From: Acidobacteriaceae bacterium
GTDB taxonomy: Bacteria > Acidobacteriota > Terriglobia > Terriglobales > Acidobacteriaceae
Reading direction: 5' to 3'
NCBI GenBank assembly: GCA_003134655.1
Contig: PLBY01000063.1
Location: forward strand, 401-64,400
Length of the DNA stretch: 64,000 nt
Shown: positions 1 through 64,000 of the stretch, piece after piece
How the letters are laid out: each line of letters starts with the position of its first letter
Position numbering within the stretch: position 1 is the first letter of the stretch
Position numbers and translations under genes: made by a program
The notes under the pieces: model-generated
Seen by the model: only the letters and a program-made list of their open reading frames with translations
Databases searched by the model: none
What the model was told of the DNA's origin: nothing

Positions 1-554
1 AGCCGCCTAGCTATTCGCTTTCGGCAGGAACAGCAAGTCCAGCTTCGGTCAGACCCGGCGGTACGTCCACGGCGCCGGTCACCGTGGCCTCTGCCAATAC
101 CTACGTGGGTAGCGTCACGCTTTCCTGTAGTATTTCACCGGTTGTCAGTCCCGCGCCGACCTGTTCCCTCGGAGGCACGAACCCGGTGGCAGTGACCAGT
201 GCCGGGGGTAGCGCGACGTTGACCTTCACCGCGATCGGGCCGTCGGCAGCGTTGTTCCGCCATTCTCCCAGCGCGCTCTATGCAGTGTGGCTGCCCATAC
301 CTGGACTGGCGCTGATTGGCCTGGGCCTCGGTTCCGGACCTTCGCGCCGGAAGAAGTGGTTGGGCTGCTTGGCTCTCTGGATGGTGCTGGCCAGTCTCAT
401 CGTTCTTCCCGCATGCGGTGCTGCCGGGAACGCCGGCGGAGGCGGTAACAGCGGAACTCCCGCCGGAACCTACACCATCACGATCACCGGTAAGGATAAG
501 AACAACCTGACTCAGTCCAACACGGCTCCCGCCGTGAGCGTCACCGTAAACTAG
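1..554 (+). CDS. C-terminal part of a large Ig-like surface protein (5' end outside window) ending in a composite PEP-CTERM-like / lipobox-like / beta-rich tail
   Basis: Frame 3 is open from nt 3 to TAG 552-554; the track ORF 84..554 is only the part after an internal GTG. Ser/Thr/Val-rich sequence. Tail is LYAVWLPIPGLALIGLGLGSGPSRRKK, then WLGCLALWMVLASLIVLPACG, then GTPAGTYTITITG. It aligns with the C-terminus of the 57726..61241 protein. Confidence 0.7.
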   Translation, partial: PPSYSLSAGTASPASVRPGGTSTAPVTVASANTYVGSVTLSCSISPVVSPAPTCSLGGTNPVAVTSAGGSATLTFTAIGPSAALFRHSPSALYAVWLPIPGLALIGLGLGSGPSRRKKWLGCLALWMVLASLIVLPACGAAGNAGGGGNSGTPAGTYTITITGKDKNNLTQSNTAPAVSVTVN

Positions 555-555
555 A

Positions 556-1608
556 ATGTCAAAGCACTGTATCGTGCGAACCTGGTGCTTGACGGTGCTG
601 CTGCTCGCGCTTCTCCTACCAGCGGCTTATGGTCAAGCGACGCCCAAAGGCAGCCCCGCGCCACGTTATCGGATTATCGAGCTGCCCCTCCGCCCTTTAT
701 CGATCAGCAACTCCGAGTGGGTGGCGGGCACGACTGATGATCAGCACGCGGCAACGTGGAATTCAAAAGCGGGGCTCTATCGGATTCCCCTGCCCCCTGA
801 GTTCAGCTTTTCTGAATGTGCCAGCATCAATTCTCGCGGCGAAGCGGTGGGTACGGCCTCCACCGCCGATTCCAGCCGCCGCGTTGCCTTCGTGCTCCGG
901 AAGAACAAAGTTGTGTTACTGCCCGGCGAGCAGTCACGAGCCAACGCTATCAACGAAGACGGCGGGATTGTGGGACAAACAATTCTTCCTGGCAGTAAAG
1001 CCGCGGGGCCAGTCCTTTGGAAGAACGGTTCGCTGATCGATCTCAACATTTGCTGTGCGGGCTCGGCGCGAAGTTTGAACGAACAAGGCGTGATCGTTGG
1101 CGACACATATGACAACGAAGGCCGCTACCACGCATTCCTCTGGGATGCCGTCCACGGCGCCCACCTCCTTGCTGTGCCCGGCGAAGAATATAGTTCTGCT
1201 CTGGCCCTCGATAGCCGCGGACAGGTCCTACTGAGAGCGAGTCCTGGCGGCCTATTCCTTCACTCAGGCAATAAATTGGACCCCATCGACATTCCGAAAG
1301 GCACGCCTCGTGCCATGAACAAGGAAGGGATCGTCGTGGGATCGTTTGGTCCGAACCCGGACGCTCAACGTGCCTTTGTCTGGGACAAAACGCACGGCAT
1401 GCAGGACCTGAACACGCTGATCCCGTCGACTTCCGGCTGGACACTTGAAGTCGCCAGCGGCGTCAACGATCGCGGAGAAATCGTAGGATGGGGCGATCAT
1501 GGCGGAGCAGAGAACGCCGGCTTCCTTCTTCGTCTGCCTGGAAACGGAAACAAATCTCGCCAACCCACAATCCGAGCCGGTCAGGACGACCACCGGGCCC
1601 AAAACTAG
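556..1608 (+). CDS. Secreted HAF-repeat protein
   Basis: N-terminal signal peptide (LLLALLLPAAYGQ). Repeats of the INxxGxxVG type (INSRGEAVGTA, INEDGGIVGQT, LNEQGVIVGDT, MNKEGIVVGSF, VNDRGEIVGWG) with HAFLW / RAFVW motifs, typical of the HAF extracellular repeat family. No PEP-CTERM tail. Confidence 0.8.
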   Translation: MSKHCIVRTWCLTVLLLALLLPAAYGQATPKGSPAPRYRIIELPLRPLSISNSEWVAGTTDDQHAATWNSKAGLYRIPLPPEFSFSECASINSRGEAVGTASTADSSRRVAFVLRKNKVVLLPGEQSRANAINEDGGIVGQTILPGSKAAGPVLWKNGSLIDLNICCAGSARSLNEQGVIVGDTYDNEGRYHAFLWDAVHGAHLLAVPGEEYSSALALDSRGQVLLRASPGGLFLHSGNKLDPIDIPKGTPRAMNKEGIVVGSFGPNPDAQRAFVWDKTHGMQDLNTLIPSTSGWTLEVASGVNDRGEIVGWGDHGGAENAGFLLRLPGNGNKSRQPTIRAGQDDHRAQN

Positions 1609-1767
1609 GCGCAGTCCTGTGACATGAACATCTTTCATTGTGCTGTGCTTCGGCGGAAAGCGGTTTGGAAGGCTGAAAGAGCGGGTGTTTTGGATCCGTG
1701 CACAGCATGGTGACCCGGAACGAATGAATCGTTCTGGTCAACGTGGTTTCTAGTACGCTTTGTAAGA

Positions 1768-3528
1768 ATGATTTGCATTCCGAACAATTACTTCCGCATT
1801 TCTTCTGTCGATCGCCCTCCTCTCCGGATAGGCCTGCTTCTGGATTCCCACGACGAAATTCCCGCCTTTTTTGCAAGGATCATCGAAGATATCAAGGCCA
1901 GCAATTTCGCAGGAATCGAGTTGCTGGTTGTCAGAAAAACTGCGGGAAACTCGGCGCCAGGCAGACCACCGAATTCACGGGCTCTGAGGTTTCTGCGGCA
2001 CATATCGGATCCAAAACTGAGAAAGCGCTTGCTTTACGATCTTTACCTTCGCCTCGACGCGCGATTGAAGCCCGCAAATGACCCGGTTGCCAAGGTCGAT
2101 TGCAGGGATCTGCTCTCCGGAATAGAGACGCTCGAGGTGGAACCGGTGGAAAAGAAGTTTGTTCATCGCTTCCCCGCAGACGCCTTGGAGAAAATTCGGG
2201 CCAAGGATCTTGATGTCCTTATTCGATTCGGATTTAATATCCTCCACGGCGACATCTTGAAAGCTGCCCGTTACGGTGTTTGGTCGTATCACCACGGAGA
2301 CAATGAGTTCTACCGTGGCGGCCCTTCCCATTTCTGGGAACTGCATGAAGGCTCTCCGCTGTCTGGCGTAGTTCTGCAGGTCCTCACCGAAGAACTCGAC
2401 GCTGGTCTGGTGCTTTGCAAGTCGCTGTTCGCGACCGAGCGCACTCTAAGTGTCTCCCGAAATCGATACACACCCTATTGGGGCTCCTCGGATCTGATCA
2501 TCCGGAAACTCAATGAGCTGCACCGGTTCGGTTGGGACTACGTGCTCGAAAGAACGATTCCCTTTGCTCCATACCAGGGGAAACGTAGCATCTACAGAAC
2601 CCCTTCCAACCGGGATATGCTCTCCTGGCTCGGGCCAATTCTTTTGAAGAACGCGATCCGCTATCCACTTCGCAAGGAAACTGTGCAGCATTGGAGAATT
2701 GCCAGCCGGGTCAACGGAAAACCTCTCCATAATTCCGACTCCGATGCTGATTTCTCCGGCTTTCTGTGGATTGATCCTCCTCAAGGTCACTTCTGGGCTG
2801 ATCCCTTTGCTTTTGAACACCAGGGCAAATGCTGGGCCTTTTTCGAAGACTATTCCTACAAAGAGAAGAAAGCAGGCATAGCATGTGCGGAAGTCTCACC
2901 GCACGGCGCATTGGGGCCGCCAGTGCTTTGTCTTGACCATCCCAGCCACCACTATTCCTATCCCCATATCTTCCGGGCTGGATCCGGGATTTACATGATT
3001 CCCGAGTCCTTCGATTCCAACTCCGTTGATCTTTTCCGATGCCACCAATTCTCCAACCAGTGAGTTCGCGAAGCGACTCTGTTGGAAGGCAAGTTTGTCG
3101 ACACCACAATCTGGGAGCATGAGGGACTATGGTGGTTCACAACCACCAGCGCCGAGCCAAGTTCGCGCGCTGGTTGTCTTTTGCTGTTCTATTCGACATC
3201 GCTCACCGGGGATTGGCATTTTCATCCGGCGAATCCCATTTCTACTGACATCCGAAGGAACCGCGGCGCCGGCCGTGTCTTTCGCAGTCACAATCGCCTG
3301 ATCAGGCCCAGCCAGAGCGGCGCTCCTTCCTACGGCTACAGCTTCGCTTTCAACGAGATCACTGAACTCTCCAGACAGCGGTATTCTGAACGGCCCCTCA
3401 AAACCATCACTCCCGAACATTGGGAAGGACTTTCGGGCATTCATACCTACAACTGGGCCGGCAATGTTGAATTGATCGACGGACGTACTCCTGTACCCCT
3501 GAAGCGCGTGCAGCTCCCGAACCGATAG
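1768..3528 (+). pseudogene. Formyltransferase-like N-domain fused to a GINT1-N-like / beta-propeller-like C-domain, interrupted by one in-frame TGA (3061-3063)
   Basis: Track ORFs 1768..3063 and 3082..3528 are in the same frame, separated only by TGA. Read-through gives ...DLFRCHQFSNQ*VREATLLEGKFVDTTIWEHEGLWWF. N-part has a formyltransferase-like core (VWSYHHGDNEFYRGGPSHFWEL). C-part has WADPFAFEHQGKCWAFFEDY. Confidence 0.6.
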
Positions 3529-3709
3529 CTTCACCGCCAGGCCTCGGATTGCTGTTCCCGCTTTGGTTGATTTTGGGCCCCCGATATTATGCGTCAGGTG
3601 GCAGTCGGTGGGCTGCCGTAAGCCTTGAGCGTACACATGAGCCAGACCATGAACATCACCGATTCAGGCTTCCAGATCGAGACGCCTCTCGCACTACCCG
3701 AAGACGGAA

Positions 3710-3904
3710 GTGCACCTCTGGCGAGTCGATCTGGAGGCCATACGTGCCGACGAATCCCGCTGGCAAGAGGTACTCTCTCCCGACGAAGCGACGCGCGCTT
3801 CCCGCTTTCATTTTCGCCGTGACCGTCAGCGCTTTGTAGCGTCACGAGCGCTGTTGAGGACAATCCTGGCCGGCTACCTACGGGCTGCGGTGCGCCCGCC
3901 GACG
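3710..3904 (+). pseudogene. N-terminal fragment of an Sfp-type 4'-phosphopantetheinyl transferase
   Basis: (V)HLWRVDLEAIRADESRWQEVLSPDEATRASRFHFRRDRQRFVASRALLRTILAGYL matches the usual PPTase N-terminus (VHLW...LS.dE..Ra.rF....Dr.rf...r.llR.lL). The catalytic core is absent. The reading frame runs straight into unrelated membrane sequence. Confidence 0.6.
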
Positions 3905-4261
3905 ATGAAGTCATTCGCCTGGATGTGGCTCATCGGCCTGGTGGCGGGCTTTCTGGTGGGCATTACCTCCGTCGGCTCCGGCAGCATTGTCATGATGATG
4001 CTTTTGCTGTTCTACAGCTTTCAGCCGAAGGTGATGGTGGGCACCGACATCGTGCACGCCCTGATCCTCACTGGCGTCACTAGTCTTCCCCATTTTCGTA
4101 TGCACAATGTCGATACCCACCTTGTCGGGGCGCTTTTGATCGGCTCGATTCCGGGTGGATTGTTCGGTTCGTACTTGAGTACGCGGGTCCCGGTTCCGTG
4201 GCTGAGGCGTATCCTGTGCGCTGTGCTGCTAGCGACGGGTGCGCACATGCCCATGGCTTGA
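3905..4261 (+). pseudogene. C-terminal half of a TSUP (TauE/SafE-type) anion exporter, possibly expressed as a truncated ORF from ATG 3905
   Basis: MKSFAWMWLIGLVAGFLVGITSVGSGSIV...IGSIPGGLFGSYLSTRVPVPWLRRILCAVLLATG is one 4-TM repeat of the 4+4 TM TSUP fold. It shares a frame with the PPTase fragment (chimeric track ORF 3710..4261). Confidence 0.55.
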
Positions 4262-4321
4262 TCGTCAAAAGAAGATCATCAAAGGAAGATCAGGAGATTA
4301 TGCACTCAAACTCTTACACTC

Positions 4322-4605
4322 AAATACTGGAACGAATTCACGCCGCGCTGGAAGCCTCTCGAGCAAGGCCTGCAGTGGCACACGATCCAACCAGGTCGAC
4401 CGATGGAGAATGGCTATGTAGAGAGTTTCAACGGGCGGTTTCGTGACGAGTGCCTGAACAGAACTGGTTCAGCGATCTGGTCGATGCGCGGGAGAAGATC
4501 GCGCAGGGGAAGCGGGACTACAACGAACCGCGTCCGCACAGCACTTTGCAGTACCGTACCCCAGTGGAGTTCGCAGCGCAGGCTGCGGGCTTCTACAGAG
4601 CTGAA
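4322..4605 (+). mobile_element. IS3-family transposase (OrfB, integrase-core C-terminus) remnant, frameshifted and truncated
   Basis: ...[25 protein letters not shown] in one frame, then [38 protein letters not shown] in another (about 1 nt indel near 4455). This is the conserved C-terminal block of IS3 OrfB. No N-terminal part and no IRs seen. Confidence 0.75.
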
Positions 4606-4663
4606 GTGGGGCGAACAAAAACCGGAGAAAGTCTCATTATCCCTGGACTAAAGAGGGGGGCAG

Positions 4664-5170
<507 letters not shown>

Positions 5171-5375
5171 TCCACGGCCGCAAGTGGCACCTGAAGGGCT
5201 GGCCTGGTCCGGCGGTAGACTGCCCCCTGGCCCTTCGCCCATGGTGACCCTGCACCTTCGTGTTCTGCAAGGTCACGGCCTTCGGTTATCTGTCGCAGTG
5301 TCTCCCTCTCTCCTTACAGTTGCCTTACGGACTTGAACCCTTGGTCCCCCAATTTCTGTTCCCGAGGGATGTCTA

Positions 5376-7724
5376 ATGTTGCGTATGAATGCGGCTTTCG
5401 TTTTCGAGAAAGTTGATCCGAAGCGAAGCAGCAAACTCGTACTGGCTCTGGCCTTGATGGCTTGTTCTCTCTTGTGGGAAGGCTGCGCTGGCCTTCCGCC
5501 GAGTTCTGCGGCTTCCTCTCAGTCGTCGACGCAACACATTTCCATCCAAACGAGCCTGCCCGGCTCAAGTGTTGGACGCAGCTATCGAGAGGTGCTGTCC
5601 GTCAGTGGAGGCTCAGCCCCCTACAGCTTCGATGTCAGTCAGGGCCAGTTGCCGCCGGGCCTGGTTCTCAACCCGTTGACCGGAAGCATCTCTGGAGTTC
5701 CGACCCAAGCAGGCACCTTCACATTCACGATCACCGTCACGTGCGAACCCCTCGGGTCTACGGCGCCGCGCACATATCCAGTTACCGGCGAATCCTTCGG
5801 ATCTACTGTGTCGCGCGCATATACGGTAACGATTGTTCCCTCTGTCAACACTGTCAACGTGCAGATTTCGCCCGCGGATCCGTCGGTTGTAGCGGGAGGA
5901 AAGGTACAGTTCGCCGCCGTCGTCAGCAATACTAGCAACACCGCAGTTACCTGGTCGGCCAGCGCGGGGAGCATCTCTGCCAGTGGATTGTTCACGGCCC
6001 CGGCCAAGTCCAGCGCAAAGTCGATCACGGTTACTGCCAGCAGTGCAGCCGAGCCGTCCGTACACGCCAGCGCGACTGCCACGATCACCAGCGCCGCATT
6101 CACCATTGCTACAAAGAGTGTGCCCGCCGCCGTGGAAGCGACGGCGTACTCGGCGTCGCTGACTGCAAGCGGCGGGCAACTTCCATATCAGTGGAGCATT
6201 GTCTCAGGCTCTCTGCCCGCGGGCTTGCAGCTTAATGCGAGCACTGGAACCTTGTCGGGAACGACCACCACAGCCGGAACCTTTACTTTCAGCGTGCAAG
6301 GAACGGATGCGACCTCCCACACCGCGCAGCAGAGCCTCTCTCTTCTAGTTTCAACTTCGGGGCGGACTTGCGGGCCCCCGACTTACGGCTGTTCCCGGAC
6401 CGACTTCGATATCGCTCAGGTACCGCTAGCCCCTCCCAGCGTCGGAAACCTTTCGGGCGCAAACACGATCGTCACCGATCCCGACTTTGGCAACCGTATC
6501 GTGCGGATCACGGACGCGAATACCAATCCCCAGGCGAACTTTAAGAACCGCACTTACATCTCAGCTGCCAGCGGAAGCGCGGACGAAAATCTCTGGAACA
6601 TCGACTCGACTCTTTTCATTGTGCAGGATAGCGGGGCGAACTCTTACCCCTTCACCTTCAATCCGAGCACGCTACAGGCGGCTCGAATGTATGTTTCAAG
6701 CTTTCCCACGACGAACGGGCTCAAGCTGTCGGACCCCGGCATCTGGAGCCACGTAAGCCAGAATGTTCTTTATACCTACAATGGAACTGCCATCAGCAAG
6801 TACGACTTTACCGACCGGACCATTCCTCCATCGCCGCAACTAGTCTACGATTTCACGAGCAGCCGCAATTGCCTTCCGGCGGGATTCACGAAGACATGGA
6901 GCACCAAGGGTGGTGTAAGCGACGATGACACTATCTTCGGCATGGCGTATTCCAATACTGGAAGCCAGGGAAGCGGCGTCTATGTAGTCGTCTACAAGGC
7001 TGGCAGCGGTTGCAGCGTGCTGAATACGCAGACCGGCCAGGTCGGGGGCGATTGGGGAAGCAAAGGCACGATCAACATCGCGGACCGCTGGACGATCCAC
7101 AACGTGAAGCTGTCGAAGGACGGGAACTGGATGGTCATCGTCTCCGAGGACTGCATGAGTTCCACTTGCGGAGTAAGCCCTTACTTCTGGCAGATCGGAA
7201 CCACGAACGTGAACTCATGCGGGGAAGGCGGCAAATGCAGCGGTCACTGGACCGAAGGCTACAGTCATTGGGTGAACAACAACGACTCGCCGCTGTCCGA
7301 CCATGTGATCCGCTCATTTTCTGAGCCGACTTCCGTTACCAACCTCATCAACAGTTTTCCTGCCGGCGTCACTACCGATTTTGACCAGCACCAGTCGTGG
7401 AATAATGTCGATCCGGCTGACACTCTGCCGTTCCTTTCCTCCACCTTTAGCACGACTAGCCCTTTCCCTGGGCCTTGGTACAACGAAATCATTGCGGTCG
7501 CGGCGGACGGCAGCGGGAAGACATGGCGCTTCGCTCACAGTTTCATCACCGCCCGCTCCCAAAGCTTTAGCACCCTGCACGCGATCGGCACGGTGTCGCA
7601 GGATGGCAAGTTCTTCGTCTTCTCTTCCGACTGGTTGGGGGAGCTCGGCTCGGAATCGGGAGCAACGACCTGCACCATCGGTAGCAACTGTCGCGGAGAC
7701 GTCTTTGTCGTCGAACTGAGGTAG
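5376..7724 (+). CDS. Lipoprotein with two putative-Ig (He_PIG-like) domains, a Big_2-like domain and a C-terminal ~450 aa uncharacterised beta-propeller-like domain
   Basis: Lipobox-like LALALMAC. SGGSAPYSFDVSQGQLPPGLVLNPLTGSISGVPTQAGTFTFTITV and ASGGQLPYQWSIVSGSLPAGLQLNASTGTLSGTTTTAGTFTFSV. Big_2-like VQISPADPSVVAGGKVQFAAVV. The C-domain is paralogous to 18175..19566. Confidence 0.85.
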   Translation: MLRMNAAFVFEKVDPKRSSKLVLALALMACSLLWEGCAGLPPSSAASSQSSTQHISIQTSLPGSSVGRSYREVLSVSGGSAPYSFDVSQGQLPPGLVLNPLTGSISGVPTQAGTFTFTITVTCEPLGSTAPRTYPVTGESFGSTVSRAYTVTIVPSVNTVNVQISPADPSVVAGGKVQFAAVVSNTSNTAVTWSASAGSISASGLFTAPAKSSAKSITVTASSAAEPSVHASATATITSAAFTIATKSVPAAVEATAYSASLTASGGQLPYQWSIVSGSLPAGLQLNASTGTLSGTTTTAGTFTFSVQGTDATSHTAQQSLSLLVSTSGRTCGPPTYGCSRTDFDIAQVPLAPPSVGNLSGANTIVTDPDFGNRIVRITDANTNPQANFKNRTYISAASGSADENLWNIDSTLFIVQDSGANSYPFTFNPSTLQAARMYVSSFPTTNGLKLSDPGIWSHVSQNVLYTYNGTAISKYDFTDRTIPPSPQLVYDFTSSRNCLPAGFTKTWSTKGGVSDDDTIFGMAYSNTGSQGSGVYVVVYKAGSGCSVLNTQTGQVGGDWGSKGTINIADRWTIHNVKLSKDGNWMVIVSEDCMSSTCGVSPYFWQIGTTNVNSCGEGGKCSGHWTEGYSHWVNNNDSPLSDHVIRSFSEPTSVTNLINSFPAGVTTDFDQHQSWNNVDPADTLPFLSSTFSTTSPFPGPWYNEIIAVAADGSGKTWRFAHSFITARSQSFSTLHAIGTVSQDGKFFVFSSDWLGELGSESGATTCTIGSNCRGDVFVVELR

Positions 7725-7769
7725 ATGAGCGCGGGCCGCATCGGCATGGCGTTCAAGGCAATTGCGCGC

Positions 7770-8576
7770 TCAGGTAGCCCGCGCCAGCGGCTTCCTCAGC
7801 CTGCAGCGCACAATCGCGGTCAAGAACTCGCGGGTAACTCGGTTGTGCAGCGGCTTCAGTCGCCGGATCGGGACGAGCTCCAATTGCTCGACCACAAATG
7901 GGCTTCTCTTGAGAATCTCTTCGAACCGGCGAATCGTCATTTGGTTCAGCCCCCCTTCGACTTCACCGAACTTCCTGGCTCCGTCGGTCTTGAACTGAGC
8001 CCGCCAACGAATGAGCGCCTGTTCCCTCAGCAGAATATGAGCCCAGGGAAAAACGGAAAACAGGTGGCCCCCAAGCGGGTGATACCAAGTGGGACCAAAG
8101 CTGACAAAGACGCGGCCACCTGGTGCAACCACCGAATACATCGTGCGCAGAACGGCGTCCGGTTCCGCAAAATGTTCGAAGGAGTCGATGGAAACTATGA
8201 CTTCTACGGGATTGGCAACCGAGGTAACGAACTCGCACTTGGCGGCGACTCCGGCCTTCTCTGCCTGCTCCTGCGCAAAGTGCAACCACCTCTCCGAGAT
8301 GTCGAGGCCGATCACGCGTTTGGCCCCGAGCAGGGCCATCTCCTTCACTTCCGCGCCTGGGCCGCACCCAAAATCAAGGACGACCCTGTCTTTGATCTCA
8401 GCTTCGATCCCGGGCAACAGAATTCGCAGCTTACTTTTTCCTGCGTAAGCTTCGCCGCCCATTGTGGCAGGAAGCCGGGGAGCAATCAGGCGCAGGAAGC
8501 GATACTCAAGCGCGGCCATCATATGGGGAGTTATGATACAGGCAAGGAGGTTTGGATGTCGATGAAAACGCGGCAT
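7770..8576 (-). CDS. Class I SAM-dependent methyltransferase
   Basis: Motif I VLDFGCGPG, then LGAKRVIGLDIS and VSIDSFEHF in the usual order. 268 aa ORF. The overlapping + strand ORF 7725..8627 is antisense noise. Confidence 0.85.
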   Translation of the reverse strand: MPRFHRHPNLLACIITPHMMAALEYRFLRLIAPRLPATMGGEAYAGKSKLRILLPGIEAEIKDRVVLDFGCGPGAEVKEMALLGAKRVIGLDISERWLHFAQEQAEKAGVAAKCEFVTSVANPVEVIVSIDSFEHFAEPDAVLRTMYSVVAPGGRVFVSFGPTWYHPLGGHLFSVFPWAHILLREQALIRWRAQFKTDGARKFGEVEGGLNQMTIRRFEEILKRSPFVVEQLELVPIRRLKPLHNRVTREFLTAIVRCRLRKPLARAT

Positions 8577-8594
8577 TACGAGATGGCAAGCGAC

Positions 8595-9447
8595 TTACAT
8601 GGTAAAATGCGCGGAGTCTTTGTCTAATCGAAGAATGAGCCTGTGGGCGAGCCTGAACGGTGGCGGAGGAAAGCTCATTATCTGGATTGGACTCTGAGAG
8701 AGTCTAGCTACCGCCTGGGCGGTGGTAGACGCCTTTGGCCCCCGGCTGATCGCCTTGATGGACGGTGTGGACGCGCAAATAGCCAGGCTGGCCTTGGGGA
8801 TCGGGCCTCCGCCGTTCTCCAATGGCCACGGTATTGGGCCGGGTGTCTTGACGCAGTGGAGATGCCGTTCGCGATAGCGCGGCTGTTGGCGCAGATTGTA
8901 CAGGTGCGAGACACCGAGATCGAGGCTAGCCGTTAGTACTCCCGCTTGCCGTACTGCCGATACTTGCGCTCTAAAAGTGTGTCTCGTGGCCAGCCCGCGC
9001 AAGGTCTAATGCCTCATCGACGCCGACCAGCAGCTCGATGTCAGCGCAGGTATATCGTTGCGGAAAGCGATGGCGCCGGTAACGAACGGGCTGGACCGCA
9101 CCGCTTTCGCGATTGCGTCGGATCAGCCGCGTCACTTGTGCCCGACTCAAGCCGGTCATCTTCGCCAGGTAGCGCCGCAGGAATCCCCGTGCTTGACCGC
9201 TTTGCTTGGAGTACTGCCGCAGGCACAGAGGCTGCTTGATCCAGCGGAAAACCTGCTCTTGGGTTTCGCCTTCGAACCGGATCCATTGGCTGACTTTAAG
9301 AAAAGCCTCGATCTGGACCGGCGTTTCTCCCGTGGCTACGGAAGGAGCACTTGGTCTCTGCGACCATCTGCGACGGCGGCCTCGCTGCGCGGCAGAGTGA
9401 GAGCCTATTGCTGCCGCGTTACATCGAACCATCACAATCGTACGCAA
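8595..9447 (-). pseudogene. DDE (rve-type) transposase remnant, frameshifted and C-terminally truncated
   Basis: HTH part LAKMTGLSRAQVTRLIRR...RHRFPQRYTCADIELLVGVDEA in ORF 8971..9447. Continuation GVSHLYNLRQQPRYRERHL... is in another frame (8595..9002). The catalytic core is largely missing. Confidence 0.65.
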
Positions 9448-9648
9448 CTCGAGTTCGATAGCTGGGTCACAGGAGGGGGGACCTGCTGGCGGTGCAGCGG
9501 ATAGCGGCCCAAAAGAATGTCCCAGGCCGCAATTAGCGGTGCGGTCAAGAGTATCAGCGCCGTGTCTTTCATGCTACGGCAGTTGACCAAAGGCTCTCCG
9601 TATCCAGATTCCTCAGATCGGAATCCTTTGGGACGAACCCGAATTAAG

Positions 9649-10986
9649 TCAATCCGGCTGCTGTTCTTGATGGCGACGCCGAAAAATTTTGGCGTATCCC
9701 CACCAAGCGAAACACCCCAGAAGTAAGTCTATCCCCACCCTGAAGCGGAGATCTGACCAGTAGAGGACAGCTGCTATGGACAGGAGATTCAGGATGACCA
9801 ACAGACCGAGCAGTAGACGCCCAAATTCGATCCGTTTGAGCGCTACAACCATCCCGACGAGTCCCGCAGGGAACACCAGCAGCCAGTACAGGAATAGTAC
9901 GATTCTTTCATGCAGACGCTGGCTTCCCCTTGGATCGTAGGGGAGCAAGGTCGTCCAGAATCTGCGGAACGTTAGTTTCGCATAAGCAGCCGGGTGGTCC
10001 GATACGAATTGTACAGCTAAGCGCCGGGAGAGGCGATCGCGACGCACCGCAGCAGGGACACGTGCATCAGCTGTTTCCACTTCATGCAGTGCTCGCCTTT
10101 GCTCGTCGACCCACGGACACGGACCTTCCGCCCAGTAGGGAATGAACACGCTCTCCGAAGCGACGCACAAGTTATTGCCCTCGACGAAATCCTCTCCCAC
10201 GATGCTAGCAACGGGCACCAAGATCCCAAACCGAACATAGTTGCGTATGGTCCACGGGACAACCACACAAACCGTAATTATCGCGATAATACCGTATCCC
10301 GTCCACGTTCTGAGCGTTCGCGGCGCTTCAATGAGCATAACTGCTCCCATAGCGACCAGCAAGAGCACACCACTCTCCCGCGTCAGCATGCAGAGACCAA
10401 TCATAGCCCCACAGAGGATGGCCCACCTCATTCGCTGCGTTTGGAACCAAATAAGAAACGCCCAGATAGCCGCAGCAAAGAAGAAAAAAAACAAGTCTTC
10501 GTTGTACGGCTGAGAGGCGGAATTCACAAGGATCGGGTGAGCCCCAGCCGCGACACCGGCGAACCATGCCGCACCCGGCCTTCGGAACACGTGCAAGGTG
10601 ATCAAACCCATAAGTCCGGTCAAGAGTCCGCCAAACAGCGCTTGGAGTGGAAAGAAGAGTTTGAATGAGAACCCCGAGATCGCGAACGTTCCAGCAAGAA
10701 AGAACTCGTATAAAGGAGCCTTGAATAATGCCTCTTGTCCTGCATAGCGGATGTTTCTTCCGGATGCAAGCGGAGTTTCATCTACGATGTAGCCCTTGCC
10801 CGATAGCAGAGCTCCCGCGATGAGAACGTGATATAGAGCGTCGGCATCCCATGCGTTGATGAAGGCGCGGCCCGAAAGATTGGTGAGAGCGTTTCGATAT
10901 CGAACTATGCCGTAGCCTATCCTGAGTCCGAAACCGAGGATCACCAGCATCACAAACAGGCGTCTTGGGGACGTGAATCGACTCAA
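9649..10986 (-). CDS. Polytopic membrane protein, GT-C fold glycosyltransferase-like (ArnT/PMT, GT39-like)
   Basis: 445 aa with at least 10 predicted hydrophobic helices and a soluble loop near the C-terminus. General resemblance to family-39 lipid-carrier-dependent glycosyltransferases. TTG start in track; assignment tentative. Confidence 0.55.
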   Translation of the reverse strand: MSRFTSPRRLFVMLVILGFGLRIGYGIVRYRNALTNLSGRAFINAWDADALYHVLIAGALLSGKGYIVDETPLASGRNIRYAGQEALFKAPLYEFFLAGTFAISGFSFKLFFPLQALFGGLLTGLMGLITLHVFRRPGAAWFAGVAAGAHPILVNSASQPYNEDLFFFFFAAAIWAFLIWFQTQRMRWAILCGAMIGLCMLTRESGVLLLVAMGAVMLIEAPRTLRTWTGYGIIAIITVCVVVPWTIRNYVRFGILVPVASIVGEDFVEGNNLCVASESVFIPYWAEGPCPWVDEQRRALHEVETADARVPAAVRRDRLSRRLAVQFVSDHPAAYAKLTFRRFWTTLLPYDPRGSQRLHERIVLFLYWLLVFPAGLVGMVVALKRIEFGRLLLGLLVILNLLSIAAVLYWSDLRFRVGIDLLLGCFAWWGYAKIFRRRHQEQQPD

Positions 10987-11384
10987 CCGGAATTTCCTTT
11001 TTTACCTGGGAAACGGCACCATTGTACACTTATCGTGCCTGCTCGTGACGTGGTTAAACGATTTTCATCTAAAGCGCGTGCAACGGTCTGCGATCCGCAC
11101 CGGCACTGCGCAAATTGCCGCAGCCGGTCCTTGCGTTCGACGTTCGAAGCCTCGCCATTAGGGGATGAGCCACTCATAAGTGGGAAATGGGGGTGGAGTA
11201 TGTGGTATTCACCCAGCTTATCCCACTCCGGCCGCAAATGATCAAGACTCTGGTGAACGCTTATTGTGGAATTCTGGTCCGAAGCCATCCCCTTGGTCTT
11301 CCTGCTGGTTGGTGCTTGTCAACAACTTGGACAACGGTCGAGATTCGCGCAGCACGGCCTGCCGGAGCCGGTCAGAAAATCCTA

Positions 11385-12011
11385 TCATCCTCCGAGCACC
11401 GACCAGGCCAACTTCGTAGCTTCCATGACCCAGACCTTCGCAGACTGGCGGTGGCGCCACCACGGCTGTTGGAACTCGGGATCCGCCACACTGTCGATCC
11501 AGATATGAACTTCTGGATTACGTTCCTTGAGCGTCCTTCTCCACAGAATCCCGGCGCGGCGAGTGTGATAATCCGACGTTACGATCGCAATCGCATGCCA
11601 GTGATGCTCCTGGATACAGGAGCTCACGGCTTGAGCCTCTTGGCGGGTCGAGTTCACCTCTGCGCCGGTTTCGCAAAAATCCACACGGGCAGCGGCATCA
11701 CTGCCGTAGTTCCGCTCGATGAAGGCATGGGCCAGAGGCGGTATCGATTGCCCCCAGTACGATTCCTTGGGAACGCTCAGTAGAACCCGGTCCGAGAGAC
11801 CTCGTTGTAAGAGGCCAACCGCCCCGGCGATTCGGACCTTCTCGGCAACGATCGAACCTTGCAATACGATTGCCGCATCCACGTGGTCTGGTGCCGGCTC
11901 GTTGACGATCAGCAGCTCACTGCCCCAGCACAGCAAACAAAGAACGAAGGCCGCAGACGCGGCTAGTAGCCGCCACAGCGCACGGAATGATCTTCTCGCC
12001 GGCGAGGACAT
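11385..12011 (-). CDS. YdcF/DUF218 (ElyC/SanA-like) family protein
   Basis: From internal ATG 12009-12011: signal anchor LLAASAAFVLCLLCW, then VDAAIVLQGS...AIAIVTSDYHTRRA, characteristic of DUF218. The 95 codons upstream in the track ORF look non-coding. Confidence 0.7.
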   Translation of the reverse strand: MSSPARRSFRALWRLLAASAAFVLCLLCWGSELLIVNEPAPDHVDAAIVLQGSIVAEKVRIAGAVGLLQRGLSDRVLLSVPKESYWGQSIPPLAHAFIERNYGSDAAARVDFCETGAEVNSTRQEAQAVSSCIQEHHWHAIAIVTSDYHTRRAGILWRRTLKERNPEVHIWIDSVADPEFQQPWWRHRQSAKVWVMEATKLAWSVLGG

Positions 12012-12456
12012 GAGGTGCTTCGCAAGACCGATGCTGGCCCGGCAATCTTCGCCGCCGCCCGTGAACCTTGGGTCAACGGGTTCGAGCCGGCCTTCTCGGC
12101 CACCGCTCCGGATTTCTTCCGGCGAACCCAAGAGTCTTGAGCGCACGATTCTAGCACGGCTCTGGCACAGCTCTATTTGTGGAATGACGTTTCTCCTTTT
12201 TTTTCTTAATGTTTCCTGCCCTCTCGGCTTGGGCTGGTAATCTAGACAGCGTCGGCACTTTGTGCCAACCTGAAAAATGGATCGATTGAACAGCATGGAT
12301 TCTCAGCGGCGTTTGGGATCGGAGACGAATCGCGATCCGCGTTTCTCGCTCCGGATTGAGCAGGTTTGTGCTTGGTCAAGTTCCCCGGAAGCGGTCAATA
12401 AGGTCTGGCGATTCAACCGTCTTTCGCGACTCCTGCCAGAAATCGGACCGAAGTGA

Positions 12457-13998
12457 ATGAGCCTCAAGATTCGAGCCCTCAAGAACGTCGCGTCGAGTTG
12501 GGCGGGATTGGCGGTGAATATTGCCGTCGGCTTCTTCCTATCACCTTTCATCTTGCATCACCTCGGGGACGAAGCCTTTGGCTTGTGGATTCTGATCTTC
12601 TCCTTGACCGGCTACTATGGCATCTTCGATTTCGGAATCCGGTCCTCCCTCATCCGCTATGTCTCAAAGTTCCAGGCCACCGGGGACAAAGATGAACTGG
12701 CGCGACTCATAAATACCAGCCTTTTCACCTACACCTTCGTCGGTCTAATCCTGGTGGTACCTACTGCGTTGGGCGGGATCTATGCGGACCGGCTATTCCA
12801 CATCCCGCCGGGGTTTCTTAAGGACGCACGAATTCTGTTTCTGATGGTGGGATATTCCCTGGCTCTTGGTTTTCCCTTGGGTATTTCGGGAGGCATTCTT
12901 GAGGGACTGCAAAGGTTCTATCTCCTGAACTGGACCAACATCGTCGCGACGCTGGTGCGGGCCGTTCTGATCATCTATGTCCTGCGGCACGGTTTCGGGC
13001 TTCTCAGCGTCGCTCTGATTACCGTGTCGTTGCCGTTAGTTGCATCGGCGGTTCGGGCAGTAATCGCGCATCGTTTGCTGCGAATTCCCTATGGATGGAA
13101 ATACGTGAGCAGAGGATCGCTCCGGCAGGTCGCCAACTATGGCTCGGTCACTTTTATGATCATTGTCGCCAGCCGCCTCCGGTTCAAGACAGACGCAGTC
13201 ATCATCGGATCGCTTCTTTCCGCCGGGGCCATCACCTATTTTTCCATCGGAGCACGCCTGGTTGACTATGCCGGAGAGGTCGTGAGCAGCTTGGCGCAGA
13301 TTTTCACCCCGATGTCCAGTCACTTTCATGCGACCGGGGACTACGCCCAACTCCGCAAGATCTTCATTTCCGGAAACCGGGCTTGCGCTCTCGTCATGTT
13401 CCCTTTGACCGTTACTCTGGTCGTCATGGGCAAATCGATAATCGAAGCCTGGGTAGGACCGCGTTATGTTTCGAGTTACACAGTCCTTCTGGTTCTTTTG
13501 ATTCCGTCCACTTTCTATATGGCGCAGTCGACTTCGAATCGGATCTTGTTCGGCATGAGCCTGCACAAATCCTTGGCCTATGTCGTACTCATGGAAGGCA
13601 TCGCGAACGTGATTCTCAGCATCGCGCTAGTTCGACCTCTGGGAATCGTCGGCGATGCGATTGGTACTGCTATTCCGCTGCTATGCACCTCATTGTTCTT
13701 TTTGCCACGACACCTGTGTCGCCATTTGGGTATTCCAGTGCGCAAATTCATCATGGAGGCCTACCTTTACCCCGTGGTCCTTTGCGTGCCTATGAGTTTT
13801 GTCCTGCTGCTGATGCAGCGCTCTTTCTATGCCCACCGCTATCCGCAACTCATTCTGAATCTGCTAGCGGGTATCGCGGCCTATGGTGTCGGCGTTCTCT
13901 GGTTTGTCCTGGCCCGGGAACCGCTCGGCATCCAATTCAAGGCTAGGATGTCCCGCTATTTCGGACGGACGGGGGAGTCCCAGTCGGGACCAGTCTGA
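12457..13998 (+). CDS. wzx: Oligosaccharide/polysaccharide flippase (Wzx, MOP superfamily)
   Basis: 513 aa, about 12-14 TM. N-terminus LKNVASSWAGLAVNIAVGFFLSPFILHHLGDEAFGLWILIFSLTGYYGIFDFGIRSSLIRYVS is typical of polysaccharide-biosynthesis flippases. Confidence 0.85.
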   Translation: MSLKIRALKNVASSWAGLAVNIAVGFFLSPFILHHLGDEAFGLWILIFSLTGYYGIFDFGIRSSLIRYVSKFQATGDKDELARLINTSLFTYTFVGLILVVPTALGGIYADRLFHIPPGFLKDARILFLMVGYSLALGFPLGISGGILEGLQRFYLLNWTNIVATLVRAVLIIYVLRHGFGLLSVALITVSLPLVASAVRAVIAHRLLRIPYGWKYVSRGSLRQVANYGSVTFMIIVASRLRFKTDAVIIGSLLSAGAITYFSIGARLVDYAGEVVSSLAQIFTPMSSHFHATGDYAQLRKIFISGNRACALVMFPLTVTLVVMGKSIIEAWVGPRYVSSYTVLLVLLIPSTFYMAQSTSNRILFGMSLHKSLAYVVLMEGIANVILSIALVRPLGIVGDAIGTAIPLLCTSLFFLPRHLCRHLGIPVRKFIMEAYLYPVVLCVPMSFVLLLMQRSFYAHRYPQLILNLLAGIAAYGVGVLWFVLAREPLGIQFKARMSRYFGRTGESQSGPV

Positions 13999-14002
13999 CG
14001 GC

Positions 14003-14045
14003 AATGTGAAAATGCTCTTGTCATTGTCGCAATTCTTTTCACATT
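14003..14045. repeat. Perfect 10-bp inverted repeat (AATGTGAAAA / TTTTCACATT) with a 23-nt spacer just after the wzx stop
   Basis: Read directly: aatgtgaaaa 14003-14012 and ttttcacatt 14036-14045. Could be a stem-loop/terminator or a protein-binding site. Confidence 0.5.
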
Positions 14046-14130
14046 CGGACGTGAAGGGATTCTGGACCGCCGCATGATTCAGCAGAGGATTTCTTTTCAC
14101 GCACTTACACGGAATAGCCTTCATTACTAA

Positions 14131-15273
14131 GGAACCTCTGAGCAACCATCAATTTTGAAGGCGACGGGAATTTCAGACCGGCACAGGCCACGAAATTCCC
14201 CGGTATTGCTTGCAACCTTGCCGGAACCGGCTATTCACGCGGCTTTCAGAGACACTACGCCCTCGCTACCGCCAGCCGCTTGAACAGGTTCACCAAAGCG
14301 AAGCTGGCGCACAGCCGATGATGGTTCTTCTTAATTCCGCGGTATCTCACCTTTTCGAAACCAAAAATGCGCTTCAGTATCCGGAACGGATGTTCCACCT
14401 TCGCTCGGACTCTGGCCTTCACCCGGTTCTTGGCCTTTTGTAACTCATCCACAAAGTTCTTGTAGTGGACTCTCCGGCTGGTCATATCTTGCGCTCGCGG
14501 AGCCGCTTGCCGGATCGCTTCCCCTTGTCCCTGATACCCTCCATCGCCCCACACCTTGCGCTCTTCCCCGTGCAACAGATCGGGCAGCATGTGCTTGTCT
14601 GCCACCGAAGCCGCCGACGTGCACACCGAATGCACATGACCTTGCTTGGAGTCCACTCCGATGTGCGCCTTCAGCCCGAAGTACCACTGCTTCCCCTTAC
14701 GCGTCTGATGCATCTCCGGATCGCGCTCTCCGCTCCGGTTCTTGGTCGACGAGGGCGCGTGAATATATGGTCGCGTCCACAATCGTCCCCGTGGTGATGC
14801 GGATGCCCCGGCTCTCCAGATATTGGTTCACCGCGTTCAGCATCGCCCCGCCCAGTTCGTGTTTCTCCAACAGGTGACGGAACTGAAGGATGGTGCTCTC
14901 GTCCGGCACCGGCGCGCGCCCCAGATCGATTCCCACAAAGCGCCGCAGCACCGGTGATTCATACAGCGCATCCTCCGCGCCCGGATCGCTCAGATTGAAC
15001 CACTGCTGCAGAAAGTACACCCGCAACATGATGCTTAGCCCCACCGGAGGCCGCCCGTTCTCCCCTTTCGGGTAATGCGGTTCGACCAACGCCTGTAACT
15101 CCGCCCACGGCACCACCTGCTCCATCTCCTCGAGAAACCGCTCCCGCTTCGTCTTCCGCCCGTACTTCTCGAAACCCGTCTGCGCCGCCAAAGTTTGCTG
15201 TCGCATCCGCCTTTTCCTCCGACTTACACCTTACCCGCTTCGCCTGTGAATCGGAGAGTTCTTCAGAGGTTCC
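14131..15273 (-). mobile_element. IS5-family insertion sequence with terminal inverted repeats and 4-bp CTAA target-site duplication
   Basis: Ends GGAACCTCTGAG (14131-) and CTTCAGAGGTTCC (-15273) are inverted copies (11/12 nt). Both are flanked by CTAA (14127-14130 and 14274.. corrected: 15274-15277). The interior encodes an InsH-like transposase. Confidence 0.9.
14255..15206 (-). pseudogene. IS5 (InsH-like) transposase with a single +1 nt frameshift
   Basis: ORF 14697..15206 (...PWAELQALVEPHYPKGENGRP...GTIVDATI) continues as HAPSSTKNRSGERDPEMHQTRKGKQWYFGLKAHIGVD... in ORF 14255..14782. Removing one T in the ATATATT run (about 14762-14768) restores GTIVDATIIHAPSSTKN. Confidence 0.85.
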
Positions 15274-15494
15274 CTAAGGCTTTCCAAATGCTCCACTTTT
15301 TCGTTATTCGCGATGAGCAAATCCGACTTTCTTACCGCTGCCCGGTAGTGTTACTCTATGAGGCAACGTTTCGGGGTTTCCTCCCCCTTGAGAATATGCA
15401 AACCGGTTTCGCCCGGCCCTGATGAAGTCTGGGAACCGATCCAGGCAAATACAATAAACGTAGTAGAGAAGCCGAACGTAAGGAGGCTTAGTAC

Positions 15495-15623
15495 TTGACA
15501 GCTTCGACCAGCCATCTCATTCCGCCGCACGGCGGAGAACTTGTTCAACTCATCGCGTGTTGTGGCAGGCGCCTTCGTAGTCGGCGCGTTTCACGGCCCG
15601 CAACGGAGAAGACCCGCCGGTGA
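15495..15623 (+). pseudogene. sat: Possible N-terminal stub of sulfate adenylyltransferase
   Basis: AGGAGG, 8 nt, then TTG. The ORF reads (M)[20 protein letters not shown]..., matching the characteristic Sat N-terminus (LI.PHGG.LV.L). Homology is lost after about 20 codons and the ORF stops at codon 43. Confidence 0.45.
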
Positions 15624-15948
15624 GCAGCAACTCAAGATCGCAGAGCTGGCGGCCAGTCAGGTCCCACGAGGACCACTCTTTTAAATTCGGCGATTCGCTC
15701 GGGTTGAGCCCTTACGTCGCAATAACAAGAATCCGCTACTCTCCGGCCTGCTGGCCTCAGGGCCACACTTGCGAGAAGAACTTCTTGCTACGGTTAGCGA
15801 GCATATCGAACCTGCGATTCGGAAGTCCGGTGGCGTGGCTGAGGATGTTTTCTCGTCGAATGGCTGTGCGTCACACCAGGACTCCAAAGGCAAGGACAGG
15901 CCGGTCAGCGAAACGAAGGGAAAGACTTCTGTCAATTGGAACTTGTCG

Positions 15949-16989
15949 ATGAATAGCTTCTACGTGTCTGGAGGTCGGCTGCGAAGGACGGTTTTCCGCA
16001 AGCTGGAAGAATGGCAATCGTGCGAGCAAGCTCTCCTAATCGAACTCGACCCGGTAAAGAATCAATTTCGCGCGTGTGTGGAGTACGTTTCCCCGCCTGA
16101 AGTTTGTCCGGATGTGTTGCCGGCCGTTCTGTTCAAGTCGGCCACGCTTCGGGGGAATAAGCTTTACACCTGTACATCCACCGAGGTGTTGGTCTACGAG
16201 CTTCCGAGTTTTCGGCTTCAGCACTACATTTCCCTGCCCTGCTTCAACGATCTCCATCATGTTTGCCCCACACAGCGGGGGACACTTCTGGTAGTAGTGA
16301 CCGGGCTTGATATGGTGGTAGAGATCACGATGACAGGAAGCCTGGTGAGGGAATGGAGTGTGTTAGGCGAAGATCCTTGGGCAAGATTCTCGCGGCAGAC
16401 GGACTATCGCAAGGTCTCCACGACCAAGCCCCACCTGTCGCACCCGAATCACGTGTTTGAGCTCGACCGGGAAGTCTGGGTCACGCGCTTCCATCAGCGC
16501 GATGCGATCTGCCTGACCACCCCCGGTCCCCGCATCGATATCGCGGTGCAGGCGCCTCACGATGGCTACATTGCCGGAGACAGAATCTATTTCACCACAG
16601 TCGATGGCCATGTCGTCATCGCCAACCGGAAAACCTTGCAGGTCGAAGAAACGGTGGACCTGAGCCAGATGAGCGGACCGTCCGGACAGGCTCTGGGCTG
16701 GTGCCGCGGCGTGCTTCCGCTTGACGAACGCTGGTTGTGGGTAGGCTTCTCGCGAGTCCGTCCCACCAAGTTCGTCGAGAATGTAGCGTGGGTCAGAAAC
16801 GGCTACTCCAATCGGCTCAAACCCTCCCACGTCGCGCTCTATGATCTTGAGCGCAAGACATGCGAACAGGAAATTGATCTGGAACCGTACGGGATCGGGG
16901 TTATATTCAGTCTGCTTCCAGTCTCTGCGGAGGAGGCCAGCTCAGTAGAACCAGCCTTGAAAGAGTCTGGCAAAACTACCGGCTTTTGA
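15949..16989 (+). CDS. Hypothetical protein, probably beta-propeller-like
   Basis: Long ORF with good coding look from ATG 15949 (MNSFYVSGG...). Repeated beta-strand-rich segments. No family confidently recognised. Confidence 0.55.
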   Translation: MNSFYVSGGRLRRTVFRKLEEWQSCEQALLIELDPVKNQFRACVEYVSPPEVCPDVLPAVLFKSATLRGNKLYTCTSTEVLVYELPSFRLQHYISLPCFNDLHHVCPTQRGTLLVVVTGLDMVVEITMTGSLVREWSVLGEDPWARFSRQTDYRKVSTTKPHLSHPNHVFELDREVWVTRFHQRDAICLTTPGPRIDIAVQAPHDGYIAGDRIYFTTVDGHVVIANRKTLQVEETVDLSQMSGPSGQALGWCRGVLPLDERWLWVGFSRVRPTKFVENVAWVRNGYSNRLKPSHVALYDLERKTCEQEIDLEPYGIGVIFSLLPVSAEEASSVEPALKESGKTTGF

Positions 16990-17011
16990 ATTTCGACAAA
17001 GCGATCGTTCG

Positions 17012-17788
17012 ATGCCCAAGCATTCCATCGTCTTTCTGATGTATCACGAGTTGGAGATCCCGGGACGGCGTCTGTGCCAGCCCGAACTGGGGTATGCTCG
17101 TTATGTCCTGCCGGAGCCCGATTTTCGCGCGCAAATGGATCACTTGGAGATGAATGGATGGCAAGGACTCAGCGTCGGCCAAGCTCTCTCATTTCCGGAG
17201 GGACGTAACGTGACCATCACATTCGACGATGGCTGCGAAACGGACCTCCTGGCAGCGGCTCCGATCCTGCGGCAATCCGGTTTCAACGCAACCTTCTTCA
17301 TCACTTGCGAGAGGTTGGGAAAGGCTGGCTATCTTTCGCCCGCGCAGCTCAAAGAACTCAGCGGGCAGGGTTTCGAAATCGGCTGTCACTCGATGACTCA
17401 CCCCTACCTCACCGATCTCGACGCGAGCGGCCTGCGGCACGAAATCTCCGACGCCAAGTCGCAACTGGAGCAGATAATCGGCCAGCCAGTGGACCACTTC
17501 TCTTGCCCTGGAGGACGCTGCGATCAGCGGGTTGTGACCGTGGCACGCGCCGCCGGCTACCGGACGGTCGCCACTAGCCGCATTCAGGAGAATACCAGAA
17601 GCACAGACGTTTTTGCGTTGGGCCGAGTAGCGATGTTGCGAGATATTCCCTTGAGCGCGTTTGCCGCGATCTGCGAGGGCAGGCCATTGTCCAGCATGCG
17701 CGCTCAGAGCGCGTTTCGCGAGGCTGCCAGGCAGATCCTGGGCAACTCCCTCTATGATCGTTTGCGAGCCACCTTACTGCATCGCTAA
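17012..17788 (+). CDS. Polysaccharide deacetylase (CE4 / NodB homology domain)
   Basis: ITFDDGCETD (TFDDG motif), GCHSMTHP (HSxxH motif) and a later CPGG segment, in the canonical NodB-domain order. Confidence 0.85.
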   Translation: MPKHSIVFLMYHELEIPGRRLCQPELGYARYVLPEPDFRAQMDHLEMNGWQGLSVGQALSFPEGRNVTITFDDGCETDLLAAAPILRQSGFNATFFITCERLGKAGYLSPAQLKELSGQGFEIGCHSMTHPYLTDLDASGLRHEISDAKSQLEQIIGQPVDHFSCPGGRCDQRVVTVARAAGYRTVATSRIQENTRSTDVFALGRVAMLRDIPLSAFAAICEGRPLSSMRAQSAFREAARQILGNSLYDRLRATLLHR

Positions 17789-17828
17789 GGCCCGCTCCGT
17801 TAGCCCGCTCCGCTAGATGGAGAGCCGT

Positions 17829-18077
17829 CTAACCGTAGGGAGAGAGAATTACGCGGATGCTACAATCGTCTTCAAGCATTAAGCTCATGACTGGAACGAT
17901 GATAACAGCACCTCCGCACAAGGCAGCAAGAAGCATGCGGAGACTCCCAATGTGTTTCTGATATGTGCGGTTCAGGCATGAGCGCGCAACTTGTGGGCTG
18001 TTGGCCCGATTCTTAAAATACCTCGCGGCACGGTCGATCACGGCATTGCACTGCGTTGGATCATCGGTAGCGATCAT
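17829..18077 (-). CDS. Small hypothetical protein with C-terminal TM segment
   Basis: Only ORF in a lower-GC gap. Has a hydrophobic stretch LLAALCGGAVIIVPVMSL. No homology recognised. Confidence 0.3.
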   Translation of the reverse strand: MIATDDPTQCNAVIDRAARYFKNRANSPQVARSCLNRTYQKHIGSLRMLLAALCGGAVIIVPVMSLMLEDDCSIRVILSPYG

Positions 18078-18174
18078 CGCTTCCCACTCTTATTCTATCT
18101 TTAACGGCGGACTTGTCGGTTAGAATGCCTTTACGTAGTAGGTCGACGGAACGCGGCGGTTATCAACCTTTGCA

Positions 18175-19566
18175 ATGAAACTCTTCCTTCCGTGGGTCAC
18201 GGTGCTGGGTTTGAGCGTAGCGGTCTGTGGGGCGGAGAGCTCTGCAAATACGCGCCATGACGCACCCCAGAGCACGTATGTGCCGCAGGAATATTGTGCA
18301 CGCACTGACCGGCGGGTCGAACCCTACCCGGAAAAACAGCCGGCAATCGGAGCAGCGGGATCAATCATCTACGATCCGAGTTTCGGATCGCGCATTCTGC
18401 GCGTCACCGACGGCAGATCGGATCCAAAGCAGGTCGGCCGTCCGCTCTTCACACCGTCTTCCGCGGAGCAGAATTCGTGGAACAAGAACTCCACGATGTT
18501 CTACGTGACTACTTCTGGGGGCTCGTTTCTGCTCTACGATTTCGATCCCGCGACCATGACGGCACGACCGGCCAGGAACCCGAATCTAAACTGGGGGGGG
18601 GAACCACAGTTCAGCTTCCGCCAGGTCAACATCCTCTATGGCATGAATCGCCGGGAACCGATCTTTGAGCAATACGACACATCGAGCGGGCGGGTAGCTG
18701 AAGTAAACGACCTCTCCAAATGCGTCAAACTCGAATCTCGTGACTCGGGACATAATGTTACGGTTAGCGCCGACGACAGCCGGTTCATGACCGTATTGGG
18801 GCCGCAGCAGGACATAAATTACATGGTCTACATCTACGACCGAACGCAGGGGTGCCGCTGGTACAATACGAAGACCGGTGAAATTGGCGGCCAGTGGGGA
18901 CCCAAAGGTACGATTTCGGTTCCTGATCACTTTCTCCTTCATAACGCCCGCATGGCGAAATCTGGGAAGTTCGTTTATATGGTGCGCGGTGGCGGCAGTG
19001 GCAGTGGCATCGGCCATGGCTGGGTGGTTTGGGAGATCGACGGTATGAATATCAGCGTCTGTCCCCGAGGGTGTGGTGGACACCACGCGCTGGGCTACTC
19101 CCACATCGTTGGTCCTTCCGAGATGTCCCATCCCTTGGACGTGTGGGTGAGACCGCTGAACCATCTGGACGCCTACACTCCGATTATCAGCGGATTGGGG
19201 CCTGCCAAAGGATTTTGGTTCGACTCTCATTTCTCGTGGAACAATGTGGATCCGAATGATTCCGCCCCGGTCTGCTTTTCGACCTACCAACCAGCCAGTC
19301 AGGATACGCCCGGAACGGCGCCACCCGTGACCGCACCATGGGAGAATGAAATCGACTGTGCGGAGACGGATGGGAAGGCTTCCAAGGTTTGGCGGTTTGC
19401 CCACACGTACAGCACCGCCAGAAACGGCTTCTGGTCGAAACCGCGAGGAAATGTTTCGCAGGACGGACACTTCTTCATGTTCACCTCCGATTGGGAAGAC
19501 CAGCTTGGAAAAACACCGAACGGCGACAAATACCGGACTGATGTTTTTATCGTCGAGCTGAAATAA
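18175..19566 (+). CDS. Secreted protein made of the same uncharacterised ~440 aa domain as the C-terminus of 5376..7724
   Basis: Signal peptide MKLFLPWVTVLGLSVAVCGA. Colinear blocks with 5376..7724, e.g. IIYDPSFGSRILRVTD, TGEIGGQWGPKGTI, CGGHHALGYSH, FSWNNVDPND, KVWRFAHTYS, VSQDGHFFMFTSDW, TDVFIVELK. Confidence 0.8.
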   Translation: MKLFLPWVTVLGLSVAVCGAESSANTRHDAPQSTYVPQEYCARTDRRVEPYPEKQPAIGAAGSIIYDPSFGSRILRVTDGRSDPKQVGRPLFTPSSAEQNSWNKNSTMFYVTTSGGSFLLYDFDPATMTARPARNPNLNWGGEPQFSFRQVNILYGMNRREPIFEQYDTSSGRVAEVNDLSKCVKLESRDSGHNVTVSADDSRFMTVLGPQQDINYMVYIYDRTQGCRWYNTKTGEIGGQWGPKGTISVPDHFLLHNARMAKSGKFVYMVRGGGSGSGIGHGWVVWEIDGMNISVCPRGCGGHHALGYSHIVGPSEMSHPLDVWVRPLNHLDAYTPIISGLGPAKGFWFDSHFSWNNVDPNDSAPVCFSTYQPASQDTPGTAPPVTAPWENEIDCAETDGKASKVWRFAHTYSTARNGFWSKPRGNVSQDGHFFMFTSDWEDQLGKTPNGDKYRTDVFIVELK

Positions 19567-19610
19567 TGCACTGGACACAAGAGTCTTTTGCGGTGGGGAG
19601 CCCAGCCTAG

Positions 19611-20066
19611 ATGGAATCTTCCGTGGGTGCAGTCACCCTCTCCCTGGGCACGTTTCATCACATCGGCTTTGTGGTCGCGTCTATTCCAACCTCCGTACAA
19701 GGATTCCTGGACTCGCTGCAGGCGGAGTGGGATGGGACAATTTTTCATGATCCCAATCAAGCCGTGCGCGTGACTTTCCTGCGTGTCAAGCCCGCTGCCA
19801 ATCCTTTGTTCGAACTGGTGGAACCGGCTGGCGAGAATTCGCCGGTGATTCCATTCTTGAAGCGCGGTGGGGGGTTGCACCACCTGTGCTATGAGATCGA
19901 CAATCTGGAGGATCAATTGACTTTGAGCCGCGCCCAAGGTGGACTCGTGGTCAGGCCACCGCTCCCTGCCGTAGCCTTTGAAGGGCGTCGCATCGCCTGG
20001 GTCTACACCAAGAACAAGCTTCTTCTGGAGTATCTGGAGCGCCAAAGAAGGCCCGCTCAGGAATGA
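19611..20066 (+). CDS. VOC-family protein (glyoxalase / methylmalonyl-CoA epimerase-like)
   Basis: FHHIGFVV near the N-terminus and GGGLHHLCYEIDNLE later match the paired metal-binding beta-alpha-beta-beta-beta modules of VOC/epimerase proteins. The stop overlaps the next start (ATGA). Confidence 0.75.
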   Translation: MESSVGAVTLSLGTFHHIGFVVASIPTSVQGFLDSLQAEWDGTIFHDPNQAVRVTFLRVKPAANPLFELVEPAGENSPVIPFLKRGGGLHHLCYEIDNLEDQLTLSRAQGGLVVRPPLPAVAFEGRRIAWVYTKNKLLLEYLERQRRPAQE

Positions 20067-21955
20067 TCTTGGATCCTCAACCTCTGGACCTGCGCAGCGA
20101 AGCCGACCGTCTGATTTCGGGAGGGTCGGCGGAGCTAGCCTCTCTGTGCCTTGCAAACCTCTGGCGCAAAGAAGCAGGCTCTGTCGCCGCAGCTTTCCTG
20201 GTGTCGCGCTTCGAACAACTGCGCGGCAAACTGCCTCTGGTGCCTTATCGCCTCGCGGTTCTACGCTCCTTCACCGTGGAGCCGGCCATTCCTTTGCTCC
20301 GCGCTGAGGCCTTTGTACGTGCCATCGATTTGATCGCGCAGTTGGGAGACTTCAACGCCTACGCGCAGGAAATCCTCGACCCGAATTCTTCTCTTTACCG
20401 TTTTGCCCCCGACGCTGTGGTTCTTGCGGCACAGACTGCGGATGTCGTGCCCGACCTGTGGCATCAGTATGCGGATCTCGCGCCGGAAGCAGTCTCCGCG
20501 GCCATACAGCGCGTCTCCAACAGCTTCGGCCAGTGGATCCGGGCATTTCGGGAGCGCAGTTCCGCCGCGCTGGTCGTGCATTCCTTTGAACTCCCCGCAC
20601 GTCCGAACATGGGACTTCTGGATGCACAGCAAGAGACCGGCCAATCCGCTGCGATCCAGCAGATCAACCAGGCACTCCGGCAGATCGCCGGGGAACATCG
20701 CGGCGTTTATGTGCTCGATTACGATCGACTCGTTGCCCGCCATGGCCGCTTGCGTTGGCATGACGAACGAAAATGGCTCATTGCCAGAATGCCCATTGCC
20801 GCCGATCACCTCGTTTACCTCTCTCGCGAATGGCTGCGTTTCCTGGTTCCGCTTTCCGGGAAAACTGCAAAAGTGCTGGTGGCCGACCTCGATAATACGC
20901 TGTGGGGAGGCGTAATCGGCGAAGATGGTATGACCGGAATCAAACTCGGCCCGGAGTACCCCGGCGCAGCCTATCAGAATGTGCAGCGGGCAATGCTGGA
21001 CCTGACGCGGCGAGGAATCCTGCTGGCCATTTGCAGCAAGAATAATCTCGAAGACGCCATCGAAGCACTGGAGAATCACCCGGGAATGTTGCTGCGGCCA
21101 AAGGATTTCGCCGCTGTGCGCATCAATTGGAGTGACAAGGCGCAGAACCTGCGCGAAATCGCCTCTGAATTAAACGTTGGAACCGATGCCCTCGCTTTTC
21201 TTGACGACAACCCCGTGGAGCGGGAACAGATTCGCAGTGCGCTCCCAGAGGTCACGATTGTCGATCTGCCCGAAGATCCGCTTGCCTACGCGGCCGCAGT
21301 CCGGGATTGCCCGGTATTCGAACGGCTTGCGCTTTCCAGCGAAGATCAACAGCGCACCACCCTGTATGCGGCGCAGCGTGAGCGCTCCCATGCGGAACAG
21401 AGCTTCCAAAGCAAGGAAGACTTCTTTCGTTACCTTGATCAGGAAGCCGAAGTCGTCCCGGTGTCACCGGCTACCCTGGCCCGGGTTGCGCAACTCACGC
21501 AAAAAACCAATCAATTCAACCTGACCACCCGGCGTTACACTGAGCAACAGATCGCCGACTTGGCCGCTCGTCCGGGATGGCAGGTCCTCTCCATCAAGGT
21601 ACGCGACCGGTTTGGCGACCACGGTTTGGTGGGTGTGGCCATTTCCCGCGACGAAGCCGAAACCTGCGAGATTGAAACCTTCCTGCTTAGTTGCCGCGTC
21701 ATTGGCAGAGCCGTGGAAACCGCGCTTCTTTCGCATCTCGCTCGGACCGCCGCGGCTCGCGGCCGCCAGCGGATCCTCGGACGATTCTTGCCCACTAAAA
21801 AGAATGCTCCGGCTCGCGAGTTCTACGCCCTGCACGGGTTTCAGCTTCTCGAGGAGAATCGGGACGGCTCAGTTTGGAGCTTGCCGTTGCAGCATCATAC
21901 AATCGCCACTCCGGATTGGATCCGGTTGAAAACTACCGAGGGAGAGCACAATTGA
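20063..21955 (+). CDS. FkbH-like HAD-IIIC phosphatase/ACP-loading enzyme with C-terminal GNAT-like domain
   Basis: KVLVADLDNTLWGGVIGEDG (HAD motif I DxDxT), ICSKNN, INWSDKAQNLREIA, FLDDNPVERE. The C-terminal LLSCRVIGR block is typical of the FkbH domain family. Confidence 0.85.
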   Translation: MILDPQPLDLRSEADRLISGGSAELASLCLANLWRKEAGSVAAAFLVSRFEQLRGKLPLVPYRLAVLRSFTVEPAIPLLRAEAFVRAIDLIAQLGDFNAYAQEILDPNSSLYRFAPDAVVLAAQTADVVPDLWHQYADLAPEAVSAAIQRVSNSFGQWIRAFRERSSAALVVHSFELPARPNMGLLDAQQETGQSAAIQQINQALRQIAGEHRGVYVLDYDRLVARHGRLRWHDERKWLIARMPIAADHLVYLSREWLRFLVPLSGKTAKVLVADLDNTLWGGVIGEDGMTGIKLGPEYPGAAYQNVQRAMLDLTRRGILLAICSKNNLEDAIEALENHPGMLLRPKDFAAVRINWSDKAQNLREIASELNVGTDALAFLDDNPVEREQIRSALPEVTIVDLPEDPLAYAAAVRDCPVFERLALSSEDQQRTTLYAAQRERSHAEQSFQSKEDFFRYLDQEAEVVPVSPATLARVAQLTQKTNQFNLTTRRYTEQQIADLAARPGWQVLSIKVRDRFGDHGLVGVAISRDEAETCEIETFLLSCRVIGRAVETALLSHLARTAAARGRQRILGRFLPTKKNAPAREFYALHGFQLLEENRDGSVWSLPLQHHTIATPDWIRLKTTEGEHN

Positions 21956-22200
21956 CGTTAACCATTCTCGAGCAGGTTCGAGGCGTAGCATCCGATCTTT
22001 TCAATGTCCCCGTGGATCGAATCAAGGCTGAGTCTTCGCCGGAAACGATCGAGGCCTGGGATTCCACTCAGCACCTCAACTTCGTCCTTGCGTTAGAAGA
22101 GAAGTTCGGCCTTCAATTGTCTCCGGAAGAAATGGAGCAGATGCGGAATGTTGACGAAGCCGCGAGGCTGGTCGAGAGCAAGCTGCAAAGTCCGCGCTAG
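21952..22200 (+). CDS. Acyl carrier protein
   Basis: 82 aa from TTG 21952, overlapping the FkbH stop (TTGA). Phosphopantetheine-site context EAWDSTQHLNFVLALEEKFG (DS motif followed by helix II). Confidence 0.75.
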   Translation: MTLTILEQVRGVASDLFNVPVDRIKAESSPETIEAWDSTQHLNFVLALEEKFGLQLSPEEMEQMRNVDEAARLVESKLQSPR

Positions 22201-22250
22201 CCGGGACGTGTCCATCTCTCGCAACGTGTTGGCCGGTTGTCACGCCCGCC

Positions 22251-23372
22251 ATGCCTATCGTCATCCAGCCATATCGTGAAGAGCATCAGCCGGCGGTGCA
22301 GGAGTTCAATCAGCGCTTGCAGTCCGGCGGCGCAGACCCTGACCTCGTATTTTTTACTTTCGCCCAGCCGCGTTGGTTGCCCCACGCTGACGGCGCAAGC
22401 CTGTACCAGGAGTATTTCGTCGCGCTGGAAAATGGCACAGTCCGTGGCGGCTACGCCCTCAAACGGCAGAACTTCTTCTTCGCCGATGGCGTCACTCGCA
22501 ACGTGGCCTACTACCACCATCCCCTTTCGGAGGGCATCGTCAACAAATCCTATGCGGCAGTAGGGAGCATGTTGCTGAAAGATGCCATGAGCCGGTCTCC
22601 CCTGCTCTACTGCCTCGGCATGGGCGGGTATGATCGCCCATTGCCCAAGATGCTCATCCGCCTGGGCTGGGCCCACTTTGCGGTCCCTTTCTATTTCAAT
22701 GTTGTGCGTCCCAATCGTTTCTTCCGGGAGATACAGGCGCTGCGAAAGTCTCCTTTCCGCAGGTTGATCCTGAATCTGGCTGCCTGGACCGGGACGGGCT
22801 GGGCTGGAGTCAAGACGATCCAGGGTCTTCGAAAGTTACGCGCACCGAAGGTGGGCTCGTTCACCGCCGAGCGAGTCGAGGGTTTTTCAGATTGGGTCGA
22901 TCCGCTGTGGGAGCAAGCAAAGAATCACTATGCGATGACCGCCGTACGAGATTGTCAGACTATGCGCACCCTGTATCCCGCAAGCGACACGCATTTTACC
23001 CGCCTGCGAGTGCGCCGGGGCGGGCAAGATATTGGCTGGGCTGTGGTCGGAGAGCGCCGGAAAGATGAAAAATACGGCGCGATGCGCGTGGGTTCGATCG
23101 TGGATTGCTGGGCTGCGCCGGAAAACGTCTTACCCGTGCTTCAAGGGGCTTCAACAACGCTGGTGGATCTGGGAGCGGATCTGATCGTCTCCAACCAAAG
23201 CCATCATCTCTGGGCTCACGCTCTTGAGCATGCCGGCTTCTTGAACTCGCCGTCCAATTTCATTTTTGCCGCCGGGAAGAGTCTAAGTGCGCTGCTGCAA
23301 CCCATTGCAGAGAGCCAATCTCGTCTCCACTTCACCCGCGCGGACGGCGACGGATTACCCCGCAACTTCTAA
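22251..23372 (+). CDS. Putative acyl/acetyltransferase (GNAT-like), assignment tentative
   Basis: 373 aa ORF directly downstream of the ACP. N-terminus IVIQPYREEHQPAVQEFNQRL resembles GNAT-type proteins found in EPS loci. No catalytic motif confidently identified. Confidence 0.45.
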   Translation: MPIVIQPYREEHQPAVQEFNQRLQSGGADPDLVFFTFAQPRWLPHADGASLYQEYFVALENGTVRGGYALKRQNFFFADGVTRNVAYYHHPLSEGIVNKSYAAVGSMLLKDAMSRSPLLYCLGMGGYDRPLPKMLIRLGWAHFAVPFYFNVVRPNRFFREIQALRKSPFRRLILNLAAWTGTGWAGVKTIQGLRKLRAPKVGSFTAERVEGFSDWVDPLWEQAKNHYAMTAVRDCQTMRTLYPASDTHFTRLRVRRGGQDIGWAVVGERRKDEKYGAMRVGSIVDCWAAPENVLPVLQGASTTLVDLGADLIVSNQSHHLWAHALEHAGFLNSPSNFIFAAGKSLSALLQPIAESQSRLHFTRADGDGLPRNF

Positions 23373-23392
23373 GTCATATCTCAAACCTTCCT

Positions 23393-24256
23393 CTACTTCT
23401 CCTGGTGGGAACTTTCTGCGGTTGGGTCGAGACCTGGCGTCGCGAGTTCGTACCCAAGGTCCCGCATCAGATGACCCCAATGCGTCTCGATATGTGCAAC
23501 GGTTTTTTCGGGTAGCACCGTTTTCCAGCCGCCAGAGGTTGCATTGCGGACAAAAGGCTTGTCCTGGCGCGTGAGCGTGGTCGCAACCCACTTTCCACTT
23601 TCTTTGCTTTCCAGCTTTCTCATATTTTCGGCGGAACTCAGCTCGACAGCCCGGGCTAGACGCTCCGGCGTGGCCTCTATCCCCAGAAACTCCGCGACGC
23701 GCGCAAGTTCCTGCTGAGGGTTGTTCTTCAGGTCTTCATAGCGCAACAGCAGGAAACCCTCATGCCCCTGCCGCGTGGCCAACCAACTGCTTACGTGATC
23801 TCCCCAGGAACCGATGCGAGGCCAGAATTGCGGGGCCATCCAGCGCGGCACGAACTCATCAATCGGGTATCCCTCTTTTACAGATCGCAGCTTGAGTTCC
23901 CAGTGATAGTTCGACACCGCGACATCCCGCGGGTCGCGCACAATGTAGATGACCTTCCGGTATCGCGGATCGAAGCATTCATGGCTCTTCATGGTGCGCG
24001 GCCGCGGAAGGTTGCGGAGCACCCGGTCGGAATGCTTGTACATGTCCGGAACCAACCGTTCCACGCTGAGGAACGTGACCTCGTCGTTCTGATGAACCAG
24101 ATTTCCAATCAAAAAGCGCGTCCATGTATTACCCGAGCGTGGATAAGAGGTAAGAAACACGTCATCCGGAAAGATTGTGATGTCCCGCTCAACTCTGAGC
24201 TTGCGAAAAAGTACGTCGCTGACACGCGAAAGGTGCTTGAGTCCCCTTTTCAGCAT
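23393..24256 (-). CDS. PAPS-dependent sulfotransferase
   Basis: 5'-PSB motif SYPRSGNTW and 3'-PB motif RDPRDVAVSNYH. Start taken at ATG 24254-24256 (MLKRGLKH); the longer track ORF would overlap the upstream gene. Confidence 0.85.
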   Translation of the reverse strand: MLKRGLKHLSRVSDVLFRKLRVERDITIFPDDVFLTSYPRSGNTWTRFLIGNLVHQNDEVTFLSVERLVPDMYKHSDRVLRNLPRPRTMKSHECFDPRYRKVIYIVRDPRDVAVSNYHWELKLRSVKEGYPIDEFVPRWMAPQFWPRIGSWGDHVSSWLATRQGHEGFLLLRYEDLKNNPQQELARVAEFLGIEATPERLARAVELSSAENMRKLESKESGKWVATTLTRQDKPFVRNATSGGWKTVLPEKTVAHIETHWGHLMRDLGYELATPGLDPTAESSHQEK

Positions 24257-24470
24257 TTCTTTGCCTCGGATTTTGGAGCCGCTCTCATGAATCGTTCGAT
24301 CCTGCTGGCGCAGGCGTGACTTTTTGATTTTAACAAGGGATGTGAAGGGGGTATCGTCACACTTATAGTTACCAAAGATTGCGTCTGGATCCCACTGCAA
24401 GGAGAGACAAGGGGCTCGCCGCGCCAATCCGGCATGAATCAATGGCAATTCCGGGCCGCTGCAGCTAATT

Positions 24471-25511
24471 CTAGGATTCCCCTGAGCCGGTTCCATCGCT
24501 CCCCGGGGATTTTCGGCGGCTCTGCAACCACCCTTGCAACCGTTGTTTTCTCGCGAACATGGCCTTGGCTTGTCCCCGCAGCGTCGAGATGAAGCCAAAG
24601 CGCGACTTGGTGAACCAGGGCACGCGGTGTGGAACACATCCGTATTTCTCTTTGTAGGTGCCTTCCCCGCCCCAATCGTAGATTTCGGCCCCGCGGTGTT
24701 TCCAGTACTTCATGGCGTACCAGTGAATGGCCTCGTTCGGGCGCAAGCTCTGGCCGGAACGAAAACTTGCATTGCCCCAGAATTCAGCAATCTTGTTGAA
24801 GCCGGGAAAGATTCCCGTGGCTATGCACTTCCCTTCGGTGTCGCGCGCTCGCACCAGCAAGACGCGGCCGGCGGGTTCGAGATTTCTAACCAGTGCCCGA
24901 ACCCGCTCGACGCTATAGGTGGGAACCAAACCTTGCTTCGCGAATACGTCCTTCAATTGTTCGTAGTATTCGTCCGCGAAATCGAGATCGTGCGCCTCCT
25001 CGATGGCGACGCCGCTCTTCTCCGCCTTGCGCACACAGCGGCGACAGGCGCTATCCATTTTGCTGAACAGTTTGTCTTCCGTTTCGGTAAGATCGCTGCG
25101 ATACGAGGCGTAGGATTCACACGTAAACCCAATTTCCTTGCCGTCGTCGACGGAAAAGAACGGATCGGACACCTCCATGTGCAGGCACTTCAACGTGTCC
25201 CATGCCGTCCGCTCGATGGCCGCCAAAGCAGCCTTGCGCGAGGCTCCCGGCACGAGATTAAATCCCATATAGGGCGTAGTCCACCCCGGAAACGAACTCC
25301 CAAGAATCCGTACCCCGAAGCGAGAAAATACGAGTCCGCTGAAATAGCCAACGGTTTCCCCGCCCTCGGCCAATTCGCAGAGGACGACCTTCGCGCGCTG
25401 GGTTTCGCGCACAAAATGAAGCCATTCACGGGTCTGGAAAATTGTGCGGTCCGCAAAACCGTCCAATCGGGCCCAGTCGGCCACTTCCGGATCGATGATC
25501 TTCGCTTTCAT
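24471..25511 (-). CDS. FemAB-family / GNAT-fold protein of the kind associated with PEP-CTERM EPS loci
   Basis: About 346 aa from MKAKIIDPEVADWARLDGFADRTIFQTREWLHFV. Overall FemAB-like layout (two GNAT-like lobes). Start could also be 25571. Confidence 0.6.
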   Translation of the reverse strand: MKAKIIDPEVADWARLDGFADRTIFQTREWLHFVRETQRAKVVLCELAEGGETVGYFSGLVFSRFGVRILGSSFPGWTTPYMGFNLVPGASRKAALAAIERTAWDTLKCLHMEVSDPFFSVDDGKEIGFTCESYASYRSDLTETEDKLFSKMDSACRRCVRKAEKSGVAIEEAHDLDFADEYYEQLKDVFAKQGLVPTYSVERVRALVRNLEPAGRVLLVRARDTEGKCIATGIFPGFNKIAEFWGNASFRSGQSLRPNEAIHWYAMKYWKHRGAEIYDWGGEGTYKEKYGCVPHRVPWFTKSRFGFISTLRGQAKAMFARKQRLQGWLQSRRKSPGSDGTGSGES

Positions 25512-25599
25512 TCCCAAGGATTCCAGATGGTGATCATTTGCGAATCGCTGTTGATTAGTTGCACTAAACAACCGTCGGATACGTACGCGGAAATCATGC

Positions 25600-26922
25600 C
25601 TACCAGCAAATCCCCTGATAGGAGGCCGCCGAACCGGGGCGGGAAGCCGAGGCCAGATTGATGAGATCGATTACGATCTGGTCGCGACCCAGGCAACGGG
25701 CAAGTTGGTCTTTATCGACCTTGGTGGCGATCACGACGACCTCACCGCTTCGAACCACATCTTCAAGGTCGGCGGACAGCAAGGAACCAATGTGGGGAAT
25801 GACTTCCTCAATATACTGGCGGTTCGAGCCAGCCAGCCGCCCGAGCGACACGTCTCGATCCCACACTCGCACCTGGCTGCCTTCCCCGAGCAGCCGTTTA
25901 ATCATCTGCACTTGCGGACTCTCTCTCAGATCGTCGGTCCCGGGCTTGAAGCTTAACCCCAGAAACGAAATCTTCTTCTTGTTTGTTCGCAAAACGGCGT
26001 CAACCGCACGATCGATATGCTGCGCGTTGCTGGGCAAAACCGACTCCAGAAGTGGCAGCCCCAGATCGAGCTCTTTCGCGCGATGACCCAACGCACGCAA
26101 GTCTTTCGGCAGGCACGATCCGCCAAACGCGAAGCCCGGCGAGAGATAGGCCGGGGAAATATTCAGTTTTGTATCAGAGGTGTAGATCTTCGTGACCGCT
26201 TCAGCGTCGACTCCAAGACTCTTGCACAGCGTCCCCATCTCGTTCGCAAAGCCGATTTTCACCGCATGGAATGCGTTACATACGTACTTCACCATCTCCG
26301 CCACGGGGATGCTGGTCTCGAAGACCGGACTGGGGATGGTGCTGTACAGTTGCCGCACCACGGCAAGATGTTTCGGGTCCTGAGCGCCTAGCACGGTGTA
26401 AGGGGGCTGAAGAAAATCAGCCACCGCGCTGCCTTCGCGCATGAATTCGGGGTTGTAGCACACAGCGAAGTCCGCGCCCGACCGGCGCCCGCTGGCCTTC
26501 TCCAACGTCGGAATGACCAACGACTCCGTAGTACCGGGCAAAACTGTACTGCGCAATACGATCACGTGATAGGAATTCTTCTGCTTGAGGGCGGAGCCAA
26601 TTTCATGGACCACCCGCTCCACGTAACCCAGATCGAGCTTCCCGCTGCGCAAACTGGGAGTACCGACACAGACGAAGGAGATCTCTGAATTGCGAACCGC
26701 GTTCACAGCATCTGTAGTGGCGTGAAGCATCCCGGCCCGATGCCCCTCTTCCACCAGTTCGCTCATGCGGGCTTCGATGATAGGACTGCGCCCCGCAGCC
26801 ATCATCTCCACTTTGGCCGGGCTAACGTCCACCCCGGTTACCTTGTGGCCCACGTGAGCGAAGCATGCGGCGGTGACTGAACCCACATAGCCCATGCCAA
26901 ACACACTAATCGACGGACCCAT
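25600..26922 (-). CDS. Nucleotide-sugar 6-dehydrogenase (UDP-glucose/GDP-mannose dehydrogenase family, AlgD-like)
   Basis: ISVFGMGYVGSVTAACFAHVGHKVTGVDV (Rossmann GxGxxG). Catalytic Cys context GFAFGGSCLPKD. ATG 26920-26922 is preceded by GAGGAG. Confidence 0.9.
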   Translation of the reverse strand: MGPSISVFGMGYVGSVTAACFAHVGHKVTGVDVSPAKVEMMAAGRSPIIEARMSELVEEGHRAGMLHATTDAVNAVRNSEISFVCVGTPSLRSGKLDLGYVERVVHEIGSALKQKNSYHVIVLRSTVLPGTTESLVIPTLEKASGRRSGADFAVCYNPEFMREGSAVADFLQPPYTVLGAQDPKHLAVVRQLYSTIPSPVFETSIPVAEMVKYVCNAFHAVKIGFANEMGTLCKSLGVDAEAVTKIYTSDTKLNISPAYLSPGFAFGGSCLPKDLRALGHRAKELDLGLPLLESVLPSNAQHIDRAVDAVLRTNKKKISFLGLSFKPGTDDLRESPQVQMIKRLLGEGSQVRVWDRDVSLGRLAGSNRQYIEEVIPHIGSLLSADLEDVVRSGEVVVIATKVDKDQLARCLGRDQIVIDLINLASASRPGSAASYQGICW

Positions 26923-27070
26923 TTTCCCGCTCCTCAATGCGCCTTATGAATGCAAGTTTCTAGTATGCCAGTTCTTCAGTAGCTTCGAAAGTGACCTAAG
27001 TTTTCGCTTCTGAACAGTCTTCTTCCACGCAGATTGGAGTATACCGGGAACTTGAGGGTAAAATCTGGAT

Positions 27071-29467
27071 GTGCCCCTCGCCGGACGAAGCCTCTGGTCT
27101 CGTTTGTCCAACATGAGTTGGGACGAACTCGAGACTCGCGTGTGCCAGGAAGTTTCCAAGCGGCTCGATGTCACCCTCTGCGGGATCGGACTGCAGCCGG
27201 GCCGGAACGGACTTCGTCTCTCCTCCAGATCTCCAGGAAATTTCTTCTTTTCAACGGATCAACTTCCCAACCGCGTTGCGCTCCTGCGGGAACATCTGCC
27301 TCGCGAGGCGGCGGAGATCGTTTCGGAAGCAAACGACATTTGCCGCCATCGTTTCCGGCTCTTGGGGTACCGGGACCTCGCATACGGCGCCGAAATCGAC
27401 TGGCATCTTGACGCGGTACACGGCTTGCGATCAACGCTGATACCGTGGTTTAAGATCAACTTTCTCGATTTTGCCCAAGTCGGCGATCACAAGATTACGT
27501 GGGAGTTGAGCCGTCATCAGCACCTGGTCATTCTCGCAAAGGCTTGGCTGCTTACCGGCGAAGAAGGCTACGCGCGGGAAATCTTCGCGCAATGGTATTC
27601 CTGGCAACGGGCCAATCCTTATCCGCTGGGAGCGAACTGGGCCAGCAGCCTCGAAGTTGCATTCCGCAGTCTGTCTTGGATTTGGCTGCAACACTTGCTT
27701 ACGGAGTGTCCTGTCGTGCCCCCCGGTTTCCAGAACGATCTTCTGCATGCGTTGGCGTTGAACGGCCGCCACATTGAGCGCTATCTTTCCACTTATTTTT
27801 CTCCCAACACGCACCTGCTGGGGGAGGCGGTCGTACTTTTCTGTATCGGAACGCTTTGTCCTCAAATTTCGTCTGCCGAAGACTGGAAGAAGAACGGCTG
27901 GGAAATCGTTCAGGAAGAAACCCTGCGGCAGGTGCGGCCCGACGGCGTATATTTCGAGCAATCGCTGTATTACCACGTCTACGCCCTCGATTTTTTCCTG
28001 TACGCTCGCTTGCTCGCATCGCGAAATGGCGTGGAGATCCCATCCGGATTCGATCTTGTCCTCCGAAAGATGCTGGCGGTGATTCAGGCTCTTGCTCAAG
28101 CCGGTCCGCCTGACGGCTTCGGCGATGATGATGGCGGAAGAGTCTTCAATTCCATACGCAATCGCGCCGAACACATGACCGATCCGCTGGCGATCGGAGC
28201 CGCGCTTTTCCACGATGACAGCCTCCGGGCCAGCGCCACCTTGACCGAGGAAGCGATCTGGTTGTTCGGCGACGAGGCGCTGTCTTCCACCACTGAACCA
28301 ACGCACTCGCGCCCCGCGATCAAATCTCAGTCCTTCCCAGATGGTGGACTCTACATTGTGGAAAGCTCCGAGCCGTTTTCTCAACAGATGGTCATTGACG
28401 CTGGGCCTCAGGGCATTGGACGGAGCGGGCATGGCCACGCCGACGCATTGAGCGTGATACTGGCCTTCGGCGGCCGCCGCTGGCTGGTCGACTCAGGAAC
28501 CTGCTGCTACATCGGTCCCGGCGGTGAGCGGGATACATTTCGCGGCACACGCGCCCACAATACGCTGGCGGTTGACGGCCTCGATCAGGCAGAGCCCGAA
28601 GGACCCTTCGCCTGGAGTTCGATTCCAAACACGCAGGCAGACTTGTGGATCCCGGGCGCCACTTTCACCCTGTTTGCCGGATCACATTCCGGATACGAAC
28701 GGCTCCCTGAATCAGTGCGGCACCGGCGTTTTGTGTTTCACATGAACGGCAGCTTCTGGCTGATCCGCGATGTCGCCGGAGGAAACGGTTCGCATCTTCT
28801 CGAAACCTTCTGGCACTTTGCCCCGAACGTCGAGGTCTCCAATTGTGGAAACGGTTTTGTCGCCGTTCCTGCACCAGGCCAAGCAGCCAATCCTGAGGGA
28901 TCGAATCATCTAACCCTACTTCCGGTCGACGATCCGCGATGGAAATCCGAACTGCTCTCGGAGCATGTTTCGCCAGCTTACGGTGAAAAGCTGAGTGCAC
29001 CCGTGGTGCGTTGCAGTGCTCGGGTCGGACTTCCGGCAGAACATAGTGTGCTGCTGATCGCCACGGTTGGCACGCTTGGCGGGATGGAAGAATCCGGTAA
29101 GTTCTTCCGCGAAGAACACCAGCACGGCGAAGGCGGCGTACCGGAAGCGGCCTACCGGTACGAGCACAGCGATGCCACGCACTGGATGATTTTTCGTCAA
29201 GTGCAGCCAGCGGTATGGAATTTTGGCCCATGGACGAGTGACGCTCGATTCCTCTATTTTCGTGTGAAGGATCGGCGAGTGGACCATGTAGTGCTTTGCG
29301 AGGGAGGTTACGCACAACTCCGCGGTGAGTCTCTCATCTCGCACGATGGCACTCTACAATGGCTGGAGTGGTCGAACCGCGAGGGCCAGCAGCAACTCGC
29401 CTGCTCCGATGAGACCGCCGGCCGTTCTTTTCGCGGGAGTGTCCTCGGCTCAGACATCGTGATTTGA
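27071..29467 (+). CDS. Heparinase II/III-like (alginate-lyase-fold N-domain + heparinase II/III C-domain) protein
   Basis: KITWELSRHQHL, NWASSLEVAFRSLSWIW (N-domain) and GRSGHGHADALS (C-domain), in the order typical for this family. Confidence 0.8.
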   Translation: MPLAGRSLWSRLSNMSWDELETRVCQEVSKRLDVTLCGIGLQPGRNGLRLSSRSPGNFFFSTDQLPNRVALLREHLPREAAEIVSEANDICRHRFRLLGYRDLAYGAEIDWHLDAVHGLRSTLIPWFKINFLDFAQVGDHKITWELSRHQHLVILAKAWLLTGEEGYAREIFAQWYSWQRANPYPLGANWASSLEVAFRSLSWIWLQHLLTECPVVPPGFQNDLLHALALNGRHIERYLSTYFSPNTHLLGEAVVLFCIGTLCPQISSAEDWKKNGWEIVQEETLRQVRPDGVYFEQSLYYHVYALDFFLYARLLASRNGVEIPSGFDLVLRKMLAVIQALAQAGPPDGFGDDDGGRVFNSIRNRAEHMTDPLAIGAALFHDDSLRASATLTEEAIWLFGDEALSSTTEPTHSRPAIKSQSFPDGGLYIVESSEPFSQQMVIDAGPQGIGRSGHGHADALSVILAFGGRRWLVDSGTCCYIGPGGERDTFRGTRAHNTLAVDGLDQAEPEGPFAWSSIPNTQADLWIPGATFTLFAGSHSGYERLPESVRHRRFVFHMNGSFWLIRDVAGGNGSHLLETFWHFAPNVEVSNCGNGFVAVPAPGQAANPEGSNHLTLLPVDDPRWKSELLSEHVSPAYGEKLSAPVVRCSARVGLPAEHSVLLIATVGTLGGMEESGKFFREEHQHGEGGVPEAAYRYEHSDATHWMIFRQVQPAVWNFGPWTSDARFLYFRVKDRRVDHVVLCEGGYAQLRGESLISHDGTLQWLEWSNREGQQQLACSDETAGRSFRGSVLGSDIVI

Positions 29468-29514
29468 AGCGTGTGACGGGCCGAATTTCGACGAAATAAA
29501 GGAAGCACAAGCAC

Positions 29515-31449
29515 ATGTGCGGCATCACTGGTGTCATGCAATTTCGGGGCGGAGCGAGGGTTGAGCCTGAGACTCTCCGGCAGATGTGTGCTGCCATGGT
29601 CCATCGTGGGCCAGACGACGAGGGAATTTACACCGATGGTTCCGTCGGGATCGGCATGCGGCGCCTTAGCATCGTGGATCTCGCAACCGGACACCAGCCC
29701 CTCAGCAACGAAGACGGTACGGTCTGGATTGTTTTCAACGGTGAAATCTACAACCATGCCGCCTTGCGCGAGCAGTTGCAGGCCCGTGGTCACCAGTACC
29801 GCACCCACAGCGACACGGAAACCATTATTCATCTGTACGAAGAATACGGGCCAGACTGCGTGCAACAGCTGCGCGGCATGTTTGCCTTCGCCATCTGGGA
29901 CGCCCGCCGCAAACGTCTCTTCATCGCGCGCGACCGGCTGGGCATCAAGCCCCTTTACTACCAGCTGACCTCCCAACAAATGGTTTGGGGCTCAGAGATC
30001 AAAGTGATTCTCGCCTGCCCCGGAACTGGCGCGCAGCTTGATCGCACGGTCCTTCCCGAATATCTGGCGTTCGGATATCTCGCCGGGGAGCAAACCTTCT
30101 ATAGCGGGATTCGCAAGCTGATGCCGGGTCACTGGATGGAGGTTGACCCAAGCGGACAAGTCAGGATTGAGCGCTACTGGGATCTGCCCGTAACGCCAAG
30201 CGAGCGCTCACGCCCCGAGAGTTACTACGTCCAGACCTTCCGGGAAATGCTGGAGCAAGCGGTGAGCAGTCACTTGATGAGTGATGTGCCGCTCGGCGTC
30301 TTTCTCAGTGGCGGTGTCGATTCCAGCGCGGTTGCCGCGTTGATGACCAAGATTCGTCGCGCCCCGGTCGAGACTTTCTCTGTCGGCTATGCCGAGGACG
30401 CATACAGCGAACTGCCATTCGCCCAGGTTGTCGCCAAGCATCTGAATTCGCTTCACCATGAAGTTCTCGTCAGCCAGCAGGATTTCTTCGATACCCTGCC
30501 GCATCTGATCTGGCACGAGGACGAGCCCATCGTTTGGCCCTCCAGCATCCCTCTCTACTTCGTGGCTCAACTGGCGCACGAGCGGGTGAAGGTCGTGCTG
30601 ACCGGCGAAGGAGCCGACGAAACCCTCGCCGGCTATACCCGATATGCATTCACTCTCAAGAATGCGGCCTGGGATCGCATTTATCGCCACATAATCCCCG
30701 GCGCAATCCGCAGCGGAATCCGCAGCTCGATCGCTGATTCAACCTGGATCAGCGCCACCATTCGGCGCAAGCTCTCTCACACCTTCCTGGCCCGCAACGG
30801 CAACTCCTGGGCCTCTTTCTATTTCGATAACTTCTTCTCCGCATTCAGCGAGAGCGATCAAGCCGGCTTACTCACCAACGAGATCCTCAAGGAAGGCACG
30901 GCCGGAACGGCTTATCAGAACGTGCTGGAATACTGGGAACATTCATCGGGCGAGATGCTGCAGCGTCTGCTCTACACCGACATCAAAACTTATCTGGTTG
31001 AACTGCTGATGAAGCAGGACAACATGAGTATGGCCGCCTCGATCGAGAGCCGAGTTCCGTTCCTGGACCATCTCCTGGTGGAGTTTGCCACGAACATCCC
31101 GCAGAATCTTCAGCTAGGAGGATTCGCGGGCAAACGCATTTTGAAAAAAGCCGTCGAAGATCTGCTCCCGCACTCCATCCTTTATCGCCCCAAACTGGGC
31201 TTCCCCACGCCTTGGAGCCGCTGGCTGGCTGGACCGCAGTTGGACGTGATCCGCAAGCTGCTTCTCGAACCGAGGAGCATGGAGCGGGAGCTGTTCCAGC
31301 GTTCCTCCGTGGAGCGGTTATTCGAGGAGCACCGTTCAGCGTATCGCGATCATAGCGACCGCATCTGGCGCCTGCTGAATCTGGAGTTGTGGCACAGAGT
31401 CTGCCTGGAAAAGGAAGATCACCAGCCAATTGCCGCGACAGCGGACTAA
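29515..31449 (+). CDS. Asparagine synthase (glutamine-hydrolysing) family amidotransferase, EPS-locus type
   Basis: MCGI N-terminal nucleophile, FNGEIYN, PP-loop FLSGGVDSS. 644 aa. Confidence 0.9.
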   Translation: MCGITGVMQFRGGARVEPETLRQMCAAMVHRGPDDEGIYTDGSVGIGMRRLSIVDLATGHQPLSNEDGTVWIVFNGEIYNHAALREQLQARGHQYRTHSDTETIIHLYEEYGPDCVQQLRGMFAFAIWDARRKRLFIARDRLGIKPLYYQLTSQQMVWGSEIKVILACPGTGAQLDRTVLPEYLAFGYLAGEQTFYSGIRKLMPGHWMEVDPSGQVRIERYWDLPVTPSERSRPESYYVQTFREMLEQAVSSHLMSDVPLGVFLSGGVDSSAVAALMTKIRRAPVETFSVGYAEDAYSELPFAQVVAKHLNSLHHEVLVSQQDFFDTLPHLIWHEDEPIVWPSSIPLYFVAQLAHERVKVVLTGEGADETLAGYTRYAFTLKNAAWDRIYRHIIPGAIRSGIRSSIADSTWISATIRRKLSHTFLARNGNSWASFYFDNFFSAFSESDQAGLLTNEILKEGTAGTAYQNVLEYWEHSSGEMLQRLLYTDIKTYLVELLMKQDNMSMAASIESRVPFLDHLLVEFATNIPQNLQLGGFAGKRILKKAVEDLLPHSILYRPKLGFPTPWSRWLAGPQLDVIRKLLLEPRSMERELFQRSSVERLFEEHRSAYRDHSDRIWRLLNLELWHRVCLEKEDHQPIAATAD

Positions 31450-33812
31450 CATCCAGAGAAATCCATGCCGCCGTCACCAATCTCCAAAGCCGCTTTCGTT
31501 TCGCCCGACGCCAAGGTTCGATAAACCTCCAACCACTGTTCCCGCACCACGGGCCAGGAGTAGCGTTGGAACTCTTGCTGGGCGTTCGAAACCAGGCAGT
31601 CGGCCAACGCGGAATCATGCAGAACCCGGATTACATTCTGCGCCAGTGCTGCCCAGTCTCCCGGCGGCGAAAGCAAGCCCGTTCGTTCATGCTCAACCAA
31701 GTAGCGCATCCCTTCCGGCTCAGTGGTGACCACAGGCATTCCTGAAGCGAACGCTTCTAAAACGGAAACCGGCATGTTGTCGAGGCGGGAGCCATTGATG
31801 AAGATGTCAGCCTCGTCGTAAAAGCGGCCAATCTCATTGCGCGCGGCAATGCCCTTGAAGTCGACTCCCGTGAGCTTCATTTCCCGCACGAGACTTCGAA
31901 TGTCTCTCTCGAGTGGCCCGCCGCCGACCAGGTCGAGCCGCGCGTCCGGGAATGCTTTTTGTACTTCAGCAAACGCCCGCACTACCACGTCAACGCAGTA
32001 GTACGGATGAAAGCCTCGCGTACACACCAGGTGAGGATGCAGCGGCCGCCGCACTCGAAACGAGAACTGCGATCCATCCACGATGTTTGCGATCGCTTGG
32101 GACGCCAGCCCGAACTCCCCAAGAACGTCGACCAGGTACTCGGAAGGAACCACGAGCCGATCGGTTCCTTTGAGCACCCGGCGCGCAGTGTAGGACCGGC
32201 CCAGATGGTCCCGGCACTCTCCGCTGTGATAGTTGATCAGTGTCTTCTTCCCCCGTAGACGCGCCATCAGCCACGCAGGAAGCGGCGCCAGCAGAAAAGA
32301 TGAATATGAAGCCGAATAGATGTGGGCAACATCCGTGTCTTTCAACTTGCCCCAAAGGGTCAGAGCATACAACGGTTCGCGGATAAGCGTGCGCAAAAGC
32401 GGCACCCGCTCGATCCAGCCCAGCCCGCAAGGAAAACGCGGATCCACAGGCACGAAACGAGCCTCTACATCCGGATCATCCTTCCAATTTTGCATGAGCA
32501 AATCAGCCTGTACCGACTGGCCGCCAACGTAGCGCAAACTGGGAGCAACAAAGGCCACACGAATGCGGAAACCGGAGACGCGATCCGACTGGGACTTGCG
32601 TCCCGAACCGCTGCGCTCACTCCGGCTGGCGAGCACGTCGGAATAAAGCTCACAGTATTGCTCGCGGATTCGCTCAACGCTGAAGTTCTTCTGCGCGAAC
32701 TGACGCGCCCGGTACGACATTTCCCTCCGGAGTTCTTCGTCCGTGAGCACACGCTCTAATCCCTGGGCGAGAGCCTCTTCGTCATTCGGAGAAACCAGCA
32801 GCGCCCGCCCGTCGCCACCGAGTTCATTGTTCCCCCCCACACTGGTCGACACGACCGGTACTCCCGCGGCCATGGATTCCAGAAATACATTCGACAGGCT
32901 TTCCGACGCAGACGGCACCACCGACACATCGAGGCTGGCCAGGATCGCGGGTATATCGCGGCGATCGCCGAGAAAGCGAACCCGGTTCTGCAAGCCGATC
33001 TCGGCGGCTTCCCGCTCCAGTTCCGCGCGCAGCGGACCGTCCCCCACTAGCAGGAATTCCACATTGGAGAATCTCCGCCCCAGGCGCGCCGCCGCTCGCA
33101 GAAAACCGCCCTGGTTCTTGTAACCCGCATTCATCCGGGCAATCATCCCTACCCGAAGAACCCCCTCGCGACGTTCGAAAGCGGCAGTGTTCGCTGCAAA
33201 CGCCTCTGGCGGCAAGCCATTGCCAATTACAATTAGCTTTTTCCCCGGTAGGCCCGCTTGCAAAAGGCGGTCTGCGGCCGCCCTGGAGTTGCACACCACC
33301 CGGTCACACCAGCGGAACATCTCTAGCTGGGCGCGGAACTGCGCGGGCGTCAGGAGATCCCCCAGTTGACGCTGACTGCCGATCACAACCGGAACGCGGG
33401 CCAGCTTTGCGGCTGGAATCATCGTTAAATTCGCGTAAAAGTCGAAGGCGTGAGCTGCCGCGATCTCTGATTTCCGCAGATGCCGCATCAACCGCCAGCG
33501 GCTTCGAATGGATTGCAGTCCATAGAGGCTGCCTCCCAGGCCGAACTGATGCAACTCGCCCAACCCAGCCAGGCCAGGGCCATCGAGAAAAGGCCCTTTC
33601 TTTTGTATGCAACCTAGATCCACCGAACAGCCGCCGCTCTTCAACGAGCGCGCCAGTTCGACGAACTGACGCTCTGTGCCGCCCGTCTCCAGGCTGTTAA
33701 TCATGAGAAAGATGGCACGCGGGAAACCGAGCGAAAGCCGGGAACCGTTTGATTGCGGGGATGAAGGCTGCGTCAGCTCAGCCTTGGATTGATTCTGCGT
33801 GGGCGAACTCAT
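31446..33812 (-). CDS. Tandem double GT4 glycosyltransferase (two complete GT-B modules in one polypeptide)
   Basis: Module 1 SLETGGTERQ...SASESLSNVFLESMAAGVPVV; module 2 VAPSLRYVGGQS...SRLDNMPVSVLEAFASGMPVV (two EX7E-type motifs). ATG 33810-33812 overlaps the upstream stop (ATGA). Confidence 0.85.
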   Translation of the reverse strand: MSSPTQNQSKAELTQPSSPQSNGSRLSLGFPRAIFLMINSLETGGTERQFVELARSLKSGGCSVDLGCIQKKGPFLDGPGLAGLGELHQFGLGGSLYGLQSIRSRWRLMRHLRKSEIAAAHAFDFYANLTMIPAAKLARVPVVIGSQRQLGDLLTPAQFRAQLEMFRWCDRVVCNSRAAADRLLQAGLPGKKLIVIGNGLPPEAFAANTAAFERREGVLRVGMIARMNAGYKNQGGFLRAAARLGRRFSNVEFLLVGDGPLRAELEREAAEIGLQNRVRFLGDRRDIPAILASLDVSVVPSASESLSNVFLESMAAGVPVVSTSVGGNNELGGDGRALLVSPNDEEALAQGLERVLTDEELRREMSYRARQFAQKNFSVERIREQYCELYSDVLASRSERSGSGRKSQSDRVSGFRIRVAFVAPSLRYVGGQSVQADLLMQNWKDDPDVEARFVPVDPRFPCGLGWIERVPLLRTLIREPLYALTLWGKLKDTDVAHIYSASYSSFLLAPLPAWLMARLRGKKTLINYHSGECRDHLGRSYTARRVLKGTDRLVVPSEYLVDVLGEFGLASQAIANIVDGSQFSFRVRRPLHPHLVCTRGFHPYYCVDVVVRAFAEVQKAFPDARLDLVGGGPLERDIRSLVREMKLTGVDFKGIAARNEIGRFYDEADIFINGSRLDNMPVSVLEAFASGMPVVTTEPEGMRYLVEHERTGLLSPPGDWAALAQNVIRVLHDSALADCLVSNAQQEFQRYSWPVVREQWLEVYRTLASGETKAALEIGDGGMDFSGC

Positions 33813-35749
33813 CCGAGGTTCCCCGACGCGCTGGTAACGCCGTACGGCTCGGCACCCCAATCCGTCGTCCGGATTCTCTCCAGAAAGTTGCGGTGCCATA
33901 GTTCAAGGATCAGCAATCGCCAAATTCCGCCGGAGTGGTCGCGGTGTCCCCGAAAGTGCTCGTCCAGCAACCGCCTTACGCCCTCTGGATTGAAGTATCC
34001 CCGTTGCAGAGTGCGAGGCTCCAGCAGAACCGACAGAATCAGGTCCTTCAATTCATGCCGAATCCAGTGCACCAGCGGCAGGGCGAAGCCCTGCTTCGGC
34101 CGGTAAAGCGCCTCGTGCGGTACTCCAACTCGATCCGCCAGCTTGCGCAGAATGTATTTCTGCTGCCCGCCGCGCAGCTTCCACTCCGCTGGCAGTCCCG
34201 TAGCCCATTCCACAAACAAGTGATCGAGTATGGGAACGCGTACCTCCAGCGAGGTTGCCATACTCATTCGATCGACCTTGGTCAGGATGTCGCCAACCAT
34301 GTAGGCTTTCGTATCGACGTACAACATTTGGTCGACCGGGTCCTTCGCCGGAGCCTGATCGAAATACCGGTACATCACGTTCTCCGGATTACCGCCCGTC
34401 CGCAGAATCTCCCGGAACTCGTTGGACAAGAGTGGAATGTCTCTCTCAAACAAAGGAAGGAACGAAATACTGTCCACATAGCGCTCCCGCCAAGGCAGAG
34501 AAACGTTGTACGACAGCCTTCGCCCACGCATGTTCTTTGGCAACCATGGATAAACCCGCTCACGGTACCAACGCCCCGCCCAGCGCGGGACTCGCCCGAA
34601 CACATTTCGGCGAAGATTGATCCCATAGCGATCATATCCCGCGAATATCTCGTCGCCTCCGTCGCCCGACAAGACCACGGTCACGTGCTTCCGGGCCATG
34701 CAGGAAACGTAATAGGTCGGCAACATCGAGGAATCCCCAAACGGTTCCTCCAGCGAGCTGGTCAGCGTCTCGACCGTTTCCAGAATGTTCGGTTCCAGCA
34801 CCAATTCGTGGTGCTCCGTGCCGAAGTGTTTCGCGACAATTCGCGCGTAACGAGCTTCATTGAAATCGTCATGGCCGAACCCAATCGAGAAAGTCTTCAC
34901 CGGTTTGGAGCTTGCCCGTGCCATCAAGGCGACTACCGTGGAGGAGTCGGTTCCTCCGCTCAGCAAAGCGCCAAGAGGAACATCAGATATTAACCGGATC
35001 CGCACCGCTTCGGCGAGCCGCCACTCCATCTCCTCCAGACATTCCTCTTCACTGCGAGGCGGGTGTGTGCCGTATTCCGGCAAGTCCCAATACTGACGAA
35101 CGCGAACCTGGCCTGCTTCGAGCTCAAGCAAGTGTCCGGGAGGCAGCTTTTGAATGGGCAGAAAGGCGGTAATGGGATCGGGAATGTACCCGAAATACAT
35201 GTATTGCAGAAGCGCTTCGTTGTTCACCCTGGCGAGTTCCGGAGCCACCGCAAGAATGGACTTGATCTCGGAGCCAAACAGGAACCGGTTGCCCGCGAGG
35301 GCATAGTGTAACGGCTTCTTCCCGAGACGATCGCGCGCCATCAACAGCTTGCCGCAGCGCTCGTCGTACAAAGCAAACGCAAACATTCCTCGCAGCTTGT
35401 TGATACAGCCGGCACCCAGATCCTCATACAGATGGACGATCACTTCCGTATCGGTGTGGGTGTAAAAGCGGTGGCCGCGTTTTTCGAGTTCGCCACGCAG
35501 CTCGAGAAAATTGTAGATTTCTCCGTTGAAAACAATCCAGATCGTGTTGTCTTCGTTGAAGACCGGCTGGTGCCCACCCGCCAGGTCAATGATGCTGAGC
35601 CGGCGCATGCCCAGTCCGACGCCAGTCTTCACGAAGATCCCCTCGTCGTCGGGACCACGGTGCACGATGGCCTCACACATCCGGTGAATGGTGGCGTTAT
35701 CCACCGCTCCGTCCGAATGAGTTTGAACCATTCCGGCTATGCCGCACAT
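33809..35749 (-). CDS. Asparagine synthase (glutamine-hydrolysing) family amidotransferase, second paralog
   Basis: MCGIAG..., FNGEIYN, PP-loop LLSGGTDSS. 646 aa, colinear with 29515..31449. Confidence 0.9.
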   Translation of the reverse strand: MCGIAGMVQTHSDGAVDNATIHRMCEAIVHRGPDDEGIFVKTGVGLGMRRLSIIDLAGGHQPVFNEDNTIWIVFNGEIYNFLELRGELEKRGHRFYTHTDTEVIVHLYEDLGAGCINKLRGMFAFALYDERCGKLLMARDRLGKKPLHYALAGNRFLFGSEIKSILAVAPELARVNNEALLQYMYFGYIPDPITAFLPIQKLPPGHLLELEAGQVRVRQYWDLPEYGTHPPRSEEECLEEMEWRLAEAVRIRLISDVPLGALLSGGTDSSTVVALMARASSKPVKTFSIGFGHDDFNEARYARIVAKHFGTEHHELVLEPNILETVETLTSSLEEPFGDSSMLPTYYVSCMARKHVTVVLSGDGGDEIFAGYDRYGINLRRNVFGRVPRWAGRWYRERVYPWLPKNMRGRRLSYNVSLPWRERYVDSISFLPLFERDIPLLSNEFREILRTGGNPENVMYRYFDQAPAKDPVDQMLYVDTKAYMVGDILTKVDRMSMATSLEVRVPILDHLFVEWATGLPAEWKLRGGQQKYILRKLADRVGVPHEALYRPKQGFALPLVHWIRHELKDLILSVLLEPRTLQRGYFNPEGVRRLLDEHFRGHRDHSGGIWRLLILELWHRNFLERIRTTDWGAEPYGVTSASGNLG

Positions 35750-35811
35750 GCACTATCCTTTCACAATCGCTTCGGATGCCCCGTCACGTCGGAAATCAGC
35801 AGCGGGCGGAG

Positions 35812-37209
35812 TCATCGCTGGTTCTTGAGCAGAGCGGCAGGTATTCTGGATCGCTCAGCCGGGCCCCCGCGAACCGACGCCAACTCACCTGCCCGGGCCT
35901 GCGCTCTCGACCATCGTCGGGGCCGGTTCGACAAATCGGGCGGGGGATCTTCTGAGTGCTGCTCTTTTTCCTTGGCGATCGCCAACATCACGGAAGTGTA
36001 GGCCACCGCAAAATAAGGAAAGTACTGGTACGCCTCGGGCGCAAACAGTGCCCCCACGATGAATCCGGTCAGAGTCGCGTACAAGGCTCCTGAAAACAGT
36101 TCAATCTCAGGGTCGGAGCTGGGAATTCGGCGCAACCGCCTCAGATTACCGAAGCCACGAGCGAAGAAGAGCAGGTAGAGCACCAAGGAGACAATCCCGC
36201 CCTCCACCGCGATCTGGAGATAGGCGACGTGAACTTCTCGCCACATGCCAGAATACGTCTCGAAATTCCCCGCTCCAATCCCGAGGGGATAGTGCGCAAT
36301 TCCCTGGAGACTCTCGACGATTAGAAGCCGGCGTTGTTCGTAAGAGCCGTAGGCTTTCTGGTCAACCTCGTTTTCAAGATTGTCCCCGGATACGGCAAGG
36401 AAGCGATCTTTTACCTGTCCACCAGCCGCCAGCCCAACCACCAACGTCGCCACTACGGCAGCCGCAATAAGGTGAATCCGTTTCCCTTTGATGCCGAAAA
36501 CCCACAAGCAGACCGCACCCGTGACCAGAAGGTCGATAAATCCACTGCGCGAGGAGGTCATGAACAAGGCCGTGCACATCACCAGCATTGACGCTGCCCA
36601 TGCGGCTTTGCGCGGAATGCTGCGAGTACTCAACAGAAAAGCGAAGCAGAATGGCAGGGAAAGCACGATCGCGAACGCCAGGTCATTGGGATTGGAGTAG
36701 ATTCCTCCAATCACACCTTCCAGCCGGGGATGGGACCGTCCTTTCAGCACGGACACAACGGCAATCACCGCGACCGACGCCGACTGGATAAAAATGATTC
36801 GCCGCAATCTCGCGAAGGTCGTGATCACCAAGAAAGTCAGCACCCACGCGACCAGAGCCTTGGCAAATGCCAGCGTGTTGAAAAACGCCCCCCCCCTCCA
36901 CACCGGAGAGAGCAGCGCGGAAACGAACAGCATACAGATGATTCCGAAAAAATAGATCGCCTCCCTGGGCAGGTCGCGAAACCCTCGCTTGGTTCTCCCC
37001 GCGCTCATCAAAAGCCCCAGCAATGCGAAAATGCCTGAGATCTTTGCCAGAGGGATGTACTTGAGTAAGGGAATCCAGTCCTCTGGCCGGGCACAATAAA
37101 CCAGGTAAAACGCGCTCAGCCAGAAGAACGCCCCCGCCAGCGGCTCGCGTTTCAGTGCGAACCTCTGTGTCCAGCGGGCGCTCGGGCCGTCCTTCTCAAG
37201 AACTGCCAT
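35812..37209 (-). CDS. O-antigen ligase/polymerase-like (Wzy-type) membrane protein
   Basis: 465 aa, about 10-12 TM with a larger periplasmic loop. Position inside the EPS operon fits the PEP-CTERM-locus putative polymerase. Confidence 0.7.
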   Translation of the reverse strand: MAVLEKDGPSARWTQRFALKREPLAGAFFWLSAFYLVYCARPEDWIPLLKYIPLAKISGIFALLGLLMSAGRTKRGFRDLPREAIYFFGIICMLFVSALLSPVWRGGAFFNTLAFAKALVAWVLTFLVITTFARLRRIIFIQSASVAVIAVVSVLKGRSHPRLEGVIGGIYSNPNDLAFAIVLSLPFCFAFLLSTRSIPRKAAWAASMLVMCTALFMTSSRSGFIDLLVTGAVCLWVFGIKGKRIHLIAAAVVATLVVGLAAGGQVKDRFLAVSGDNLENEVDQKAYGSYEQRRLLIVESLQGIAHYPLGIGAGNFETYSGMWREVHVAYLQIAVEGGIVSLVLYLLFFARGFGNLRRLRRIPSSDPEIELFSGALYATLTGFIVGALFAPEAYQYFPYFAVAYTSVMLAIAKEKEQHSEDPPPDLSNRPRRWSRAQARAGELASVRGGPAERSRIPAALLKNQR

Positions 37210-37236
37210 CTGAATGCCTCTCCCCTTTACGACAAC

Positions 37237-38472
37237 TTACGCTTGCTTTAACGTGGCTTGAATCTTCCTTGAGGAATCGCCAATCACTCCCCGCAGGATC
37301 TGCCCAAATTTTGCTCCGATGCGCGGCCAGCCGTACGTTGCCGCGAGTTCGGTAGCTGCCTGCCCCAACCGGCGGCGAGCTTCCGCATCATGCATCAGCG
37401 CAGCGACAGATTTCGCGAAATCTTCCGGCGTGTCGGAAAGAACAATGTCTTTGCCGGAATGAACATCCAGTCCCTCGGCTCCCACCGTGGTTGAGACAAC
37501 TGCCTTGCCCACCGCCATCGCTTCGTAAATCTTGATGCGAGTTCCGCCGCCGATCCTCAGGGGTACCACCACTACCGACGCCTCCCGCAAATGCTCCACG
37601 ACCGACGGAACCCGGCCGGTCACTTCTACCGAAGAACTCGCCAGGGCTTTGACTCTTCGATCGGGATTCCGCCCAACAATTTTGAAGCGCGCTCCCGGAA
37701 TCTTCGCCAGCACCAGTGGCCAAATCTCCGCACAGAAGTGCTTCACCGCATCAACATTCGGTTCCCAGTCCATCGCGCCCACAAACACAACGAGCGATTT
37801 TTCCTGGCCCGGTTGCTGGGCGGGGCAAAACTGTTCGATATCCACACCAGTCGGCACAACGCTCACTCGCTCTGGTGCGACCCATGCAGTCATGATCTCT
37901 TTGTCGTGCTCTGAAACAGCGATGACATGGTCAAACCGCCTGACCGTCTTCTCTTCGTAGCGCCACATCTTGGAGAATTCCATCTTGTACATCAGCTTTT
38001 TCGCAACGCCCGATCCATTCGTCGCGTGGCGTCGCCATATCTCGCTCTCCACATTATGCTGAAACAGCACCGACGGAATGGCGAGGTCGGTGGGAAAATT
38101 AACAGCTGCATCGAGAAAATCGCAGACCACGACATCGGACGACTGCTGCGACAGACAACGATTCAACTGTTGCCGGACCTTGTCCGAGGTGAACCGGCTC
38201 ACCGCATAGGGAGCCGCGTTGGGCAGTCGCCACAAGTAATCTGCGCCGCGGGCCATCATCGAAGCCTGCCGCCGTCCCGTGCTTACGCAAACTGAACCCG
38301 GCAACTGCTCTTGTAGTTTCTCTTCATATTCCGCATCGGCGGGTTCGTCGTAGTACGAAAGGAAAGTCACTTCTTCATGCAAAGCCAACTGGCGGAGGAT
38401 GTTGAATGAACGCAAGTCTCCTCCGCTATGTACTGGGAGAATCTTATTGGCCTTGACCCACAGAATCCTCAT
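37237..38472 (-). CDS. GT4 glycosyltransferase
   Basis: From MRILWVKANKILPVHSGGDLRSFN. C-terminal VPLRIGGGTRIKIYEAMAVGKAVVST (EX7E region). ATG shares one nt with the upstream TGA (TGATG). Confidence 0.85.
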   Translation of the reverse strand: MRILWVKANKILPVHSGGDLRSFNILRQLALHEEVTFLSYYDEPADAEYEEKLQEQLPGSVCVSTGRRQASMMARGADYLWRLPNAAPYAVSRFTSDKVRQQLNRCLSQQSSDVVVCDFLDAAVNFPTDLAIPSVLFQHNVESEIWRRHATNGSGVAKKLMYKMEFSKMWRYEEKTVRRFDHVIAVSEHDKEIMTAWVAPERVSVVPTGVDIEQFCPAQQPGQEKSLVVFVGAMDWEPNVDAVKHFCAEIWPLVLAKIPGARFKIVGRNPDRRVKALASSSVEVTGRVPSVVEHLREASVVVVPLRIGGGTRIKIYEAMAVGKAVVSTTVGAEGLDVHSGKDIVLSDTPEDFAKSVAALMHDAEARRRLGQAATELAATYGWPRIGAKFGQILRGVIGDSSRKIQATLKQA

Positions 38473-39620
38473 CAGAGCTGAATCTCCTTGCGGAGCGGAG
38501 CATGGATCCAGACAGTCTTGTGTCCTGTGACGAAATTCACAAATGCCATCAGCGCGGCCATATTCAACACGGCAAACGTGTAAGCAACTTCGACGATTCT
38601 TGACACCGGACCGAGCTTCCATCCGGTCCATCCCAACACGCTCAAGCAGTAGAACCCCAGCTGCACCCAAAATGCAGCACGGTAAAACGGGCCCGGCAGA
38701 AACGCCGCCGAGATCAATGTAGCAACCAACGCAAAGGGGACCGCCAGCCTCATCAACTTGTGGCTAATGAAGTCGAACCTCAGCGGGTTTTCTCCACGCA
38801 GCAACCAGGGCGCCAGTTGCAGGAGTTGGTAGTTGCCAGTTAACGTGCGCACCTTCCTTCGGAATTCGCGCTCCGCACCGAGGTCGGGACTATCCCAGGC
38901 TCTCGCCCGCTCGTCGAACAAAACCCGGAATCCCTGCCTCGCCACGTTCATCGGAATGAATACGTCATCCAGAATCGTTTCGGCTGGCACTTCGACTACC
39001 AGATCCCGTCGCACCGCGTACAGTGCACCCGTCGCACCGACCACCGACCCAGTGAGCGCTTCCAGTTCCCGCACGCGCTTCTCGATCCGCCAGTACAATC
39101 CCATTCCGCGACCGGTTTCCCCGTTCGTCGGATCTCCCAGCATGAGTTCCCCGCTGACTGCTCCCACTTCAGGGTCGGCAAAATTCTCCATCAGCAGGCG
39201 GACGGCCCCCGGTTCAATCTTCTGCCGCGCATCCGTGAACACGACAATGTCTCCCTGCGCCAGCTTCAGGCCGTCATTCAGTCCCACAGCCTTCCCGCCA
39301 GTCAACTGGTTGAGCACTACCTGCACTTGCGGGTTCTGCGCGTGCTCTCTCAGAATCGCTTCCGTCCCGTCCGTCGATCCATCGGAAATCACCACGATCT
39401 GATAGAGCTCCGCCGGATAATCCAACTCCAGCAGGTTGCGCATCTTCCCCGGCAGAGCGGCTTCTTCGTTGTGAACCACCATGACCACCGAAACCAGCGG
39501 CTCCCCAGCGCCACGCATCGCAGGTCGCGGACGCCACTGCGCGCGCAGCCACAACCAGGCAACGTATCCCGCGTAGGCATAGGCGGTCACAGCGACCGCC
39601 AGCCAGAACACCCACGTCAC
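38472..39620 (-). CDS. GT2 glycosyltransferase with N- and C-terminal TM segments
   Basis: VSVVMVVHNEE, ISDGSTDGT, VVFTDARQ (DxD-like) in GT-A order. GTG start overlaps the upstream stop (GTGA). Confidence 0.85.
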   Translation of the reverse strand: MTWVFWLAVAVTAYAYAGYVAWLWLRAQWRPRPAMRGAGEPLVSVVMVVHNEEAALPGKMRNLLELDYPAELYQIVVISDGSTDGTEAILREHAQNPQVQVVLNQLTGGKAVGLNDGLKLAQGDIVVFTDARQKIEPGAVRLLMENFADPEVGAVSGELMLGDPTNGETGRGMGLYWRIEKRVRELEALTGSVVGATGALYAVRRDLVVEVPAETILDDVFIPMNVARQGFRVLFDERARAWDSPDLGAEREFRRKVRTLTGNYQLLQLAPWLLRGENPLRFDFISHKLMRLAVPFALVATLISAAFLPGPFYRAAFWVQLGFYCLSVLGWTGWKLGPVSRIVEVAYTFAVLNMAALMAFVNFVTGHKTVWIHAPLRKEIQL

Positions 39621-40999
39621 TTTGCCCCCCGGCCCAGCAGGACAATTTTGATGGTCTGGAAAAGGATCACCAGGTCCAGCCCCACCGAAGCGTTCTTGAT
39701 GTAAAAAAGGTCGTACTGGAGTTTCTCGCGCGCATCTTCCAGCGTGTTGCCGTACTTGTACTGGACCTGCGCCCAGCCGGTGATTCCCGGCCGCACCGTG
39801 TGGCGAACGCCATAATAGGGGATCTCTTTACTCAGCCATTCCACAAATTCAGGACGCTCCGGACGCGGGCCTACAAAATGCATGTCGCCCTTCAGTACAC
39901 ACCACAACTGCGGAATCTCATCCAGGCGCGCCATGCGCAAAATCTTTCCGCCGCGGGTGATGCGCGGATCATCATCCGCAGCCCACGTTGCGCCAGTATC
40001 CGCTTCCGCATCCTGACGCATGGTGCGGAACTTATAGCAATAGAACGTCACACCACCCCGGCCCACCCGTTTCTGCCGGTACAGCACCGGACCGGGAGAA
40101 TCCAGCTTCACCGCCAACCAGATGAAAGGCAGCAGTGGAAGCGACACCGCCAGCCCAAGCAGCGCGACCGAGAAGTTCAATCCCCGTCGTATCAGCCGGA
40201 AGAAGCTACTGAAGCGGAAGCCCTCCGCGAAAATGAGCCAGCTCGGATTCAGGTTTTCCACTTCGATTCGTCCGTTGATCTTCTCCAGCCACGAGGTCGC
40301 TTCTTCCACCTTCACGCCCTCCAGCCGCAGCTCGAGCAATTCGTCCACGGGAAGCGTCCCACGGCGGTCTGGCATTGCAACGATCACCCGGTGCACCCCG
40401 TTCTCTCGCGCCAACCCGACCAGATGCGTCGCCACCGTCTCCCGCGTCAGCTCGCCGTCGATATTCCCCGTCCATCCCACAACCTCGATCCCGAGCTCGG
40501 AACGCTTACGCAATCCGTCCAGCAAGCGCTCCGCCCGCTCTCCCGTGCCCAGCACATATACCCGCTCGCGAAAATAAGACTGCTGCACAATCCAGGAATA
40601 AGCCCCCCGCCAGCCTAGAAGCATCACGGCCAACACGAGCAGTCCCCACTTCACCCCCGGGAGAAAGATGCGACCTGGGAGGAAGTGGTCGTAAACAAAA
40701 TCCACACCCGCTAAGGAAAATGCCACCAGACCCAACACCAGGAATAATCGGAAAACCTGATCCCACATGGCTCCCAACCTGGCCGAGTCGTAAAGATCCA
40801 GCCCGTGAGAAAGCAGCAGCACGATGGCCGTAACGCCGAGGATTTTTAGGTACCCGCCCTCGACATTGAGCAGGATCCAGTTCGTCTCCGGGTTTAGCCA
40901 CCAGGTCGCCAGTAGAAAAGAAGACCCCACGACCAGGGCCTCCACTACCAGAAGCACCAGCGTTCGTACCGGGTAATAAACGTTGAAGAGCCGGATCAC
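39617..40999 (-). CDS. Priming polyprenyl-phosphate sugar-phosphate transferase (bacterial sugar transferase, PEP-CTERM-locus type)
   Basis: N-terminal TM bundle, central Rossmann-like region. C-terminal YKFRTM...DPRIT..GKILR..LDEIPQLWCVLKGDMHFVGPRP...PGITGWAQV. Confidence 0.9.
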   Translation of the reverse strand: MIRLFNVYYPVRTLVLLVVEALVVGSSFLLATWWLNPETNWILLNVEGGYLKILGVTAIVLLLSHGLDLYDSARLGAMWDQVFRLFLVLGLVAFSLAGVDFVYDHFLPGRIFLPGVKWGLLVLAVMLLGWRGAYSWIVQQSYFRERVYVLGTGERAERLLDGLRKRSELGIEVVGWTGNIDGELTRETVATHLVGLARENGVHRVIVAMPDRRGTLPVDELLELRLEGVKVEEATSWLEKINGRIEVENLNPSWLIFAEGFRFSSFFRLIRRGLNFSVALLGLAVSLPLLPFIWLAVKLDSPGPVLYRQKRVGRGGVTFYCYKFRTMRQDAEADTGATWAADDDPRITRGGKILRMARLDEIPQLWCVLKGDMHFVGPRPERPEFVEWLSKEIPYYGVRHTVRPGITGWAQVQYKYGNTLEDAREKLQYDLFYIKNASVGLDLVILFQTIKIVLLGRGAK

Positions 41000-41014
41000 G
41001 TTCTGGACTTCTCC

Positions 41015-41956
41015 CTAGGCTTTGGCCGTGGTCGGTTTCTTCTGGTAAGACTCGTAGTAGTAGCGGTCGTAGGGCAGCGCCTCCTCGCGCGTGCCGTTCA
41101 ACACCACTCCCACCAGAGTCTGATCCGGAAATTCCTGGCGAGCCTTGCGGGCTTTTTCGAACGGCGTCGAATTTGATTTCACGACCATCAACACGCCGTC
41201 GCATGCTTTCGCCAGAACGCTCGCATCCGAGAACCACACCGCCGGTGGCGAGTCAATGATGATCCAGTCAAACAACGGCTCGACGCGTTGTAACAGGAGC
41301 TTGAGGCGTCCATTGCCAACCAGTTCCGCCGGATCCGCCGCCTTGGTGCCGCTCGCGATGAAGAAAAGATTCTCCAGAGGGCCCCGCTGCATGATGGAAA
41401 ACTCGTCGTTCTTTCCCAGCAGGTAGTCGGAGAGCCCCGGATCGGATGTCGTACCCAACATTGTGTCCAGACGCGGATTTCGCAGATCGGCATCGATCAA
41501 CAGCGCTCGGCGCCCGTGCTGCCGCACCATGACTTGCGCCAGGTTTGAGGACGTGAACGACTTGCCTTCCTTGGGCTCTGCGCTGGTGATCAACAGCTTC
41601 TTCAACGGCATCTTCTCGCGCAGGTGATACAGGCGCGAACGCAGGGTGCGGAATTCTTCTGTGCCGCGCGCACCGTCGTCGCCGTTCAGGAAAAGCATTG
41701 TCGTCGGATCCGGTGGTTTCCATTCCAGCTGCGCGCAGCGGGCCAGCAAGGTATCGGTATTGAACGGGCTGGCGAAAGCCGGCATCCCCGGACGTGCCGT
41801 CGCAGGGGACGCTGTCGCCCCCTCTTCGGACGGGTTTTCCGCGAAGACCGGAGGTTCGGCCACCGGAGTCGTGGCGAAGTTGGGCTGCACCGCGCCTCCC
41901 TGGGTCGCTGCCCGCTCCTGCTCCGCTTTTTTCAACGCTTCATGAATTCGGCTCAT
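41015..41956 (-). CDS. BY-kinase-type tyrosine autokinase (CpsD/CapB-like ATPase subunit)
   Basis: Walker A ITSAEPKEGKS, A' LLIDADLRNP, B IIIDSPP. C-terminal Tyr cluster PYDRYYYESY. Confidence 0.85.
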   Translation of the reverse strand: MSRIHEALKKAEQERAATQGGAVQPNFATTPVAEPPVFAENPSEEGATASPATARPGMPAFASPFNTDTLLARCAQLEWKPPDPTTMLFLNGDDGARGTEEFRTLRSRLYHLREKMPLKKLLITSAEPKEGKSFTSSNLAQVMVRQHGRRALLIDADLRNPRLDTMLGTTSDPGLSDYLLGKNDEFSIMQRGPLENLFFIASGTKAADPAELVGNGRLKLLLQRVEPLFDWIIIDSPPAVWFSDASVLAKACDGVLMVVKSNSTPFEKARKARQEFPDQTLVGVVLNGTREEALPYDRYYYESYQKKPTTAKA

Positions 41957-42915
41957 AGTTTCCTTTCGTCGGGGAGGTCCTTTTCTTCCTGCTTCAAGCG
42001 ATCGGCCAGCGTGGCCAGCGACCGCAGTGCATCCACCAGATCAAATTTTTCGCCACTCGCATTCGGCGCAGGTGCCGGCGTAACGAGTGCACCCGAGGTC
42101 GTGTTGTCGCCCAGATCGAAATCCCGTGCGACGCCATCGACCACGCCGGGTCCAATGATTTTCTGCTGATCGACAAACGCACTCACCAGGCAGTGTTCGC
42201 AGAGCAGGTTGATCACGCGCGGAATTCCCGATGCATAGCGGTGGATCGACACGAGCGCTTCGGGTTCAAAAATCTGCTGTCCATTCGATCCCGCGATGCG
42301 CAACCTCTGCTGCACGTAGGCTTTGGTCTCGTCGAGGGTGAGTGCATGCGTCTTAGCCCGCAGCGTGAGCCGCTGCCGCAACTGCCGCAACTGCGGCTGC
42401 TTCAGCTTTTGTTCCAGTTCCGGCTGTCCCACCAGGACGATCTGGAGCAGCTTTTCCGTGAACGTCTCCAGATTGGTCAACATGCGGATCTCTTCCAGAA
42501 CTTCGTCCGAAAGGTTCTGCGCCTCGTCGACGATGAGCACGGCCGTCTCGCCCGCCCGGTAACGATCAAGCAGCCAGTTGTACAGCCGCAGCAGGATCTG
42601 GCTCTTCGCCTTCGAATCACAGGGGATGCCGAAGTCGGCCATCATGTAATCCAGAAACTGCGGTGTGTTCAGTCGCGAGTTGAAAATGAATGCCGTGGCC
42701 ACCTGCTGCAGACGCAGCCATTCCAGCAGCTTGTTGATGAGTGTGGTCTTGCCCGTCCCCACTTCCCCGGTGAGCAGCACAAAACCCTTGCGGCTCTGGA
42801 TTCCATAGGTCAGGCATGCCAGCGCCTCCTCCGTGTGCCGCGTCAAGAACAGATAACGCGGGTCCGGATTAACGTTGAACGGGTTTGCCCGTAGTCCGTA
42901 GAAATCTTTGTACAT
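41953..42915 (-). CDS. ExeA-like AAA ATPase (PEP-CTERM-system-associated ATPase type)
   Basis: MYKDFYGLRANPFNVNPDPRYLFLTRHTEEAL... and Walker A LTGEVGTGKT are typical of GspA/ExeA-like proteins. Confidence 0.85.
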   Translation of the reverse strand: MYKDFYGLRANPFNVNPDPRYLFLTRHTEEALACLTYGIQSRKGFVLLTGEVGTGKTTLINKLLEWLRLQQVATAFIFNSRLNTPQFLDYMMADFGIPCDSKAKSQILLRLYNWLLDRYRAGETAVLIVDEAQNLSDEVLEEIRMLTNLETFTEKLLQIVLVGQPELEQKLKQPQLRQLRQRLTLRAKTHALTLDETKAYVQQRLRIAGSNGQQIFEPEALVSIHRYASGIPRVINLLCEHCLVSAFVDQQKIIGPGVVDGVARDFDLGDNTTSGALVTPAPAPNASGEKFDLVDALRSLATLADRLKQEEKDLPDERKL

Positions 42916-42937
42916 AAGTGGTCCCTAAGCGTTTCGC

Positions 42938-44509
42938 TTAAACTCCAACCGTGTCTTTATGCTCGTCCGGACTCTTGTCCCGGTTCCAGAACTTCAGCTT
43001 GCTGTTTCCGTTTTCCGGGACCACGACGCCCACCCACGGAACCGCCGCCAACAAGGGCAGGTCCAGAGCTGCTTCGGCATCGGCTTCGGTGCGGATCGAT
43101 TGGTCACGCAACTCGAACCACATCGCCAGACCGATTCCCAGAGCCAGCCCGGCACCGACGCCAACACCAAGGAAGATCCAGATATTCGGGAAGCTCGGAG
43201 AGTCCGGCAGGCTCGCCGGTTGGATCTCACTCATGCGCTCGCCCTGGGCCTGATTGGTCATATTCGACGTAAGATCGGCGGTGCTTTTCTTGGAAAGCAT
43301 ATCCTGATAATTCTTGTTCGCGCTGTCGTAGTCGTTCTTGAGCCTGCTGTAGGTTTCCTCTAGTCCCGGGCTCAGGTTCAAGTGTTGCTGGTACTGCGCG
43401 ATGAGTGGTTGCAGCCTCTTCCGCTCGCGCGTAGCCTCTGCAATTGCGTCCTCATCGTGGTGAAGTTGCTGCCGCAATTGCCGTATCTCGGGCGGTTCCA
43501 TCGCCGAGGCCTTCTCGTTGCTTGCTTCCGGCGCGTCCTCCGATGCCTTGTTGATTTCCGCAAGTTTCCTTCTCACTTCGGCGATGTTGGCCTTGGCCTT
43601 CATCACATCCGGATGGTCATCCGTATAGCGCGTCTGCAGGTCGATCAATTGAGTCTGCAAGTCGGATAACTGCTTTTGCAGCGTCTGCGGATTCGTCGAG
43701 GATTGTGTCGATTTCCACGCCGCCAACTGCTGCGCGAGCGCCGCCTGGTTAAAAGACTTGTCCTGTTCCGCCAGATTCAGGTTTTGGGTGTTACGGTCAT
43801 CCTGCTGGTTCAACCCCTGCAATATTTTCAGGTTGTTGTCTTGGTCCGTGGGAAGCTGCCCAAGGTGGGCGTTCTTGAAATCCGCCAGATCGCGGCCCAC
43901 AGCGTCGAGTTTGGCCTTCGCGTCCTCCAGCCCTTGCTTCAGCACATCGACGGTTCCCTTAGCGTTCTCTTGGATGAACTTCATGTTCTTGTCGATGATC
44001 TTCGAGGTCAGCGCCTCACAAACTCGTTGGGCGTCCCTCGGGTTCGAGGCCATGTAAGACACCATGAATCCGGGTGATTGGCTCTGCCCAGGTTTCTTCC
44101 TCAACGTTGAACCTGTGATCTGAGAGAGATCGGAGAACGGAGCACCCACCAGCGCCGGTTGGTTGCGCATATCATCTAAAGTGCCATCTATTTGTTGCGG
44201 GGTTCTATTCGGAAATAGCTGCGTCAGCATCGGCCGCATTTCGCTATCACTGGTCGCCAGCGCTCTCAGCATGCCGATGCGTGTCTGCAAATCGTCCGAA
44301 ACCACCGGTTGCACCATGCTCTCCGGCACCTTCTGACTCTCAATCAGCACCAGGGACGTCGAGGTGTACTTGGCGTAGTACCGGTTCACGACCAGGTAGG
44401 CAAGAAATCCCAGCAACGTCGCACCCACCACCGGAATAAGGATCACCTTCGCTCGCCGGCGCAGCATCGCCAGATAATCGTCCATCGTCAATTCGCGATT
44501 CTGAATCAT
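42938..44509 (-). CDS. Polysaccharide chain-length determinant (Wzz/PCP, PEP-CTERM-locus type)
   Basis: From MIQNRELTMDDYLAMLRRRAKVILIPVV (N-terminal TM). Long coiled-coil periplasmic region. C-terminal TM WIFLGVGVGAGLALGIGLAMW. Confidence 0.8.
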   Translation of the reverse strand: MIQNRELTMDDYLAMLRRRAKVILIPVVGATLLGFLAYLVVNRYYAKYTSTSLVLIESQKVPESMVQPVVSDDLQTRIGMLRALATSDSEMRPMLTQLFPNRTPQQIDGTLDDMRNQPALVGAPFSDLSQITGSTLRKKPGQSQSPGFMVSYMASNPRDAQRVCEALTSKIIDKNMKFIQENAKGTVDVLKQGLEDAKAKLDAVGRDLADFKNAHLGQLPTDQDNNLKILQGLNQQDDRNTQNLNLAEQDKSFNQAALAQQLAAWKSTQSSTNPQTLQKQLSDLQTQLIDLQTRYTDDHPDVMKAKANIAEVRRKLAEINKASEDAPEASNEKASAMEPPEIRQLRQQLHHDEDAIAEATRERKRLQPLIAQYQQHLNLSPGLEETYSRLKNDYDSANKNYQDMLSKKSTADLTSNMTNQAQGERMSEIQPASLPDSPSFPNIWIFLGVGVGAGLALGIGLAMWFELRDQSIRTEADAEAALDLPLLAAVPWVGVVVPENGNSKLKFWNRDKSPDEHKDTVGV

Positions 44510-44579
44510 CCTCGTATTCCTTCTGGCGGTTTCCCTCAACCTTGCAAGGCAAGGACGAAAACTCGCCGTCCTTTGAAAA

Positions 44580-46157
44580 TCAGTCAATCCGGATCGGCCG
44601 GGGGGTCCAATCCAATCCAAAAGTCACCAATTGCCGGTTCGAAATCCGGTTGCACAGAGTATTGGGCAAGCAGTACGACTGGTCGAACGCCAACTCGTTA
44701 AACTGGTAGCTGACAAATGCGTGGAAGTCCCGCCCAAACGCGCGGTGCAACCCACCCCCGATGAAGCCATACTGATTGCTGGTGGCGTCGTTGGCAGGAC
44801 AAGCGTTTTGGGAAGTCGACGTCTGCGAACTTGTGCATTCGATCACCTGCTGCTCAGTCAGGGGCTGCAACCGGCTGTTGTACGCATACCCGATGTCGGT
44901 GAATGCGTTCCAAACTCGCGTTAGAGGTCGGGTCGCGGTCAACCGCACGATGTTATTCTGCGTCCCCGCAAACACGCCCGACCCGCTGGTTTCGTAACGT
45001 TGAAAACTCAGATCCAACGATGTTTTCGTAAACTTGTAGCGCAACCGGGCCTGCGCCGCCACTCCGAGCTTCGTGTTCTTGAGGGTCGCGGAACCTAAGG
45101 AATCTCCTACGGCAGTACAGAGAAGGAGGGGAACCGTAGGATCACTGCACACGGCACTCTGGGTATCGATGAAGGTAAACTGCGGTCCCGCCCCCAGCAG
45201 CAAGTCCATCCGCCCTGAAATCCGGTGCCCGTACATCCCTTGGATAACGTGGGTATGAAACGCCGTCCCCTCGACTGAGAAATCGAACCCCTGATACCCA
45301 TAAACCAGCGCGATCTGAGTATGCGACGTGAGTATGCGGTTGTATCCCACCTGTGCCGAGGTCTGCGAGCTGCCGATAAATGCAGAGCCCGTCGATGCGT
45401 CGTTTCCGTAAAAATGCGTGAAGGCATATCCGCCGGCCGCCGTGATGGCTGACTTGGGTGTGAGGTTCTCGGAAATATCCCCGACGCTCACGTTCATGAT
45501 GCGCGGAGTCAGACCCAGGGTTCCCATGGCGGTGCCGCTCCAGAAACTGGAGAAGGCGGTGCCGCCGAGCGATCCAATCCCCTGCGACCCCTGCGAACCG
45601 TAGGCTCCCCCGAAATTGCCTTCAGGCAGATAGCTGAAGCTGTCACGCAGTGACAATTCTCCCCGCTTCCAGGTGATCTTCTGGTCGAGATCCATTTGTT
45701 GCAGTAACTTGCCGCCCTGTCCCTGCGAGGAGTAATACCCGCCGCCGCCCATATAGTCGAGAGCCAGATCGTAGTTACTCCACAACCGTTTCAACGTCAC
45801 GCTTCCCAGCGCGCGGGTAATGGAACTGACCCCGGATCCTCCTGCGACGTTGCCCGCGTTGGTCTGCGCCGACTCGCTGAATGTCGCTCCCGGTTGCACA
45901 TAACTCAGCGGCGCCGCATGCGGCTCCAGAGAGGGCAGATCCAATCCAGACAGCGGCGGATTCTCGCTCACGGGAGGCGGCGCATTCTCCTGTCCATAGG
46001 CCGGTATCGGCTCCTGCGGATTGTTCTGCGGCGCAGGCTCCTGCTGGCCGCTCGGCGCCGGCTCAGTCGACGGCGGCGTGGAACTGTCTTGGGCCCATGC
46101 TCCACTCAGCGCAAAAACCAGCATGCCCAGGATCCAGATGCTCTGAAGTTTTCTCAT
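44580..46157 (-). CDS. Outer-membrane beta-barrel protein of the EPS export module
   Basis: Signal peptide MRKLQSIWILGMLVFALSGAWAQ. Pro/Gln-rich linker, then alternating beta-strand pattern with many aromatic-Gly motifs. No family name confidently assigned. Confidence 0.65.
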   Translation of the reverse strand: MRKLQSIWILGMLVFALSGAWAQDSSTPPSTEPAPSGQQEPAPQNNPQEPIPAYGQENAPPPVSENPPLSGLDLPSLEPHAAPLSYVQPGATFSESAQTNAGNVAGGSGVSSITRALGSVTLKRLWSNYDLALDYMGGGGYYSSQGQGGKLLQQMDLDQKITWKRGELSLRDSFSYLPEGNFGGAYGSQGSQGIGSLGGTAFSSFWSGTAMGTLGLTPRIMNVSVGDISENLTPKSAITAAGGYAFTHFYGNDASTGSAFIGSSQTSAQVGYNRILTSHTQIALVYGYQGFDFSVEGTAFHTHVIQGMYGHRISGRMDLLLGAGPQFTFIDTQSAVCSDPTVPLLLCTAVGDSLGSATLKNTKLGVAAQARLRYKFTKTSLDLSFQRYETSGSGVFAGTQNNIVRLTATRPLTRVWNAFTDIGYAYNSRLQPLTEQQVIECTSSQTSTSQNACPANDATSNQYGFIGGGLHRAFGRDFHAFVSYQFNELAFDQSYCLPNTLCNRISNRQLVTFGLDWTPRPIRID

Positions 46158-46165
46158 CGCTTTCC

Positions 46166-46795
46166 TTACGGAACCACCACCGTGTCGCCCGGTTTCAGTT
46201 GGATGTTCTGTTCGGGGTGATTTCCTTTGATCACTTCCTTGTAGTTGAACGGCAATTTCTCCTGTTTGCCGTTCTCCGTGCGCAGCAGGTAAATCCCTTT
46301 GACATTGGCAAATTGCGTGAAACCCGCCTGCGACAGCGCTTGCAACATCGTCATGTGCGGCAGCAAAGCCATCGGCCCGGTGTGTACAACTTCTCCGGTC
46401 ACAAAAATGCGCCGGCTGTTCATCGCCATCACCACCACGGTCACCCGCGGATCCGCGATGAATTTCTTCAGTTTTTCGGTAATCGAATCCTTCAGCTGCA
46501 ACGGAGTCAGGCCCGCCGCTGGAATATCGTTCAGCAGCGGCATTGAGATCTTTCCGTCCGGGCGTACTGGCAGGGTTTCCGAAAGATCCGGTTCCTTCCA
46601 GACCGTAATGCGCAGCTGGTCGTCGGCTCCAATCGAATAATCGGAATCAGAAGATGCCTCTGACCCCTGCACAGTTGCTGCCGGCTTCGCATTCTTGTCT
46701 GCCTCGGTCTTCTCTGCACCGCTGGTCTGCGCCAGCAGTCCCGCTGCCAGTAAACCCATCCCCATCAACACTGCCAGTTTCATCGCTTTCGTCAT
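46166..46795 (-). CDS. Polysaccharide export protein (Wza-like; Poly_export + SLBB)
   Basis: YSIGADDQLRITVWKEPDLSETLPVRPDGKISMPLLNDIPAAGLTPLQLKDSI and C-terminal LKPGDTVVVP. Confidence 0.85.
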   Translation of the reverse strand: MTKAMKLAVLMGMGLLAAGLLAQTSGAEKTEADKNAKPAATVQGSEASSDSDYSIGADDQLRITVWKEPDLSETLPVRPDGKISMPLLNDIPAAGLTPLQLKDSITEKLKKFIADPRVTVVVMAMNSRRIFVTGEVVHTGPMALLPHMTMLQALSQAGFTQFANVKGIYLLRTENGKQEKLPFNYKEVIKGNHPEQNIQLKPGDTVVVP

Positions 46796-47793
46796 ACGGT
46801 CTCCGCGGAGTTAGGACGCTCCGTTCCTTCAAATCCAATTTGCTTCAACTTGTAGAGCAAAGCCTTGTAGCTGATCTGCAGTTCCTCCGCGGCCCGCCGC
46901 CGGTTCCAGCGGGTGCGCGTCAATGTGTTCAGGATCAGCTCCCTTTCCGCCTCGCGCGAGGCCGCCCGCGACGCTGCCTTCAGAGAAATTCCTCCTCCGT
47001 TGACGCCCGCCTCGGGCTTGCGCAACAAAGCGCGCAGACCGCCCAGGGCCACCTGCTCATCTCCCAGCGCCACCAGCACCCGGGCCGCGTCTTCCAGTTC
47101 CCGCAAGTTCCCTGGCCACGAATAATCGAGAAACAGGCGCAGGGTCTCGGCGCTCAGGTCAGGAACCGTACGACAGAAATCCCGCGCATACTTGCGCAGA
47201 AAGTGCCCCATCAAAAACGCAATGTCTTCTTTCCTCTGGCGCAATGGAGGCAGCCGCAGACACACACCGCTGATGCGGTAATAGAGATCCTCGCGCAACC
47301 GCCCCCGCTTGACTTCCACTTCCAGATCACGGGCGCTTCCACAAATCAGCCGGGTGCGATGGCTTGCGGCCACGCGTTTCCCATGCGATTGCGGTAACGC
47401 CTCCAGCAGGCGGGTCTGGCACTCCTGACTCAAGTCGGCCAACTCTTGCAGATAGATCGTTCCGGTGCTTGGCTGCGCGCCGTCGTCTTCTTGTTCCCGC
47501 AGAATCTCCAGGTCTTCTGGCTCGAGTCCTAGACACTGAAACCAACGGAAGGGCTGCGCGCTGCGTTGCGACATTTGATGGATGCGCTGCGCCGTGGCGT
47601 GCTTGCCCGCTCCCGGCTCAGCGAGCACGAGGACGGGAACATCGCTCTGCGCCAGTTCCCGGATCACTGCTTCCACCGGCCGCATGCTCGCGCTCACACC
47701 TTCCACGAACGCAAGTCCGGCCGGCTCGGCCGCCGAGCCTTCTCCGCTTTTCGCACGAGTTGGCAAGAAGTTGCCCATTTTTACCTTTTCCAC
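46792..47793 (-). CDS. EBP-like (sigma54-activator-fold AAA+ plus Fis-type HTH) regulator with degenerate ATPase and no GAFTGA loop
   Basis: Colinear with NtrC-type central domains (LREDLYYRISGVCLRLPPLRQRKEDI, WPGNLRELE, HTH RWNRRRAAEELQISYKALLYKLK). Walker A is AEPGAGKH, Walker B is IYLQEL, and GAFTGA is absent. Possible alternative start ATG 47778. Confidence 0.8.
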   Translation of the reverse strand: MEKVKMGNFLPTRAKSGEGSAAEPAGLAFVEGVSASMRPVEAVIRELAQSDVPVLVLAEPGAGKHATAQRIHQMSQRSAQPFRWFQCLGLEPEDLEILREQEDDGAQPSTGTIYLQELADLSQECQTRLLEALPQSHGKRVAASHRTRLICGSARDLEVEVKRGRLREDLYYRISGVCLRLPPLRQRKEDIAFLMGHFLRKYARDFCRTVPDLSAETLRLFLDYSWPGNLRELEDAARVLVALGDEQVALGGLRALLRKPEAGVNGGGISLKAASRAASREAERELILNTLTRTRWNRRRAAEELQISYKALLYKLKQIGFEGTERPNSAETV

Positions 47794-47841
47794 TTTATGC
47801 AGGGGACGGCCGATGCCCCCACGATTCGCTGTAGTTCTCAG

Positions 47842-47857
47842 AGCACGAGGATTGCCA
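47842..47857 (-). promoter_or_regulatory. Candidate sigma54 (-24/-12) promoter for the EPS operon
   Basis: Minus strand reads TGGCAATCCTCGTGCT (GG-N10-GC spacing correct), about 35-50 nt upstream of the regulator start. Confidence 0.4.
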
Positions 47858-48250
47858 CTGCGGTGAGTTCTGCCGACAAAGACAGAGATTCTATTGCACC
47901 TATTGTTTTCAATAACTTAGGACAAAAAGACTGAACCGGCGGGGGATGTTCCAGGATCTGGTCAGAATTCCGTTGCCCTGTGACTAGGGGATTTGTGGGA
48001 AAAACTTTTCTCACTTTGGGTGGCTCACTCTGCCACAGCTGCCACCCACTTTTTCACAAGTCGAGCGCCTTGAATTGAATTCTGCGGGGGCAACCTAAGG
48101 CCCATCCATCAAGCATAGTGGCCCGTACCGACCTCCGAAAGTTACCCCAGTAAGCCACCTCGGTACCGGAGTTTGCATTGCGCACCCGCGCTGTTTCGCT
48201 TATTCTCGAAGTTCCCCACCGCACAAATTCCGGTTCCCGTGGTCCAATAG

Positions 48251-49849
48251 GTGCAAACCGAGCAAGTGCATACCGAGCCCGAGCAAAGCGAGTCGTCAAC
48301 CGCCCGCCCGGCGTCAGCTGTCCTCAGAGCCGTTCCACTCTGGCAAGTGGGCATCCTGGCGGCGCTTTTGGTCTGGCTTTATTGGCCGACTCTCGTACGC
48401 CTGGTCCATCAGTGGCGGACCGATGACAATACCTCACACGGGTTCATCGTCCCTTTGTTCTCCGCCTTCGTGATCTGGCAGCAGCGCGATCGCCTCGCTC
48501 GGATCCTCACTCGGCCATCCTGGTCCGGCCTGGCCGCTCTGGTGGCCGGCCTGGGAGTTCTCATCTTAGGCCGCATGGGCGCGGAACTCTTCCTCGAGCG
48601 CTCTTCGGTGCTGCTGGTTCTGGCCGGGCTGGTAATCCTTCTTATCGGATGGAATTTTTTCCGCGCTGTGTTGTTCCCCTGGGCATTCCTGCTGATGATG
48701 ATCCCCATTCCCACCATCGTTCTGAATCAGATCACCTTCCCGCTACAACTGCTCGCCTCGCAGGTCGCTGCCACAGTGCTCCCCGTGTTCGGAGTTCCGG
48801 TCCTGCGCGAGGGCAACGTAATCAATCTGGCTGCCATGCCTCTCGAAGTGGCCGAGGCCTGCAGCGGCATTCGCTCTCTCATGTCTCTGGTGGCGCTCGC
48901 GATCATCTACGGATATCTGCTGGAAAAGCGCCTCTGGGTGCGCTGGTTGCTCGCTCTCGCCGCCGTGCCCATCACGGTTTTCGCCAACGATGTCCGCATT
49001 GTCGGCACCGGATTGCTCGTCCAGTATTGGGGTCCCGAGGCAGCCGAGGGCTATTTCCACGCTTCCTGGGGATTGATCACCTTCGCCATTTCTCTGCTCA
49101 TGTTCTACGGTCTGCACTCACTCATCCGCTTCTTTTTCCCCGAGAAGGGCGATGAGTCGCTCACAGCGGGCACTCCGGCAAGAATGACGGTGTTCCCGGT
49201 TGTGAAGAGCTCCACCACAAGTTTCGTCCTGGCCACTCTGCTGATCGCCAGCGCGGCCGTGCTCCTTCACGCACGCGCAGGCAGCGAAGTCTTTCCGCCA
49301 CGTCTTGAGCTGAAGGAGTTCCCCACGCAATTAGGCGACTGGACCGATGAGGATCGGGCAATCGAACAGGGGTCCCTCGATGTACTCAAGCCGAGTGATT
49401 ATCTTCTGCGGGTCTACTGGAACCCGGAAAAAACTCGGTACATCGATCTGTTCATCCCTTTTTACCGCAGCCAGCGTGTCGGAGAGTCCCCCCACTCGCC
49501 ACAGCACTGCCTCCCCGGATCAGGCTGGAGCCCGCTGGAAAACGAGCGCATCACTCTCACCATCCCAGGTCACGAACCGTTTCCCGTTAACCGCTATCTG
49601 ATTGCGAAAGGCGACTCCCGGCAACTCGTTCTTTACTGGTTCTGGGCGCATAATCGCGGAGTCGCCAGCGAGTACTGGGTCAAATACTACTTGGTGAAAG
49701 ATTCCATCAAGATGAACCGCAGCGACGGTTCCCTGGTACGCGTTACGACCCCGCTCTATCCCGGCGAGACAGCCGATGCCGCGCAGCAGCGCCTTCTTCC
49801 GTTCGTAGAGAAAGTTGTGCCTCTGCTGGACAGTTACGTTCCGCGCTAA
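48251..49849 (+). CDS. Exosortase (EpsH/Xrt family) fused to a C-terminal EpsI-family domain
   Basis: WRTDDNTSHGFIVP, MMIPIP, EVAEACSGIRSL (catalytic Cys context), FANDVRIVGTG, then an extra TM and an EpsI-like periplasmic domain (FPTQLGDW..., SPHSPQHCLPGSGW, LVLYWFW). Confidence 0.9.
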   Translation: MQTEQVHTEPEQSESSTARPASAVLRAVPLWQVGILAALLVWLYWPTLVRLVHQWRTDDNTSHGFIVPLFSAFVIWQQRDRLARILTRPSWSGLAALVAGLGVLILGRMGAELFLERSSVLLVLAGLVILLIGWNFFRAVLFPWAFLLMMIPIPTIVLNQITFPLQLLASQVAATVLPVFGVPVLREGNVINLAAMPLEVAEACSGIRSLMSLVALAIIYGYLLEKRLWVRWLLALAAVPITVFANDVRIVGTGLLVQYWGPEAAEGYFHASWGLITFAISLLMFYGLHSLIRFFFPEKGDESLTAGTPARMTVFPVVKSSTTSFVLATLLIASAAVLLHARAGSEVFPPRLELKEFPTQLGDWTDEDRAIEQGSLDVLKPSDYLLRVYWNPEKTRYIDLFIPFYRSQRVGESPHSPQHCLPGSGWSPLENERITLTIPGHEPFPVNRYLIAKGDSRQLVLYWFWAHNRGVASEYWVKYYLVKDSIKMNRSDGSLVRVTTPLYPGETADAAQQRLLPFVEKVVPLLDSYVPR

Positions 49850-49981
49850 CGAGATTCCTTCAATCGCGATCAAAGTATGACTCCAGTAACTGTTTTCCTC
49901 GGTTACCTTGCAGTATCATGAGGCGTTGTGCGGAGGAATGCCCTCGTGTGCCTTCCGCATCCGCAGTTGGAGAATCCCAAT

Positions 49982-52297
49982 ATGAGTCGCTCCGTGTCCG
50001 TCCGTTTGCTTCTGGCCTGCTCCCTTCTGCTTGTTGCGTTTACCGGCTGCTCCCGTGACCCCAACGTGCGCAAGCAGAAATATTTCGAAAGCGGCGAAAA
50101 ATATTTTGCGGAGGGCAAGTACCGCGAGGCGGAAATCCAGTATCGCAATGCCATCCAGGTTGATTCCCGCTTCGCCCAGGCCCACTACCAACTCAGCCAG
50201 GCCTACCTCAAGCTGGGCGACAGCAACCGCGCCTTCCAGGAATTGAACCGTGCCGTTGAACTTGCTCCCGATAACTATCGTGCCCATACTGATCTCGCGA
50301 ACCTTCTCGTCACGGTAAGAAATCCCGACGGCAGTACGGTTCCGGACACTCTCAAGCAGGCAAAGGTCCACCTCGATATCCTCCGCGACAAGCAGCCCAA
50401 CAGCCCCGAAACCCACGAGGCCTGGGCCAACTATTACGGGGCGCAAAGCAATATTGCCGCTGCCATGCAAGAGATGCAGCAGGCCATCGCCGCCGACCCC
50501 AACCGCTCCGAGTCCTATCTGTTGCTTGCCCTGTTCCAACTCCGCTCCAACCTGCCCGACCAGGCCGAGTCCAATTTCAAGAAGGCAGCCGAAACCGATC
50601 CTAAAGCCATCAACGCTCAATTGGCTCTGGGCGGCTTCTACCAGTCGCGGAACCGCTTGCCTGAAGCCGAAGCGCAGTATAAACACGCCATCGGAGTTGC
50701 CCCGAAAAACCCGGCGCCGCGCGCTGCCCTGGTCCGGTTGCTGATGCAAGAAGGCAAGAAGGACGAGACTGAATCCTTCCTGCGGCAAACCAAGAAGGAT
50801 CTTTCCGATAATCCCGAAGGCTATCGCATGCTCGGCGACTTCTACGCGACTTTCGATATCGACAAAGCCACTGCCGAATACAGTTCGCTTTATAACGAGC
50901 ACCCAAAAGATATTCAGGTCAAGAAGAACTACATCCAACTCCTGATCCTGAAGAACCGCCTCGACGAAGCCACCAAACTCGACAACGAGATCCTGAAGGC
51001 CAACGCCCACGACGTGGAAGGCCTCGTGTTCAGGGCCCAGGTCCAGCTTCGCCAGAATGACGCCAACGGCGCCGTGGACTCGCTGCAGAGCGCGCTCCGC
51101 AACGATCCTGACAACGCAGTCGCCCACTACCAGTTGGGAAATGCTTTCGCCCTGCAGCACAATGACAGCCGCGCAGAATCGGAGTGGCGTGAGGCAGTCA
51201 GACTCCGTCCGGACCTGACCGATGCGCTGCGCTCCCTGGCGGCCCTGGAATTGCGCCGGGGCGATATCGATGCCCTGCTCCAGACCGCGCAGCAGATCAT
51301 CACCGCCCAGCCGTATTCACCGGACGGCTTTATCTTCAAAGGCATTGCGGATCTCGCCCGCCTGAAATACAACGACGCTCAGCAGGACGCCGAACACGCC
51401 ATGCAGCGGGCACCCCAGATTCCTGCTCCCTACGTCCAGATGGGCACCATTCAGCTTGCGCAGAAGCATTACCCTGAGGCGGAGAAGTTCTACCAGCAGG
51501 CGCTCGATAAGGATCCTTCTTCCGCCGAGGGCCTCAGCGGCCTGATGAACACTTATTTCGCGCAGAAGGAATACGACAAGGCGATCGTAGCGGCCAACAC
51601 TCAAATCGCCAAGTCTCCCAACAACGCCAATTTCTACGACCTGCTCGGCACCGCGCTCTTCAACGGCAAGAAAGATCTGCCCGGCGCCGAAGCCGCCCTG
51701 CACAAAGCCATCGAGCTCGACAAGAACAACTCCGATGCCATCGAAAAACTCGGCAAAGTGCAAGTGCAGGAGGGCGCCGCTGACAAGGCTCTCGCTCTCT
51801 ACCAGCAATCCATTAAAGACAATCCGCGGGAAGTCACCTTTTATATTCTTTCCGGTGAATTGTATGAAGCGAAAAAGGACTGGGATCACGCCAAAGGCAT
51901 GTACCAGCAGGCGCTCAGCATTTCCCCCGATCATCCTCTCGCTTCCAACAATCTCGCCTACGTGATTCTCGAGCAGGGCGGCAACGTAGATGTCGCGATG
52001 GGCCTGGCGCAGACGGCGCGCCGCGGCATGCCCGACTCGCCCAACGCCGCCGATACGCTTGGCTGGGCCTACTATCAGAAGGGCGTCTACCAGTCCGCGA
52101 TCGGTCAGTTTCAGGCAGCCTTGCGGCTGGCCGAAAAGCGTGGCGATCCCGACGACGCCGACTTCCACTACCACCTCGGCGTCGCGTATCAGAAAGCCAA
52201 CCAGGACGCGCAGGCCCGCCAGCAATTGGAGAAGGCTGTAAGGCTAAGTCCCAACCACACCGACGCCAAGAAAGCCTTGTCGGAACTCCACGGCTAG
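49982..52297 (+). CDS. prsT: PEP-CTERM-system TPR-repeat lipoprotein (PrsT-like)
   Basis: Lipoprotein signal LLLACSLLLVAFTGC from ATG 49982. About 770 aa of consecutive TPR units (YRNAIQVDSRFAQAHYQLSQAYLKLGD...). Adjacent to the exosortase. Confidence 0.8.
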   Translation: MSRSVSVRLLLACSLLLVAFTGCSRDPNVRKQKYFESGEKYFAEGKYREAEIQYRNAIQVDSRFAQAHYQLSQAYLKLGDSNRAFQELNRAVELAPDNYRAHTDLANLLVTVRNPDGSTVPDTLKQAKVHLDILRDKQPNSPETHEAWANYYGAQSNIAAAMQEMQQAIAADPNRSESYLLLALFQLRSNLPDQAESNFKKAAETDPKAINAQLALGGFYQSRNRLPEAEAQYKHAIGVAPKNPAPRAALVRLLMQEGKKDETESFLRQTKKDLSDNPEGYRMLGDFYATFDIDKATAEYSSLYNEHPKDIQVKKNYIQLLILKNRLDEATKLDNEILKANAHDVEGLVFRAQVQLRQNDANGAVDSLQSALRNDPDNAVAHYQLGNAFALQHNDSRAESEWREAVRLRPDLTDALRSLAALELRRGDIDALLQTAQQIITAQPYSPDGFIFKGIADLARLKYNDAQQDAEHAMQRAPQIPAPYVQMGTIQLAQKHYPEAEKFYQQALDKDPSSAEGLSGLMNTYFAQKEYDKAIVAANTQIAKSPNNANFYDLLGTALFNGKKDLPGAEAALHKAIELDKNNSDAIEKLGKVQVQEGAADKALALYQQSIKDNPREVTFYILSGELYEAKKDWDHAKGMYQQALSISPDHPLASNNLAYVILEQGGNVDVAMGLAQTARRGMPDSPNAADTLGWAYYQKGVYQSAIGQFQAALRLAEKRGDPDDADFHYHLGVAYQKANQDAQARQQLEKAVRLSPNHTDAKKALSELHG

Positions 52298-52336
52298 AGC
52301 CCGCTCGATATTCCGACTCAAGGACCAAAACAAAAA

Positions 52337-52354
52337 CCCCGCCTCGCGGCGGGG
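52337..52354. terminator. Bidirectional rho-independent terminator between convergent prsT-like and PEP-CTERM genes
   Basis: CCCCGCC-tcgc-GGCGGGG stem-loop flanked by an A-run (caaaaacaaaaa) on the left and TTCTGTTT on the right. Confidence 0.7.
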
Positions 52355-52383
52355 TTCTGTTTCATGAAGTGCAAAAAACTGCT

Positions 52384-52992
52384 TTAGCCCTTCAGCTTGC
52401 GACGAACCAGTCCAGCCAGACCGATCAACCCAGTTCCCAACAGGCTCAACGAGCCCGGTTCCGGAACTACGATGTTCGTGTCACCGCTCGAAATGGTCGT
52501 GCTGCCGTTGAAGTAGCCTCTGCCGGTGTTGATCGTCAACTGCACGGTCACACCTACGGTCGCCGCTCCGGAGCCGGTCCAGCCCGTTAGGGCGCCGGTC
52601 AGAGTGTAGTTATGCGTTCCGTTGGCCAGAGTCACCAGCGTCCAGGTCACAGGACCGTCAAACGTTCCCGTAAACAGGGTTCCGTTCGGAACTCCGCTGG
52701 TGCCGTTTCCAGTGATGGTGAACCATCCACCACCCGCGAATGTGCCGCCCATTTGCAACGAACCGCTCGTGAGGGCACCGGTTGAGAAGCCGACGCTGCC
52801 CAGGTTGTTCCCTGTGATCAGCCCGCCTCCATTGAGCCCATTAACGGCAATCAAGACGGATCCGCTCAGCGAAAGTCCCGCGCTCGAACCCGACAAGGTA
52901 CCGCCACTATTGGTGTAGTCTACGCTGCTGCCGGCAAACATCGCCGTTGGCAGGGCCAGTGCCAGTACAGCAAGCAAGAGGATTTTCTTCAT
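52384..52992 (-). CDS. PEP-CTERM sorting-domain protein (Gly/Ser/Thr-rich secreted protein)
   Basis: Signal peptide MKKILLLAVLALALPTAMFA. Canonical C-terminus VPEPGSLSLLGTGLIGLAGLVRRKLKG (PEP motif, TM, basic cluster). AGGAG RBS. Confidence 0.9.
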   Translation of the reverse strand: MKKILLLAVLALALPTAMFAGSSVDYTNSGGTLSGSSAGLSLSGSVLIAVNGLNGGGLITGNNLGSVGFSTGALTSGSLQMGGTFAGGGWFTITGNGTSGVPNGTLFTGTFDGPVTWTLVTLANGTHNYTLTGALTGWTGSGAATVGVTVQLTINTGRGYFNGSTTISSGDTNIVVPEPGSLSLLGTGLIGLAGLVRRKLKG

Positions 52993-53090
52993 TGTACTTT
53001 CTCCTAGGAGTTATTCCGCCTGGGTCTTCAAATCTCCGACGACCTGTGGCTCATACCTTATGAGATAGGCTAAGGTACTGCCCCTTAATA

Positions 53091-53106
53091 TGCACCTCGA
53101 GTACCA
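53091..53106 (-). promoter_or_regulatory. Candidate sigma54 (-24/-12) promoter of the PEP-CTERM protein gene
   Basis: Minus strand reads TGGTACTCGAGGTGCA, against consensus TGGCAC-N5-TTGCW. The GG and GC invariants are at the correct spacing, about 100 nt upstream of the ATG. Confidence 0.55.
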
Positions 53107-53245
53107 AAGTGCGCAGTTCTGTAAGCCACCGGCTGAGAAGGACTTATGGGATATTCCAGACTTGCGCGTGGGGTGGAAAGTGAAAACGAATGCGCAACAT
53201 CGCAAAAATACGGGAGAAGCCGCGCCTGGGGCGGCAAGTGGGGGA

Positions 53246-53284
53246 ATGAAGTCGCAGGATGAAGTCGCAGGATGAAGTCGAAGT
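53246..53284. repeat. Three tandem 13-bp repeats ATGAAGTCGCAGG / ATGAAGTCGCAGG / ATGAAGTCGAAGT
   Basis: Read directly from the sequence. Located between the EBP stop (53303) and the sigma54-like promoter at 53091-53106. Confidence 0.9.
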
Positions 53285-53302
53285 TGCGAGATGCTACCGT
53301 GC

Positions 53303-54364
53303 TCAGTCCGCTGCTATGTCCTGCTTGGGGCTATCCGCGTCCCGCCGCTTGACCACCCGGTTCGAGGGCAGTCCGGCTTCGCGGATCTTGTAGAGCAAGG
53401 CGCGATAGCTGATGCTCAACGCCCGCGCCGTCTGCTTTCGGTTCCAATGACAATTCTGCAGAACCTTCAGGATGACTTTCCGCTCTAACTCGCGTACTGC
53501 CTGGCGGGTCAGCTTCTTCAGCGAAATCTGCCCGTCGACTGGGATTTCCGCGTTGAAGAAGTCGGTGGCCCGCGGCGCCAGATCGGACGAAATCACTTCT
53601 TCGTTGCCCAGAATCACGTAGCGCTTCACCAGGTTTTCCAACTCGCGGATGTTGCCCGGCCAGTGATATTTGCGCAACTCTGACATCAATTCGCTGGAGA
53701 GAGCGCGCGCCCGGCAGTTGTACTTCCGGTTGTGATACTCGAGAAAATACGCGACCAGTTCAGGAATGTCGCTCGCCCGTTCGCGCAGCGGAGGCAGGTG
53801 CAGATTCACCACATTGATCCGGTAAAACAGGTCCGATCGGAACGTGCCGTTTTCAATCTCCTGTTCCAGTTTGCGGTTGGTCGCGCACACCACCCGCACT
53901 TCTACTTTCTTGTCTTCCTGCGCGCCGATGCGGCAGAACTGCCCGTCCTGCAGGAGTTGCAGCAACTTCGACTGCAACGACATATCCAACTCGGAGATTT
54001 CGTCCAGAAACAGCGTGCCCCGGTGCGCCATCTCCACGCGCCCCGGCTTCATTCCGTAAGCGCCCGTGAACGCGCCCTTTTCGTAGCCGAACAATTCGCT
54101 CTCGAGCAGCGTGCCCGGAATCGCCGGACAATTCACTTTCACCCACGGGCCAGTGCGCCAGGGCGAAGTCGCATGAATCATGCGTGCGATGATGTCTTTG
54201 CCCGTTCCGCTCTCGCCCTGGATCAGAACCGGGACGTTGGCACTCGCCAGTTTGGTCAGGCGGTCGCGCACCGCCCGCATGCCCTCGGTGCGCCCGAAAA
54301 CAATCGCGTCGGGCGGCATTTCCCCCAAAGGCTGGACGAGTGAATTCACACTACTGGTTGTCAT
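53303..54364 (-). CDS. Sigma54-dependent activator (EBP) lacking any N-terminal sensory/receiver domain
   Basis: AAA+ core starts at about residue 25. Walker A GESGTGKD, ESELFGYEKGAFTGA, Walker B LFLDEI, C-terminal Fis-type HTH (HWNRKQTARALSISYRALLYKIRE). Confidence 0.9.
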   Translation of the reverse strand: MTTSSVNSLVQPLGEMPPDAIVFGRTEGMRAVRDRLTKLASANVPVLIQGESGTGKDIIARMIHATSPWRTGPWVKVNCPAIPGTLLESELFGYEKGAFTGAYGMKPGRVEMAHRGTLFLDEISELDMSLQSKLLQLLQDGQFCRIGAQEDKKVEVRVVCATNRKLEQEIENGTFRSDLFYRINVVNLHLPPLRERASDIPELVAYFLEYHNRKYNCRARALSSELMSELRKYHWPGNIRELENLVKRYVILGNEEVISSDLAPRATDFFNAEIPVDGQISLKKLTRQAVRELERKVILKVLQNCHWNRKQTARALSISYRALLYKIREAGLPSNRVVKRRDADSPKQDIAAD

Positions 54365-54401
54365 GGCTGGTTTCTACCAATTGGGGGGAGAGACACTACC
54401 C

Positions 54402-54417
54402 TGCACCCGGAGAGCCA
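54402..54417 (-). promoter_or_regulatory. Candidate sigma54 (-24/-12) promoter of the domain-less EBP gene
   Basis: Minus strand reads TGGCTCTCCGGGTGCA, 38 nt upstream of the ATG. GG-N10-GC spacing correct. Confidence 0.45.
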
Positions 54418-54564
54418 AAGGCACCCCGGCACACGACCGACCACCCAACTCTAACTTATGTAGTTGAAGAGTATCAACTTACCAAAGAGCAGGATGGGCA
54501 TACCCCGGTAATCAGGGATTGGTCCCAAGGGTAACACTCTGGAAGGCAGGATGCGCAAACATTT

Positions 54565-54942
54565 TCACACCGCAGAAGCGATTTTCCGCCGTCGGCCATT
54601 TGGACTGCCAGGCAGAAGCAACGGACGCGCGAACTTCAGGCCGAGCAAGTAGTACCCTTCGGCCGGAGTGCTGCGCAGAGCCTTGGCACGCAGGGTCCGG
54701 GACGCATTTGGCAATAACGCTAGCGCCGCCACCGGCGCACTGGGGATTTCCAGCCGGATCTGAGCAATCGCGGGCAAAGCCCGCCGAATTGCGACCAACA
54801 TCCCGCCCGCGCTCACGTTCAAGGCGGTCGCAAACTCAAGAAAGTCCTTGCCCTTCCCATCACGGCTGCGAACGAAAACGGGGACAGCCAGCGGCAACCT
54901 TGCCCACTTCCGCCGCTCATTTCCCGCTTTTCCGCCGTTCAT
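54565..54942 (-). CDS. Single-domain PilZ protein (c-di-GMP receptor type)
   Basis: ERRKWARLPL (RRxxxR) followed by ALNVSAGGMLV ((D/N)xSxxG) at the canonical spacing. 125 aa. Confidence 0.75.
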   Translation of the reverse strand: MNGGKAGNERRKWARLPLAVPVFVRSRDGKGKDFLEFATALNVSAGGMLVAIRRALPAIAQIRLEIPSAPVAALALLPNASRTLRAKALRSTPAEGYYLLGLKFARPLLLPGSPNGRRRKIASAV

Positions 54943-55171
54943 GCAGACTTCTCCATCGCTCTAAGCCCCCACGTCGGGAGCACCTGAGGGGCCAAATCCC
55001 GGCCAAATTCCGTGCAGAACCGGGCTGGAACACTGAACTCCGCCCGTCTCGGACTGCAAAACCAGTAAAGGAGCGGCAGTTTTCCGCACTTATATTCGCT
55101 TTCTGTTCGATTCTCATAAGTCCAGCCGTCAGCCCCATAGGTCATCAAAAGTGCAACCTTTTGCTACACTT

Positions 55172-55187
55172 GGGTAATTCTCGTGCA
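55172..55187 (+). promoter_or_regulatory. Weaker candidate sigma54 promoter upstream of the kinase/regulator pair
   Basis: GGGTAATTCTCGTGCA shares the GG-N3-T-N4-GTGC layout of the three minus-strand candidates. About 110 nt upstream of ATG 55299. Confidence 0.3.
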
Positions 55188-55298
55188 TTTTCCGTTGACA
55201 ACAAATTGCGCCTGACATACGATTTTGTTACTGGCACTCGTGCTTCAAATGTCGGGTGCGGTTTCCCCTCTCCCCGTGTAAACCTGTGGTATTCCGTC

Positions 55299-56222
55299 AT
55301 GGCCAGTGTCCAAAAGAACACGTGTGTTTCTGACGCGGGAGGAATCCCGGAATCTATGCCAGTTGCTGCTACCCGACCTGACGGCGATGTACCCAGTCCG
55401 GAAAACTTGCTCCAGGAGTACAAGGAACTGCGCGAGCGTTTCCAGCGCACCACCAACGCCCTGGGCTCTGCCGCCCACGATCTCAAGACGCCGCTGTCGA
55501 TTCTGAACGGCTACGTGGATTTGCTGCAGAGCGAGAAGCTGGGCCCAATCAGCGACCGACAGCGTGAAGTCTTGCGCGACATGCAGGCCAGCGGACAGCG
55601 CCTGCAACAGTTTATTCAGGATTTCTTAACTTACAGTGCTCTCGAAACTGGGGGCCTGCGCATGCAGTTCGCGCCAGGCAACATCAACGATTGTCTGGCC
55701 GACGTATGCCGCTTGTGGTCGAATCGCTTTCAGGAACGAGGGTTGGCTCTCTATTTTCTCGCCAACGACAAACTGCCGGTTTTCCCCGTCGATTCCCCAA
55801 AACTGGAGCGCGTGATCTCGAATCTGCTGGAGAATTCCTTCAAGTTCACACCTCAGAGCGGGACGGTGTGGCTGCACGCCGAGCCCTACATGTGGGAACG
55901 CCGCGCCGCCGCTGGGCCTTCGCCTTCGGAGCGCCGCCGTCAGAGCGTCACTCAGCCCAACTCGGTCAAGGTCAGCGTGTCTGATACCGGGCCCGGAATT
56001 CCCCCGGAGTTTCATCAGGAAGTTTTTGACGATTTTTTCCGCCTTCCCAGCACCGAAGCCCAGGAGGGCACGGGATTGGGTCTCGCCATCGCGCGCCGCT
56101 TGGTGCACGGCATGGGCGGCAAGATCTGGGTCGAGAGTGATCCCGGCGCAGGCTGCAAATTTTCTTTCCTGATCCCGTTCAAACCAGCCGTGGCCGCCGC
56201 CAGCAAAGGGAAAAACCGATGA
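55299..56222 (+). CDS. Soluble histidine kinase (HisKA + HATPase_c only)
   Basis: From MASVQKNT. H-box SAAHDLKTPLS, N-box LLENSFKFT, G1 DTGPGI, G2 GTGLGLAI. No TM or sensor domain. The upstream 260 codons of the track ORF look non-coding. Stop overlaps the next start (ATGA). Confidence 0.85.
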   Translation: MASVQKNTCVSDAGGIPESMPVAATRPDGDVPSPENLLQEYKELRERFQRTTNALGSAAHDLKTPLSILNGYVDLLQSEKLGPISDRQREVLRDMQASGQRLQQFIQDFLTYSALETGGLRMQFAPGNINDCLADVCRLWSNRFQERGLALYFLANDKLPVFPVDSPKLERVISNLLENSFKFTPQSGTVWLHAEPYMWERRAAAGPSPSERRRQSVTQPNSVKVSVSDTGPGIPPEFHQEVFDDFFRLPSTEAQEGTGLGLAIARRLVHGMGGKIWVESDPGAGCKFSFLIPFKPAVAAASKGKNR

Positions 56223-57625
56223 AGCCAACCGCCAAGATTCTGCTGGTCGACGACGAACCCGGCATGCTCCGCTACATCAAAACGCTGCTGGAGGTGGACG
56301 ACTACAAAGTCGAAACCGCAACCACCGGCGAAGAAGCCCTGCAACAAGTAGAAAAGGGCCTGCAGCCCGACCTGGTGCTGCTCGACGTGCTCATGCCCGG
56401 CATCGACGGTCTGCAGACTCTCGAACAGCTGCGCCAGGTCCAACCCGGCATCAAGGTCGTGATGCTGTCCTGCGTCAACGACACGCGCAAGGTCGTACAC
56501 GCGATGAAGCTGGGCGCCCTCGACTACCTCACCAAGCCGTTTCAAAAAGCAGAACTGGATGCAGTCATCGATCTCAGCCTCGGTCAGGGCAAACAGACTT
56601 ACAGCGGAGAAATCGAGGAACTCTCCGAAGACGTCTTCTTCATCGCCGCTAGCCCCCAGATGCGCAAGATCCGCTCGCAAGCCGCGCTGGTCGCCAATGT
56701 AGACATCCCCGTGTTGCTGCTCGGCGAGAGCGGCACCGGCAAGGAAGTCCTCGGACGCCTGATCCACAAGCTTTCGCCGCGCGCCCATCGCATATTCCTC
56801 AAGGTGAATTGCGCCGCGGTTCCGGCCGACCTGCTTGAGAGCGAGTTGTTCGGCTACGAGCAGGGTGCGTTCACCGGCGCAACCCATGCCAAACCCGGCA
56901 AGTTCGAGCTGTGCAATCGCGGAACGATTCTGCTCGACGAAATCGGCGAAATGCCGCCGCTTCTGCAGGCCAAACTCCTGCACGTGTTGCAGGATCAGCA
57001 ATTCTCGCGCCTGGGCAGCCGTTCCGTCATCAAGGTCGATGTCCGCATCCTGGCCGCGACCAACATCAACATTCCCGAAGCTCTCGCCAACAAGCGCCTG
57101 CGCGAGGATCTCTACTACCGCCTCAACGCCTTCACCATGCAGATTCCGCCGTTGCGCGAGCGCAAAGAAGAGATTCCCATCCTGCTCAAGCACTCCATGT
57201 CGCGCATGGCCGAGCGTTACGCGCGCGCGCCGCTTCCGCTCTCACCGGCGCTGCTGCAGGCCTGCCAGAATCATTCCTGGCCCGGCAATCTTCGTGAGTT
57301 GAATAACTTCCTGAAGCGCTACTTGATTCTTGGAGACGAGAACCTGGCAGTCAGCGAACTGCTTCCCCGCAACGACGGCACTGGCGGAGGTCCCGGCGAT
57401 TCCTCTGCCCGCGGAGCTGAGCCGGGTGGCTTGAAATCTCTGGCGCGCACGGCCAAAGATGAAGCCGAAGCACAGGCCATCACGCAAGCTTTGGAACAGA
57501 CCAACTGGAACCGCAAACAGGCTGCCGCGATCCTGCAGATCAGTTACAAAGCCCTGCTCTATAAGATCCGGCAGTACGGCATTGCCGAAGCCAAAGGGCA
57601 CCACAAACTGTCTGCCGGAGCGTAG
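56219..57625 (+). CDS. NtrC-family response regulator / sigma54 activator (PrsR-like: REC + AAA+ + Fis HTH)
   Basis: REC with LVLLDVLMPGIDG, Walker A GESGTGKE, YEQGAFTGA, LLDEIGE, HTH NWNRKQAAAILQISYKALLYKIRQ. Confidence 0.9.
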   Translation: MKPTAKILLVDDEPGMLRYIKTLLEVDDYKVETATTGEEALQQVEKGLQPDLVLLDVLMPGIDGLQTLEQLRQVQPGIKVVMLSCVNDTRKVVHAMKLGALDYLTKPFQKAELDAVIDLSLGQGKQTYSGEIEELSEDVFFIAASPQMRKIRSQAALVANVDIPVLLLGESGTGKEVLGRLIHKLSPRAHRIFLKVNCAAVPADLLESELFGYEQGAFTGATHAKPGKFELCNRGTILLDEIGEMPPLLQAKLLHVLQDQQFSRLGSRSVIKVDVRILAATNINIPEALANKRLREDLYYRLNAFTMQIPPLRERKEEIPILLKHSMSRMAERYARAPLPLSPALLQACQNHSWPGNLRELNNFLKRYLILGDENLAVSELLPRNDGTGGGPGDSSARGAEPGGLKSLARTAKDEAEAQAITQALEQTNWNRKQAAAILQISYKALLYKIRQYGIAEAKGHHKLSAGA

Positions 57626-57665
57626 TTCTTTCTGGCCGAAGCCCTTTTCTGTTGACCAAAACATC

Positions 57666-57696
57666 GAAGCCCATGGACGAGACGTCCGTGGGCTTC
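57666..57696. terminator. Bidirectional terminator-like hairpin between convergent regulator and SBBP-protein genes
   Basis: GAAGCCCATGGACG-aga-CGTCCGTGGGCTTC (14-bp stem with one G-U pair), followed by CCCTTCTT. Confidence 0.65.
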
Positions 57697-57725
57697 CCTT
57701 CTTGCAGTCGTCTCGCGCGTTGAAC

Positions 57726-60700
57726 CTACGGGACCGACAGCGTGATGGAACTGCTCTTGCTGTCGCTACCCGACGTCCCCGTGACGGTGATCGTGTAGAT
57801 TCCCGGAGGCGTTCCGCTGACCGGCGCTTGCGTCGACGTCCCACCGCAAGCCGGCTGCAGCAGAAGCAGCGCAAACAGAGCGCACAACATGAAAATTCCC
57901 AGGATACGCCGGCGGCGCCTGTCGCCTCCGACTCCCACACCCAGCAGCGTCAATCCCGGAACCGCCAGCCAGAGCCCATAAAGGCTCCGCAGACTCGCCG
58001 CGGGCGTGACCACTGGCCTCGCCGTCGTCACCAAGTTGAGCGTGGAAGACCCTGGACCCCCTACCAGCTTGACCGATTGGGTCGTGAAGTTGCAGCTAGA
58101 CGCAGTGGGTAAGCCGCTACACGCCAGCGAGATGCTGCTGGAGTAAGCGGTATGCGGTGACAACTGCACTTCGTAGACAGCCGTATCACCAGCCCGCGCC
58201 ACACTGCCGTTCGGAGGACTGACGGAGATGCTGAAATCGGACGTCTGCGCGGCGACCGAGGTCTGCGCCAGAACCACATTGCCCGGCCCTATCGCCTGCA
58301 CCGACCCGCCGTTGAAGGAAGAAGGGCTCCCGCTGCTATTCGCCGCAGGCGTTGCCGTTATGACGACCGTTGCGGTCGAGCCAGCCTGCAGGGGTGGAAG
58401 GGTACAACTCACGTTGGTATTGGTCGAGCCTCCCCCGCAAGTCCCTGAACTGACGCTCGCACTAATATTACTAAGCGGCACACCCGTGACCGACGGGCTC
58501 ACGTTGTCCAGAACTGTGATGCTGCTGGCCACGTCTGGGCCGTTGTTCGTCACCGTATAAGTGAACGTTGCCGGATTCCCCGCATCCACGAAAGACTGGT
58601 TCGTCCCCGATGACAGCACTCCCGTGATCGACAAACTCAACGCTGGTCCCAGTTGGGTCACAAAGGCGTCGTACCCCCCAGGGTTGCTGTTGTTGGTCGC
58701 CTGCAATGGCTTATTGACCTGCAAGTCGACCGAATTCGTGTCTCCAGCGAAGTAGGCGTTCTGGTTGACGTCGAGCGTGACCCCGGTCCCTTCCGTGAAC
58801 ACCGTATTCGAGTCAGCGCTGCTGCCCCCGAAGTAATTAACCCAGGAGCCCGCCGTCGTCTGCCCCAGCACCGCGGTGGTGTTCAGTCGGGCTGTAAACG
58901 CATCCTGGAAGCCGGTCAGAGAACTCGTACCGACGGGAAAAACAGGGAAATCAGATGATTGGGTCCATCCCGTGATCACGGCCCCCGCGGCGGAGTCCAC
59001 TGTGATCGCCAGGCCGGCTTCGTCGTTGGCCCCTCCCAGATAGGAGAAGTAGTTCAGCGCCACGTTCACCGCAGTACCCGTGGTCGTGGTCGGGTTGGTC
59101 AGCCGTGCCACGAAGGCATCGTTGGGGGGAGTCGTAGTGAATGTGGGGCACGGCGTGCCCGCTGGCGGATTGATTGCTGTGTCCAGGCAGATTTGATATG
59201 GAGCGGCCGTATTCAGAGTCGTTACAATGGCAAATGGGGAGGAGTTCGTGGTTCCGACAACGTAGACGTTGGCCGCTCCAGTATCAACGGCGACGCCCGC
59301 GCCAGAGTCCGTCCCGCCGCCTCCCAGGTAAGTCGACCATACCAGCTGTTGTCCCTGCGCTGCAGTGGGATTCAAATTGAGCTTTGCCACGAAGGCGTCC
59401 GGCTCCGTCGTAGTCGTATCGGTCGTGCACGACGGAGGATTGGTGATCTGGGTCGGAGGGGGCACACCCAGACACGGCTGGTACGCGTTCAGGATGGGAA
59501 AGTCGCTGCCGCCGCAACCCGCGCATCCCGAGAACAAGTAGTTCGTCGTGCCCGTGAAATAGACGTTGCCGCTCGTGTCGACGGCAATGCCGCCGCCTAC
59601 AGCGACCGCGGTCGGAGTGTTAAAGCTGGCCCCGCCAAAAAAGGTCGAGTACGCGATACTCGCCTGCCTCGGTGCGCTCGTATTGACCTTGGTCACGAAA
59701 AACTGGGGCTGACCCGGGGAGCGCGAAATGCTCTGGAATGGCACTCCCTGTGGCAGATTGCTGGCTGGGAACTGGATCAGACCGCTGGAGGCATCAGTTG
59801 ATGTCGTGGTGCCGGTCACATAAATGTAGCCCGACGCGTCGAGCGTCATCCCGCTGGCGATGTCGGTGCCGTTGCCCGAAAGGTACGAGGAATACTTCAA
59901 CGCCGTGGCGTCGTTCTGCAGCCAGGTCACGAAGGCGTGAGTGCCCGCGACCTCGGGCGCATTTTGATAGGCACTCAGCGTCGTCGGGAAATTAGCCGAG
60001 GTCGTCGTGCCCGCAACGTAGGCTTCGCCGCCGCCGTTGACGCTGATGCCAACCGGGTAGTCGCTGCCGGAGCCACCCAGATACGTCACATAGTCAAGAG
60101 CAGCCACAATCGATCCCAAGGGCGGAGTGATCTTGGCGACATAAACGTTCTGTGTAGCTCCAGCGCCCAGCGCTGGCTGAAAAATCCCAGCAACCGTCGG
60201 GAGATTCGGAGACGTTGTCGAACCTGTGATGTAGATATTGAAACTTCCATCCACCGCCACCGAAGTCGCCTTCTCGTCGCCGCTGCCGCCAAAGTAGGTG
60301 GAGAACGTCAGAATGGGGTCGATGATCAATTCGCGCGAGTGATCGTAAGAGCCGATCGCGAATCCCGCGCGGTTCGCCCCACGCAGAACAAAACGGCCTT
60401 CAACCGGTTGCTGGCGGCCCGCGATCTCCTGGTACACTCGCGGAGCATCGAGCCGCACGCTCCCGCCCCCGCTCTGGATTACCAAGGCGCCGTCCTTCAA
60501 CTCCAACTGCTTCGCGCCATTGAATTCCAGTTCGGCCTGCTTCGGATCCGACCCAGGCGCCACCTGGAAATCGTATTCCAGATGTCCCTGATTCCCGTAG
60601 AAAACCAGATTGATTCCGGGATAAACGTCTTCATACCGCACCCGCGCAAACTGCGGAACACCACGGTGCCACTTCGCCGGATCATTGCCCAGAAAATAGT

Positions 60701-61241
60701 TGCTCTTGCCCGGCAGCAAGTCCGCGCCAGAAACGTGGGCATTCGGATTCGCGCCCGCCAGCTTCATCTGCAGCGAGTCCACACGGGTCAGCGACGCATC
60801 CTGCTTCGACTTGGACTGCTCGCGAGACACGAGGCTCAGAATCGCTCCCTCGGAGCCCAAGAACAGACTGTATCCGGAGCCGCGGGTCACGAACTTCGCG
60901 CGCTGGTCGGCCGGGTCCAAGTTCCCCTGTCCCTGGTTCGGCTCAAAGATGAGCGGCAGTCCTGCGAAGAGCGAGCGCGCCCGCGACTGCGCGTCTCCGC
61001 TGGCTCCCGCGGAACCAGCCTGCGACGGCGCCAAAAGGCCCGGTACAGCCGTTGCCGGCGCTTCGATCGCTGGAAGGTGGGCCGCGGCGTTCGCGGCGGT
61101 TTGGCGTGAGCGGGAACCCCACCCGAGGACTGCGCATCCTGCCCCTAGCAGCACCAGCCCAGCGGCCAGAACACGAACTCGTACCACGGATGTTCCCAAC
61201 CAACGGCGCTCTACGTTCACTCGTTCCTCCGATGCAGTCAA
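57726..61241 (-). CDS. Large surface protein: N-terminal anchor, seven SBBP-type beta-propeller repeats, DUF11-like/Ig-like domains and the composite C-terminal module
   Basis: Repeats of the form (S/T)YLGGSG.D...gi.vD..GN.YV.G.T.S..FP, seven times. TYTVTNNGPDVASSITVLDNV (DUF11-like). Tail LYGLWLAVPGLTLLGVGVGGDRRRRRILGIFMLCALFALLLLQPACGG...GTPPGIYTITVTG. Confidence 0.85.
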   Translation of the reverse strand: MTASEERVNVERRWLGTSVVRVRVLAAGLVLLGAGCAVLGWGSRSRQTAANAAAHLPAIEAPATAVPGLLAPSQAGSAGASGDAQSRARSLFAGLPLIFEPNQGQGNLDPADQRAKFVTRGSGYSLFLGSEGAILSLVSREQSKSKQDASLTRVDSLQMKLAGANPNAHVSGADLLPGKSNYFLGNDPAKWHRGVPQFARVRYEDVYPGINLVFYGNQGHLEYDFQVAPGSDPKQAELEFNGAKQLELKDGALVIQSGGGSVRLDAPRVYQEIAGRQQPVEGRFVLRGANRAGFAIGSYDHSRELIIDPILTFSTYFGGSGDEKATSVAVDGSFNIYITGSTTSPNLPTVAGIFQPALGAGATQNVYVAKITPPLGSIVAALDYVTYLGGSGSDYPVGISVNGGGEAYVAGTTTSANFPTTLSAYQNAPEVAGTHAFVTWLQNDATALKYSSYLSGNGTDIASGMTLDASGYIYVTGTTTSTDASSGLIQFPASNLPQGVPFQSISRSPGQPQFFVTKVNTSAPRQASIAYSTFFGGASFNTPTAVAVGGGIAVDTSGNVYFTGTTNYLFSGCAGCGGSDFPILNAYQPCLGVPPPTQITNPPSCTTDTTTTEPDAFVAKLNLNPTAAQGQQLVWSTYLGGGGTDSGAGVAVDTGAANVYVVGTTNSSPFAIVTTLNTAAPYQICLDTAINPPAGTPCPTFTTTPPNDAFVARLTNPTTTTGTAVNVALNYFSYLGGANDEAGLAITVDSAAGAVITGWTQSSDFPVFPVGTSSLTGFQDAFTARLNTTAVLGQTTAGSWVNYFGGSSADSNTVFTEGTGVTLDVNQNAYFAGDTNSVDLQVNKPLQATNNSNPGGYDAFVTQLGPALSLSITGVLSSGTNQSFVDAGNPATFTYTVTNNGPDVASSITVLDNVSPSVTGVPLSNISASVSSGTCGGGSTNTNVSCTLPPLQAGSTATVVITATPAANSSGSPSSFNGGSVQAIGPGNVVLAQTSVAAQTSDFSISVSPPNGSVARAGDTAVYEVQLSPHTAYSSSISLACSGLPTASSCNFTTQSVKLVGGPGSSTLNLVTTARPVVTPAASLRSLYGLWLAVPGLTLLGVGVGGDRRRRRILGIFMLCALFALLLLQPACGGTSTQAPVSGTPPGIYTITVTGTSGSDSKSSSITLSVP

Positions 61242-61958
61242 ACCAGTATTCTTTCGATCGTGCTTATCCCGATCGTTCTTGCGATCATTCTTCGCTCAGA
61301 TCAGTGGAGAGATTTGGGACGGCGCACAAATCCATCGAGCGTCGCGCCGGCGAACCTGACCGCGGCTTGCTTGTCACTGGAACTGGCGGAAAAATTAAAT
61401 AACTACTTAAACATCTACCGGATAGACAAGTCAAGCGAACCTCCGGCCTGCCGGGGCTCCAAGATTCGTCAGATGCGCTCGAGGCCGTCGAAAGATGCCG
61501 CGCTCTGGCACAAAAGTGGCGTGAAGAGAGTTGCACCCTCCTCGTTTCCAGATCCCCGCTGTGGAAAAGCGCTGCAGAAAGAAAGATCCTCTTTCCGCAA
61601 CCAATTGCACCAGTCCACGGTCATTCCGGTGGAGCGCATCTGCAACCCCCTCATTCTTCGCTCAAAGCTGGCTGCTCCCCACGAATCGCGATGGCAGAGG
61701 GATTGCTATCAACCCCCCTGAGCCATGCGCATTCGTGCGTCCTCCCGCGGCTCGCGGAACAAGGAGTCTGTTCCGAATTCCGAACAGATTACCGAATCAG
61801 TTCCGATTCGCATTTTCCTGTTGCAAACTGCTGATGTTTCTATACATTGAAGGGCTACAGGGCCGCACACAGTTCAAATTCAGGCCTTGAGCCTCTTGGG
61901 CATTAGCCGTCTGCTCTGCTTTTCTGGTAGTACGCGCTCTTGGCGGAGCGCTCTGGCC

Positions 61959-62333
61959 ATGCAACCGAATTCACAGGATCGGCGGATGATGCGGCGCTTT
62001 GACATGCGCCTGCCCGCCATTGTCCGGCTCCAGGGCGAGAGTGAGTTCCACACCGAGACCCAGAACGTCAGCGCCCGCGGCGTCTTTTTTTACCTCGACC
62101 GCGCCGTCGAGGCCGGAACCAAGCTCGAAGTCACCCTCACCTTCCCGCCCCACGTCACCCTCACCGACGCCGTCCGCGTCCGTTTCACCGCTCGCGTCAT
62201 TCGGGTGGAAAATCCCCTGCCGTCCGCCCGCATCGGCACCGCCGCCTTGATCGAAGACTACGAATTCCTCCGCTCCAACGGCAGCCCCGACTTCCTCGCC
62301 GCCCTGCAGAAGGAATGGAAAGCCAGCAACTGA
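61959..62333 (+). CDS. Single-domain PilZ protein
   Basis: From ATG 61959: QDRRMMRRFDMRLP (RRxxxR) and TQNVSARGVFF ((D/N)xSxxG). 124 aa. Confidence 0.7.
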   Translation: MQPNSQDRRMMRRFDMRLPAIVRLQGESEFHTETQNVSARGVFFYLDRAVEAGTKLEVTLTFPPHVTLTDAVRVRFTARVIRVENPLPSARIGTAALIEDYEFLRSNGSPDFLAALQKEWKASN

Positions 62334-62628
62334 GTTGAAAGGCTTTCAGCTTCGTGTCCCTCCGCGTCGAAGCTCGATGGCCGTGAAGGCAGCAGAAAGT
62401 CGTCGGACTGACCGCGAGCAATGAGTCTGTGGGAGGACGCTGGGACAAGCTCTGCCAGACTCAAGCCGCGAAGCGGCGGCATGTGAAAGCCCGGCACGGA
62501 AGTGCCGGGTGAAAATAGAGAAAATCAACGAGTCCCGAAGGGACGGCACTCTGTTTGACGGACTCTCTCACTGAGGCTCCGCCGCTGTCGAAAATCGGGA
62601 GCCGGGAGCCAAGAGCCCGGAAGCCCGC

Positions 62629-62757
62629 CTACTTCTTCCCCAACTCCTTCAACTGCTGCCTCAACCGACTAAATCTCCGAACCAAGCTTCCCAGATAAAC
62701 CCCGTGGATCACCCACGTCGCAATGTAAGCGGCAAACAGAAACTTAATAGCATTCAT
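62629..62757 (-). CDS. ccmD: Heme exporter protein D (CcmD), 42 aa, below the ORF-track length cutoff
   Basis: Minus-strand translation is MNAIKFLFAAYIATWVIHGVYLGSLVRRFSRLRQQLKELGKK: a single TM plus basic tail, as in CcmD. Its ATG overlaps the ccmC stop (ATGA). Confidence 0.6.
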   Translation of the reverse strand: MNAIKFLFAAYIATWVIHGVYLGSLVRRFSRLRQQLKELGKK

Positions 62758-63659
62758 CGCGAACTCCGACCGAGCGGAAGGCTGGCCTTGGCCGCCACAC
62801 CCGCTCCCACCAAAGACTCCATCGCGTGCGCTTCCTCAATCTCCCGGTGCAACAGCTCCAACCGGAACCGCGACCAGCACACCAGAAAAGCGAAGAAAAG
62901 AAATGCCGTCCAGCTGACTACAAGCACGTGCAACATCCGCGGATCCATCGACCCACCTCCGCCAATCACTGGCTGCGGATGCTGCGTGCGGAAAAACCAG
63001 ATCGAGAAATAAACCAGCGGCACATCGAGCGCCCCGAACACGGCCAGCGCCGCCGCCATCATTTGCGTCTGCGCGCTATTCGAAAAGCGCCGCAGCACCA
63101 GATAACTCACATAAATCAGCCACAATACCAGCGTCGAAGTCAGTCGGATGTCCCCCGGCGCCCACCATATTCCCCATACCGGCCGCGCCCAGATCGGTCC
63201 CGTGACCAGCACAATCGTGCAAAACACCACGCCCACTTCGGCCGTCGTCACCGCCAGCACGTCGAGACTCTGACCCGGGAACAACTTCCCGATCAAGAAA
63301 TAGAAAATCGGAATCAACAACACCGTCGTCGCCACCGCACTCGGACGCATGCCCTTCGGTATCAACTGCTGCACCGGCGGCAGAAAACACGCAATCACCC
63401 CGATGACTCCAATCGCGAGCACAATCCACTTTGCCGCACTCTGCGTCGAAGGCTTCCGGTTGGCCAGGTACTGAATCGATGCGATGAAATTAATGAAGAA
63501 CAGAAGAAACGCTGTCCACGCCGAAGGCACGTGGTAATAAATGATGCGGTACACATCGCCCTGCTGCGCGTCCGTAGGCGCCACCACGAGTGCCTGATAC
63601 AAGGCATACGCCAGCAGAACCGCGGTGACGATCGAAAGAATGGGGAAGATCCGTTTCAT
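62754..63659 (-). CDS. ccmC: Heme exporter protein C (CcmC)
   Basis: From MKRIFPILS. YYHVPSAW and the Trp-rich motif WARPVWGIWWAPGDIRLTS (WGxxWxWDxRLT-like). ATG overlaps the ccmB stop (ATGA). Confidence 0.85.
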   Translation of the reverse strand: MKRIFPILSIVTAVLLAYALYQALVVAPTDAQQGDVYRIIYYHVPSAWTAFLLFFINFIASIQYLANRKPSTQSAAKWIVLAIGVIGVIACFLPPVQQLIPKGMRPSAVATTVLLIPIFYFLIGKLFPGQSLDVLAVTTAEVGVVFCTIVLVTGPIWARPVWGIWWAPGDIRLTSTLVLWLIYVSYLVLRRFSNSAQTQMMAAALAVFGALDVPLVYFSIWFFRTQHPQPVIGGGGSMDPRMLHVLVVSWTAFLFFAFLVCWSRFRLELLHREIEEAHAMESLVGAGVAAKASLPLGRSSR

Positions 63660-64000
63660 TCTACGTGCAGAATCATTCCAAACATTGCCAGACAAGCTGT
63701 AGTAAACACCACATCGTAGGTGAGAAGCAACACGATCCAAAAGTGCGCCGACTCTTCACCGGTCAGAATCGATGTCGTCCCCGCCACCATGCCCAGCACG
63801 GCCGGAATCGAAATCGGAAACAGCAGCAGCGGCAGCATGATCTCGCGGCTGCGCGTCCGCAATGACATTGCCGCGAAGAATGTCCCATTCACCACCAGCG
63901 CCCACGTTCCGAGCACGGCAATCGGAATCAACTGCCACGCCGGACCCAGCACCCGCAGGTTGTAAAAAATCACGAACAACGGCGTCATCAGCGCTTCCAG
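63656..64000 (-). CDS. ccmB: Heme exporter protein B (CcmB), C-terminal part; 5' end beyond the window
   Basis: The reading frame is open to the window edge. Hydrophobic ...IMLPLLLFPISIPAVLGMVAGTT... Position immediately upstream of ccmC-ccmD. Confidence 0.65.
   Translation of the reverse strand: MEALMTPLFVIFYNLRVLGPAWQLIPIAVLGTWALVVNGTFFAAMSLRTRSREIMLPLLLFPISIPAVLGMVAGTTSILTGEESAHFWIVLLLTYDVVFTTACLAMFGMILHVE

Follow-up and report, generated by a model that had tools for sequence, protein, structure and literature searches.

Organisation of the cassette

The window analysed here, a stretch of 64,000 nucleotides from a soil bacterium of the Acidobacteriaceae, has genes for an exosortase and for a PEP-CTERM protein, and carries four consecutive open reading frames on the + strand:

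19611-20066, + strand: VOC-fold protein, 151 aa (PF13669, 51.6 bits), an optional cassette member
20063-21955, + strand: full-length FkbH, 630 aa, with FkbH_N (SGNH-like) and HAD-IIIC phosphatase domains and, at its C-terminus, a GNAT-like domain bearing the SCRV cysteine
21952-22200, + strand: dedicated acyl carrier protein (ACP), 82 aa, TTG start (PF00550, 22.5 bits; cut-off 20.8)
22251-23372, + strand: tandem-GNAT acyltransferase, 373 aa, recognised by structure only; the proposed transferase taking the acyl group off the ACP

The same-strand, four-gene cassette of the original prediction is real, both in its reading frames and in the identities of its genes. Its translational coupling also holds: the ATG of fkbH overlaps the VOC stop codon in the ATGA at 20063-20066, and the TTG start of the ACP gene, preceded by a GGGAGAG Shine-Dalgarno sequence, overlaps the fkbH stop codon in the TTGA at 21952-21955. 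This second 4-nt overlap recurs in 45 related loci, and the codon aligned to residue 1 of the ACP is TTG (n=56) or GTG (n=5). As previously claimed, the scanned ORFs of the window, which included every ORF of at least 400 aa, contained no PKS or NRPS; the dehydrogenases and O-methyltransferase of the methoxymalonyl/tetronate routes were likewise absent from them.

FkbH, its carrier protein and the VOC protein

FkbH scored 302.9 bits against TIGR01686 (cut-off 146.65) and 67.8 bits against TIGR01681, and matched PF21211 and the PDB entry 3slr (E 2.4e-47). Comparison with one PKS-cluster FkbH and three FkbH homologues from non-PKS settings identified D275/D277/T279, S325-K326-N327, D381-D382 and S543-C544-R545-V546 as invariant, and both DxDxT and SCR[VIL] are kept in 69 of 70 orthologues. 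All catalytic motifs are intact. FkbH domains load glyceryl from 1,3-bisphosphoglycerate onto carrier domains (PMC8949500, PMC13122637).

The phosphopantetheine serine of the ACP is Ser38, which lies in a WDS motif, and W[DE]S is conserved in 74/74 homologues. Every NCBIfam ACP model scored below its cut-off, so this is a divergent ACP. The window also contains the following feature:

3710-3904, + strand: N-terminal remnant of a PPTase (Sfp type), joined to half of a TauE transporter (AASDHPPT_N, 22.4 bits; cut-off 27; residues 19-59)

This had been described as a dead PPTase stub, the only one in the window. An AASDHPPT_N match is indeed present, fused to half a TauE (matched over residues 62-180 of ORF 3710-4261), but since the match is weak and below its cut-off, the stub could be confirmed only in part. 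The associated claim that the ACP depends on a PPTase encoded elsewhere proved right, as a search of the genome recovered four intact ACPS-domain PPTase loci outside the window, on contigs C40, C25, C20 and C132.

The VOC protein scored 47 bits against TIGR03081, below the cut-off of 115, and matched the PDB entry 2qh0 (E 1.6e-11) and human methylmalonyl-CoA epimerase (MMCE; E 1e-7), with its motifs HHIG, ELVEP, HHLCYE and LLEYLE aligning to the metal-site blocks of both. The protein closely resembles methylmalonyl-CoA epimerase and the small glyoxalase-I-like proteins. A homologue on S. meliloti pSymB (37% identity, E 8e-15) lies ~3.2 kb upstream of MBOAT-ACP-FkbH genes. The VOC gene is optional in the cassette: of 80 related loci, 49-50 have it, and it is truly missing from ~23 otherwise intact cassettes with enough upstream sequence.

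The fourth gene encodes a tandem GNAT

The fourth gene product gave no Pfam, NCBIfam or PDB sequence match, including none to the Pfam GNAT family. Its AF2 model (pLDDT 95.2, pTM 0.91) has a tandem GNAT fold, for which Foldseek ranked N-myristoyltransferases (NMT) at the top (E 3e-10). Z scores were 19.6 for NMT, 17.4 for Eis2, 16.6 for the tandem GNAT MAB_4324, 14.7 for MshD and 11.2 for FemX, and the two-GNAT match to NMT, Eis, MshD and MAB_4324 spans residues 1-367 at a sequence identity of 6-12%. The earlier description of this protein as GNAT-like is upheld by structure and can be refined to a tandem GNAT of an unnamed family, which comprises 1044 representatives at 50% identity. The model places it closest in fold to the amine-acylating enzymes NMT, Eis and MshD; a fold in common with N-acyltransferases would still leave room for O-acylation.

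Conservation of the cassette and its neighbours

Synteny was compared across 80 related Terriglobia loci, a check proposed with the original prediction, and the order FkbH-ACP-tandem GNAT was kept, with the genes adjacent, in ~70, which confirmed that the gene order is conserved beyond chance. The same adjacency recurs in genomes G322 and G400. In nearly all loci the cassette is flanked by glycan genes, encoding UGDH, an AsnB-type amidotransferase, a heparinase-like protein, glycosyltransferases and Wzx. Genome G158, of the same genus, keeps UGDH, the FemAB-like gene and CE4, while all four cassette genes are absent; the cassette is therefore an add-on to the EPS locus. In G094 the arrangement is FkbH-VOC-tandem GNAT, with no ACP gene on the 16.5-kb contig, which counts against the role proposed below; the FemAB-like gene is colinear with these three.

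The neighbouring genes considered were:

17012-17788, + strand: CE4 polysaccharide deacetylase (PF01522, 93.8 bits), a context gene
23393-24637, - strand: PAPS-type sulfotransferase, longest ORF (PF00685, 142 bits, residues 157-394), convergent with the cassette
24471-25571, - strand: FemAB/VimA-like Acetyltransf_6 protein, 366 aa (PF13480, 43 bits; FemAB, 23.7 bits)

The 5' end of the sulfotransferase ORF overlaps the next gene, and its true start is therefore probably further in. Orthologues occur in 74 of the 80 loci, and a different, Sulfotransfer_3-type enzyme occupies the position in the cassette-free G158; a role as tailoring enzyme is possible.

The FemAB-like gene is present in 72/80 loci. 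Its product scored 54 bits against TIGR03019 (pepcterm_femAB), below the cut-off of 260, and is 44-47% identical to the N-terminal halves of P0141 and P0276 (E 1e-85 and 6e-100), the C-terminal halves of which are tandem GNATs. At least four such FemAB-like/tandem-GNAT fusions exist (P0141, P0276, P0280 and P0281). The convergent FemAB/VimA-like gene, whose product is a likely partner of the tandem GNAT, is probably part of the functional unit, which may include the sulfotransferase too.

CE4 could expose a sugar amine for later acylation. Only 17 of the 80 loci have it within 8 kb of the cassette, so it does not belong to the core. The genome has another CE4 gene directly upstream of its second FkbH paralogue.

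A proposed role in N-glyceroylation of EPS

We consider the cassette to be an accessory module that serves an exosortase-type EPS locus in decorating its polymer and that would N-glyceroylate an EPS sugar amine, a reading to which we assign a probability of roughly 55% and of which we infer all of the chemistry. A PPTase encoded elsewhere would convert the carrier to holo-ACP. The HAD domain of FkbH would then remove phosphate from glycolytic 1,3-bisphosphoglycerate, and Cys544 would hold the glyceryl group and pass it to the phosphopantetheine on Ser38 of the ACP. Where present, the VOC protein would alter the thioester at C2, most likely by epimerisation. Finally, the tandem GNAT would take glyceryl from the ACP in the cytoplasm and attach it to an amino group on the EPS repeat unit or on a precursor of that unit, giving an N-glyceroyl sugar. 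Less certainly, the acceptor amine may belong to an amino acid that the FemAB/VimA-like enzyme adds to a de-N-acetylated sugar, and the convergent sulfotransferase may sulfate the product. A literature search found no published test of such carrier-protein glyceryl decoration of sugars. The original prediction had envisaged an ACP-tethered, glycolysis-derived C3 acyl group on EPS or on a PEP-CTERM protein; EPS is the best-supported reading, while the PEP-CTERM target found no specific support.

It could instead be envisaged that the tandem GNAT is an ordinary acyl-CoA-dependent (e.g. acetyl-CoA) N-acyltransferase of EPS sugars, and that a separate enzyme, not encoded here, hands the FkbH-ACP product to another acceptor. 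Members of the tandem-GNAT family also occur apart from FkbH: full-length members (43% identity) occur in the EPS loci of G355 and G252, which are 96-97% complete and have no FkbH anywhere in the genome, in G279 neither FkbH nor ACP lies within 9 kb of the tandem GNAT, and L029, L043, L062 and L088 have a tandem GNAT without FkbH-ACP. The closest folds, moreover, all use acyl-CoA. Nevertheless, we regard this explanation as improbable, as the ACP and tandem-GNAT genes are tightly adjacent (median gap 37.5 nt, ~74 loci), the cassette has no other acyltransferase candidate, and the tandem GNAT is absent from G158 together with FkbH and ACP. Several proteins also carry the tandem GNAT directly behind a PP-binding carrier domain (P0171, P0161, P0275 and L090); these fusions form one lineage, and most relatives of that A-MT-T protein are without a tandem GNAT. 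Tandem-GNAT fusions to AMP-binding/FkbM/PP-binding domains (NRPS-type) and to Acetyltransf_6 exist.

Similarly unlikely is that the carrier-bound unit is other than plain glycerate, either through use of another phosphorylated acid by FkbH or through conversion of glyceryl-ACP by the VOC protein and the sulfotransferase before transfer, to yield for example a lactyl-type unit, a 3-O-sulfoglyceryl unit or the L-isomer. The recurrence of VOC alongside FkbH-ACP in loci that are otherwise unrelated (this cassette, that of S. meliloti pSymB and, as the 'epimerase' adjacent to cj1302, that of C. jejuni; PMC7099621) would fit such a conversion, as would the frequent sulfotransferase orthologue and the suomilide loading module, in which OMT, FkbH, PCP and sulfotransferase make methylated, sulfated glycerate (PMC13122637). 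In contrast, no dehydratase or ketoreductase such as a lactyl-type unit would presumably require was found in the window, and some ~23 otherwise intact cassettes lack VOC. As the cassette-free relative also has a sulfotransferase at that position, albeit of another type, sulfation may target sugars instead.

Less likely still is an acylated lipid, small molecule or N-terminally acylated (PEP-CTERM) protein as the product, for although the best fold match is a protein N-terminal acyltransferase, an LPG_synthase_TM (MprF flippase-like) gene adjoins the G094 cassette and the window encodes the exosortase and PEP-CTERM protein, glycan genes surround nearly all cassettes and the likeness to NMT, at 6-8% identity, is that of a shared tandem-GNAT fold.

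Comparison with known systems

The glyceryl-ACP loaders FkbH/FkbJ (FK520), OzmB/OzmE and their kin (methoxymalonyl-/hydroxymalonyl-ACP, tetronate) share with the cassette an FkbH above the curated cut-off, with HAD motifs and SCRV cysteine identical to PKS-cluster FkbH, and a dedicated stand-alone ACP. In contrast, the cassette belongs to an exosortase EPS locus, has a tandem GNAT as its last gene and lacks an FkbI/FkbK-type dehydrogenase, O-methyltransferase, FabH-like condensing enzyme and PKS/NRPS. The suomilide/banyaside BslA loading module also has a carrier with FkbH-loaded glycerate beside a sulfotransferase (PMC13122637), but there these belong to an NRPS assembly line, unlike the separate genes of the glycan locus here.

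FkbH-domain genes in glycan loci, sometimes with an 'epimerase', are known from C. jejuni (cj1301/cj1302, in the flagellar glycosylation locus; PMC7099621), T. forsythia (Pse5Am7Gra) and a Maritalea plasmid (pseB/NeuB). N-glyceroyl sugars are known products in these nonulosonic-acid species (PMC7099621, PMC3068675, PMC5378307), including di-O-methylglyceroyl pseudaminic acid in C. jejuni 11168 (PMC3068675), and the responsible genes were unassigned as of 2017 (PMC5378307); the cited literature on these loci demonstrates no link between their FkbH-domain genes and the glyceroyl group. In these loci, unlike in the cassette, the sugars modified are nonulosonic acids of flagellin or S-layer glycans, and the partner genes differ (DUF4910, SDR).

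The Wbp/Vim linking-sugar pathway of P. gingivalis and T. forsythia (VimE, VimA, WbpS) likewise places CE4, a FemAB-family transferase, an AsnB-type amidotransferase and a nucleotide-sugar dehydrogenase near a sortase-like system; VimA matches pepcterm_femAB and is presumed to add Ser/Gly to a sugar amine exposed by a putative CE4 enzyme (PMC7468200). However, the FemAB-like and AsnB-like proteins of the window score below the NCBIfam equivalog cut-offs, WbpB/E/D are absent from the window, and the Wbp/Vim pathway has nothing equivalent to the tandem GNAT, FkbH or ACP.

With regard to the transferase, the tandem-GNAT N-acyltransferases NMT, Eis, MshD and MAB_4324 share the two-GNAT fold (Z 14.7-19.6), but the proposed donor here is acyl-ACP rather than acyl-CoA. 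Among the Dlt-like MBOAT relays fed by FkbH-ACP, that of S. meliloti pSymB has the same FkbH and ACP donor module and the homologous VOC protein; there a membrane MBOAT serves as transferase, pointing to acylation outside the cytoplasm, whereas that of the cassette is a soluble tandem GNAT.

Organization of the cassette

The four cassette genes lay on the forward strand, and the sulfotransferase and FemAB/VimA-like genes were convergent with them. The features analysed here are given below as coordinates, strand and description.

19611-20066, +, VOC-fold protein (protein 1); PF13669 (Glyoxalase_4), 51.6 bits
20063-21955, +, full-length FkbH (protein 2); TIGR01686, FkbH_N, HAD-IIIC
21952-22200, +, ACP of 82 aa (protein 3); PF00550, 22.5 versus 20.8 bits
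22251-23372, +, tandem GNAT (protein 4); fold of the AlphaFold2 model
23393-24637, -, sulfotransferase, longest ORF; Pfam domain begins only at residue 157
24471-25571, -, FemAB-like protein; Acetyltransf_6; similar halves occur in the fusion proteins P0141 and P0276
52384-52992, PEP-CTERM motif protein

The stop codon of the VOC gene and the ATG of fkbH overlapped in an ATGA at 20063-20066, and the stop codon of fkbH overlapped the TTG start of the ACP gene in a TTGA at 21952-21955, with a GGGAGAG ribosome-binding sequence immediately 5'. Of these 4-nt overlaps, the FkbH/ACP one was seen in 45 related loci and the VOC/FkbH one in 10; the codon aligned with the first ACP residue was TTG in 56 related loci and GTG in 5. 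Because these overlaps and start codons recur across the related loci, the predicted translational coupling of the cassette is a conserved feature rather than a chance overlap. On the opposite strand, the longest sulfotransferase ORF shared 167 nt with the 3' end of the FemAB-like gene; this overlap and the late start of the Pfam domain indicate that the true start probably lies well inside the ORF. Pattern scans for sigma-70 promoters, terminators and sigma-54 sites around the cassette gave no signal above chance. A gene for a 463-aa protein without a family match (18175-19566) ended 44 nt upstream of the VOC gene; among 80 relatives, only 24 had it close to the cassette, and the distance varied.

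FkbH matched TIGR01686 with 302.9 bits against a cut-off of 146.65 (305 bits in the whole-genome search), and PDB entry 3slr with an E value of 2.4e-47. All the catalytic HAD motifs (DxDxT, S/T, K, DD) were present, as was the conserved cysteine in the C-terminal domain. The window FkbH was aligned with four homologues, namely the second paralogue of the same genome, one from a PKS cluster on a Methylosinus plasmid, one from S. meliloti pSymB, which adjoins MBOAT and ACP genes, and one from a nonulosonic-acid locus on a Maritalea plasmid. In this alignment D275/D277/T279, S325-K326-N327, D381-D382 and S543-C544-R545-V546 were invariant, and DxDxT together with SCR[VIL] was kept in 69 of 70 orthologues. 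The one FkbH match without DxDxT lay some 2.2 kb 5' of the tandem GNAT in a related locus (L011) and was only 52% identical while its neighbours were 81-91% identical; for both reasons this copy may be in decay or have been replaced.

The adjacent 82-aa ACP, with a modifiable serine, is a candidate cognate carrier for FkbH. It scored under every NCBIfam ACP cut-off though it passed PF00550, and its phosphopantetheine serine, Ser38, sits in a WDS motif of which the W[DE]S form was kept in 74/74 homologues. The VOC protein scored 47.3 bits against the methylmalonyl-CoA epimerase model TIGR03081, under the equivalog cut-off of 114.95. Its metal-site blocks (HHIG, ELVEP, HHLCYE, LLEYLE) were kept and aligned with small glyoxalase-I-like and epimerase structures.

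Conservation and distribution

Related loci were collected by scanning one genome per species with a closer set (A2), alignment A1 being too diverse for this, and this yielded 80 loci, nearly all from Terriglobia MAGs. Genes were counted as tblastn matches to each window protein.

Matches to window proteins among the 80 related loci
Tandem GNAT: 80
ACP: 74
Sulfotransferase: 74
FemAB-like protein: 72
FkbH: 70
AsnB-type amidotransferase: 55
VOC protein: 49
Heparinase-like protein: 47
UGDH: 45
463-aa protein: 24
CE4: 17

The order VOC-FkbH-ACP-tandem GNAT facing sulfotransferase-FemAB-UGDH held down to 51% tandem GNAT identity. The VOC gene was absent, in a profile search, from about 23 related loci with sufficient upstream sequence. 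We considered CE4 as a core cassette gene and rejected it, as it occurred within 8 kb in only 17 of the loci.

Judged from genome sequences, the cassette is an accessory one with a patchy distribution. With the phylum sampled evenly, a single-protein search recovered the tandem GNAT from 3 of 201 genomes, and a profile search gave full-length matches in about 10 of 401, representing eight families or more. A genome of the same genus (G158) carried UGDH, a different sulfotransferase, a FemAB-like gene (72% identity) and CE4, and in it a gene for a 599-aa protein replaced the VOC, FkbH, ACP, tandem GNAT and 463-aa genes. The 599-aa protein (contig C26, locus L182, 12877-14676), encoded between the FemAB-like gene and CE4, had no Pfam match. 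The lack of the gene in close relatives raised the idea that the contig is foreign to its genome bin; this was rejected, since the contig (C38) fell inside the main tetranucleotide and GC cloud and a genome of the same family (G400) had FkbH-ACP-tandem GNAT adjoining FemAB and UGDH. FkbH-ACP-tandem GNAT was also present in a further genome, G322. In genome G094 (contig C208, locus L183, 3885-12566) FkbH, VOC, tandem GNAT, a 305-aa unknown protein, a FemAB-like protein, LPG_synthase_TM and PMT_2 were encoded on one strand, and the 16.5-kb contig had no detectable ACP. Three other genomes (G355, G252, G279) held a tandem GNAT alone in EPS loci, and FkbH was found nowhere in the genomes of G355 or G252. 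As these members stand alone, the tandem GNAT family is not bound to FkbH, and the FkbH-ACP pairing is a trait of this cassette rather than of every member.

Fold and fusions of the tandem GNAT

The fourth protein had no match in Pfam or NCBIfam at an E value of 0.01 or better, none in a sequence search of the PDB and none in a plasmid collection. Its family gave 1636 matches in a clustered database, all labelled 'hypothetical' and mainly from Acidobacteriota, with 1044 representatives at 50% identity. Atlas clusters were consistent with a large unnamed family, and in the look-alike clusters 13-69% of members carried PF00583. AlphaFold2, run on an alignment of 49 diverse family members, gave a model with a pLDDT of 95.2 and a pTM of 0.91. 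The top Foldseek ranks were N-myristoyltransferases (NMTs; E 3e-10, TM about 0.52), and exhaustive structural comparison (VIA) gave Z scores of 19.6 for NMT 8fbt (rmsd 5.0 over 305 aligned residues), 17.4 for Eis2, 16.6 for the mycobacterial tandem GNAT 7q3a and 14.7 for MshD, with lower scores for FemX (11.2), FemA (10.9) and MprF (9.9). By its modelled structure, protein 4 is a tandem GNAT, with two GNAT folds in one chain, so that the label 'GNAT-like' in the original prediction proved correct at the level of the fold. The predicted fold is nearer to acyl-CoA-using amine acyltransferases than to the aminoacyl-tRNA-using Fem enzymes.

Two kinds of fusion bear on the function of the family. 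Three members (P0171, P0161, P0275) consist of an AMP-binding domain with an inserted FkbM methyltransferase, a PP-binding domain and a C-terminal tandem GNAT, and the same fusion was found in frame on a metagenome contig (L090). The carrier domain directly precedes the tandem GNAT in these proteins, which argues that the family can accept an acyl group from phosphopantetheine. In four others (P0141, P0276, P0280, P0281) the tandem GNAT follows Acetyltransf_6; of these, P0141 and P0276 had N-terminal halves that were 44% (E 1e-85) and 47% (E 6e-100) identical, respectively, to the window FemAB-like protein. Because of these fusions, the tandem GNAT and the FemAB-like enzyme probably act in one pathway. 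No fusion of FkbH or of ACP to a tandem GNAT was found in a search for longer proteins, which is weak as evidence of absence.

A single metagenome scan with P0171 returned chiefly A-MT-T proteins without a tandem GNAT, and L090 held the only in-frame fusion. Proteins with AMP-binding, inserted FkbM methyltransferase and PP-binding domains were common in soil metagenomes (L091-L169), where fusion to a tandem GNAT was rare; their genes often formed tandem arrays with additional adenylation genes and in some cases lay close to Wzx, UGDH or AsnB genes.

Context within the EPS locus

The window encoded an XrtD-type exosortase with an EpsI domain (442 bits, cut-off 400) and PrsT (344.5 bits, cut-off 312), together with a PEP-CTERM-associated ATPase, Wza-like export and chain-length and tyrosine-kinase genes, as well as the PEP-CTERM motif protein. 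Its glycan genes comprised two AsnB-type amidotransferases, glycosyltransferases, Wzx and Wzy. By its encoded functions, the locus is a genuine PEP-CTERM/exosortase EPS system.

As the original prediction had stated, no PKS or NRPS was found beside the cassette among the window ORFs scanned. FkbK/FkbI-type dehydrogenases, an O-methyltransferase and a FabH-like enzyme were also not found among these ORFs. A polyketide extender-unit pathway (methoxymalonyl, hydroxymalonyl or tetronate) was rejected, with neither the dehydrogenases nor a PKS found among the ORFs scanned. A Dlt-like MBOAT relay was likewise rejected, as no DltB-type MBOAT was found among scanned window ORFs of 400 aa or more. The sequence at 3710-3904, previously taken for a dead PPTase stub, gave a weak PPTase match, fused to half of a TauE transporter, and is read as a remnant. 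ACP activation had been expected to depend on an enzyme encoded elsewhere, and a search of the genome found four ACPS-domain loci, all on contigs other than that of the window.

Proposed pathway and related systems

FkbH domains convert 1,3-bisphosphoglycerate, by loading and dephosphorylation, into a glyceryl-carrier thioester (PMC8949500), and in the suomilide loading module the FkbH-loaded glycerate is subsequently methylated and sulfated (PMC13122637). In our best reading, to which we give a probability of roughly 0.55 and whose chemistry we infer, FkbH would make glyceryl-ACP, the VOC protein, as an optional step, would change C2 of the glyceryl unit, and the tandem GNAT would transfer the glyceryl group from ACP to an amine of the EPS unit. 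Within this reading, the acceptor amine may, with less than even probability, be that of an amino acid attached by the FemAB-like enzyme. That the glyceroyl group is a substrate of the sulfotransferase we offer only as a lead.

In P. gingivalis, VimA matches the pepcterm_femAB family. The putative CE4 deacetylase VimE would expose a sugar amine, on which VimA is presumed to put Ser or Gly, a proposed amino-acid addition to the type IX secretion linking sugar, and WbpS amidates the uronate; the authors likened PEP-CTERM systems to this pathway as a speculation (PMC7468200). The window encoded enzymes of like kinds, with a CE4 (93.8 bits), the FemAB-like protein (54 bits against TIGR03019, cut-off 260) and an amidotransferase (611 bits against TIGR03108, cut-off 817), yet the latter two fell below the equivalog cut-offs, and WbpB, WbpE and WbpD, the enzymes for 2,3-diacetamido uronic acid, were not found among the window ORFs scanned. 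A fuller scheme, which we regard as improbable, would have the FemAB/VimA-like enzyme add an amino acid to a de-N-acetylated EPS sugar, and the tandem GNAT cap its free amine with an ACP-delivered, possibly sulfated glyceroyl group. If that free amine is what the exosortase joins PEP-CTERM proteins to, the cassette would decide between a protein and a small acid cap at a polymer site. The fusion of the tandem GNAT to a VimA-like enzyme may tie the cassette to the question of the target to which exosortases attach proteins.

N-glyceroyl sugars occur on bacterial surface glycans, and the genes for the glyceroyl group were still called unknown in 2017; for the Pse5Am7Gra of T. forsythia, its basis was termed 'a major challenge' (PMC5378307). 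C. jejuni 11168 makes di-O-methylglyceroyl pseudaminic acid (PMC3068675), and the C. jejuni flagellar glycosylation locus contains cj1302, which encodes an FkbH domain, and cj1301, an 'epimerase' gene (PMC7099621). A literature search found only three papers in which FkbH and polysaccharide both occur, and no test of the link in any of them. With its conserved FkbH-ACP-transferase unit, the EPS locus offers a short candidate pathway for the gap between N-glyceroyl sugars and their genes. If the best reading is true, carrier-protein chemistry of the antibiotic type would have been put to a second use, the decoration of polymers that affect how soil aggregates.

FkbH homologues were also found in other settings. 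The homologue on the Methylosinus plasmid lay, by comparison, in a tetronate-type cluster with FabH, an E2-like protein and a type I PKS, and that on the Maritalea plasmid lay in a pseB/NeuB/DUF4910 locus. On S. meliloti pSymB, FkbH stood beside MBOAT and ACP, with a homologous VOC about 3.2 kb upstream, and this locus (L170) resembles a Dlt-like membrane relay with FkbH as its feeder; FkbH matches were present in 40 Sinorhizobium plasmid records. FkbH and ACP, often with VOC, look like a portable donor module paired with differing transferases, and in the Terriglobia version the predicted transferase is the tandem GNAT. The pSymB genes (CP140883.1, 2843-8722) encode, in order, VOC, MBOAT, a protein annotated as a TonB-dependent receptor, ACP and FkbH, and mobile-element genes (recombinase, transposases) lie downstream.

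The second FkbH paralogue of the window's own genome (638 aa; contig C44, locus L009, 7787-14443) was encoded in another polysaccharide locus, with a CE4 deacetylase gene directly 5' and, on its 3' side, a Wzy-like gene and one for an Acetyltransf_6 protein. No ACP neighboured it and a Cys-rich N-terminal region replaced FkbH_N, and the paralogue kept the DLDNTLW and SCRV motifs.

What the first reader, a model, noticed from the sequence alone, without database searches (positions are those of the whole stretch)
46792..47793. First gene of the 16-kb EPS operon is an EBP look-alike with a degenerate ATPase and no GAFTGA loop
The protein is colinear with NtrC-type AAA+ central domains and keeps the Fis-type HTH, but three key elements are altered. 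Walker A is AEPGAGKH instead of GESGTGK(E/D). Walker B is IYLQEL (DE changed to QE). The ESELFGHEKGAFTGA segment that contacts sigma54 is replaced by PEDLEILREQEDDGAQPS. The two neighbouring EBPs (53303..54364 and 56219..57625) keep all three motifs, so this is specific degeneration rather than lineage drift. It has no receiver domain and is translationally coupled (ATGA) to the Wza-like exporter gene. Plausible roles are a DNA-binding repressor or anti-activator, a poison subunit forming mixed hexamers with the active EBPs, or a sigma54-independent regulator.
Basis: partly seen in the sequence, partly recalled or inferred. Interest (0 to 1): 0.65.

Follow-up and report, generated by a model that had tools for sequence, protein, structure and literature searches.

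The report
Disabled activator look-alike heading slime operon
The first gene of this soil bacterium's 16-kb slime (exopolysaccharide) export operon encodes a conserved copy of a sigma-54 activator that has lost the parts needed to activate, and the operon is itself driven by a sigma-54 promoter, so the protein most likely tunes its own operon rather than switching it on.

Summary
ORF 46792..47793(-) encodes a 333-aa protein with an EBP-type AAA+ domain and a Fis-type HTH. It has no receiver domain, the GAFTGA loop is deleted, Walker A is AEPGAGKH and Walker B is QE.

It is not an error. Orthologues occur in 79 Terriglobia genome loci and in two metagenome contexts examined at 34-39% identity. 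The gene always lies directly upstream of the Wza-like export gene. Eighty-seven of 94 GAFTGA-less cluster representatives form one clade. The AAA+ core is under strong purifying selection (dN/dS about 0.05). The P-loop lysine is kept, but the Walker B, glutamate-switch and sensor I residues are not.

New here: a sigma-54-type promoter (47842..47857) lies about 50 nt upstream of the gene. Its GG-N10-GC core is kept in 77/77 evaluable loci. Upstream lie an IHF-like site and a 20-bp palindrome (47995..48014). A related element precedes a sigma-54-type promoter of the canonical receiver-less EBP at 53303..54364.

Best model (inferred): a DNA-binding, hydrolysis-deficient pseudo-EBP that feeds back on its own operon. 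This would be a new variant of the known atypical-EBP class.

The parts
46792..47793 (-). CDS of the GAFTGA-less, receiver-less EBP-like protein (pseudo-EBP), 333 aa from GTG 47793 (or 328 aa from ATG 47778)
   Evidence: Orthologues in 79 loci.
47050..47694 (-). AAA+ module (Sigma54_activ_2 res 34-184 plus AAA_lid_14 res 185-248)
   Evidence: dN/dS 0.049 for the core. Fold matches ZraR, NtrX, NtrC1 and PspF.
47599..47622 (-). Walker A variant AEPGAGKH (Lys kept, first Gly replaced by Ala)
   Evidence: Lys conserved in 88/94 family representatives.
47467..47520 (-). Remnant of loop L1: acidic, variable PEDLEILREQEDDGAQPS in place of ESELFG-x-E-x-GAFTGA
   Evidence: pLDDT below 50 at res 102-108. 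dN/dS 0.36 for L1 plus L2.
47440..47457 (-). Walker B variant IYLQEL; the Asp position varies freely among orthologues (Q/E/D/A/K/H)
46840..46956 (-). Fis-type HTH_8 DNA-binding domain (res 280-318), almost invariant among orthologues
   Evidence: dN/dS 0.038.
47842..47857 (-). Sigma-54-type -24/-12 promoter TGGCAATCCTCGTGCT, about 50 nt upstream of the start codon
   Evidence: GG-N10-GC core at the same place in 77/77 evaluable loci; also present in distant loci.
47907..47919 (+). IHF-like site TTTCAATAACTTA (one mismatch to WATCAANNNNTTR) inside a conserved A/T-rich block between the palindrome and the promoter
   Evidence: Conserved block. The match to the IHF consensus is my reading of the sequence and the consensus is recalled, so this is inference.
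47995..48014 (.). Perfect 20-bp palindrome GTGGGAAAAACTTTTCTCAC, candidate upstream activator/operator site about 150 bp upstream of the -24 element
   Evidence: Conserved in about 50 loci. A related GTGGAAAAnnnTTTCCAC occurs in distant loci.
46166..46795 (-). Wza-like XrtA/PEP-CTERM exopolysaccharide export gene, ATGA overlap with the pseudo-EBP stop
31446..46157 (-). Rest of the tightly packed EPS operon: OM protein without family, chain-length determinant, TIGR03015 ATPase, Tyr kinase, priming transferase, glycosyltransferases, Wzy-like, Asn-synthase-like
53303..54364 (-). Canonical receiver-less EBP ('EBP2', 353 aa) with intact GAFTGA and Walker A/B; candidate activator and/or partner
   Evidence: 80-96% identical orthologues in 40 loci.
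54402..54417 (-). Sigma-54-type promoter TGGCTCTCCGGGTGCA in front of EBP2
   Evidence: Conserved in 39 of 40 EBP2 loci plus the window.
54551..54570 (.). Half-palindromic element (GTGTGAAAATGTTTGCGCAT on the EBP2 strand) about 135 nt upstream of EBP2's -24 element. It shares the GTGnGAAAA half-site with the EPS-operon palindrome.
   Evidence: the only other window match at 3 or fewer mismatches; 0.17 expected. Conserved in the EBP2 loci.
56219..57625 (+). Canonical REC-AAA+-HTH EBP ('EBP3', PrsR-like but below the PrsR cut-off), following a soluble histidine kinase

Best explanation
The gene encodes a 'pseudo-EBP'. It is a paralogue of sigma-54 activators that still binds DNA through a Fis-type HTH and probably still binds nucleotide and oligomerises through its AAA+ core. 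It has lost the L1/L2 loops that engage sigma-54 and the residues that hydrolyse ATP.

The gene is transcribed as the first gene of the EPS export/biosynthesis operon. That operon has a classical sigma-54 promoter architecture (palindromic upstream site, IHF-like bend site, -24/-12 element), which must be opened by a GAFTGA-bearing EBP. The best candidate is the receiver-less EBP2, whose own sigma-54 promoter carries a related upstream element.

Most likely the pseudo-EBP feeds back on this circuit. It accumulates in proportion to operon expression. It then occupies the shared upstream site and/or joins the activator's ring as a non-productive subunit. Either action would damp or set the level of EPS-operon transcription.

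Shown: the anatomy, conservation, synteny, promoter and palindrome. Inferred: DNA target, nucleotide binding without hydrolysis, direction of the effect, and the partner.
For: Loss of sigma-54-contact and catalytic elements, with retention of the P-loop Lys, R-fingers, sensor II and HTH.

Strong purifying selection on the AAA+ core (dN/dS 0.049) and the HTH (0.038), but relaxed on the L1/L2 remnants (0.36).

Invariant position directly upstream of the export gene, with overlap or a gap of about 20 nt or less in most loci: 79/79 Terriglobia loci and two contexts examined for members at 34-39% identity.

Sigma-54 -24/-12 core in 77/77 evaluable loci, with variable spacer positions and also in distant loci.

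Conserved palindrome about 130-155 bp upstream. Its only other window match sits at the equivalent distance from a conserved sigma-54-type promoter of EBP2.

No sigma-70-like promoter was found in the intergenic region.

A third conserved sigma-54-type promoter before the PEP-CTERM gene shows that the whole locus is a sigma-54 regulon, as described for proteobacterial PEP-CTERM genes (PMC1569441).

From my recollection of published PspF mixing experiments, rings that include GAFTGA-defective subunits lose activity.
Against: No direct evidence shows that this protein, rather than EBP2 or EBP3, binds the palindrome. The recognition helix ISYKALLYK is shared by most EBPs of this lineage, so it does not discriminate.

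The sign of the effect is not inferable from sequence.

All characterised GAFTGA-less EBPs act at sigma-70 promoters (PMC6158489, PMC3162934), which favours the rival.

In Acidiferrales orthologues the Walker A and B motifs are intact, so loss of hydrolysis is not universal in the family.

No EBP2 orthologue was seen within 8 kb in the Acidiferrales loci.

The structure model is only moderate (pLDDT 69.5). No complex could be modelled.
Confidence: 0.42

Rival explanations
1. Sigma-54-independent regulator of the atypical-EBP kind (like VpsR, NtrX, TyrR, R. capsulatus NtrC). It binds DNA and activates or represses sigma-70 promoters, for example the divergent exosortase-PrsT operon, using ATP or another ligand only for oligomerisation.
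For: All characterised GAFTGA-less EBPs work this way (PMC6158489; PMC3162934; 10.1101/2023.06.06.543975). The P-loop is kept while catalytic residues are lost. The palindrome lies in a divergent intergenic region, about 237 bp from the exosortase start, where other conserved blocks exist. VpsR likewise controls a polysaccharide operon.
Against: No sigma-70-like promoter was detected in 47600..48400 (a simple consensus scan). The palindrome sits at enhancer distance from a conserved sigma-54 promoter, and the same kind of element precedes EBP2's sigma-54 promoter. In Acidiferrales and in locus L080 the divergent neighbour differs (PrsT or a REC-EBP), while the pseudo-EBP/promoter/export-gene module stays constant. 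The protein has no sensory domain, unlike all known atypical EBPs.
Confidence: 0.3
2. Obligate positive partner. It forms mixed oligomers or heterodimers with a canonical EBP (HrpR/HrpS-like or FleQ/FleT-like) and is required to tether or assemble the active ring at the EPS enhancer, giving positive feedback.
For: The R-fingers, which act in trans on a neighbour's ATP, are strictly kept in this clade although the protein's own Walker B is broken. The AAA+ core is under strong constraint. EBP2's enhancer is a hybrid of two different half-sites, which would suit a heterodimer. Paralogous EBPs that interact are documented (PMC3105312, PMC9542535, PMC10084136).
Against: In the HrpR/HrpS pair both subunits are co-required AAA+ EBPs (PMC3105312); that both keep GAFTGA is my recollection, not something I checked. 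From my recollection of PspF mixing studies, GAFTGA-less subunits lower ring activity. R-finger and sensor II are conserved in only 64-68% of the wider family. Positive feedback from the first gene of a costly 16-kb operon would need another brake.
Confidence: 0.15
3. It is still a genuine sigma-54 activator or active ATPase that uses a non-canonical contact.
For: Significant Sigma54_activat match. Sits behind a sigma-54 promoter. Acidiferrales relatives retain Walker A and B.
Against: The whole L1 loop is deleted and L2 is shortened and variable. GAFTGA integrity is reported as essential for sigma-54 activation (PMC3162934). The Walker B Asp position is unconstrained.
Confidence: 0.03
4. Artefact: sequencing error or a decaying pseudogene.
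For: Two orthologues (L048, L052) appear frameshifted or truncated.
Against: The same motif state appears in 120 listed cluster representatives and 79 loci from independent assemblies. dN/dS is about 0.05. The family is deep and monophyletic.
Confidence: 0.01

Closest known systems
VpsR of Vibrio cholerae (atypical EBP controlling the vps polysaccharide operons)
   Same: EBP-type AAA+ plus HTH. Lacks GAFTGA and has a non-consensus Walker B (ND instead of DE). Regulates an exopolysaccharide locus (PMC6158489).
   Different: VpsR has an N-terminal receiver domain, binds c-di-GMP and acts at sigma-70 promoters lacking -24/-12 elements (PMC6158489). The present protein has no N-terminal domain, sits in a sigma-54-driven operon, and is no closer to VpsR (92 bits) than to canonical ZraR (138 bits). 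The loss of GAFTGA is therefore independent.
NtrX (Brucella/Caulobacter), TyrR/PhhR, HupR, DhaR, and NtrC of Rhodobacter capsulatus and Caulobacter
   Same: Members of the recognised 'atypical EBP' class with a defective or deleted L1 loop. Some need ATP binding but not hydrolysis. NtrX acts as a repressor (PMC6158489; PMC3162934; 10.1101/2023.06.06.543975). NtrX is among the top structural matches.
   Different: All carry N-terminal sensory or receiver domains and are reported to act with sigma-70. None is reported as the leader gene of a sigma-54-dependent operon. The present family forms its own clade.
PrsR, the PEP-CTERM-box sigma-54 response regulator (TIGR02915)
   Same: Regulator associated with XrtA/PEP-CTERM EPS loci whose genes carry sigma-54 promoters (PMC1569441).
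   Different: PrsR has a receiver domain and an intact activator domain. This protein scores 150.9 bits against a cut-off of 502.6 and lacks both the receiver and GAFTGA.
Interacting EBP paralogue pairs (HrpR/HrpS; VnfA/AnfA; RedR1/RedR2) and protein anti-activators of EBPs (PspA, NifL, FleN, HrpV)
   Same: Precedents for EBP activity being set by a second protein that joins or binds the AAA+ ring (PMC3105312, PMC9542535, PMC10084136, PMC8528422, PMC12998190).
   Different: As far as I recall, the paralogue pairs are both functional EBPs with GAFTGA. The known anti-activators are unrelated folds, not EBP paralogues. A catalytically disabled, GAFTGA-less EBP paralogue used as a built-in modulator has not, to my knowledge, been described.

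Membership tests
Canonical bacterial enhancer-binding proteins (sigma-54 activators) | AAA+ domain homologous to Pfam Sigma54_activat | tested here: met
   84.9 bits against a cut-off of 20.2, but split into two stretches; neighbours score 218-220 bits.
Canonical bacterial enhancer-binding proteins (sigma-54 activators) | GAFTGA motif on loop L1 that contacts sigma-54 | tested here: not met
   Segment deleted or replaced, net 13 residues shorter. Absent in all 79 orthologues.
Canonical bacterial enhancer-binding proteins (sigma-54 activators) | Walker B hhhhDE, glutamate-switch Asn and sensor I Asn (ATP hydrolysis) | tested here: not met
   QE, Gln and Ala respectively. Family-wide conservation is 43%, 19% and 11%, against 89-100% in canonical relatives.
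Canonical bacterial enhancer-binding proteins (sigma-54 activators) | Walker A GxxGxGK, R-fingers, sensor II Arg | tested here: met
   AEPGAGK with Lys kept; LREDLYYR; WPGNLRELE.
Canonical bacterial enhancer-binding proteins (sigma-54 activators) | C-terminal Fis-type HTH | tested here: met
   HTH_8, 41.2 bits.
Canonical bacterial enhancer-binding proteins (sigma-54 activators) | ATP-dependent open-complex formation with sigma-54 RNAP | not testable with these tools
   Needs biochemistry.
Atypical (GAFTGA-defective) EBPs: TyrR, PhhR, HupR, NtrX, VpsR, DhaR, alphaproteobacterial NtrC | EBP-type AAA+ plus HTH with a defective or deleted L1 motif | tested here: met
Atypical (GAFTGA-defective) EBPs: TyrR, PhhR, HupR, NtrX, VpsR, DhaR, alphaproteobacterial NtrC | N-terminal sensory or receiver domain controlling activity | tested here: not met
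   Only about 33 disordered residues precede the AAA+ domain. No Pfam domain there and pLDDT below 50 for res 1-38.
Atypical (GAFTGA-defective) EBPs: TyrR, PhhR, HupR, NtrX, VpsR, DhaR, alphaproteobacterial NtrC | Acts at sigma-70-dependent promoters | not testable with these tools
   Its own operon promoter is sigma-54-type. No sigma-70 consensus found in the intergenic region. Targets are unknown.
Atypical (GAFTGA-defective) EBPs: TyrR, PhhR, HupR, NtrX, VpsR, DhaR, alphaproteobacterial NtrC | Orthology to one of the named proteins | tested here: not met
   NtrX 102 bits and VpsR 92 bits, below canonical ZraR at 138 bits. Separate clade.
PrsR (TIGR02915) | Score above the curated cut-off; REC plus an intact activator domain | tested here: not met
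   150.9 bits against 502.6; no REC.
c-di-GMP-binding EBPs (FleQ/FlrA type) | LFRS Arg, post-Walker-A Arg-Asn and ExxxR residues that bind c-di-GMP | not tested
   Residue list recalled from memory only. No FleQ alignment was made. A PilZ gene nearby (54565..54942) shows c-di-GMP signalling in the locus, but nothing links it to this protein.

The most novel reading that the evidence does not exclude
A naturally encoded dominant-negative pseudo-enzyme in sigma-54 control. In this reading the operon's first product is a GAFTGA-less, hydrolysis-dead EBP paralogue. It co-assembles with, or displaces, the canonical receiver-less EBP at a shared enhancer. That would give an intrinsically autoregulated (pulse- or level-setting) sigma-54 promoter, a control principle not described for enhancer-dependent transcription. 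It would be conserved across Terriglobia EPS loci.
Probability: 0.25. Interest if true: 0.72.

Novelty: new variant of a known kind. Interest (0 to 1): 0.55.

Why it matters
Acidobacteriota are among the most abundant soil bacteria, and their exopolysaccharides shape soil aggregation and survival, yet regulation of these loci is essentially unstudied. This family is currently auto-annotated as 'sigma 54-interacting regulator' or 'AtoC response regulator', which is misleading. Recognising it as a GAFTGA-less, receiver-less pseudo-EBP corrects regulon predictions. It also supplies a defined, testable circuit: a sigma-54 promoter, a 20-bp palindrome, a canonical EBP with a related enhancer, and a disabled paralogue as operon leader. 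If the feedback or poison-subunit model holds, it would be the first EBP-derived anti-activator and a natural example of pseudo-enzyme control of an AAA+ transcription machine. If instead the protein acts at sigma-70 promoters, it would extend the atypical-EBP class to a sensor-less form outside Proteobacteria.

Tried and rejected
1. Shared recognition helix as evidence of a shared DNA target. All three EBPs in the window carry ISY[KR]ALLYK, but so do most canonical and non-canonical relatives of this lineage. Rejected as discriminating evidence.

2. Structure route. The AlphaFold model is only moderate (pLDDT 69.5). Foldseek returned generic EBP AAA+ domains with TM about 0.4. This confirms the fold but says nothing about function.

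3. Sigma-70 promoter scan of 47600..48400 found nothing. The scan is simple, so this is weak negative evidence.

4. A PWM built from the 72 promoter sites was too tailored to find other promoters in the window. The simpler TGG-N9-TGC[AT] pattern was used instead.

5. A search for the palindrome near the PEP-CTERM gene promoter found none.

6. A single A-to-S change in the recognition helix coincides with a changed upstream element in Acidiferrales. That is one event, too weak to use.

7. Literature searches for this family in Acidobacteria or PEP-CTERM systems found nothing specific.

8. Error or pseudogene reading rejected.

9. Membership in PrsR, NtrX or VpsR rejected.
Full report
**Observation.** The ORF 46792..47793 on the minus strand is real. 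It translates to a 333-aa protein from the GTG at 47793. An in-frame ATG at 47778 has a better Shine-Dalgarno-like context, so the true start may be five codons later.

Pfam finds a weak, split Sigma54_activat match of 84.9 bits. The two neighbouring EBPs score 220.5 and 218.0 bits. Pfam also finds Sigma54_activ_2, AAA_lid_14 and HTH_8, and no receiver domain. No NCBIfam equivalog is reached; PrsR (TIGR02915) scores 150.9 bits against a cut-off of 502.6.

- Walker A is AEPGAGKH.
- Walker B is IYLQEL.
- The ESELFG-x-E-x-GAFTGA loop is replaced by a shorter acidic stretch.

The alignment adds three more changes:
- The sensor I Asn is lost (CATNR to CGSAR).
- The glutamate-switch Asn becomes Gln.
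- The pre-sensor-I (L2) insertion is shortened.

The Walker A lysine, both arginines of FRxDLYYR and the sensor II WPGNLRELE are kept. The ATGA stop/start overlap with the Wza-like gene is in the sequence.

**Not an error, and not recent.** A search of 5.8 billion proteins lists 120 cluster representatives at 80-98% identity; a sample of 27 of them aligned with the window protein is near-invariant through the AAA+ core. A scan of one genome per species found 202 relatives, of which 79 loci were fetched. Nearly all are Terriglobia: Ca. Sulfotelmatobacter, other Terriglobales and Acidiferrales.

The motif table shows a graded series:
- Acidiferrales orthologues (45-50% identity) keep GESGTGKE and FDEI but already lack GAFTGA.
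- Intermediate Terriglobales have mixed states.
- The Sulfotelmatobacter clade has AExGAGKH, and the Walker B Asp position is free (Q, E, D, A, K, H).

An exhaustive profile-free search of 50%-identity representatives gave 94 full-length GAFTGA-less relatives with a median length of 323 aa. Conservation of key residues in these, against 35 canonical relatives, is:

| Residue | GAFTGA-less (n=94) | Canonical (n=35) |
|---|---|---|
| Walker A Lys | 94% | 89-100% for all seven residues |
| Walker B Asp | 43% | |
| Walker B Glu | 55% | |
| Glutamate-switch Asn | 19% | |
| Sensor I Asn | 11% | |
| R-finger | 64% | |
| Sensor II Arg | 68% | |

In a neighbour-joining tree, 87 of the 94 form one clade with no canonical member (no support values). 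This indicates a single old origin.

Against the window sequence, about 46 close orthologues give these dN/dS values (dS is near saturation, so the values are rough):
- AAA+ core: 0.049
- HTH: 0.038
- L1/L2 remnants: 0.36

The AAA+ domain is therefore a constrained, working module, not a relic. The AlphaFold model (pLDDT 69.5; L1 and L2 below 50) matches EBP AAA+ structures such as ZraR, NtrX, NtrC1 and PspF.

**Context.** Downstream on the same strand are the following genes:
- an XrtA/PEP-CTERM-type export protein
- a conserved outer-membrane protein with no family
- a chain-length determinant
- the TIGR03015 ATPase
- a tyrosine kinase
- the priming transferase
- glycosyltransferases
- a Wzy-like protein
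- an Asn-synthase-like protein

They are tightly packed down to 31446. Upstream and divergent are a fused exosortase-EpsI and PrsT. Further on lie a PEP-CTERM protein, the receiver-less canonical EBP2, a PilZ protein, a soluble histidine kinase and the REC-containing EBP3.

In all 79 loci the orthologue is followed by the same five genes in the same order, wherever the contig extends that far. The gap to the export gene is an ATGA-type 4-nt overlap in 15 loci and roughly 20 nt or less (or a short overlap) in most of the others. Two family members at 34-39% identity, looked up in metagenome assemblies, have the same layout with a 4-nt overlap.

**New finding: the operon is sigma-54-dependent.** A match to the -24/-12 consensus, TGGCAATCCTCGTGCT, lies at 47842..47857(-), about 50 nt upstream of the start. 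The same element occurs at the same distance in 70 loci. Seven more have CGGCAAT-N4-CGTGC at that place. The GG-N10-GC core is therefore present in all 77 loci whose upstream sequence is available.

Beyond the positions required by the search pattern, the flanking C-A and C-G are also conserved, while the spacer varies. The two distant loci have TGGAAC-N5-ATTGCA about 40 nt upstream.

Upstream, the close clade conserves two further blocks:
- An A/T-rich block containing TTTCAATAACTTA at 47907..47919. This is one mismatch from the IHF consensus as I recall it.
- A perfect 20-bp palindrome, GTGGGAAAAACTTTTCTCAC, at 47995..48014, about 150 bp upstream of the -24 element. It is conserved in about 50 loci. 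A related GTGGAAAAnnnTTTCCAC occurs in the distant loci.

This is the textbook enhancer / bend / -24/-12 layout.

Searching the whole window for the palindrome with up to three mismatches gives only one other match, against 0.17 expected. That match is at 54551..54570, which lies about 135 nt upstream of a second sigma-54-type element (54402..54417) in front of EBP2. Both the element (GTGTGAAAATGTTTGCGCA) and the promoter are conserved in essentially all 40 EBP2-containing loci.

A third conserved sigma-54-type promoter precedes the PEP-CTERM gene, in 31 of 41 sequences including the window. This echoes what Haft et al. described for Proteobacteria (PMC1569441).

**Interpretation.** The protein cannot open sigma-54 complexes itself, yet it is made from a sigma-54 promoter that needs a GAFTGA-bearing EBP. 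Its HTH is the most conserved part of the protein and its AAA+ core is strongly constrained. The P-loop is kept while the hydrolysis residues drift.

The most economical model is a DNA-binding, nucleotide-binding but non-hydrolysing pseudo-EBP that feeds back on the circuit that makes it. It could do so by occupying the shared enhancer or by entering the activator's ring as a dead subunit. EBP2 is the most likely activator and partner, for three reasons:
- It has no receiver domain and so needs control in trans.
- It is highly conserved (80-96% identity).
- It carries the related enhancer.

I rate this at about 0.42. The steps from 'binds DNA' onward are inference.

**Rivals.**
- A sigma-70-type regulator like VpsR, NtrX or TyrR (0.30). 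Every characterised GAFTGA-less EBP works that way (PMC6158489, PMC3162934, 10.1101/2023.06.06.543975).
- An obligate positive partner in a mixed ring (0.15).
- A still-active activator (0.03), or an artefact (0.01), are effectively excluded.

**Comparison with known systems.** The protein belongs functionally to the recognised 'atypical EBP' class. It fails two features of its characterised members: it has no N-terminal sensory domain, and it is orthologous to none of them. It also differs in sitting at the head of a sigma-54-dependent operon. It is not PrsR. No paper on this family was found.

I therefore class it as a new variant of a known kind, of moderate interest (0.55). It has a more novel possibility: an EBP-derived built-in anti-activator (probability about 0.25).

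**Limits.** All functional statements beyond anatomy, conservation and synteny are inferred. The presence of sigma-54 in the genome is assumed from the canonical EBPs and promoters. The tree has no support values. dS is near saturation. Heteromeric complexes could not be modelled.

Noticed in passing
window 53091..53106 (-): Sigma-54-type element TGGTACTCGAGGTGCA about 100 nt upstream of the PEP-CTERM protein gene (52384..52992). A TGGTACTC-N3-GTGCA element is found downstream of EBP2 in 31 of 41 sequences including the window. This parallels the sigma-54 motif reported upstream of proteobacterial PEP-CTERM genes (PMC1569441).
   Followed up: partly
window 54565..54942 (-) and 54979..54994 (-): A 125-aa PilZ-domain ORF (Pfam 31.6 bits) lies between EBP2 and the histidine kinase. 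It is preceded by another sigma-54-like site, TGGCCCCTCAGGTGCT. This suggests c-di-GMP input into the locus. Conservation was not checked.
   Followed up: no
window 55172..55187 (+): Sigma-54-like site TGGGTAATTCTCGTGCA about 85 nt upstream of the probable real start (about 55275) of the soluble histidine kinase that precedes EBP3. The listed ORF from 54519 is over-extended.
   Followed up: no
window 48172..48203 (+): Conserved blocks GTTTGC-N-TTGC-N-C and TTTCGCTTAT upstream of the exosortase gene. The first contains TTGCGCA, which also forms the second half of the EBP2 enhancer element. This may be another binding site or the exosortase promoter.
   Followed up: partly
window 44580..46157 (-): A 525-aa protein with a signal-peptide-like N-terminus and no Pfam or NCBIfam match. 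It is nevertheless conserved in third position of the operon in all loci, including the most distant ones. Probably an uncharacterised outer-membrane component of this EPS system.
   Followed up: no
L048 8001..9248; L052 8013..8633: Two orthologues look frameshifted or truncated: the HTH is out of frame in L048, and L052 stops at 206 aa. Both come from MFD-series MAG assemblies, so assembly indels are as likely as real pseudogenisation.
   Followed up: no
L080 5925..7361: In a distant member's locus the divergent neighbour is a 478-aa REC-containing canonical EBP instead of the exosortase. A canonical activator can therefore sit immediately next to the pseudo-EBP.
   Followed up: no
window 57726..61241 (-): A 1171-aa secreted-type protein with DUF7948, SBBP beta-propeller repeats and DUF11, and a C-terminal hydrophobic/basic tail. 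It lies next to EBP3 and may be cargo of the sorting system.
   Followed up: no

Follow-up and report, generated by a model that had tools for sequence, protein, structure and literature searches.

Conserved candidate sigma-54 promoters with upstream dyads in an acidobacterial exopolysaccharide and PEP-CTERM locus

Three sites in an acidobacterial exosortase locus, at 47842, 53091 and 54402, are supported by ortholog comparison as conserved sigma-54 promoters with upstream dyads. They lie in the window analysed here, a 64-kb stretch of DNA from an uncultured Acidobacteriota host (Acidobacteriaceae / 'Ca. Sulfotelmatobacter' relatives), and we consider it probable that the locus is an exopolysaccharide and PEP-CTERM module under partial sigma-54 control, with the wiring proposed below. 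The use of the sites by sigma-54 holoenzyme, the assignment of EBPs to dyads and the order of the cascade are what we infer from the sequence. The original prediction had placed four sigma-54 promoters in the locus, upstream of the EPS operon, the PEP-CTERM gene, a receiver-less EBP gene (EBP353) and a kinase/regulator pair. All four 16-mers are present exactly as it wrote them, in the place and orientation it gave, and each has GG and GC at the sigma-54 spacing (GG-N10-GC); the first three withstood ortholog comparison but the fourth did not. Two further conserved sites with gene-oriented GG-N10-GC, 54979-54994 and 61692-61707, had been overlooked. The candidate sites are:

47842-47857, minus strand, predicted sigma-54 promoter of the EPS operon, TGGCAATCCTCGTGCT, 11.9 bits
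53091-53106, minus strand, predicted sigma-54 promoter of the monocistronic PEP-CTERM gene, TGGTACTCGAGGTGCA, 13.0 bits
54402-54417, minus strand, predicted sigma-54 promoter of the receiver-less EBP gene, TGGCTCTCCGGGTGCA, 11.2 bits
54979-54994, minus strand, predicted sigma-54 promoter of the first PilZ gene, TGGCCCCTCAGGTGCT, predicted TSS near 54968
55172-55187, plus strand, fourth site of the original prediction, GGGTAATTCTCGTGCA, 7.7 bits, unsupported as a conserved sigma-54 promoter
61692-61707, plus strand, predicted sigma-54 promoter of the second PilZ gene, canonical TGGCAGAGGGATTGCT, 14.5 bits

The sigma-54-like signal is one of placement and not of overall frequency. GG-N8-GTGC occurs 47 times in the window against 48.4 +/- 6.8 in dinucleotide shuffles, with no overall enrichment, and its six fixed bases, which had been expected about once per 4 kb per strand, actually recur about once per 2.7 kb per strand in this window of 58% G+C. 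With a sigma-54 matrix that approximates the published consensus, and whose bit scores are therefore approximate, the upstream non-coding DNA (5.8 kb) gave 7 gene-oriented matches of at least 9 bits against 1.2 in shuffles, 0/1000 of which reached 7, and 4 matches of at least 11 bits against 0.37. The gene-oriented matches are confined to 38.8-61.7 kb of the window. No RpoN box was found in the 64-kb window or in 824 kb of fetched related loci.

Phylogenetic footprinting was performed on 21 syntenic loci from Acidobacteriota MAGs with exosortases 60-80% identical, which provided 20 orthologs for the EPS operon, 16 for the PEP-CTERM gene, 17 each for EBP353 and the PilZ gene behind 54979, and 16 for the kinase/regulator pair. 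At 47842, 53091, 54402 and 54979, conservation is highest at GG and GC (20/20, 16/16, 17/17 and 17/17, respectively). Each of the four intergenic alignments contains a single position with GG-N10-GC in at least 90% (actually 100%) of the orthologs, on the gene strand only and coincident with the predicted promoter, and the spacers and flanks around it vary, with 10-60% column identity. In a composite of 108 unique orthologous -24/-12 sites of the clade, positions of the extended consensus TGGCAC-N5-TTGCW that had not been selected for were T-26 in 100/108, C-23 in 87, A-22 in 79, T-14 in 104 and W-11 in 108/108, with G or T at -15 (44/50); only the canonical positions (T-26, GG, C-23, A-22, T-14, GC and W-11) are conserved among orthologs. 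The sites at 47842, 53091 and 54402 have G instead of T at -15, differ from TGGCACG-N4-TTGCW at 3 positions each and score 11.2-13.0 bits, the site at 55172 only 7.7. The additional letters that the four sites had been said to share, a T five bases after GG and the G at -15, are unconserved among orthologs, and the sites show no special mutual similarity beyond the general sigma-54 consensus.

The fourth site stands upstream of the kinase/regulator operon, where we find:

55195-55223, plus strand, sigma-70-type promoter TTGACA-N17-TACGAT of the kinase/regulator operon, beginning 8 nt downstream of the fourth site
55299-57625, plus strand, histidine kinase (307 aa) and NtrC-type response regulator (468 aa)

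The kinase consists of HisKA and HATPase only and is soluble, a transmembrane segment being absent as judged from a maximum 19-residue hydropathy of 1.04; the regulator combines REC, AAA+ with GAFTGA, and HTH_8. GG-N10-GC of the fourth site is kept in 11/16 orthologs, and the G at -13 is lost in 5/16 (L024, L025, L028, L029 and L031), where the sequence reads TTTCA or TGTCA. Despite this loss, the flanks TTGGGTAATTC and CATTTT do not vary; with the latter extended to CATTTT.CGTTGACAA they are more conserved than the GC, the reverse of the pattern at the other promoters. At -26 the fourth site has G for T, a change absent from all 108 clade sites. TTGACA-N17-TACGAT is the best sigma-70 match (10/12) in 47.7-55.4 kb; across 16/16 orthologs TTGACA does not vary and TAcGAT hardly does, and the fourth site more probably belongs to an ordinary sigma-70 promoter region. 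Since the fourth site is unconserved and abuts the invariant TTGACA-N17-TACGAT, sigma-54 autoregulation of the two-component pair is unsupported.

It is unlikely, in our estimate, that all four predicted sites including 55172-55187 work and that the kinase/regulator pair is autoregulated via sigma-54, whether in tandem with the sigma-70 promoter or competing with it. Promoters of the two types do occur in tandem or overlapping elsewhere, for example at glnA, and the 11 orthologs that keep the motif, near relatives included, also have T-14 and A-11, with three of them improving to TTGCA (10.0 bits), but the five orthologs with T at -13 offer no substitute above 6 bits anywhere in the kinase/regulator intergenic region. 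Moreover, there is no conserved dyad 80-150 bp upstream of the site in the right orientation, and its predicted TSS (~55198) falls inside the invariant -35 hexamer.

The EPS operon, one of the candidate sigma-54 units, has the following features:

47907-47919, plus strand, IHF-like site, TTTCAATAACTTA, 12/13 matches to WATCAANNNNTTR
47996-48013, no strand, candidate UAS-I dyad of the EPS operon, TGGGAAAAACTTTTCTCA, ~145 bp upstream of -24
46792-47778, minus strand, first gene of the EPS operon, 328-aa EBP paralog, Pfam split Sigma54_activat and HTH_8
39617-46795, minus strand, rest of the EPS operon: Poly_export, a 525-aa protein, Wzz-like, AAA_22 ATPase, ParA/AAA_31 and Bac_transf sugar transferase

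GGCA...TGC of the EPS promoter is invariant in 20/20 orthologs, 57-64 nt before the start codon, and even the most divergent locus (L030) has a canonical TGGCACTTGTATTGCA; the TSS is predicted near 47831, with a 5'UTR of ~53 nt. The dyad, located between the divergent exosortase and EPS units, is kept in 20/20 orthologs, forms in several of them a perfect 8+2+8 palindrome, TGGGAAAA-NN-TTTTCCCA, and scores 22-24 bits with a UAS-I matrix built from other loci, the window left out. Between dyad and promoter, ~60 bp upstream of -24, lies the IHF-like site, which 17/20 orthologs have at the corresponding place with no more than one mismatch (conserved columns TCAA-N4-TT) and which is found at only this one of the five promoters.

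The genes of the EPS operon are tightly packed or overlapping. The original prediction counted three EBPs in the locus, and two of these, the 353-aa EBP and the 468-aa regulator, indeed have GESGTGK and GAFTGA intact, as do their orthologs, whereas the product of the first EPS gene does not. In this 328-aa paralog the GAFTGA region is deleted (0/17 orthologs have it in the alignment), and in 17/17 orthologs Walker A reads AEPGAGK and Walker B LQE for LDE (Asp -> Gln); thus GAFTGA, GxxGxGK and hhhhDE, by which an EBP is recognized, are not found in it, and its NCBIfam scores are far below every EBP cut-off. Its Fis-type HTH (HTH_8) is intact. Because GAFTGA is absent, the protein cannot contact sigma-54.

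Around the PEP-CTERM gene the features are:

53179-53196, plus strand, candidate UAS-I copy, AGTGAAAACGAATGCGCA, in gene direction TGCGCA-N5-TTTCA
52384-52992, minus strand, PEP-CTERM protein (202 aa) with signal peptide and C-terminal VPEP-TM-RRK sorting signal

TTTGG.AC...GC is invariant in 16/16 orthologs, 93-106 nt before the start; in the window this distance is 98 nt, and the TSS is predicted near 53080 with a 5'UTR of ~88 nt. The 3' end of the UAS-I copy is 69-82 nt before the -24 motif; 15/16 orthologs conserve this copy as a block, and it scores 17.9 bits with the independent matrix. The window encodes no PEP-CTERM protein besides the 202-aa product, whose gene is followed by a bidirectional terminator at 52333-52358.

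Upstream of it lie the receiver-less EBP gene and the adjoining PilZ gene:

54552-54569, minus strand, candidate UAS-I copy of EBP353, TGTGAAAATGTTTGCGCA, ~145 bp upstream of -24
53303-54364, minus strand, EBP353 (353 aa), AAA+ with GESGTGK and GAFTGA, HTH_8, N-terminal regulatory domain absent
54565-54942, minus strand, PilZ-domain protein (125 aa), Pfam PF07238, 31.6 bits against a cut-off of 22.5
55147-55169, no strand, conserved block, AAAGTGCAACCTTTTGCTACAC, separated by ~160 bp from the PilZ promoter and by ~30-50 bp from the sigma-70 -35 hexamer, and upstream of both

The EBP353 promoter has TTGG...TGC invariant in 17/17 orthologs, 30-46 nt before the start, with a predicted TSS near 54391 and a 5'UTR of ~27 nt. 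Its UAS-I is the top match to the UAS-I matrix in the window (28 bits), and TGTGAAAA-NN-TTTGCGCA is invariant in 17/17 orthologs. EBP353 orthologs are 88-96% identical, and in 17 syntenic loci the 125-aa PilZ gene is always adjacent to and upstream of the EBP353 gene; its own promoter has TTTGGC...TGCt invariant in 17/17 orthologs, 35-39 nt before the start. The block at 55147-55169 is nearly invariant in 16-17 orthologs and scores 4 bits with the UAS-I matrix, and is thus a motif other than UAS-I. The gene order PilZ-EBP353-PEP-CTERM and the kinase/regulator pair (HK-RR) are conserved in 16-17 loci; genomic associations of EBP genes have been analysed previously (PMC3162934).

The second PilZ gene (61959-62333; Pfam score of the protein 37.1 bits), 7 kb from the first, has about 241-251 nt upstream of it the best sigma-54 matrix match in the window, and TGGca-N4-gaTtGCt of this promoter is kept in 56/69 metagenome loci. 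Upstream of it is:

61506-61521, dyad TGGCAC-N4-GTGGCG, found 124-197 nt upstream in 20 of the metagenome loci

The exosortase operon itself is a different case:

48266-52297, plus strand, exosortase (XrtD-like, fused to EpsI) and PrsT TPR lipoprotein (NCBIfam)

The exosortase scores 442 with TIGR04152 (cut-off 400) and PrsT 344.5 with TIGR02917 (cut-off 312.2), the latter with a lipobox ...FTGC after the ATG at 49983. Ortholog comparison revealed no conserved -24/-12 motif upstream of either; the match at 48240-48255 upstream of the exosortase is confined to the window and L012, and nothing above 7.5 bits with the sigma-54 matrix precedes PrsT. The exosortase system had been described as a sigma-54 regulon; for the exosortase-PrsT operon itself this is unsupported. 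Upstream of this operon a TAT.CT box is the only conserved element and no sigma-70 hexamer pair passed the scan; a sigma-70-type promoter is weakly suggested.

The EPS, PEP-CTERM and EBP353 promoters have in common the dyad TGNGAAAA-NN-TTTKCSCA, ~80-150 bp upstream, and the three copies reach 18-28 bits where no other match in 64 kb exceeds 14 (window-free matrix). Since this dyad is shared, one EBP, or EBPs with near-identical Fis-type recognition helices, most likely act at the three promoters. The PilZ promoter at 54979 is without UAS-I and that at 61692 has a different dyad, and these differing upstream motifs call for at least two activators, one of them possibly encoded elsewhere. The module would thus comprise five -24/-12 units, namely the EPS operon, the PEP-CTERM gene, the EBP353 gene, the adjacent PilZ gene and the second PilZ gene 7 kb away, with the kinase and NtrC-type regulator, exosortase-EpsI and PrsT apparently expressed from sigma-70-type promoters. 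In the most economical wiring, the sigma-70-expressed kinase would phosphorylate the NtrC-type regulator, and the phosphorylated regulator and/or constitutively active EBP353, acting on its own promoter, would fire the sigma-54 promoters. A cascade or positive autoregulation via EBP353 is plausible because its own promoter and that of the PEP-CTERM gene carry the same upstream element. Wired in this way, the module would turn on matrix polysaccharide, the protein anchored to it and c-di-GMP receptors in concert and tightly.

A different assignment, in which sigma-54 binds but the dyads serve the GAFTGA-less paralog or unrelated repressors as operators and EBPs encoded elsewhere activate, appears to us improbable. 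The GAFTGA-less protein shares its HTH with the other EBPs and would recognize similar DNA, and the different upstream motifs at the two PilZ promoters show that other activators exist, but EBP genes are commonly adjacent to their targets, and here the dyad is identical at the EBP353 and PEP-CTERM promoters in a gene order kept across loci. That the TGG...TGC blocks are binding sites of another factor or 5'UTR/RNA elements, with a coincidental likeness to -24/-12, is very improbable despite several mismatches to the full consensus at each site, as the two-block pattern recurs in five independent intergenic regions with exact GG-N10-GC on the coding strand only, 26-106 nt from the start codons (further for the second PilZ gene), unselected consensus positions were recovered in the composite, two GAFTGA-bearing EBPs are encoded in the locus with dyads at enhancer distance, and an Rfam search of the promoter regions gave no RNA family.

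The arrangement here is probably an acidobacterial version of the sigma-54 control known for proteobacterial PEP-CTERM genes, with regulators that are not orthologous. In Proteobacteria, sigma-54 motifs and an upstream motif precede PEP-CTERM genes, with a mean of 71 (range 23-221) from -24/-12 to the start codon and of 62.8 (range 32-92) from the upstream element to the sigma-54 motif; motif 1 is a 17-nt element ending TTTACA, 32-92 nt upstream of the sigma-54 motif, and the study left out Acidobacteriota (Haft 2006, PMC1569441). Similarly, the window has a single-gene PEP-CTERM unit behind a large intergenic region (310 nt), comparable distances (98 nt to the start; 69-82 nt to the upstream element), a PrsT-family TPR lipoprotein above the curated cut-off and a two-component pair with an NtrC-type regulator in the EPS/exosortase neighbourhood. 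Unlike the proteobacterial systems, the host phylum is Acidobacteriota, the EPS operon is also under a candidate -24/-12 promoter, and the locus has further components: a receiver-less EBP behind a candidate sigma-54 promoter of its own, an EBP paralog that lacks GAFTGA, and PilZ genes. The upstream element ends TTTTCAC/TTTCAT and not TTTACA, an end found (6 of the 17 nt of motif 1 compared) in 0/16 PEP-CTERM orthologs and 0 times at the other promoters. Unlike PrsR, the regulator scores 352.5 against a TIGR02915 cut-off of 502.6, and its best match, AtoC (382.9), is also below cut-off; unlike PrsK, a transmembrane histidine kinase that carries a further uncharacterised domain, the kinase is the short soluble protein described above. 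In Aquincola tertiaricarbonis, pepA is RpoN1-dependent with a TSS mapped at its -24/-12 promoter, and the neighbouring prsT is unaffected by rpoN1 disruption (Xia et al. 2023, PMC9850573). The same division is seen here, with the motif at the PEP-CTERM gene and absent from the exosortase-PrsT operon, although that case is betaproteobacterial, experimental and with PrsK/PrsR, and ours is computational only, with different regulators.

The classical UAS-IHF-sigma-54 architecture is that of nifH, glnHp2 and Pu. The EPS promoter resembles it in its dyad, IHF match and GG-N10-GC, but the putative IHF site is peculiar to this one promoter. EBPs without a regulatory domain are exemplified by PspF and HrpR/HrpS, and EBP353 is likewise AAA+ with GAFTGA and HTH and nothing else, so that its activity must be set by abundance or by a partner protein. 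Unlike these, its gene stands behind a candidate sigma-54 promoter with the dyad of its presumed target, nothing resembling a PspA or HrpV partner is recognizable, and the conserved neighbour is a PilZ protein. Vibrio cholerae VpsR is an atypical matrix-gene regulator of the EBP family that acts without sigma-54 contact. Like VpsR, the 328-aa protein retains the fold and HTH of an EBP while lacking GAFTGA, and it is encoded with EPS genes; unlike VpsR, it is without a receiver domain and its Walker A and B are also degenerate. It may be an activator with sigma-70, a competitor at the dyads, or something else.

Four sigma-54 promoters had been predicted in the window, upstream of the EPS operon (site 1, 47842-47857), the PEP-CTERM gene (site 2, 53091-53106), the gene for a 353-aa enhancer-binding protein (EBP; site 3, 54402-54417) and the kinase/regulator pair (site 4, 55172-55187). 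The genes concerned are as follows.

46792-47778 (-): 328-aa EBP-like protein, first gene of the EPS operon behind site 1
Remainder of the EPS operon (-): polysaccharide export protein, 525-aa protein, Wzz-like protein, two P-loop ATPases and Bac_transf sugar transferase
Divergent from the EPS operon: XrtD-like exosortase with fused EpsI (TIGR04152, 442 bits; cut-off 400)
Divergent from the EPS operon: PrsT-family TPR lipoprotein (TIGR02917, 344.5 against a cut-off of 312.2)
Minus strand: PEP-CTERM protein, 202 aa, with a signal peptide and C-terminal VPEP-TM-RRK
53303-54364 (-): EBP353, 353-aa EBP without any N-terminal regulatory domain, with GESGTGK and GAFTGA
Minus strand: PilZ protein, 125 aa, adjoining the EBP353 gene and absent from the original prediction
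Plus strand: histidine kinase, 307 aa, no transmembrane segments
Plus strand: NtrC-type response regulator, 468 aa, with GESGTGK and GAFTGA

All four 16-mers were confirmed in the sequence, reading toward the downstream gene and with GG and GC ten bases apart in each. The shared pattern GG-N8-GTGC had been expected once per 4 kb per strand, but in this 58% G+C window it turns up about every 2.7 kb on each strand, and it is not enriched overall (47 occurrences with both strands counted; dinucleotide-preserving shuffles give 48.4 +/- 6.8). The published sigma-54 consensus is TGGCACG-N4-TTGCW, and with an approximate weight matrix based on it just 11 window positions reached at least 11 bits. Gene-oriented matches in upstream non-coding DNA numbered 4 at this threshold, with 0.37 expected, and 7 at a threshold of at least 9 bits, with 1.2 expected and none of 1000 shuffles reaching 7; these seven all fall within 38.8-61.7 kb. 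The unusual feature of the matches is their placement in the window and not their number. Sites 1-3 scored 11.2-13.0 bits and site 4 scored 7.7 bits.

The GTDB genome collection was scanned with the exosortase and yielded 21 Acidobacteriota MAG loci (Acidobacteriaceae, 'Ca. Sulfotelmatobacter' and similar labels), nearly all with the same gene order and with exosortase identities of 60-80%. For each orthologous start codon, the preceding 330 nt were scanned with the sigma-54 matrix and aligned. Loci L001-L010, which are 98.7-100% identical to the window, are uninformative for the comparison. Site 1 is kept as (T/C)GGCA..-N4-.TGC(A/T) in 20 of 20 loci, 57-64 nt before the start codon, and in the most distant locus it is the textbook TGGCACTTGTATTGCA (16.4 bits). 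Site 2 reads TTTGG.AC-N6-.GC in all 16 loci, 93-106 nt from the start, and site 3 reads TTGG-N9-TGC in all 17, at 30-46 nt. A further putative promoter, overlooked in the original prediction, precedes the 125-aa PilZ gene (TGGCCCCTCAGGTGCT, 54979-54994, minus strand) and is conserved as TTTGGC-N8-TGCt at 35-39 nt (17/17 loci). We also counted blindly, along the whole of each alignment and on both strands, the positions at which at least 90% of sequences keep GG-N10-GC. Each of these four alignments gave exactly one such position, on the coding strand and in 100% of sequences, and it coincided with the predicted promoter in all four; identity in spacer and flank columns is typically 10-60%. Since the orthologs are related, locus counts are not counts of independent events; that GG/GC stay invariant where the spacers drift is a comparison within each alignment, and so holds without independence of the loci. 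Among 108 unique orthologous sites, pooled to include the second PilZ gene as a fifth class, the consensus also emerges at positions that had not been selected for (T-26 in 100 sites, C-23 in 87, A-22 in 79, T-14 in 104, A/T-11 in all 108). The letters first singled out as specially shared, T five bases after GG and G at -15, did not prove conserved among the orthologs. We consider it likely that sites 1-3 and both PilZ sites are true sigma-54 promoters, a reading for which site 4 is not needed.

The second PilZ promoter lies outside the range first considered. It is the top sigma-54 match in the window, TGGCAGAGGGATTGCT at 61692-61707 (plus strand, 14.5 bits), and sits 251 nt ahead of the second PilZ gene (61959-62333), within an intergenic region of 700 nt; an ORF overlapping it (61260-61721) lacks any Pfam match and is missing from the genes called in an identical metagenome contig. 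Scanning the second PilZ protein against metagenome contigs gave 80 loci, 69 of them with enough upstream sequence, and TGGca-N4-gaTtGCt is kept in 56 of the 69, 167-369 nt from the start. Twenty of those 56 also have a TGGCAC-N4-GTG(G/C)C dyad 124-197 nt upstream of the promoter, which in the window is TGGCAC-N4-GTGGCG at 61506-61521, about 170 nt upstream; many contigs from soil metagenomes keep both promoter and dyad. The gene has a long predicted leader of about 240 nt, and just downstream of the gene, at 62464-62509 on the minus strand, is a match to the Rfam Acido-Lenti-1 RNA (RF01687; 52.6 bits, gathering score 37), as would fit an acidobacterial origin.

Among the remaining matches, TGGCGCCCTGGTTGCT at 38800-38815, upstream of a glycosyltransferase gene, was rejected as a -24/-12 element; GG or GC is replaced in most orthologs, and conservation extends over the entire block, which keeps a constant distance of 17 nt to the adjacent ORF, so that it is probably coding or something else. 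At this far end of the EPS region a 189-aa ORF (38833-39402, plus strand), divergent from the glycosyltransferase gene and with no Pfam match, is kept at 44-77% identity in 14 related loci.

Site 4 behaves differently. GG-N10-GC is kept in just 11 of the 16 loci with a kinase leader; the G at -13 is T (TTTCA or TGTCA) in L024, L025, L028, L029 and L031, and no substitute -24/-12 site above 6 bits was found in the kinase intergenic region. The neighbouring TTTTGCTACACTTGGGTAATTC and CATTTT.CGTTGACAA are nearly invariant with or without the GC, and the -12 element is therefore not the source of the constraint here. Eight bases 3' of site 4 starts TTGACA-N17-TACGAT (55195-55223), the best sigma-70-type match in 47.7-55.4 kb (10/12) and essentially invariant in 16 of 16 loci, and a sigma-54 start from site 4, at about 55198, would sit within its -35 hexamer. 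On these grounds, we read the kinase/regulator operon as transcribed from a sigma-70-type promoter. The loci that keep GG-N10-GC would allow site 4 to serve some members of the clade as an auxiliary sigma-54 site or one that competes, which, given its loss elsewhere without a substitute, we consider rather unlikely. The 5' end of the kinase transcript (55233-55259) has a possible stem-loop with compensatory changes seen by eye; RNAalifold on the alignment gave weak support (-1.65).

Upstream of sites 1-3, dyads of the kind expected for upstream activators were found, which we call UAS-I.

54552-54569, at site 3: TGTGAAAATGTTTGCGCA; TGTGAAAA-NN-TTTGCGCA invariant in 17 of 17 loci; about 145 bp from -24
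47996-48013, at site 1: TGAGAAAAGTTTTTCCCA; 20 of 20 loci; about 145 bp from -24
53179-53196, at site 2: AGTGAAAACGAATGCGCA; 15 of 16 loci; 3' end 69-82 nt from the -24 motif

The three putative activator sites are variants of one pattern, TGNGAAAA-NN-TTTKCSCA; the dyad at site 1 is a perfect palindrome, TGGGAAAA-NN-TTTTCCCA, in many loci, and TGTGAAAA..TTTTCCCA in some. A dyad matrix built from other genomes alone gave them 28 (54552), 24 (47996) and 18 bits (53179). The next best match in the window (14026-14043; 14 bits, 3 mismatches) sits between two convergent genes, and with 0.9 such matches expected it does not exceed chance. The matrix scan found no UAS-I upstream of either PilZ promoter. 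A different conserved block (55147-55169, 4 bits with the dyad matrix) lies about 160 bp upstream of the promoter at 54979, and the dyad at 61506-61521 is unlike UAS-I, so that the second PilZ promoter is presumably served by another activator than the UAS-I promoters. Between dyad and EPS promoter, 47907-47919 matches the IHF consensus at 12 of 13 positions and holds the same position in 17 of 20 loci; no IHF-like sites were found at the other promoters.

The proposal that the exosortase system is a sigma-54 regulon is supported at the PEP-CTERM, EPS and EBP353 sites, but not for the exosortase-PrsT operon, which has no conserved -24/-12 element. A candidate fifth site, TGGTCCAATAGGTGCA at 48240-48255 (10.5 bits), was discarded, as it is present only in the window and one other locus (L012) and overlaps possible start codons; upstream of PrsT no sigma-54 matrix match exceeds 7.5 bits. 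In the more distant clade (L016, L017, L024-L029 and L031) a second copy of the palindrome TGGGAAA-N4-TTTCCCA lies nearer the exosortase gene, and only a remnant of this copy is left in the window's clade.

Sigma-54 promoters need an EBP that hydrolyses ATP and contacts sigma-54 via GAFTGA, and stay silent in its absence; EBPs that have no regulatory domain are active whenever present. Of the three EBP-type proteins counted originally, the 353-aa and 468-aa proteins are intact, with GESGTGK and GAFTGA, but the 328-aa paralog has neither: its GAFTGA loop is deleted, Walker A is AEPGAGK and the Walker B aspartate is glutamine. GAFTGA is absent from 17 of 17 orthologs, with Walker A and B degenerate, and judged from these motifs the paralog cannot activate sigma-54. 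Its HTH is nearly identical to those of both intact EBPs, and the Fis-type recognition helix, ISY(K/R)ALLYK(I/L)(K/R), is almost the same in all three, which fits related binding sites. No RpoN box was found in six-frame translations of the window and all 111 loci (824 kb fetched).

We propose that the soluble kinase, expressed from sigma-70, would phosphorylate the 468-aa regulator, and that this regulator, EBP353 acting on its own promoter, or both, would drive the UAS-I promoters of EBP353, the PEP-CTERM gene and the EPS operon. The PilZ genes would answer to other or additional activators, and exosortase and PrsT would be made independently of sigma-54. The 328-aa paralog, expressed from the EPS promoter, may be a competitor for the dyads or work together with sigma-70. 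The locus might even encode a self-contained three-EBP switch: kinase and NtrC-type regulator would ignite the sigma-54 promoter of the constitutively active receiver-less EBP, which would lock itself on via TGTGAAAA-NN-TTTGCGCA and fire the PEP-CTERM gene and EPS operon; the ATPase-dead paralog would compete for dyads as delayed negative feedback or, alternatively, act with sigma-70 on the exosortase operon through the palindrome between the divergent operons; and the co-regulated 125-aa PilZ protein could tie the switch to c-di-GMP, in the manner of PspA or HrpV, which restrain their domain-less EBPs. As a whole, this switch is unlikely.

PEP-CTERM/exosortase systems are common across soil and sediment bacteria, and to our knowledge their regulation has been studied in Proteobacteria only; a literature search on how exosortases are regulated yielded no paper dealing with Acidobacteria. 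Acidobacteriota rank with the most abundant bacteria of soils and are difficult to culture. In a data set of Proteobacteria only, without Acidobacteria, PEP-CTERM genes are single-gene units behind long intergenic regions, with a 17-nt motif ending TTTACA, a spacer of 62.8 +/- 10.6 nt and then a -24/-12 motif, and these motifs co-occur with PrsK, PrsR and PrsT (Haft et al. 2006, PMC1569441). In Aquincola, pepA is RpoN1-dependent, with its start mapped, and prsT is unaffected (Xia et al. 2023, PMC9850573); a general association of sigma-54 with genes for exopolysaccharide and the cell envelope has been described (Francke et al. 2011, PMC3162934). The present locus has PrsT and the same geometry and, as predicted computationally here, would work alike. 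It differs from the Haft system in three respects, as the regulator falls below the PrsR cut-off, the kinase is without PrsK architecture and motif 1 (TTTACA) is absent at every promoter examined, and it adds a receiver-less EBP under sigma-54, a degenerate EBP paralog and PilZ genes; the EPS operon itself is also under predicted sigma-54 control. The predicted logic, substrate and polysaccharide from sigma-54 and sorting machinery from sigma-70, recurs in a second phylum with non-orthologous regulators, and the analysis reveals a conserved degenerate EBP paralog (328 aa). The conserved promoters and activator sites offer concrete targets (predicted starts, a dyad consensus and candidate activators) for studying the timing of matrix building in Acidobacteriota and for reading soil metatranscriptomes. 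The starts predicted from the five putative sigma-54 promoters are at about 47831, 53080, 54391, 54968 and 61718, and that of the kinase operon, from the sigma-70-type promoter, is at about 55230.

The intergenic regions hold further elements. A 13-nt tandem repeat, GAAGTCGCAGGAT x2.5 (about 53248-53290; two full copies and a partial one), lies between the EBP353 gene and the PEP-CTERM promoter, with the same copy number in ten metagenome contigs 98.7-100% identical to the window; no other species has the repeat, and it was therefore rejected as an activator site. Between 30 and 70 nt upstream of the EBP353 -24 element is a nearly invariant block, TTTGGTAAGTTGATACTCTTCAACTACATAAGTTAGAG (54449-54486); it holds an inverted repeat, AGTTGA-N6-TCAACT (54462-54479), and a weak sigma-70-like match, TTGATA-18-TAGAGT, and may function as an operator, as a site of DNA bending or as an additional promoter. 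At 53132-53149, 25-40 nt upstream of the PEP-CTERM -24 element, there is a conserved ATAAG-NN-CTTAT-like palindrome, which is perfect in one locus (TAAGTACTTA in L019), and the 88-nt PEP-CTERM leader has conserved stretches that include a possible hairpin, CTCATA-AGG-TATGAG.
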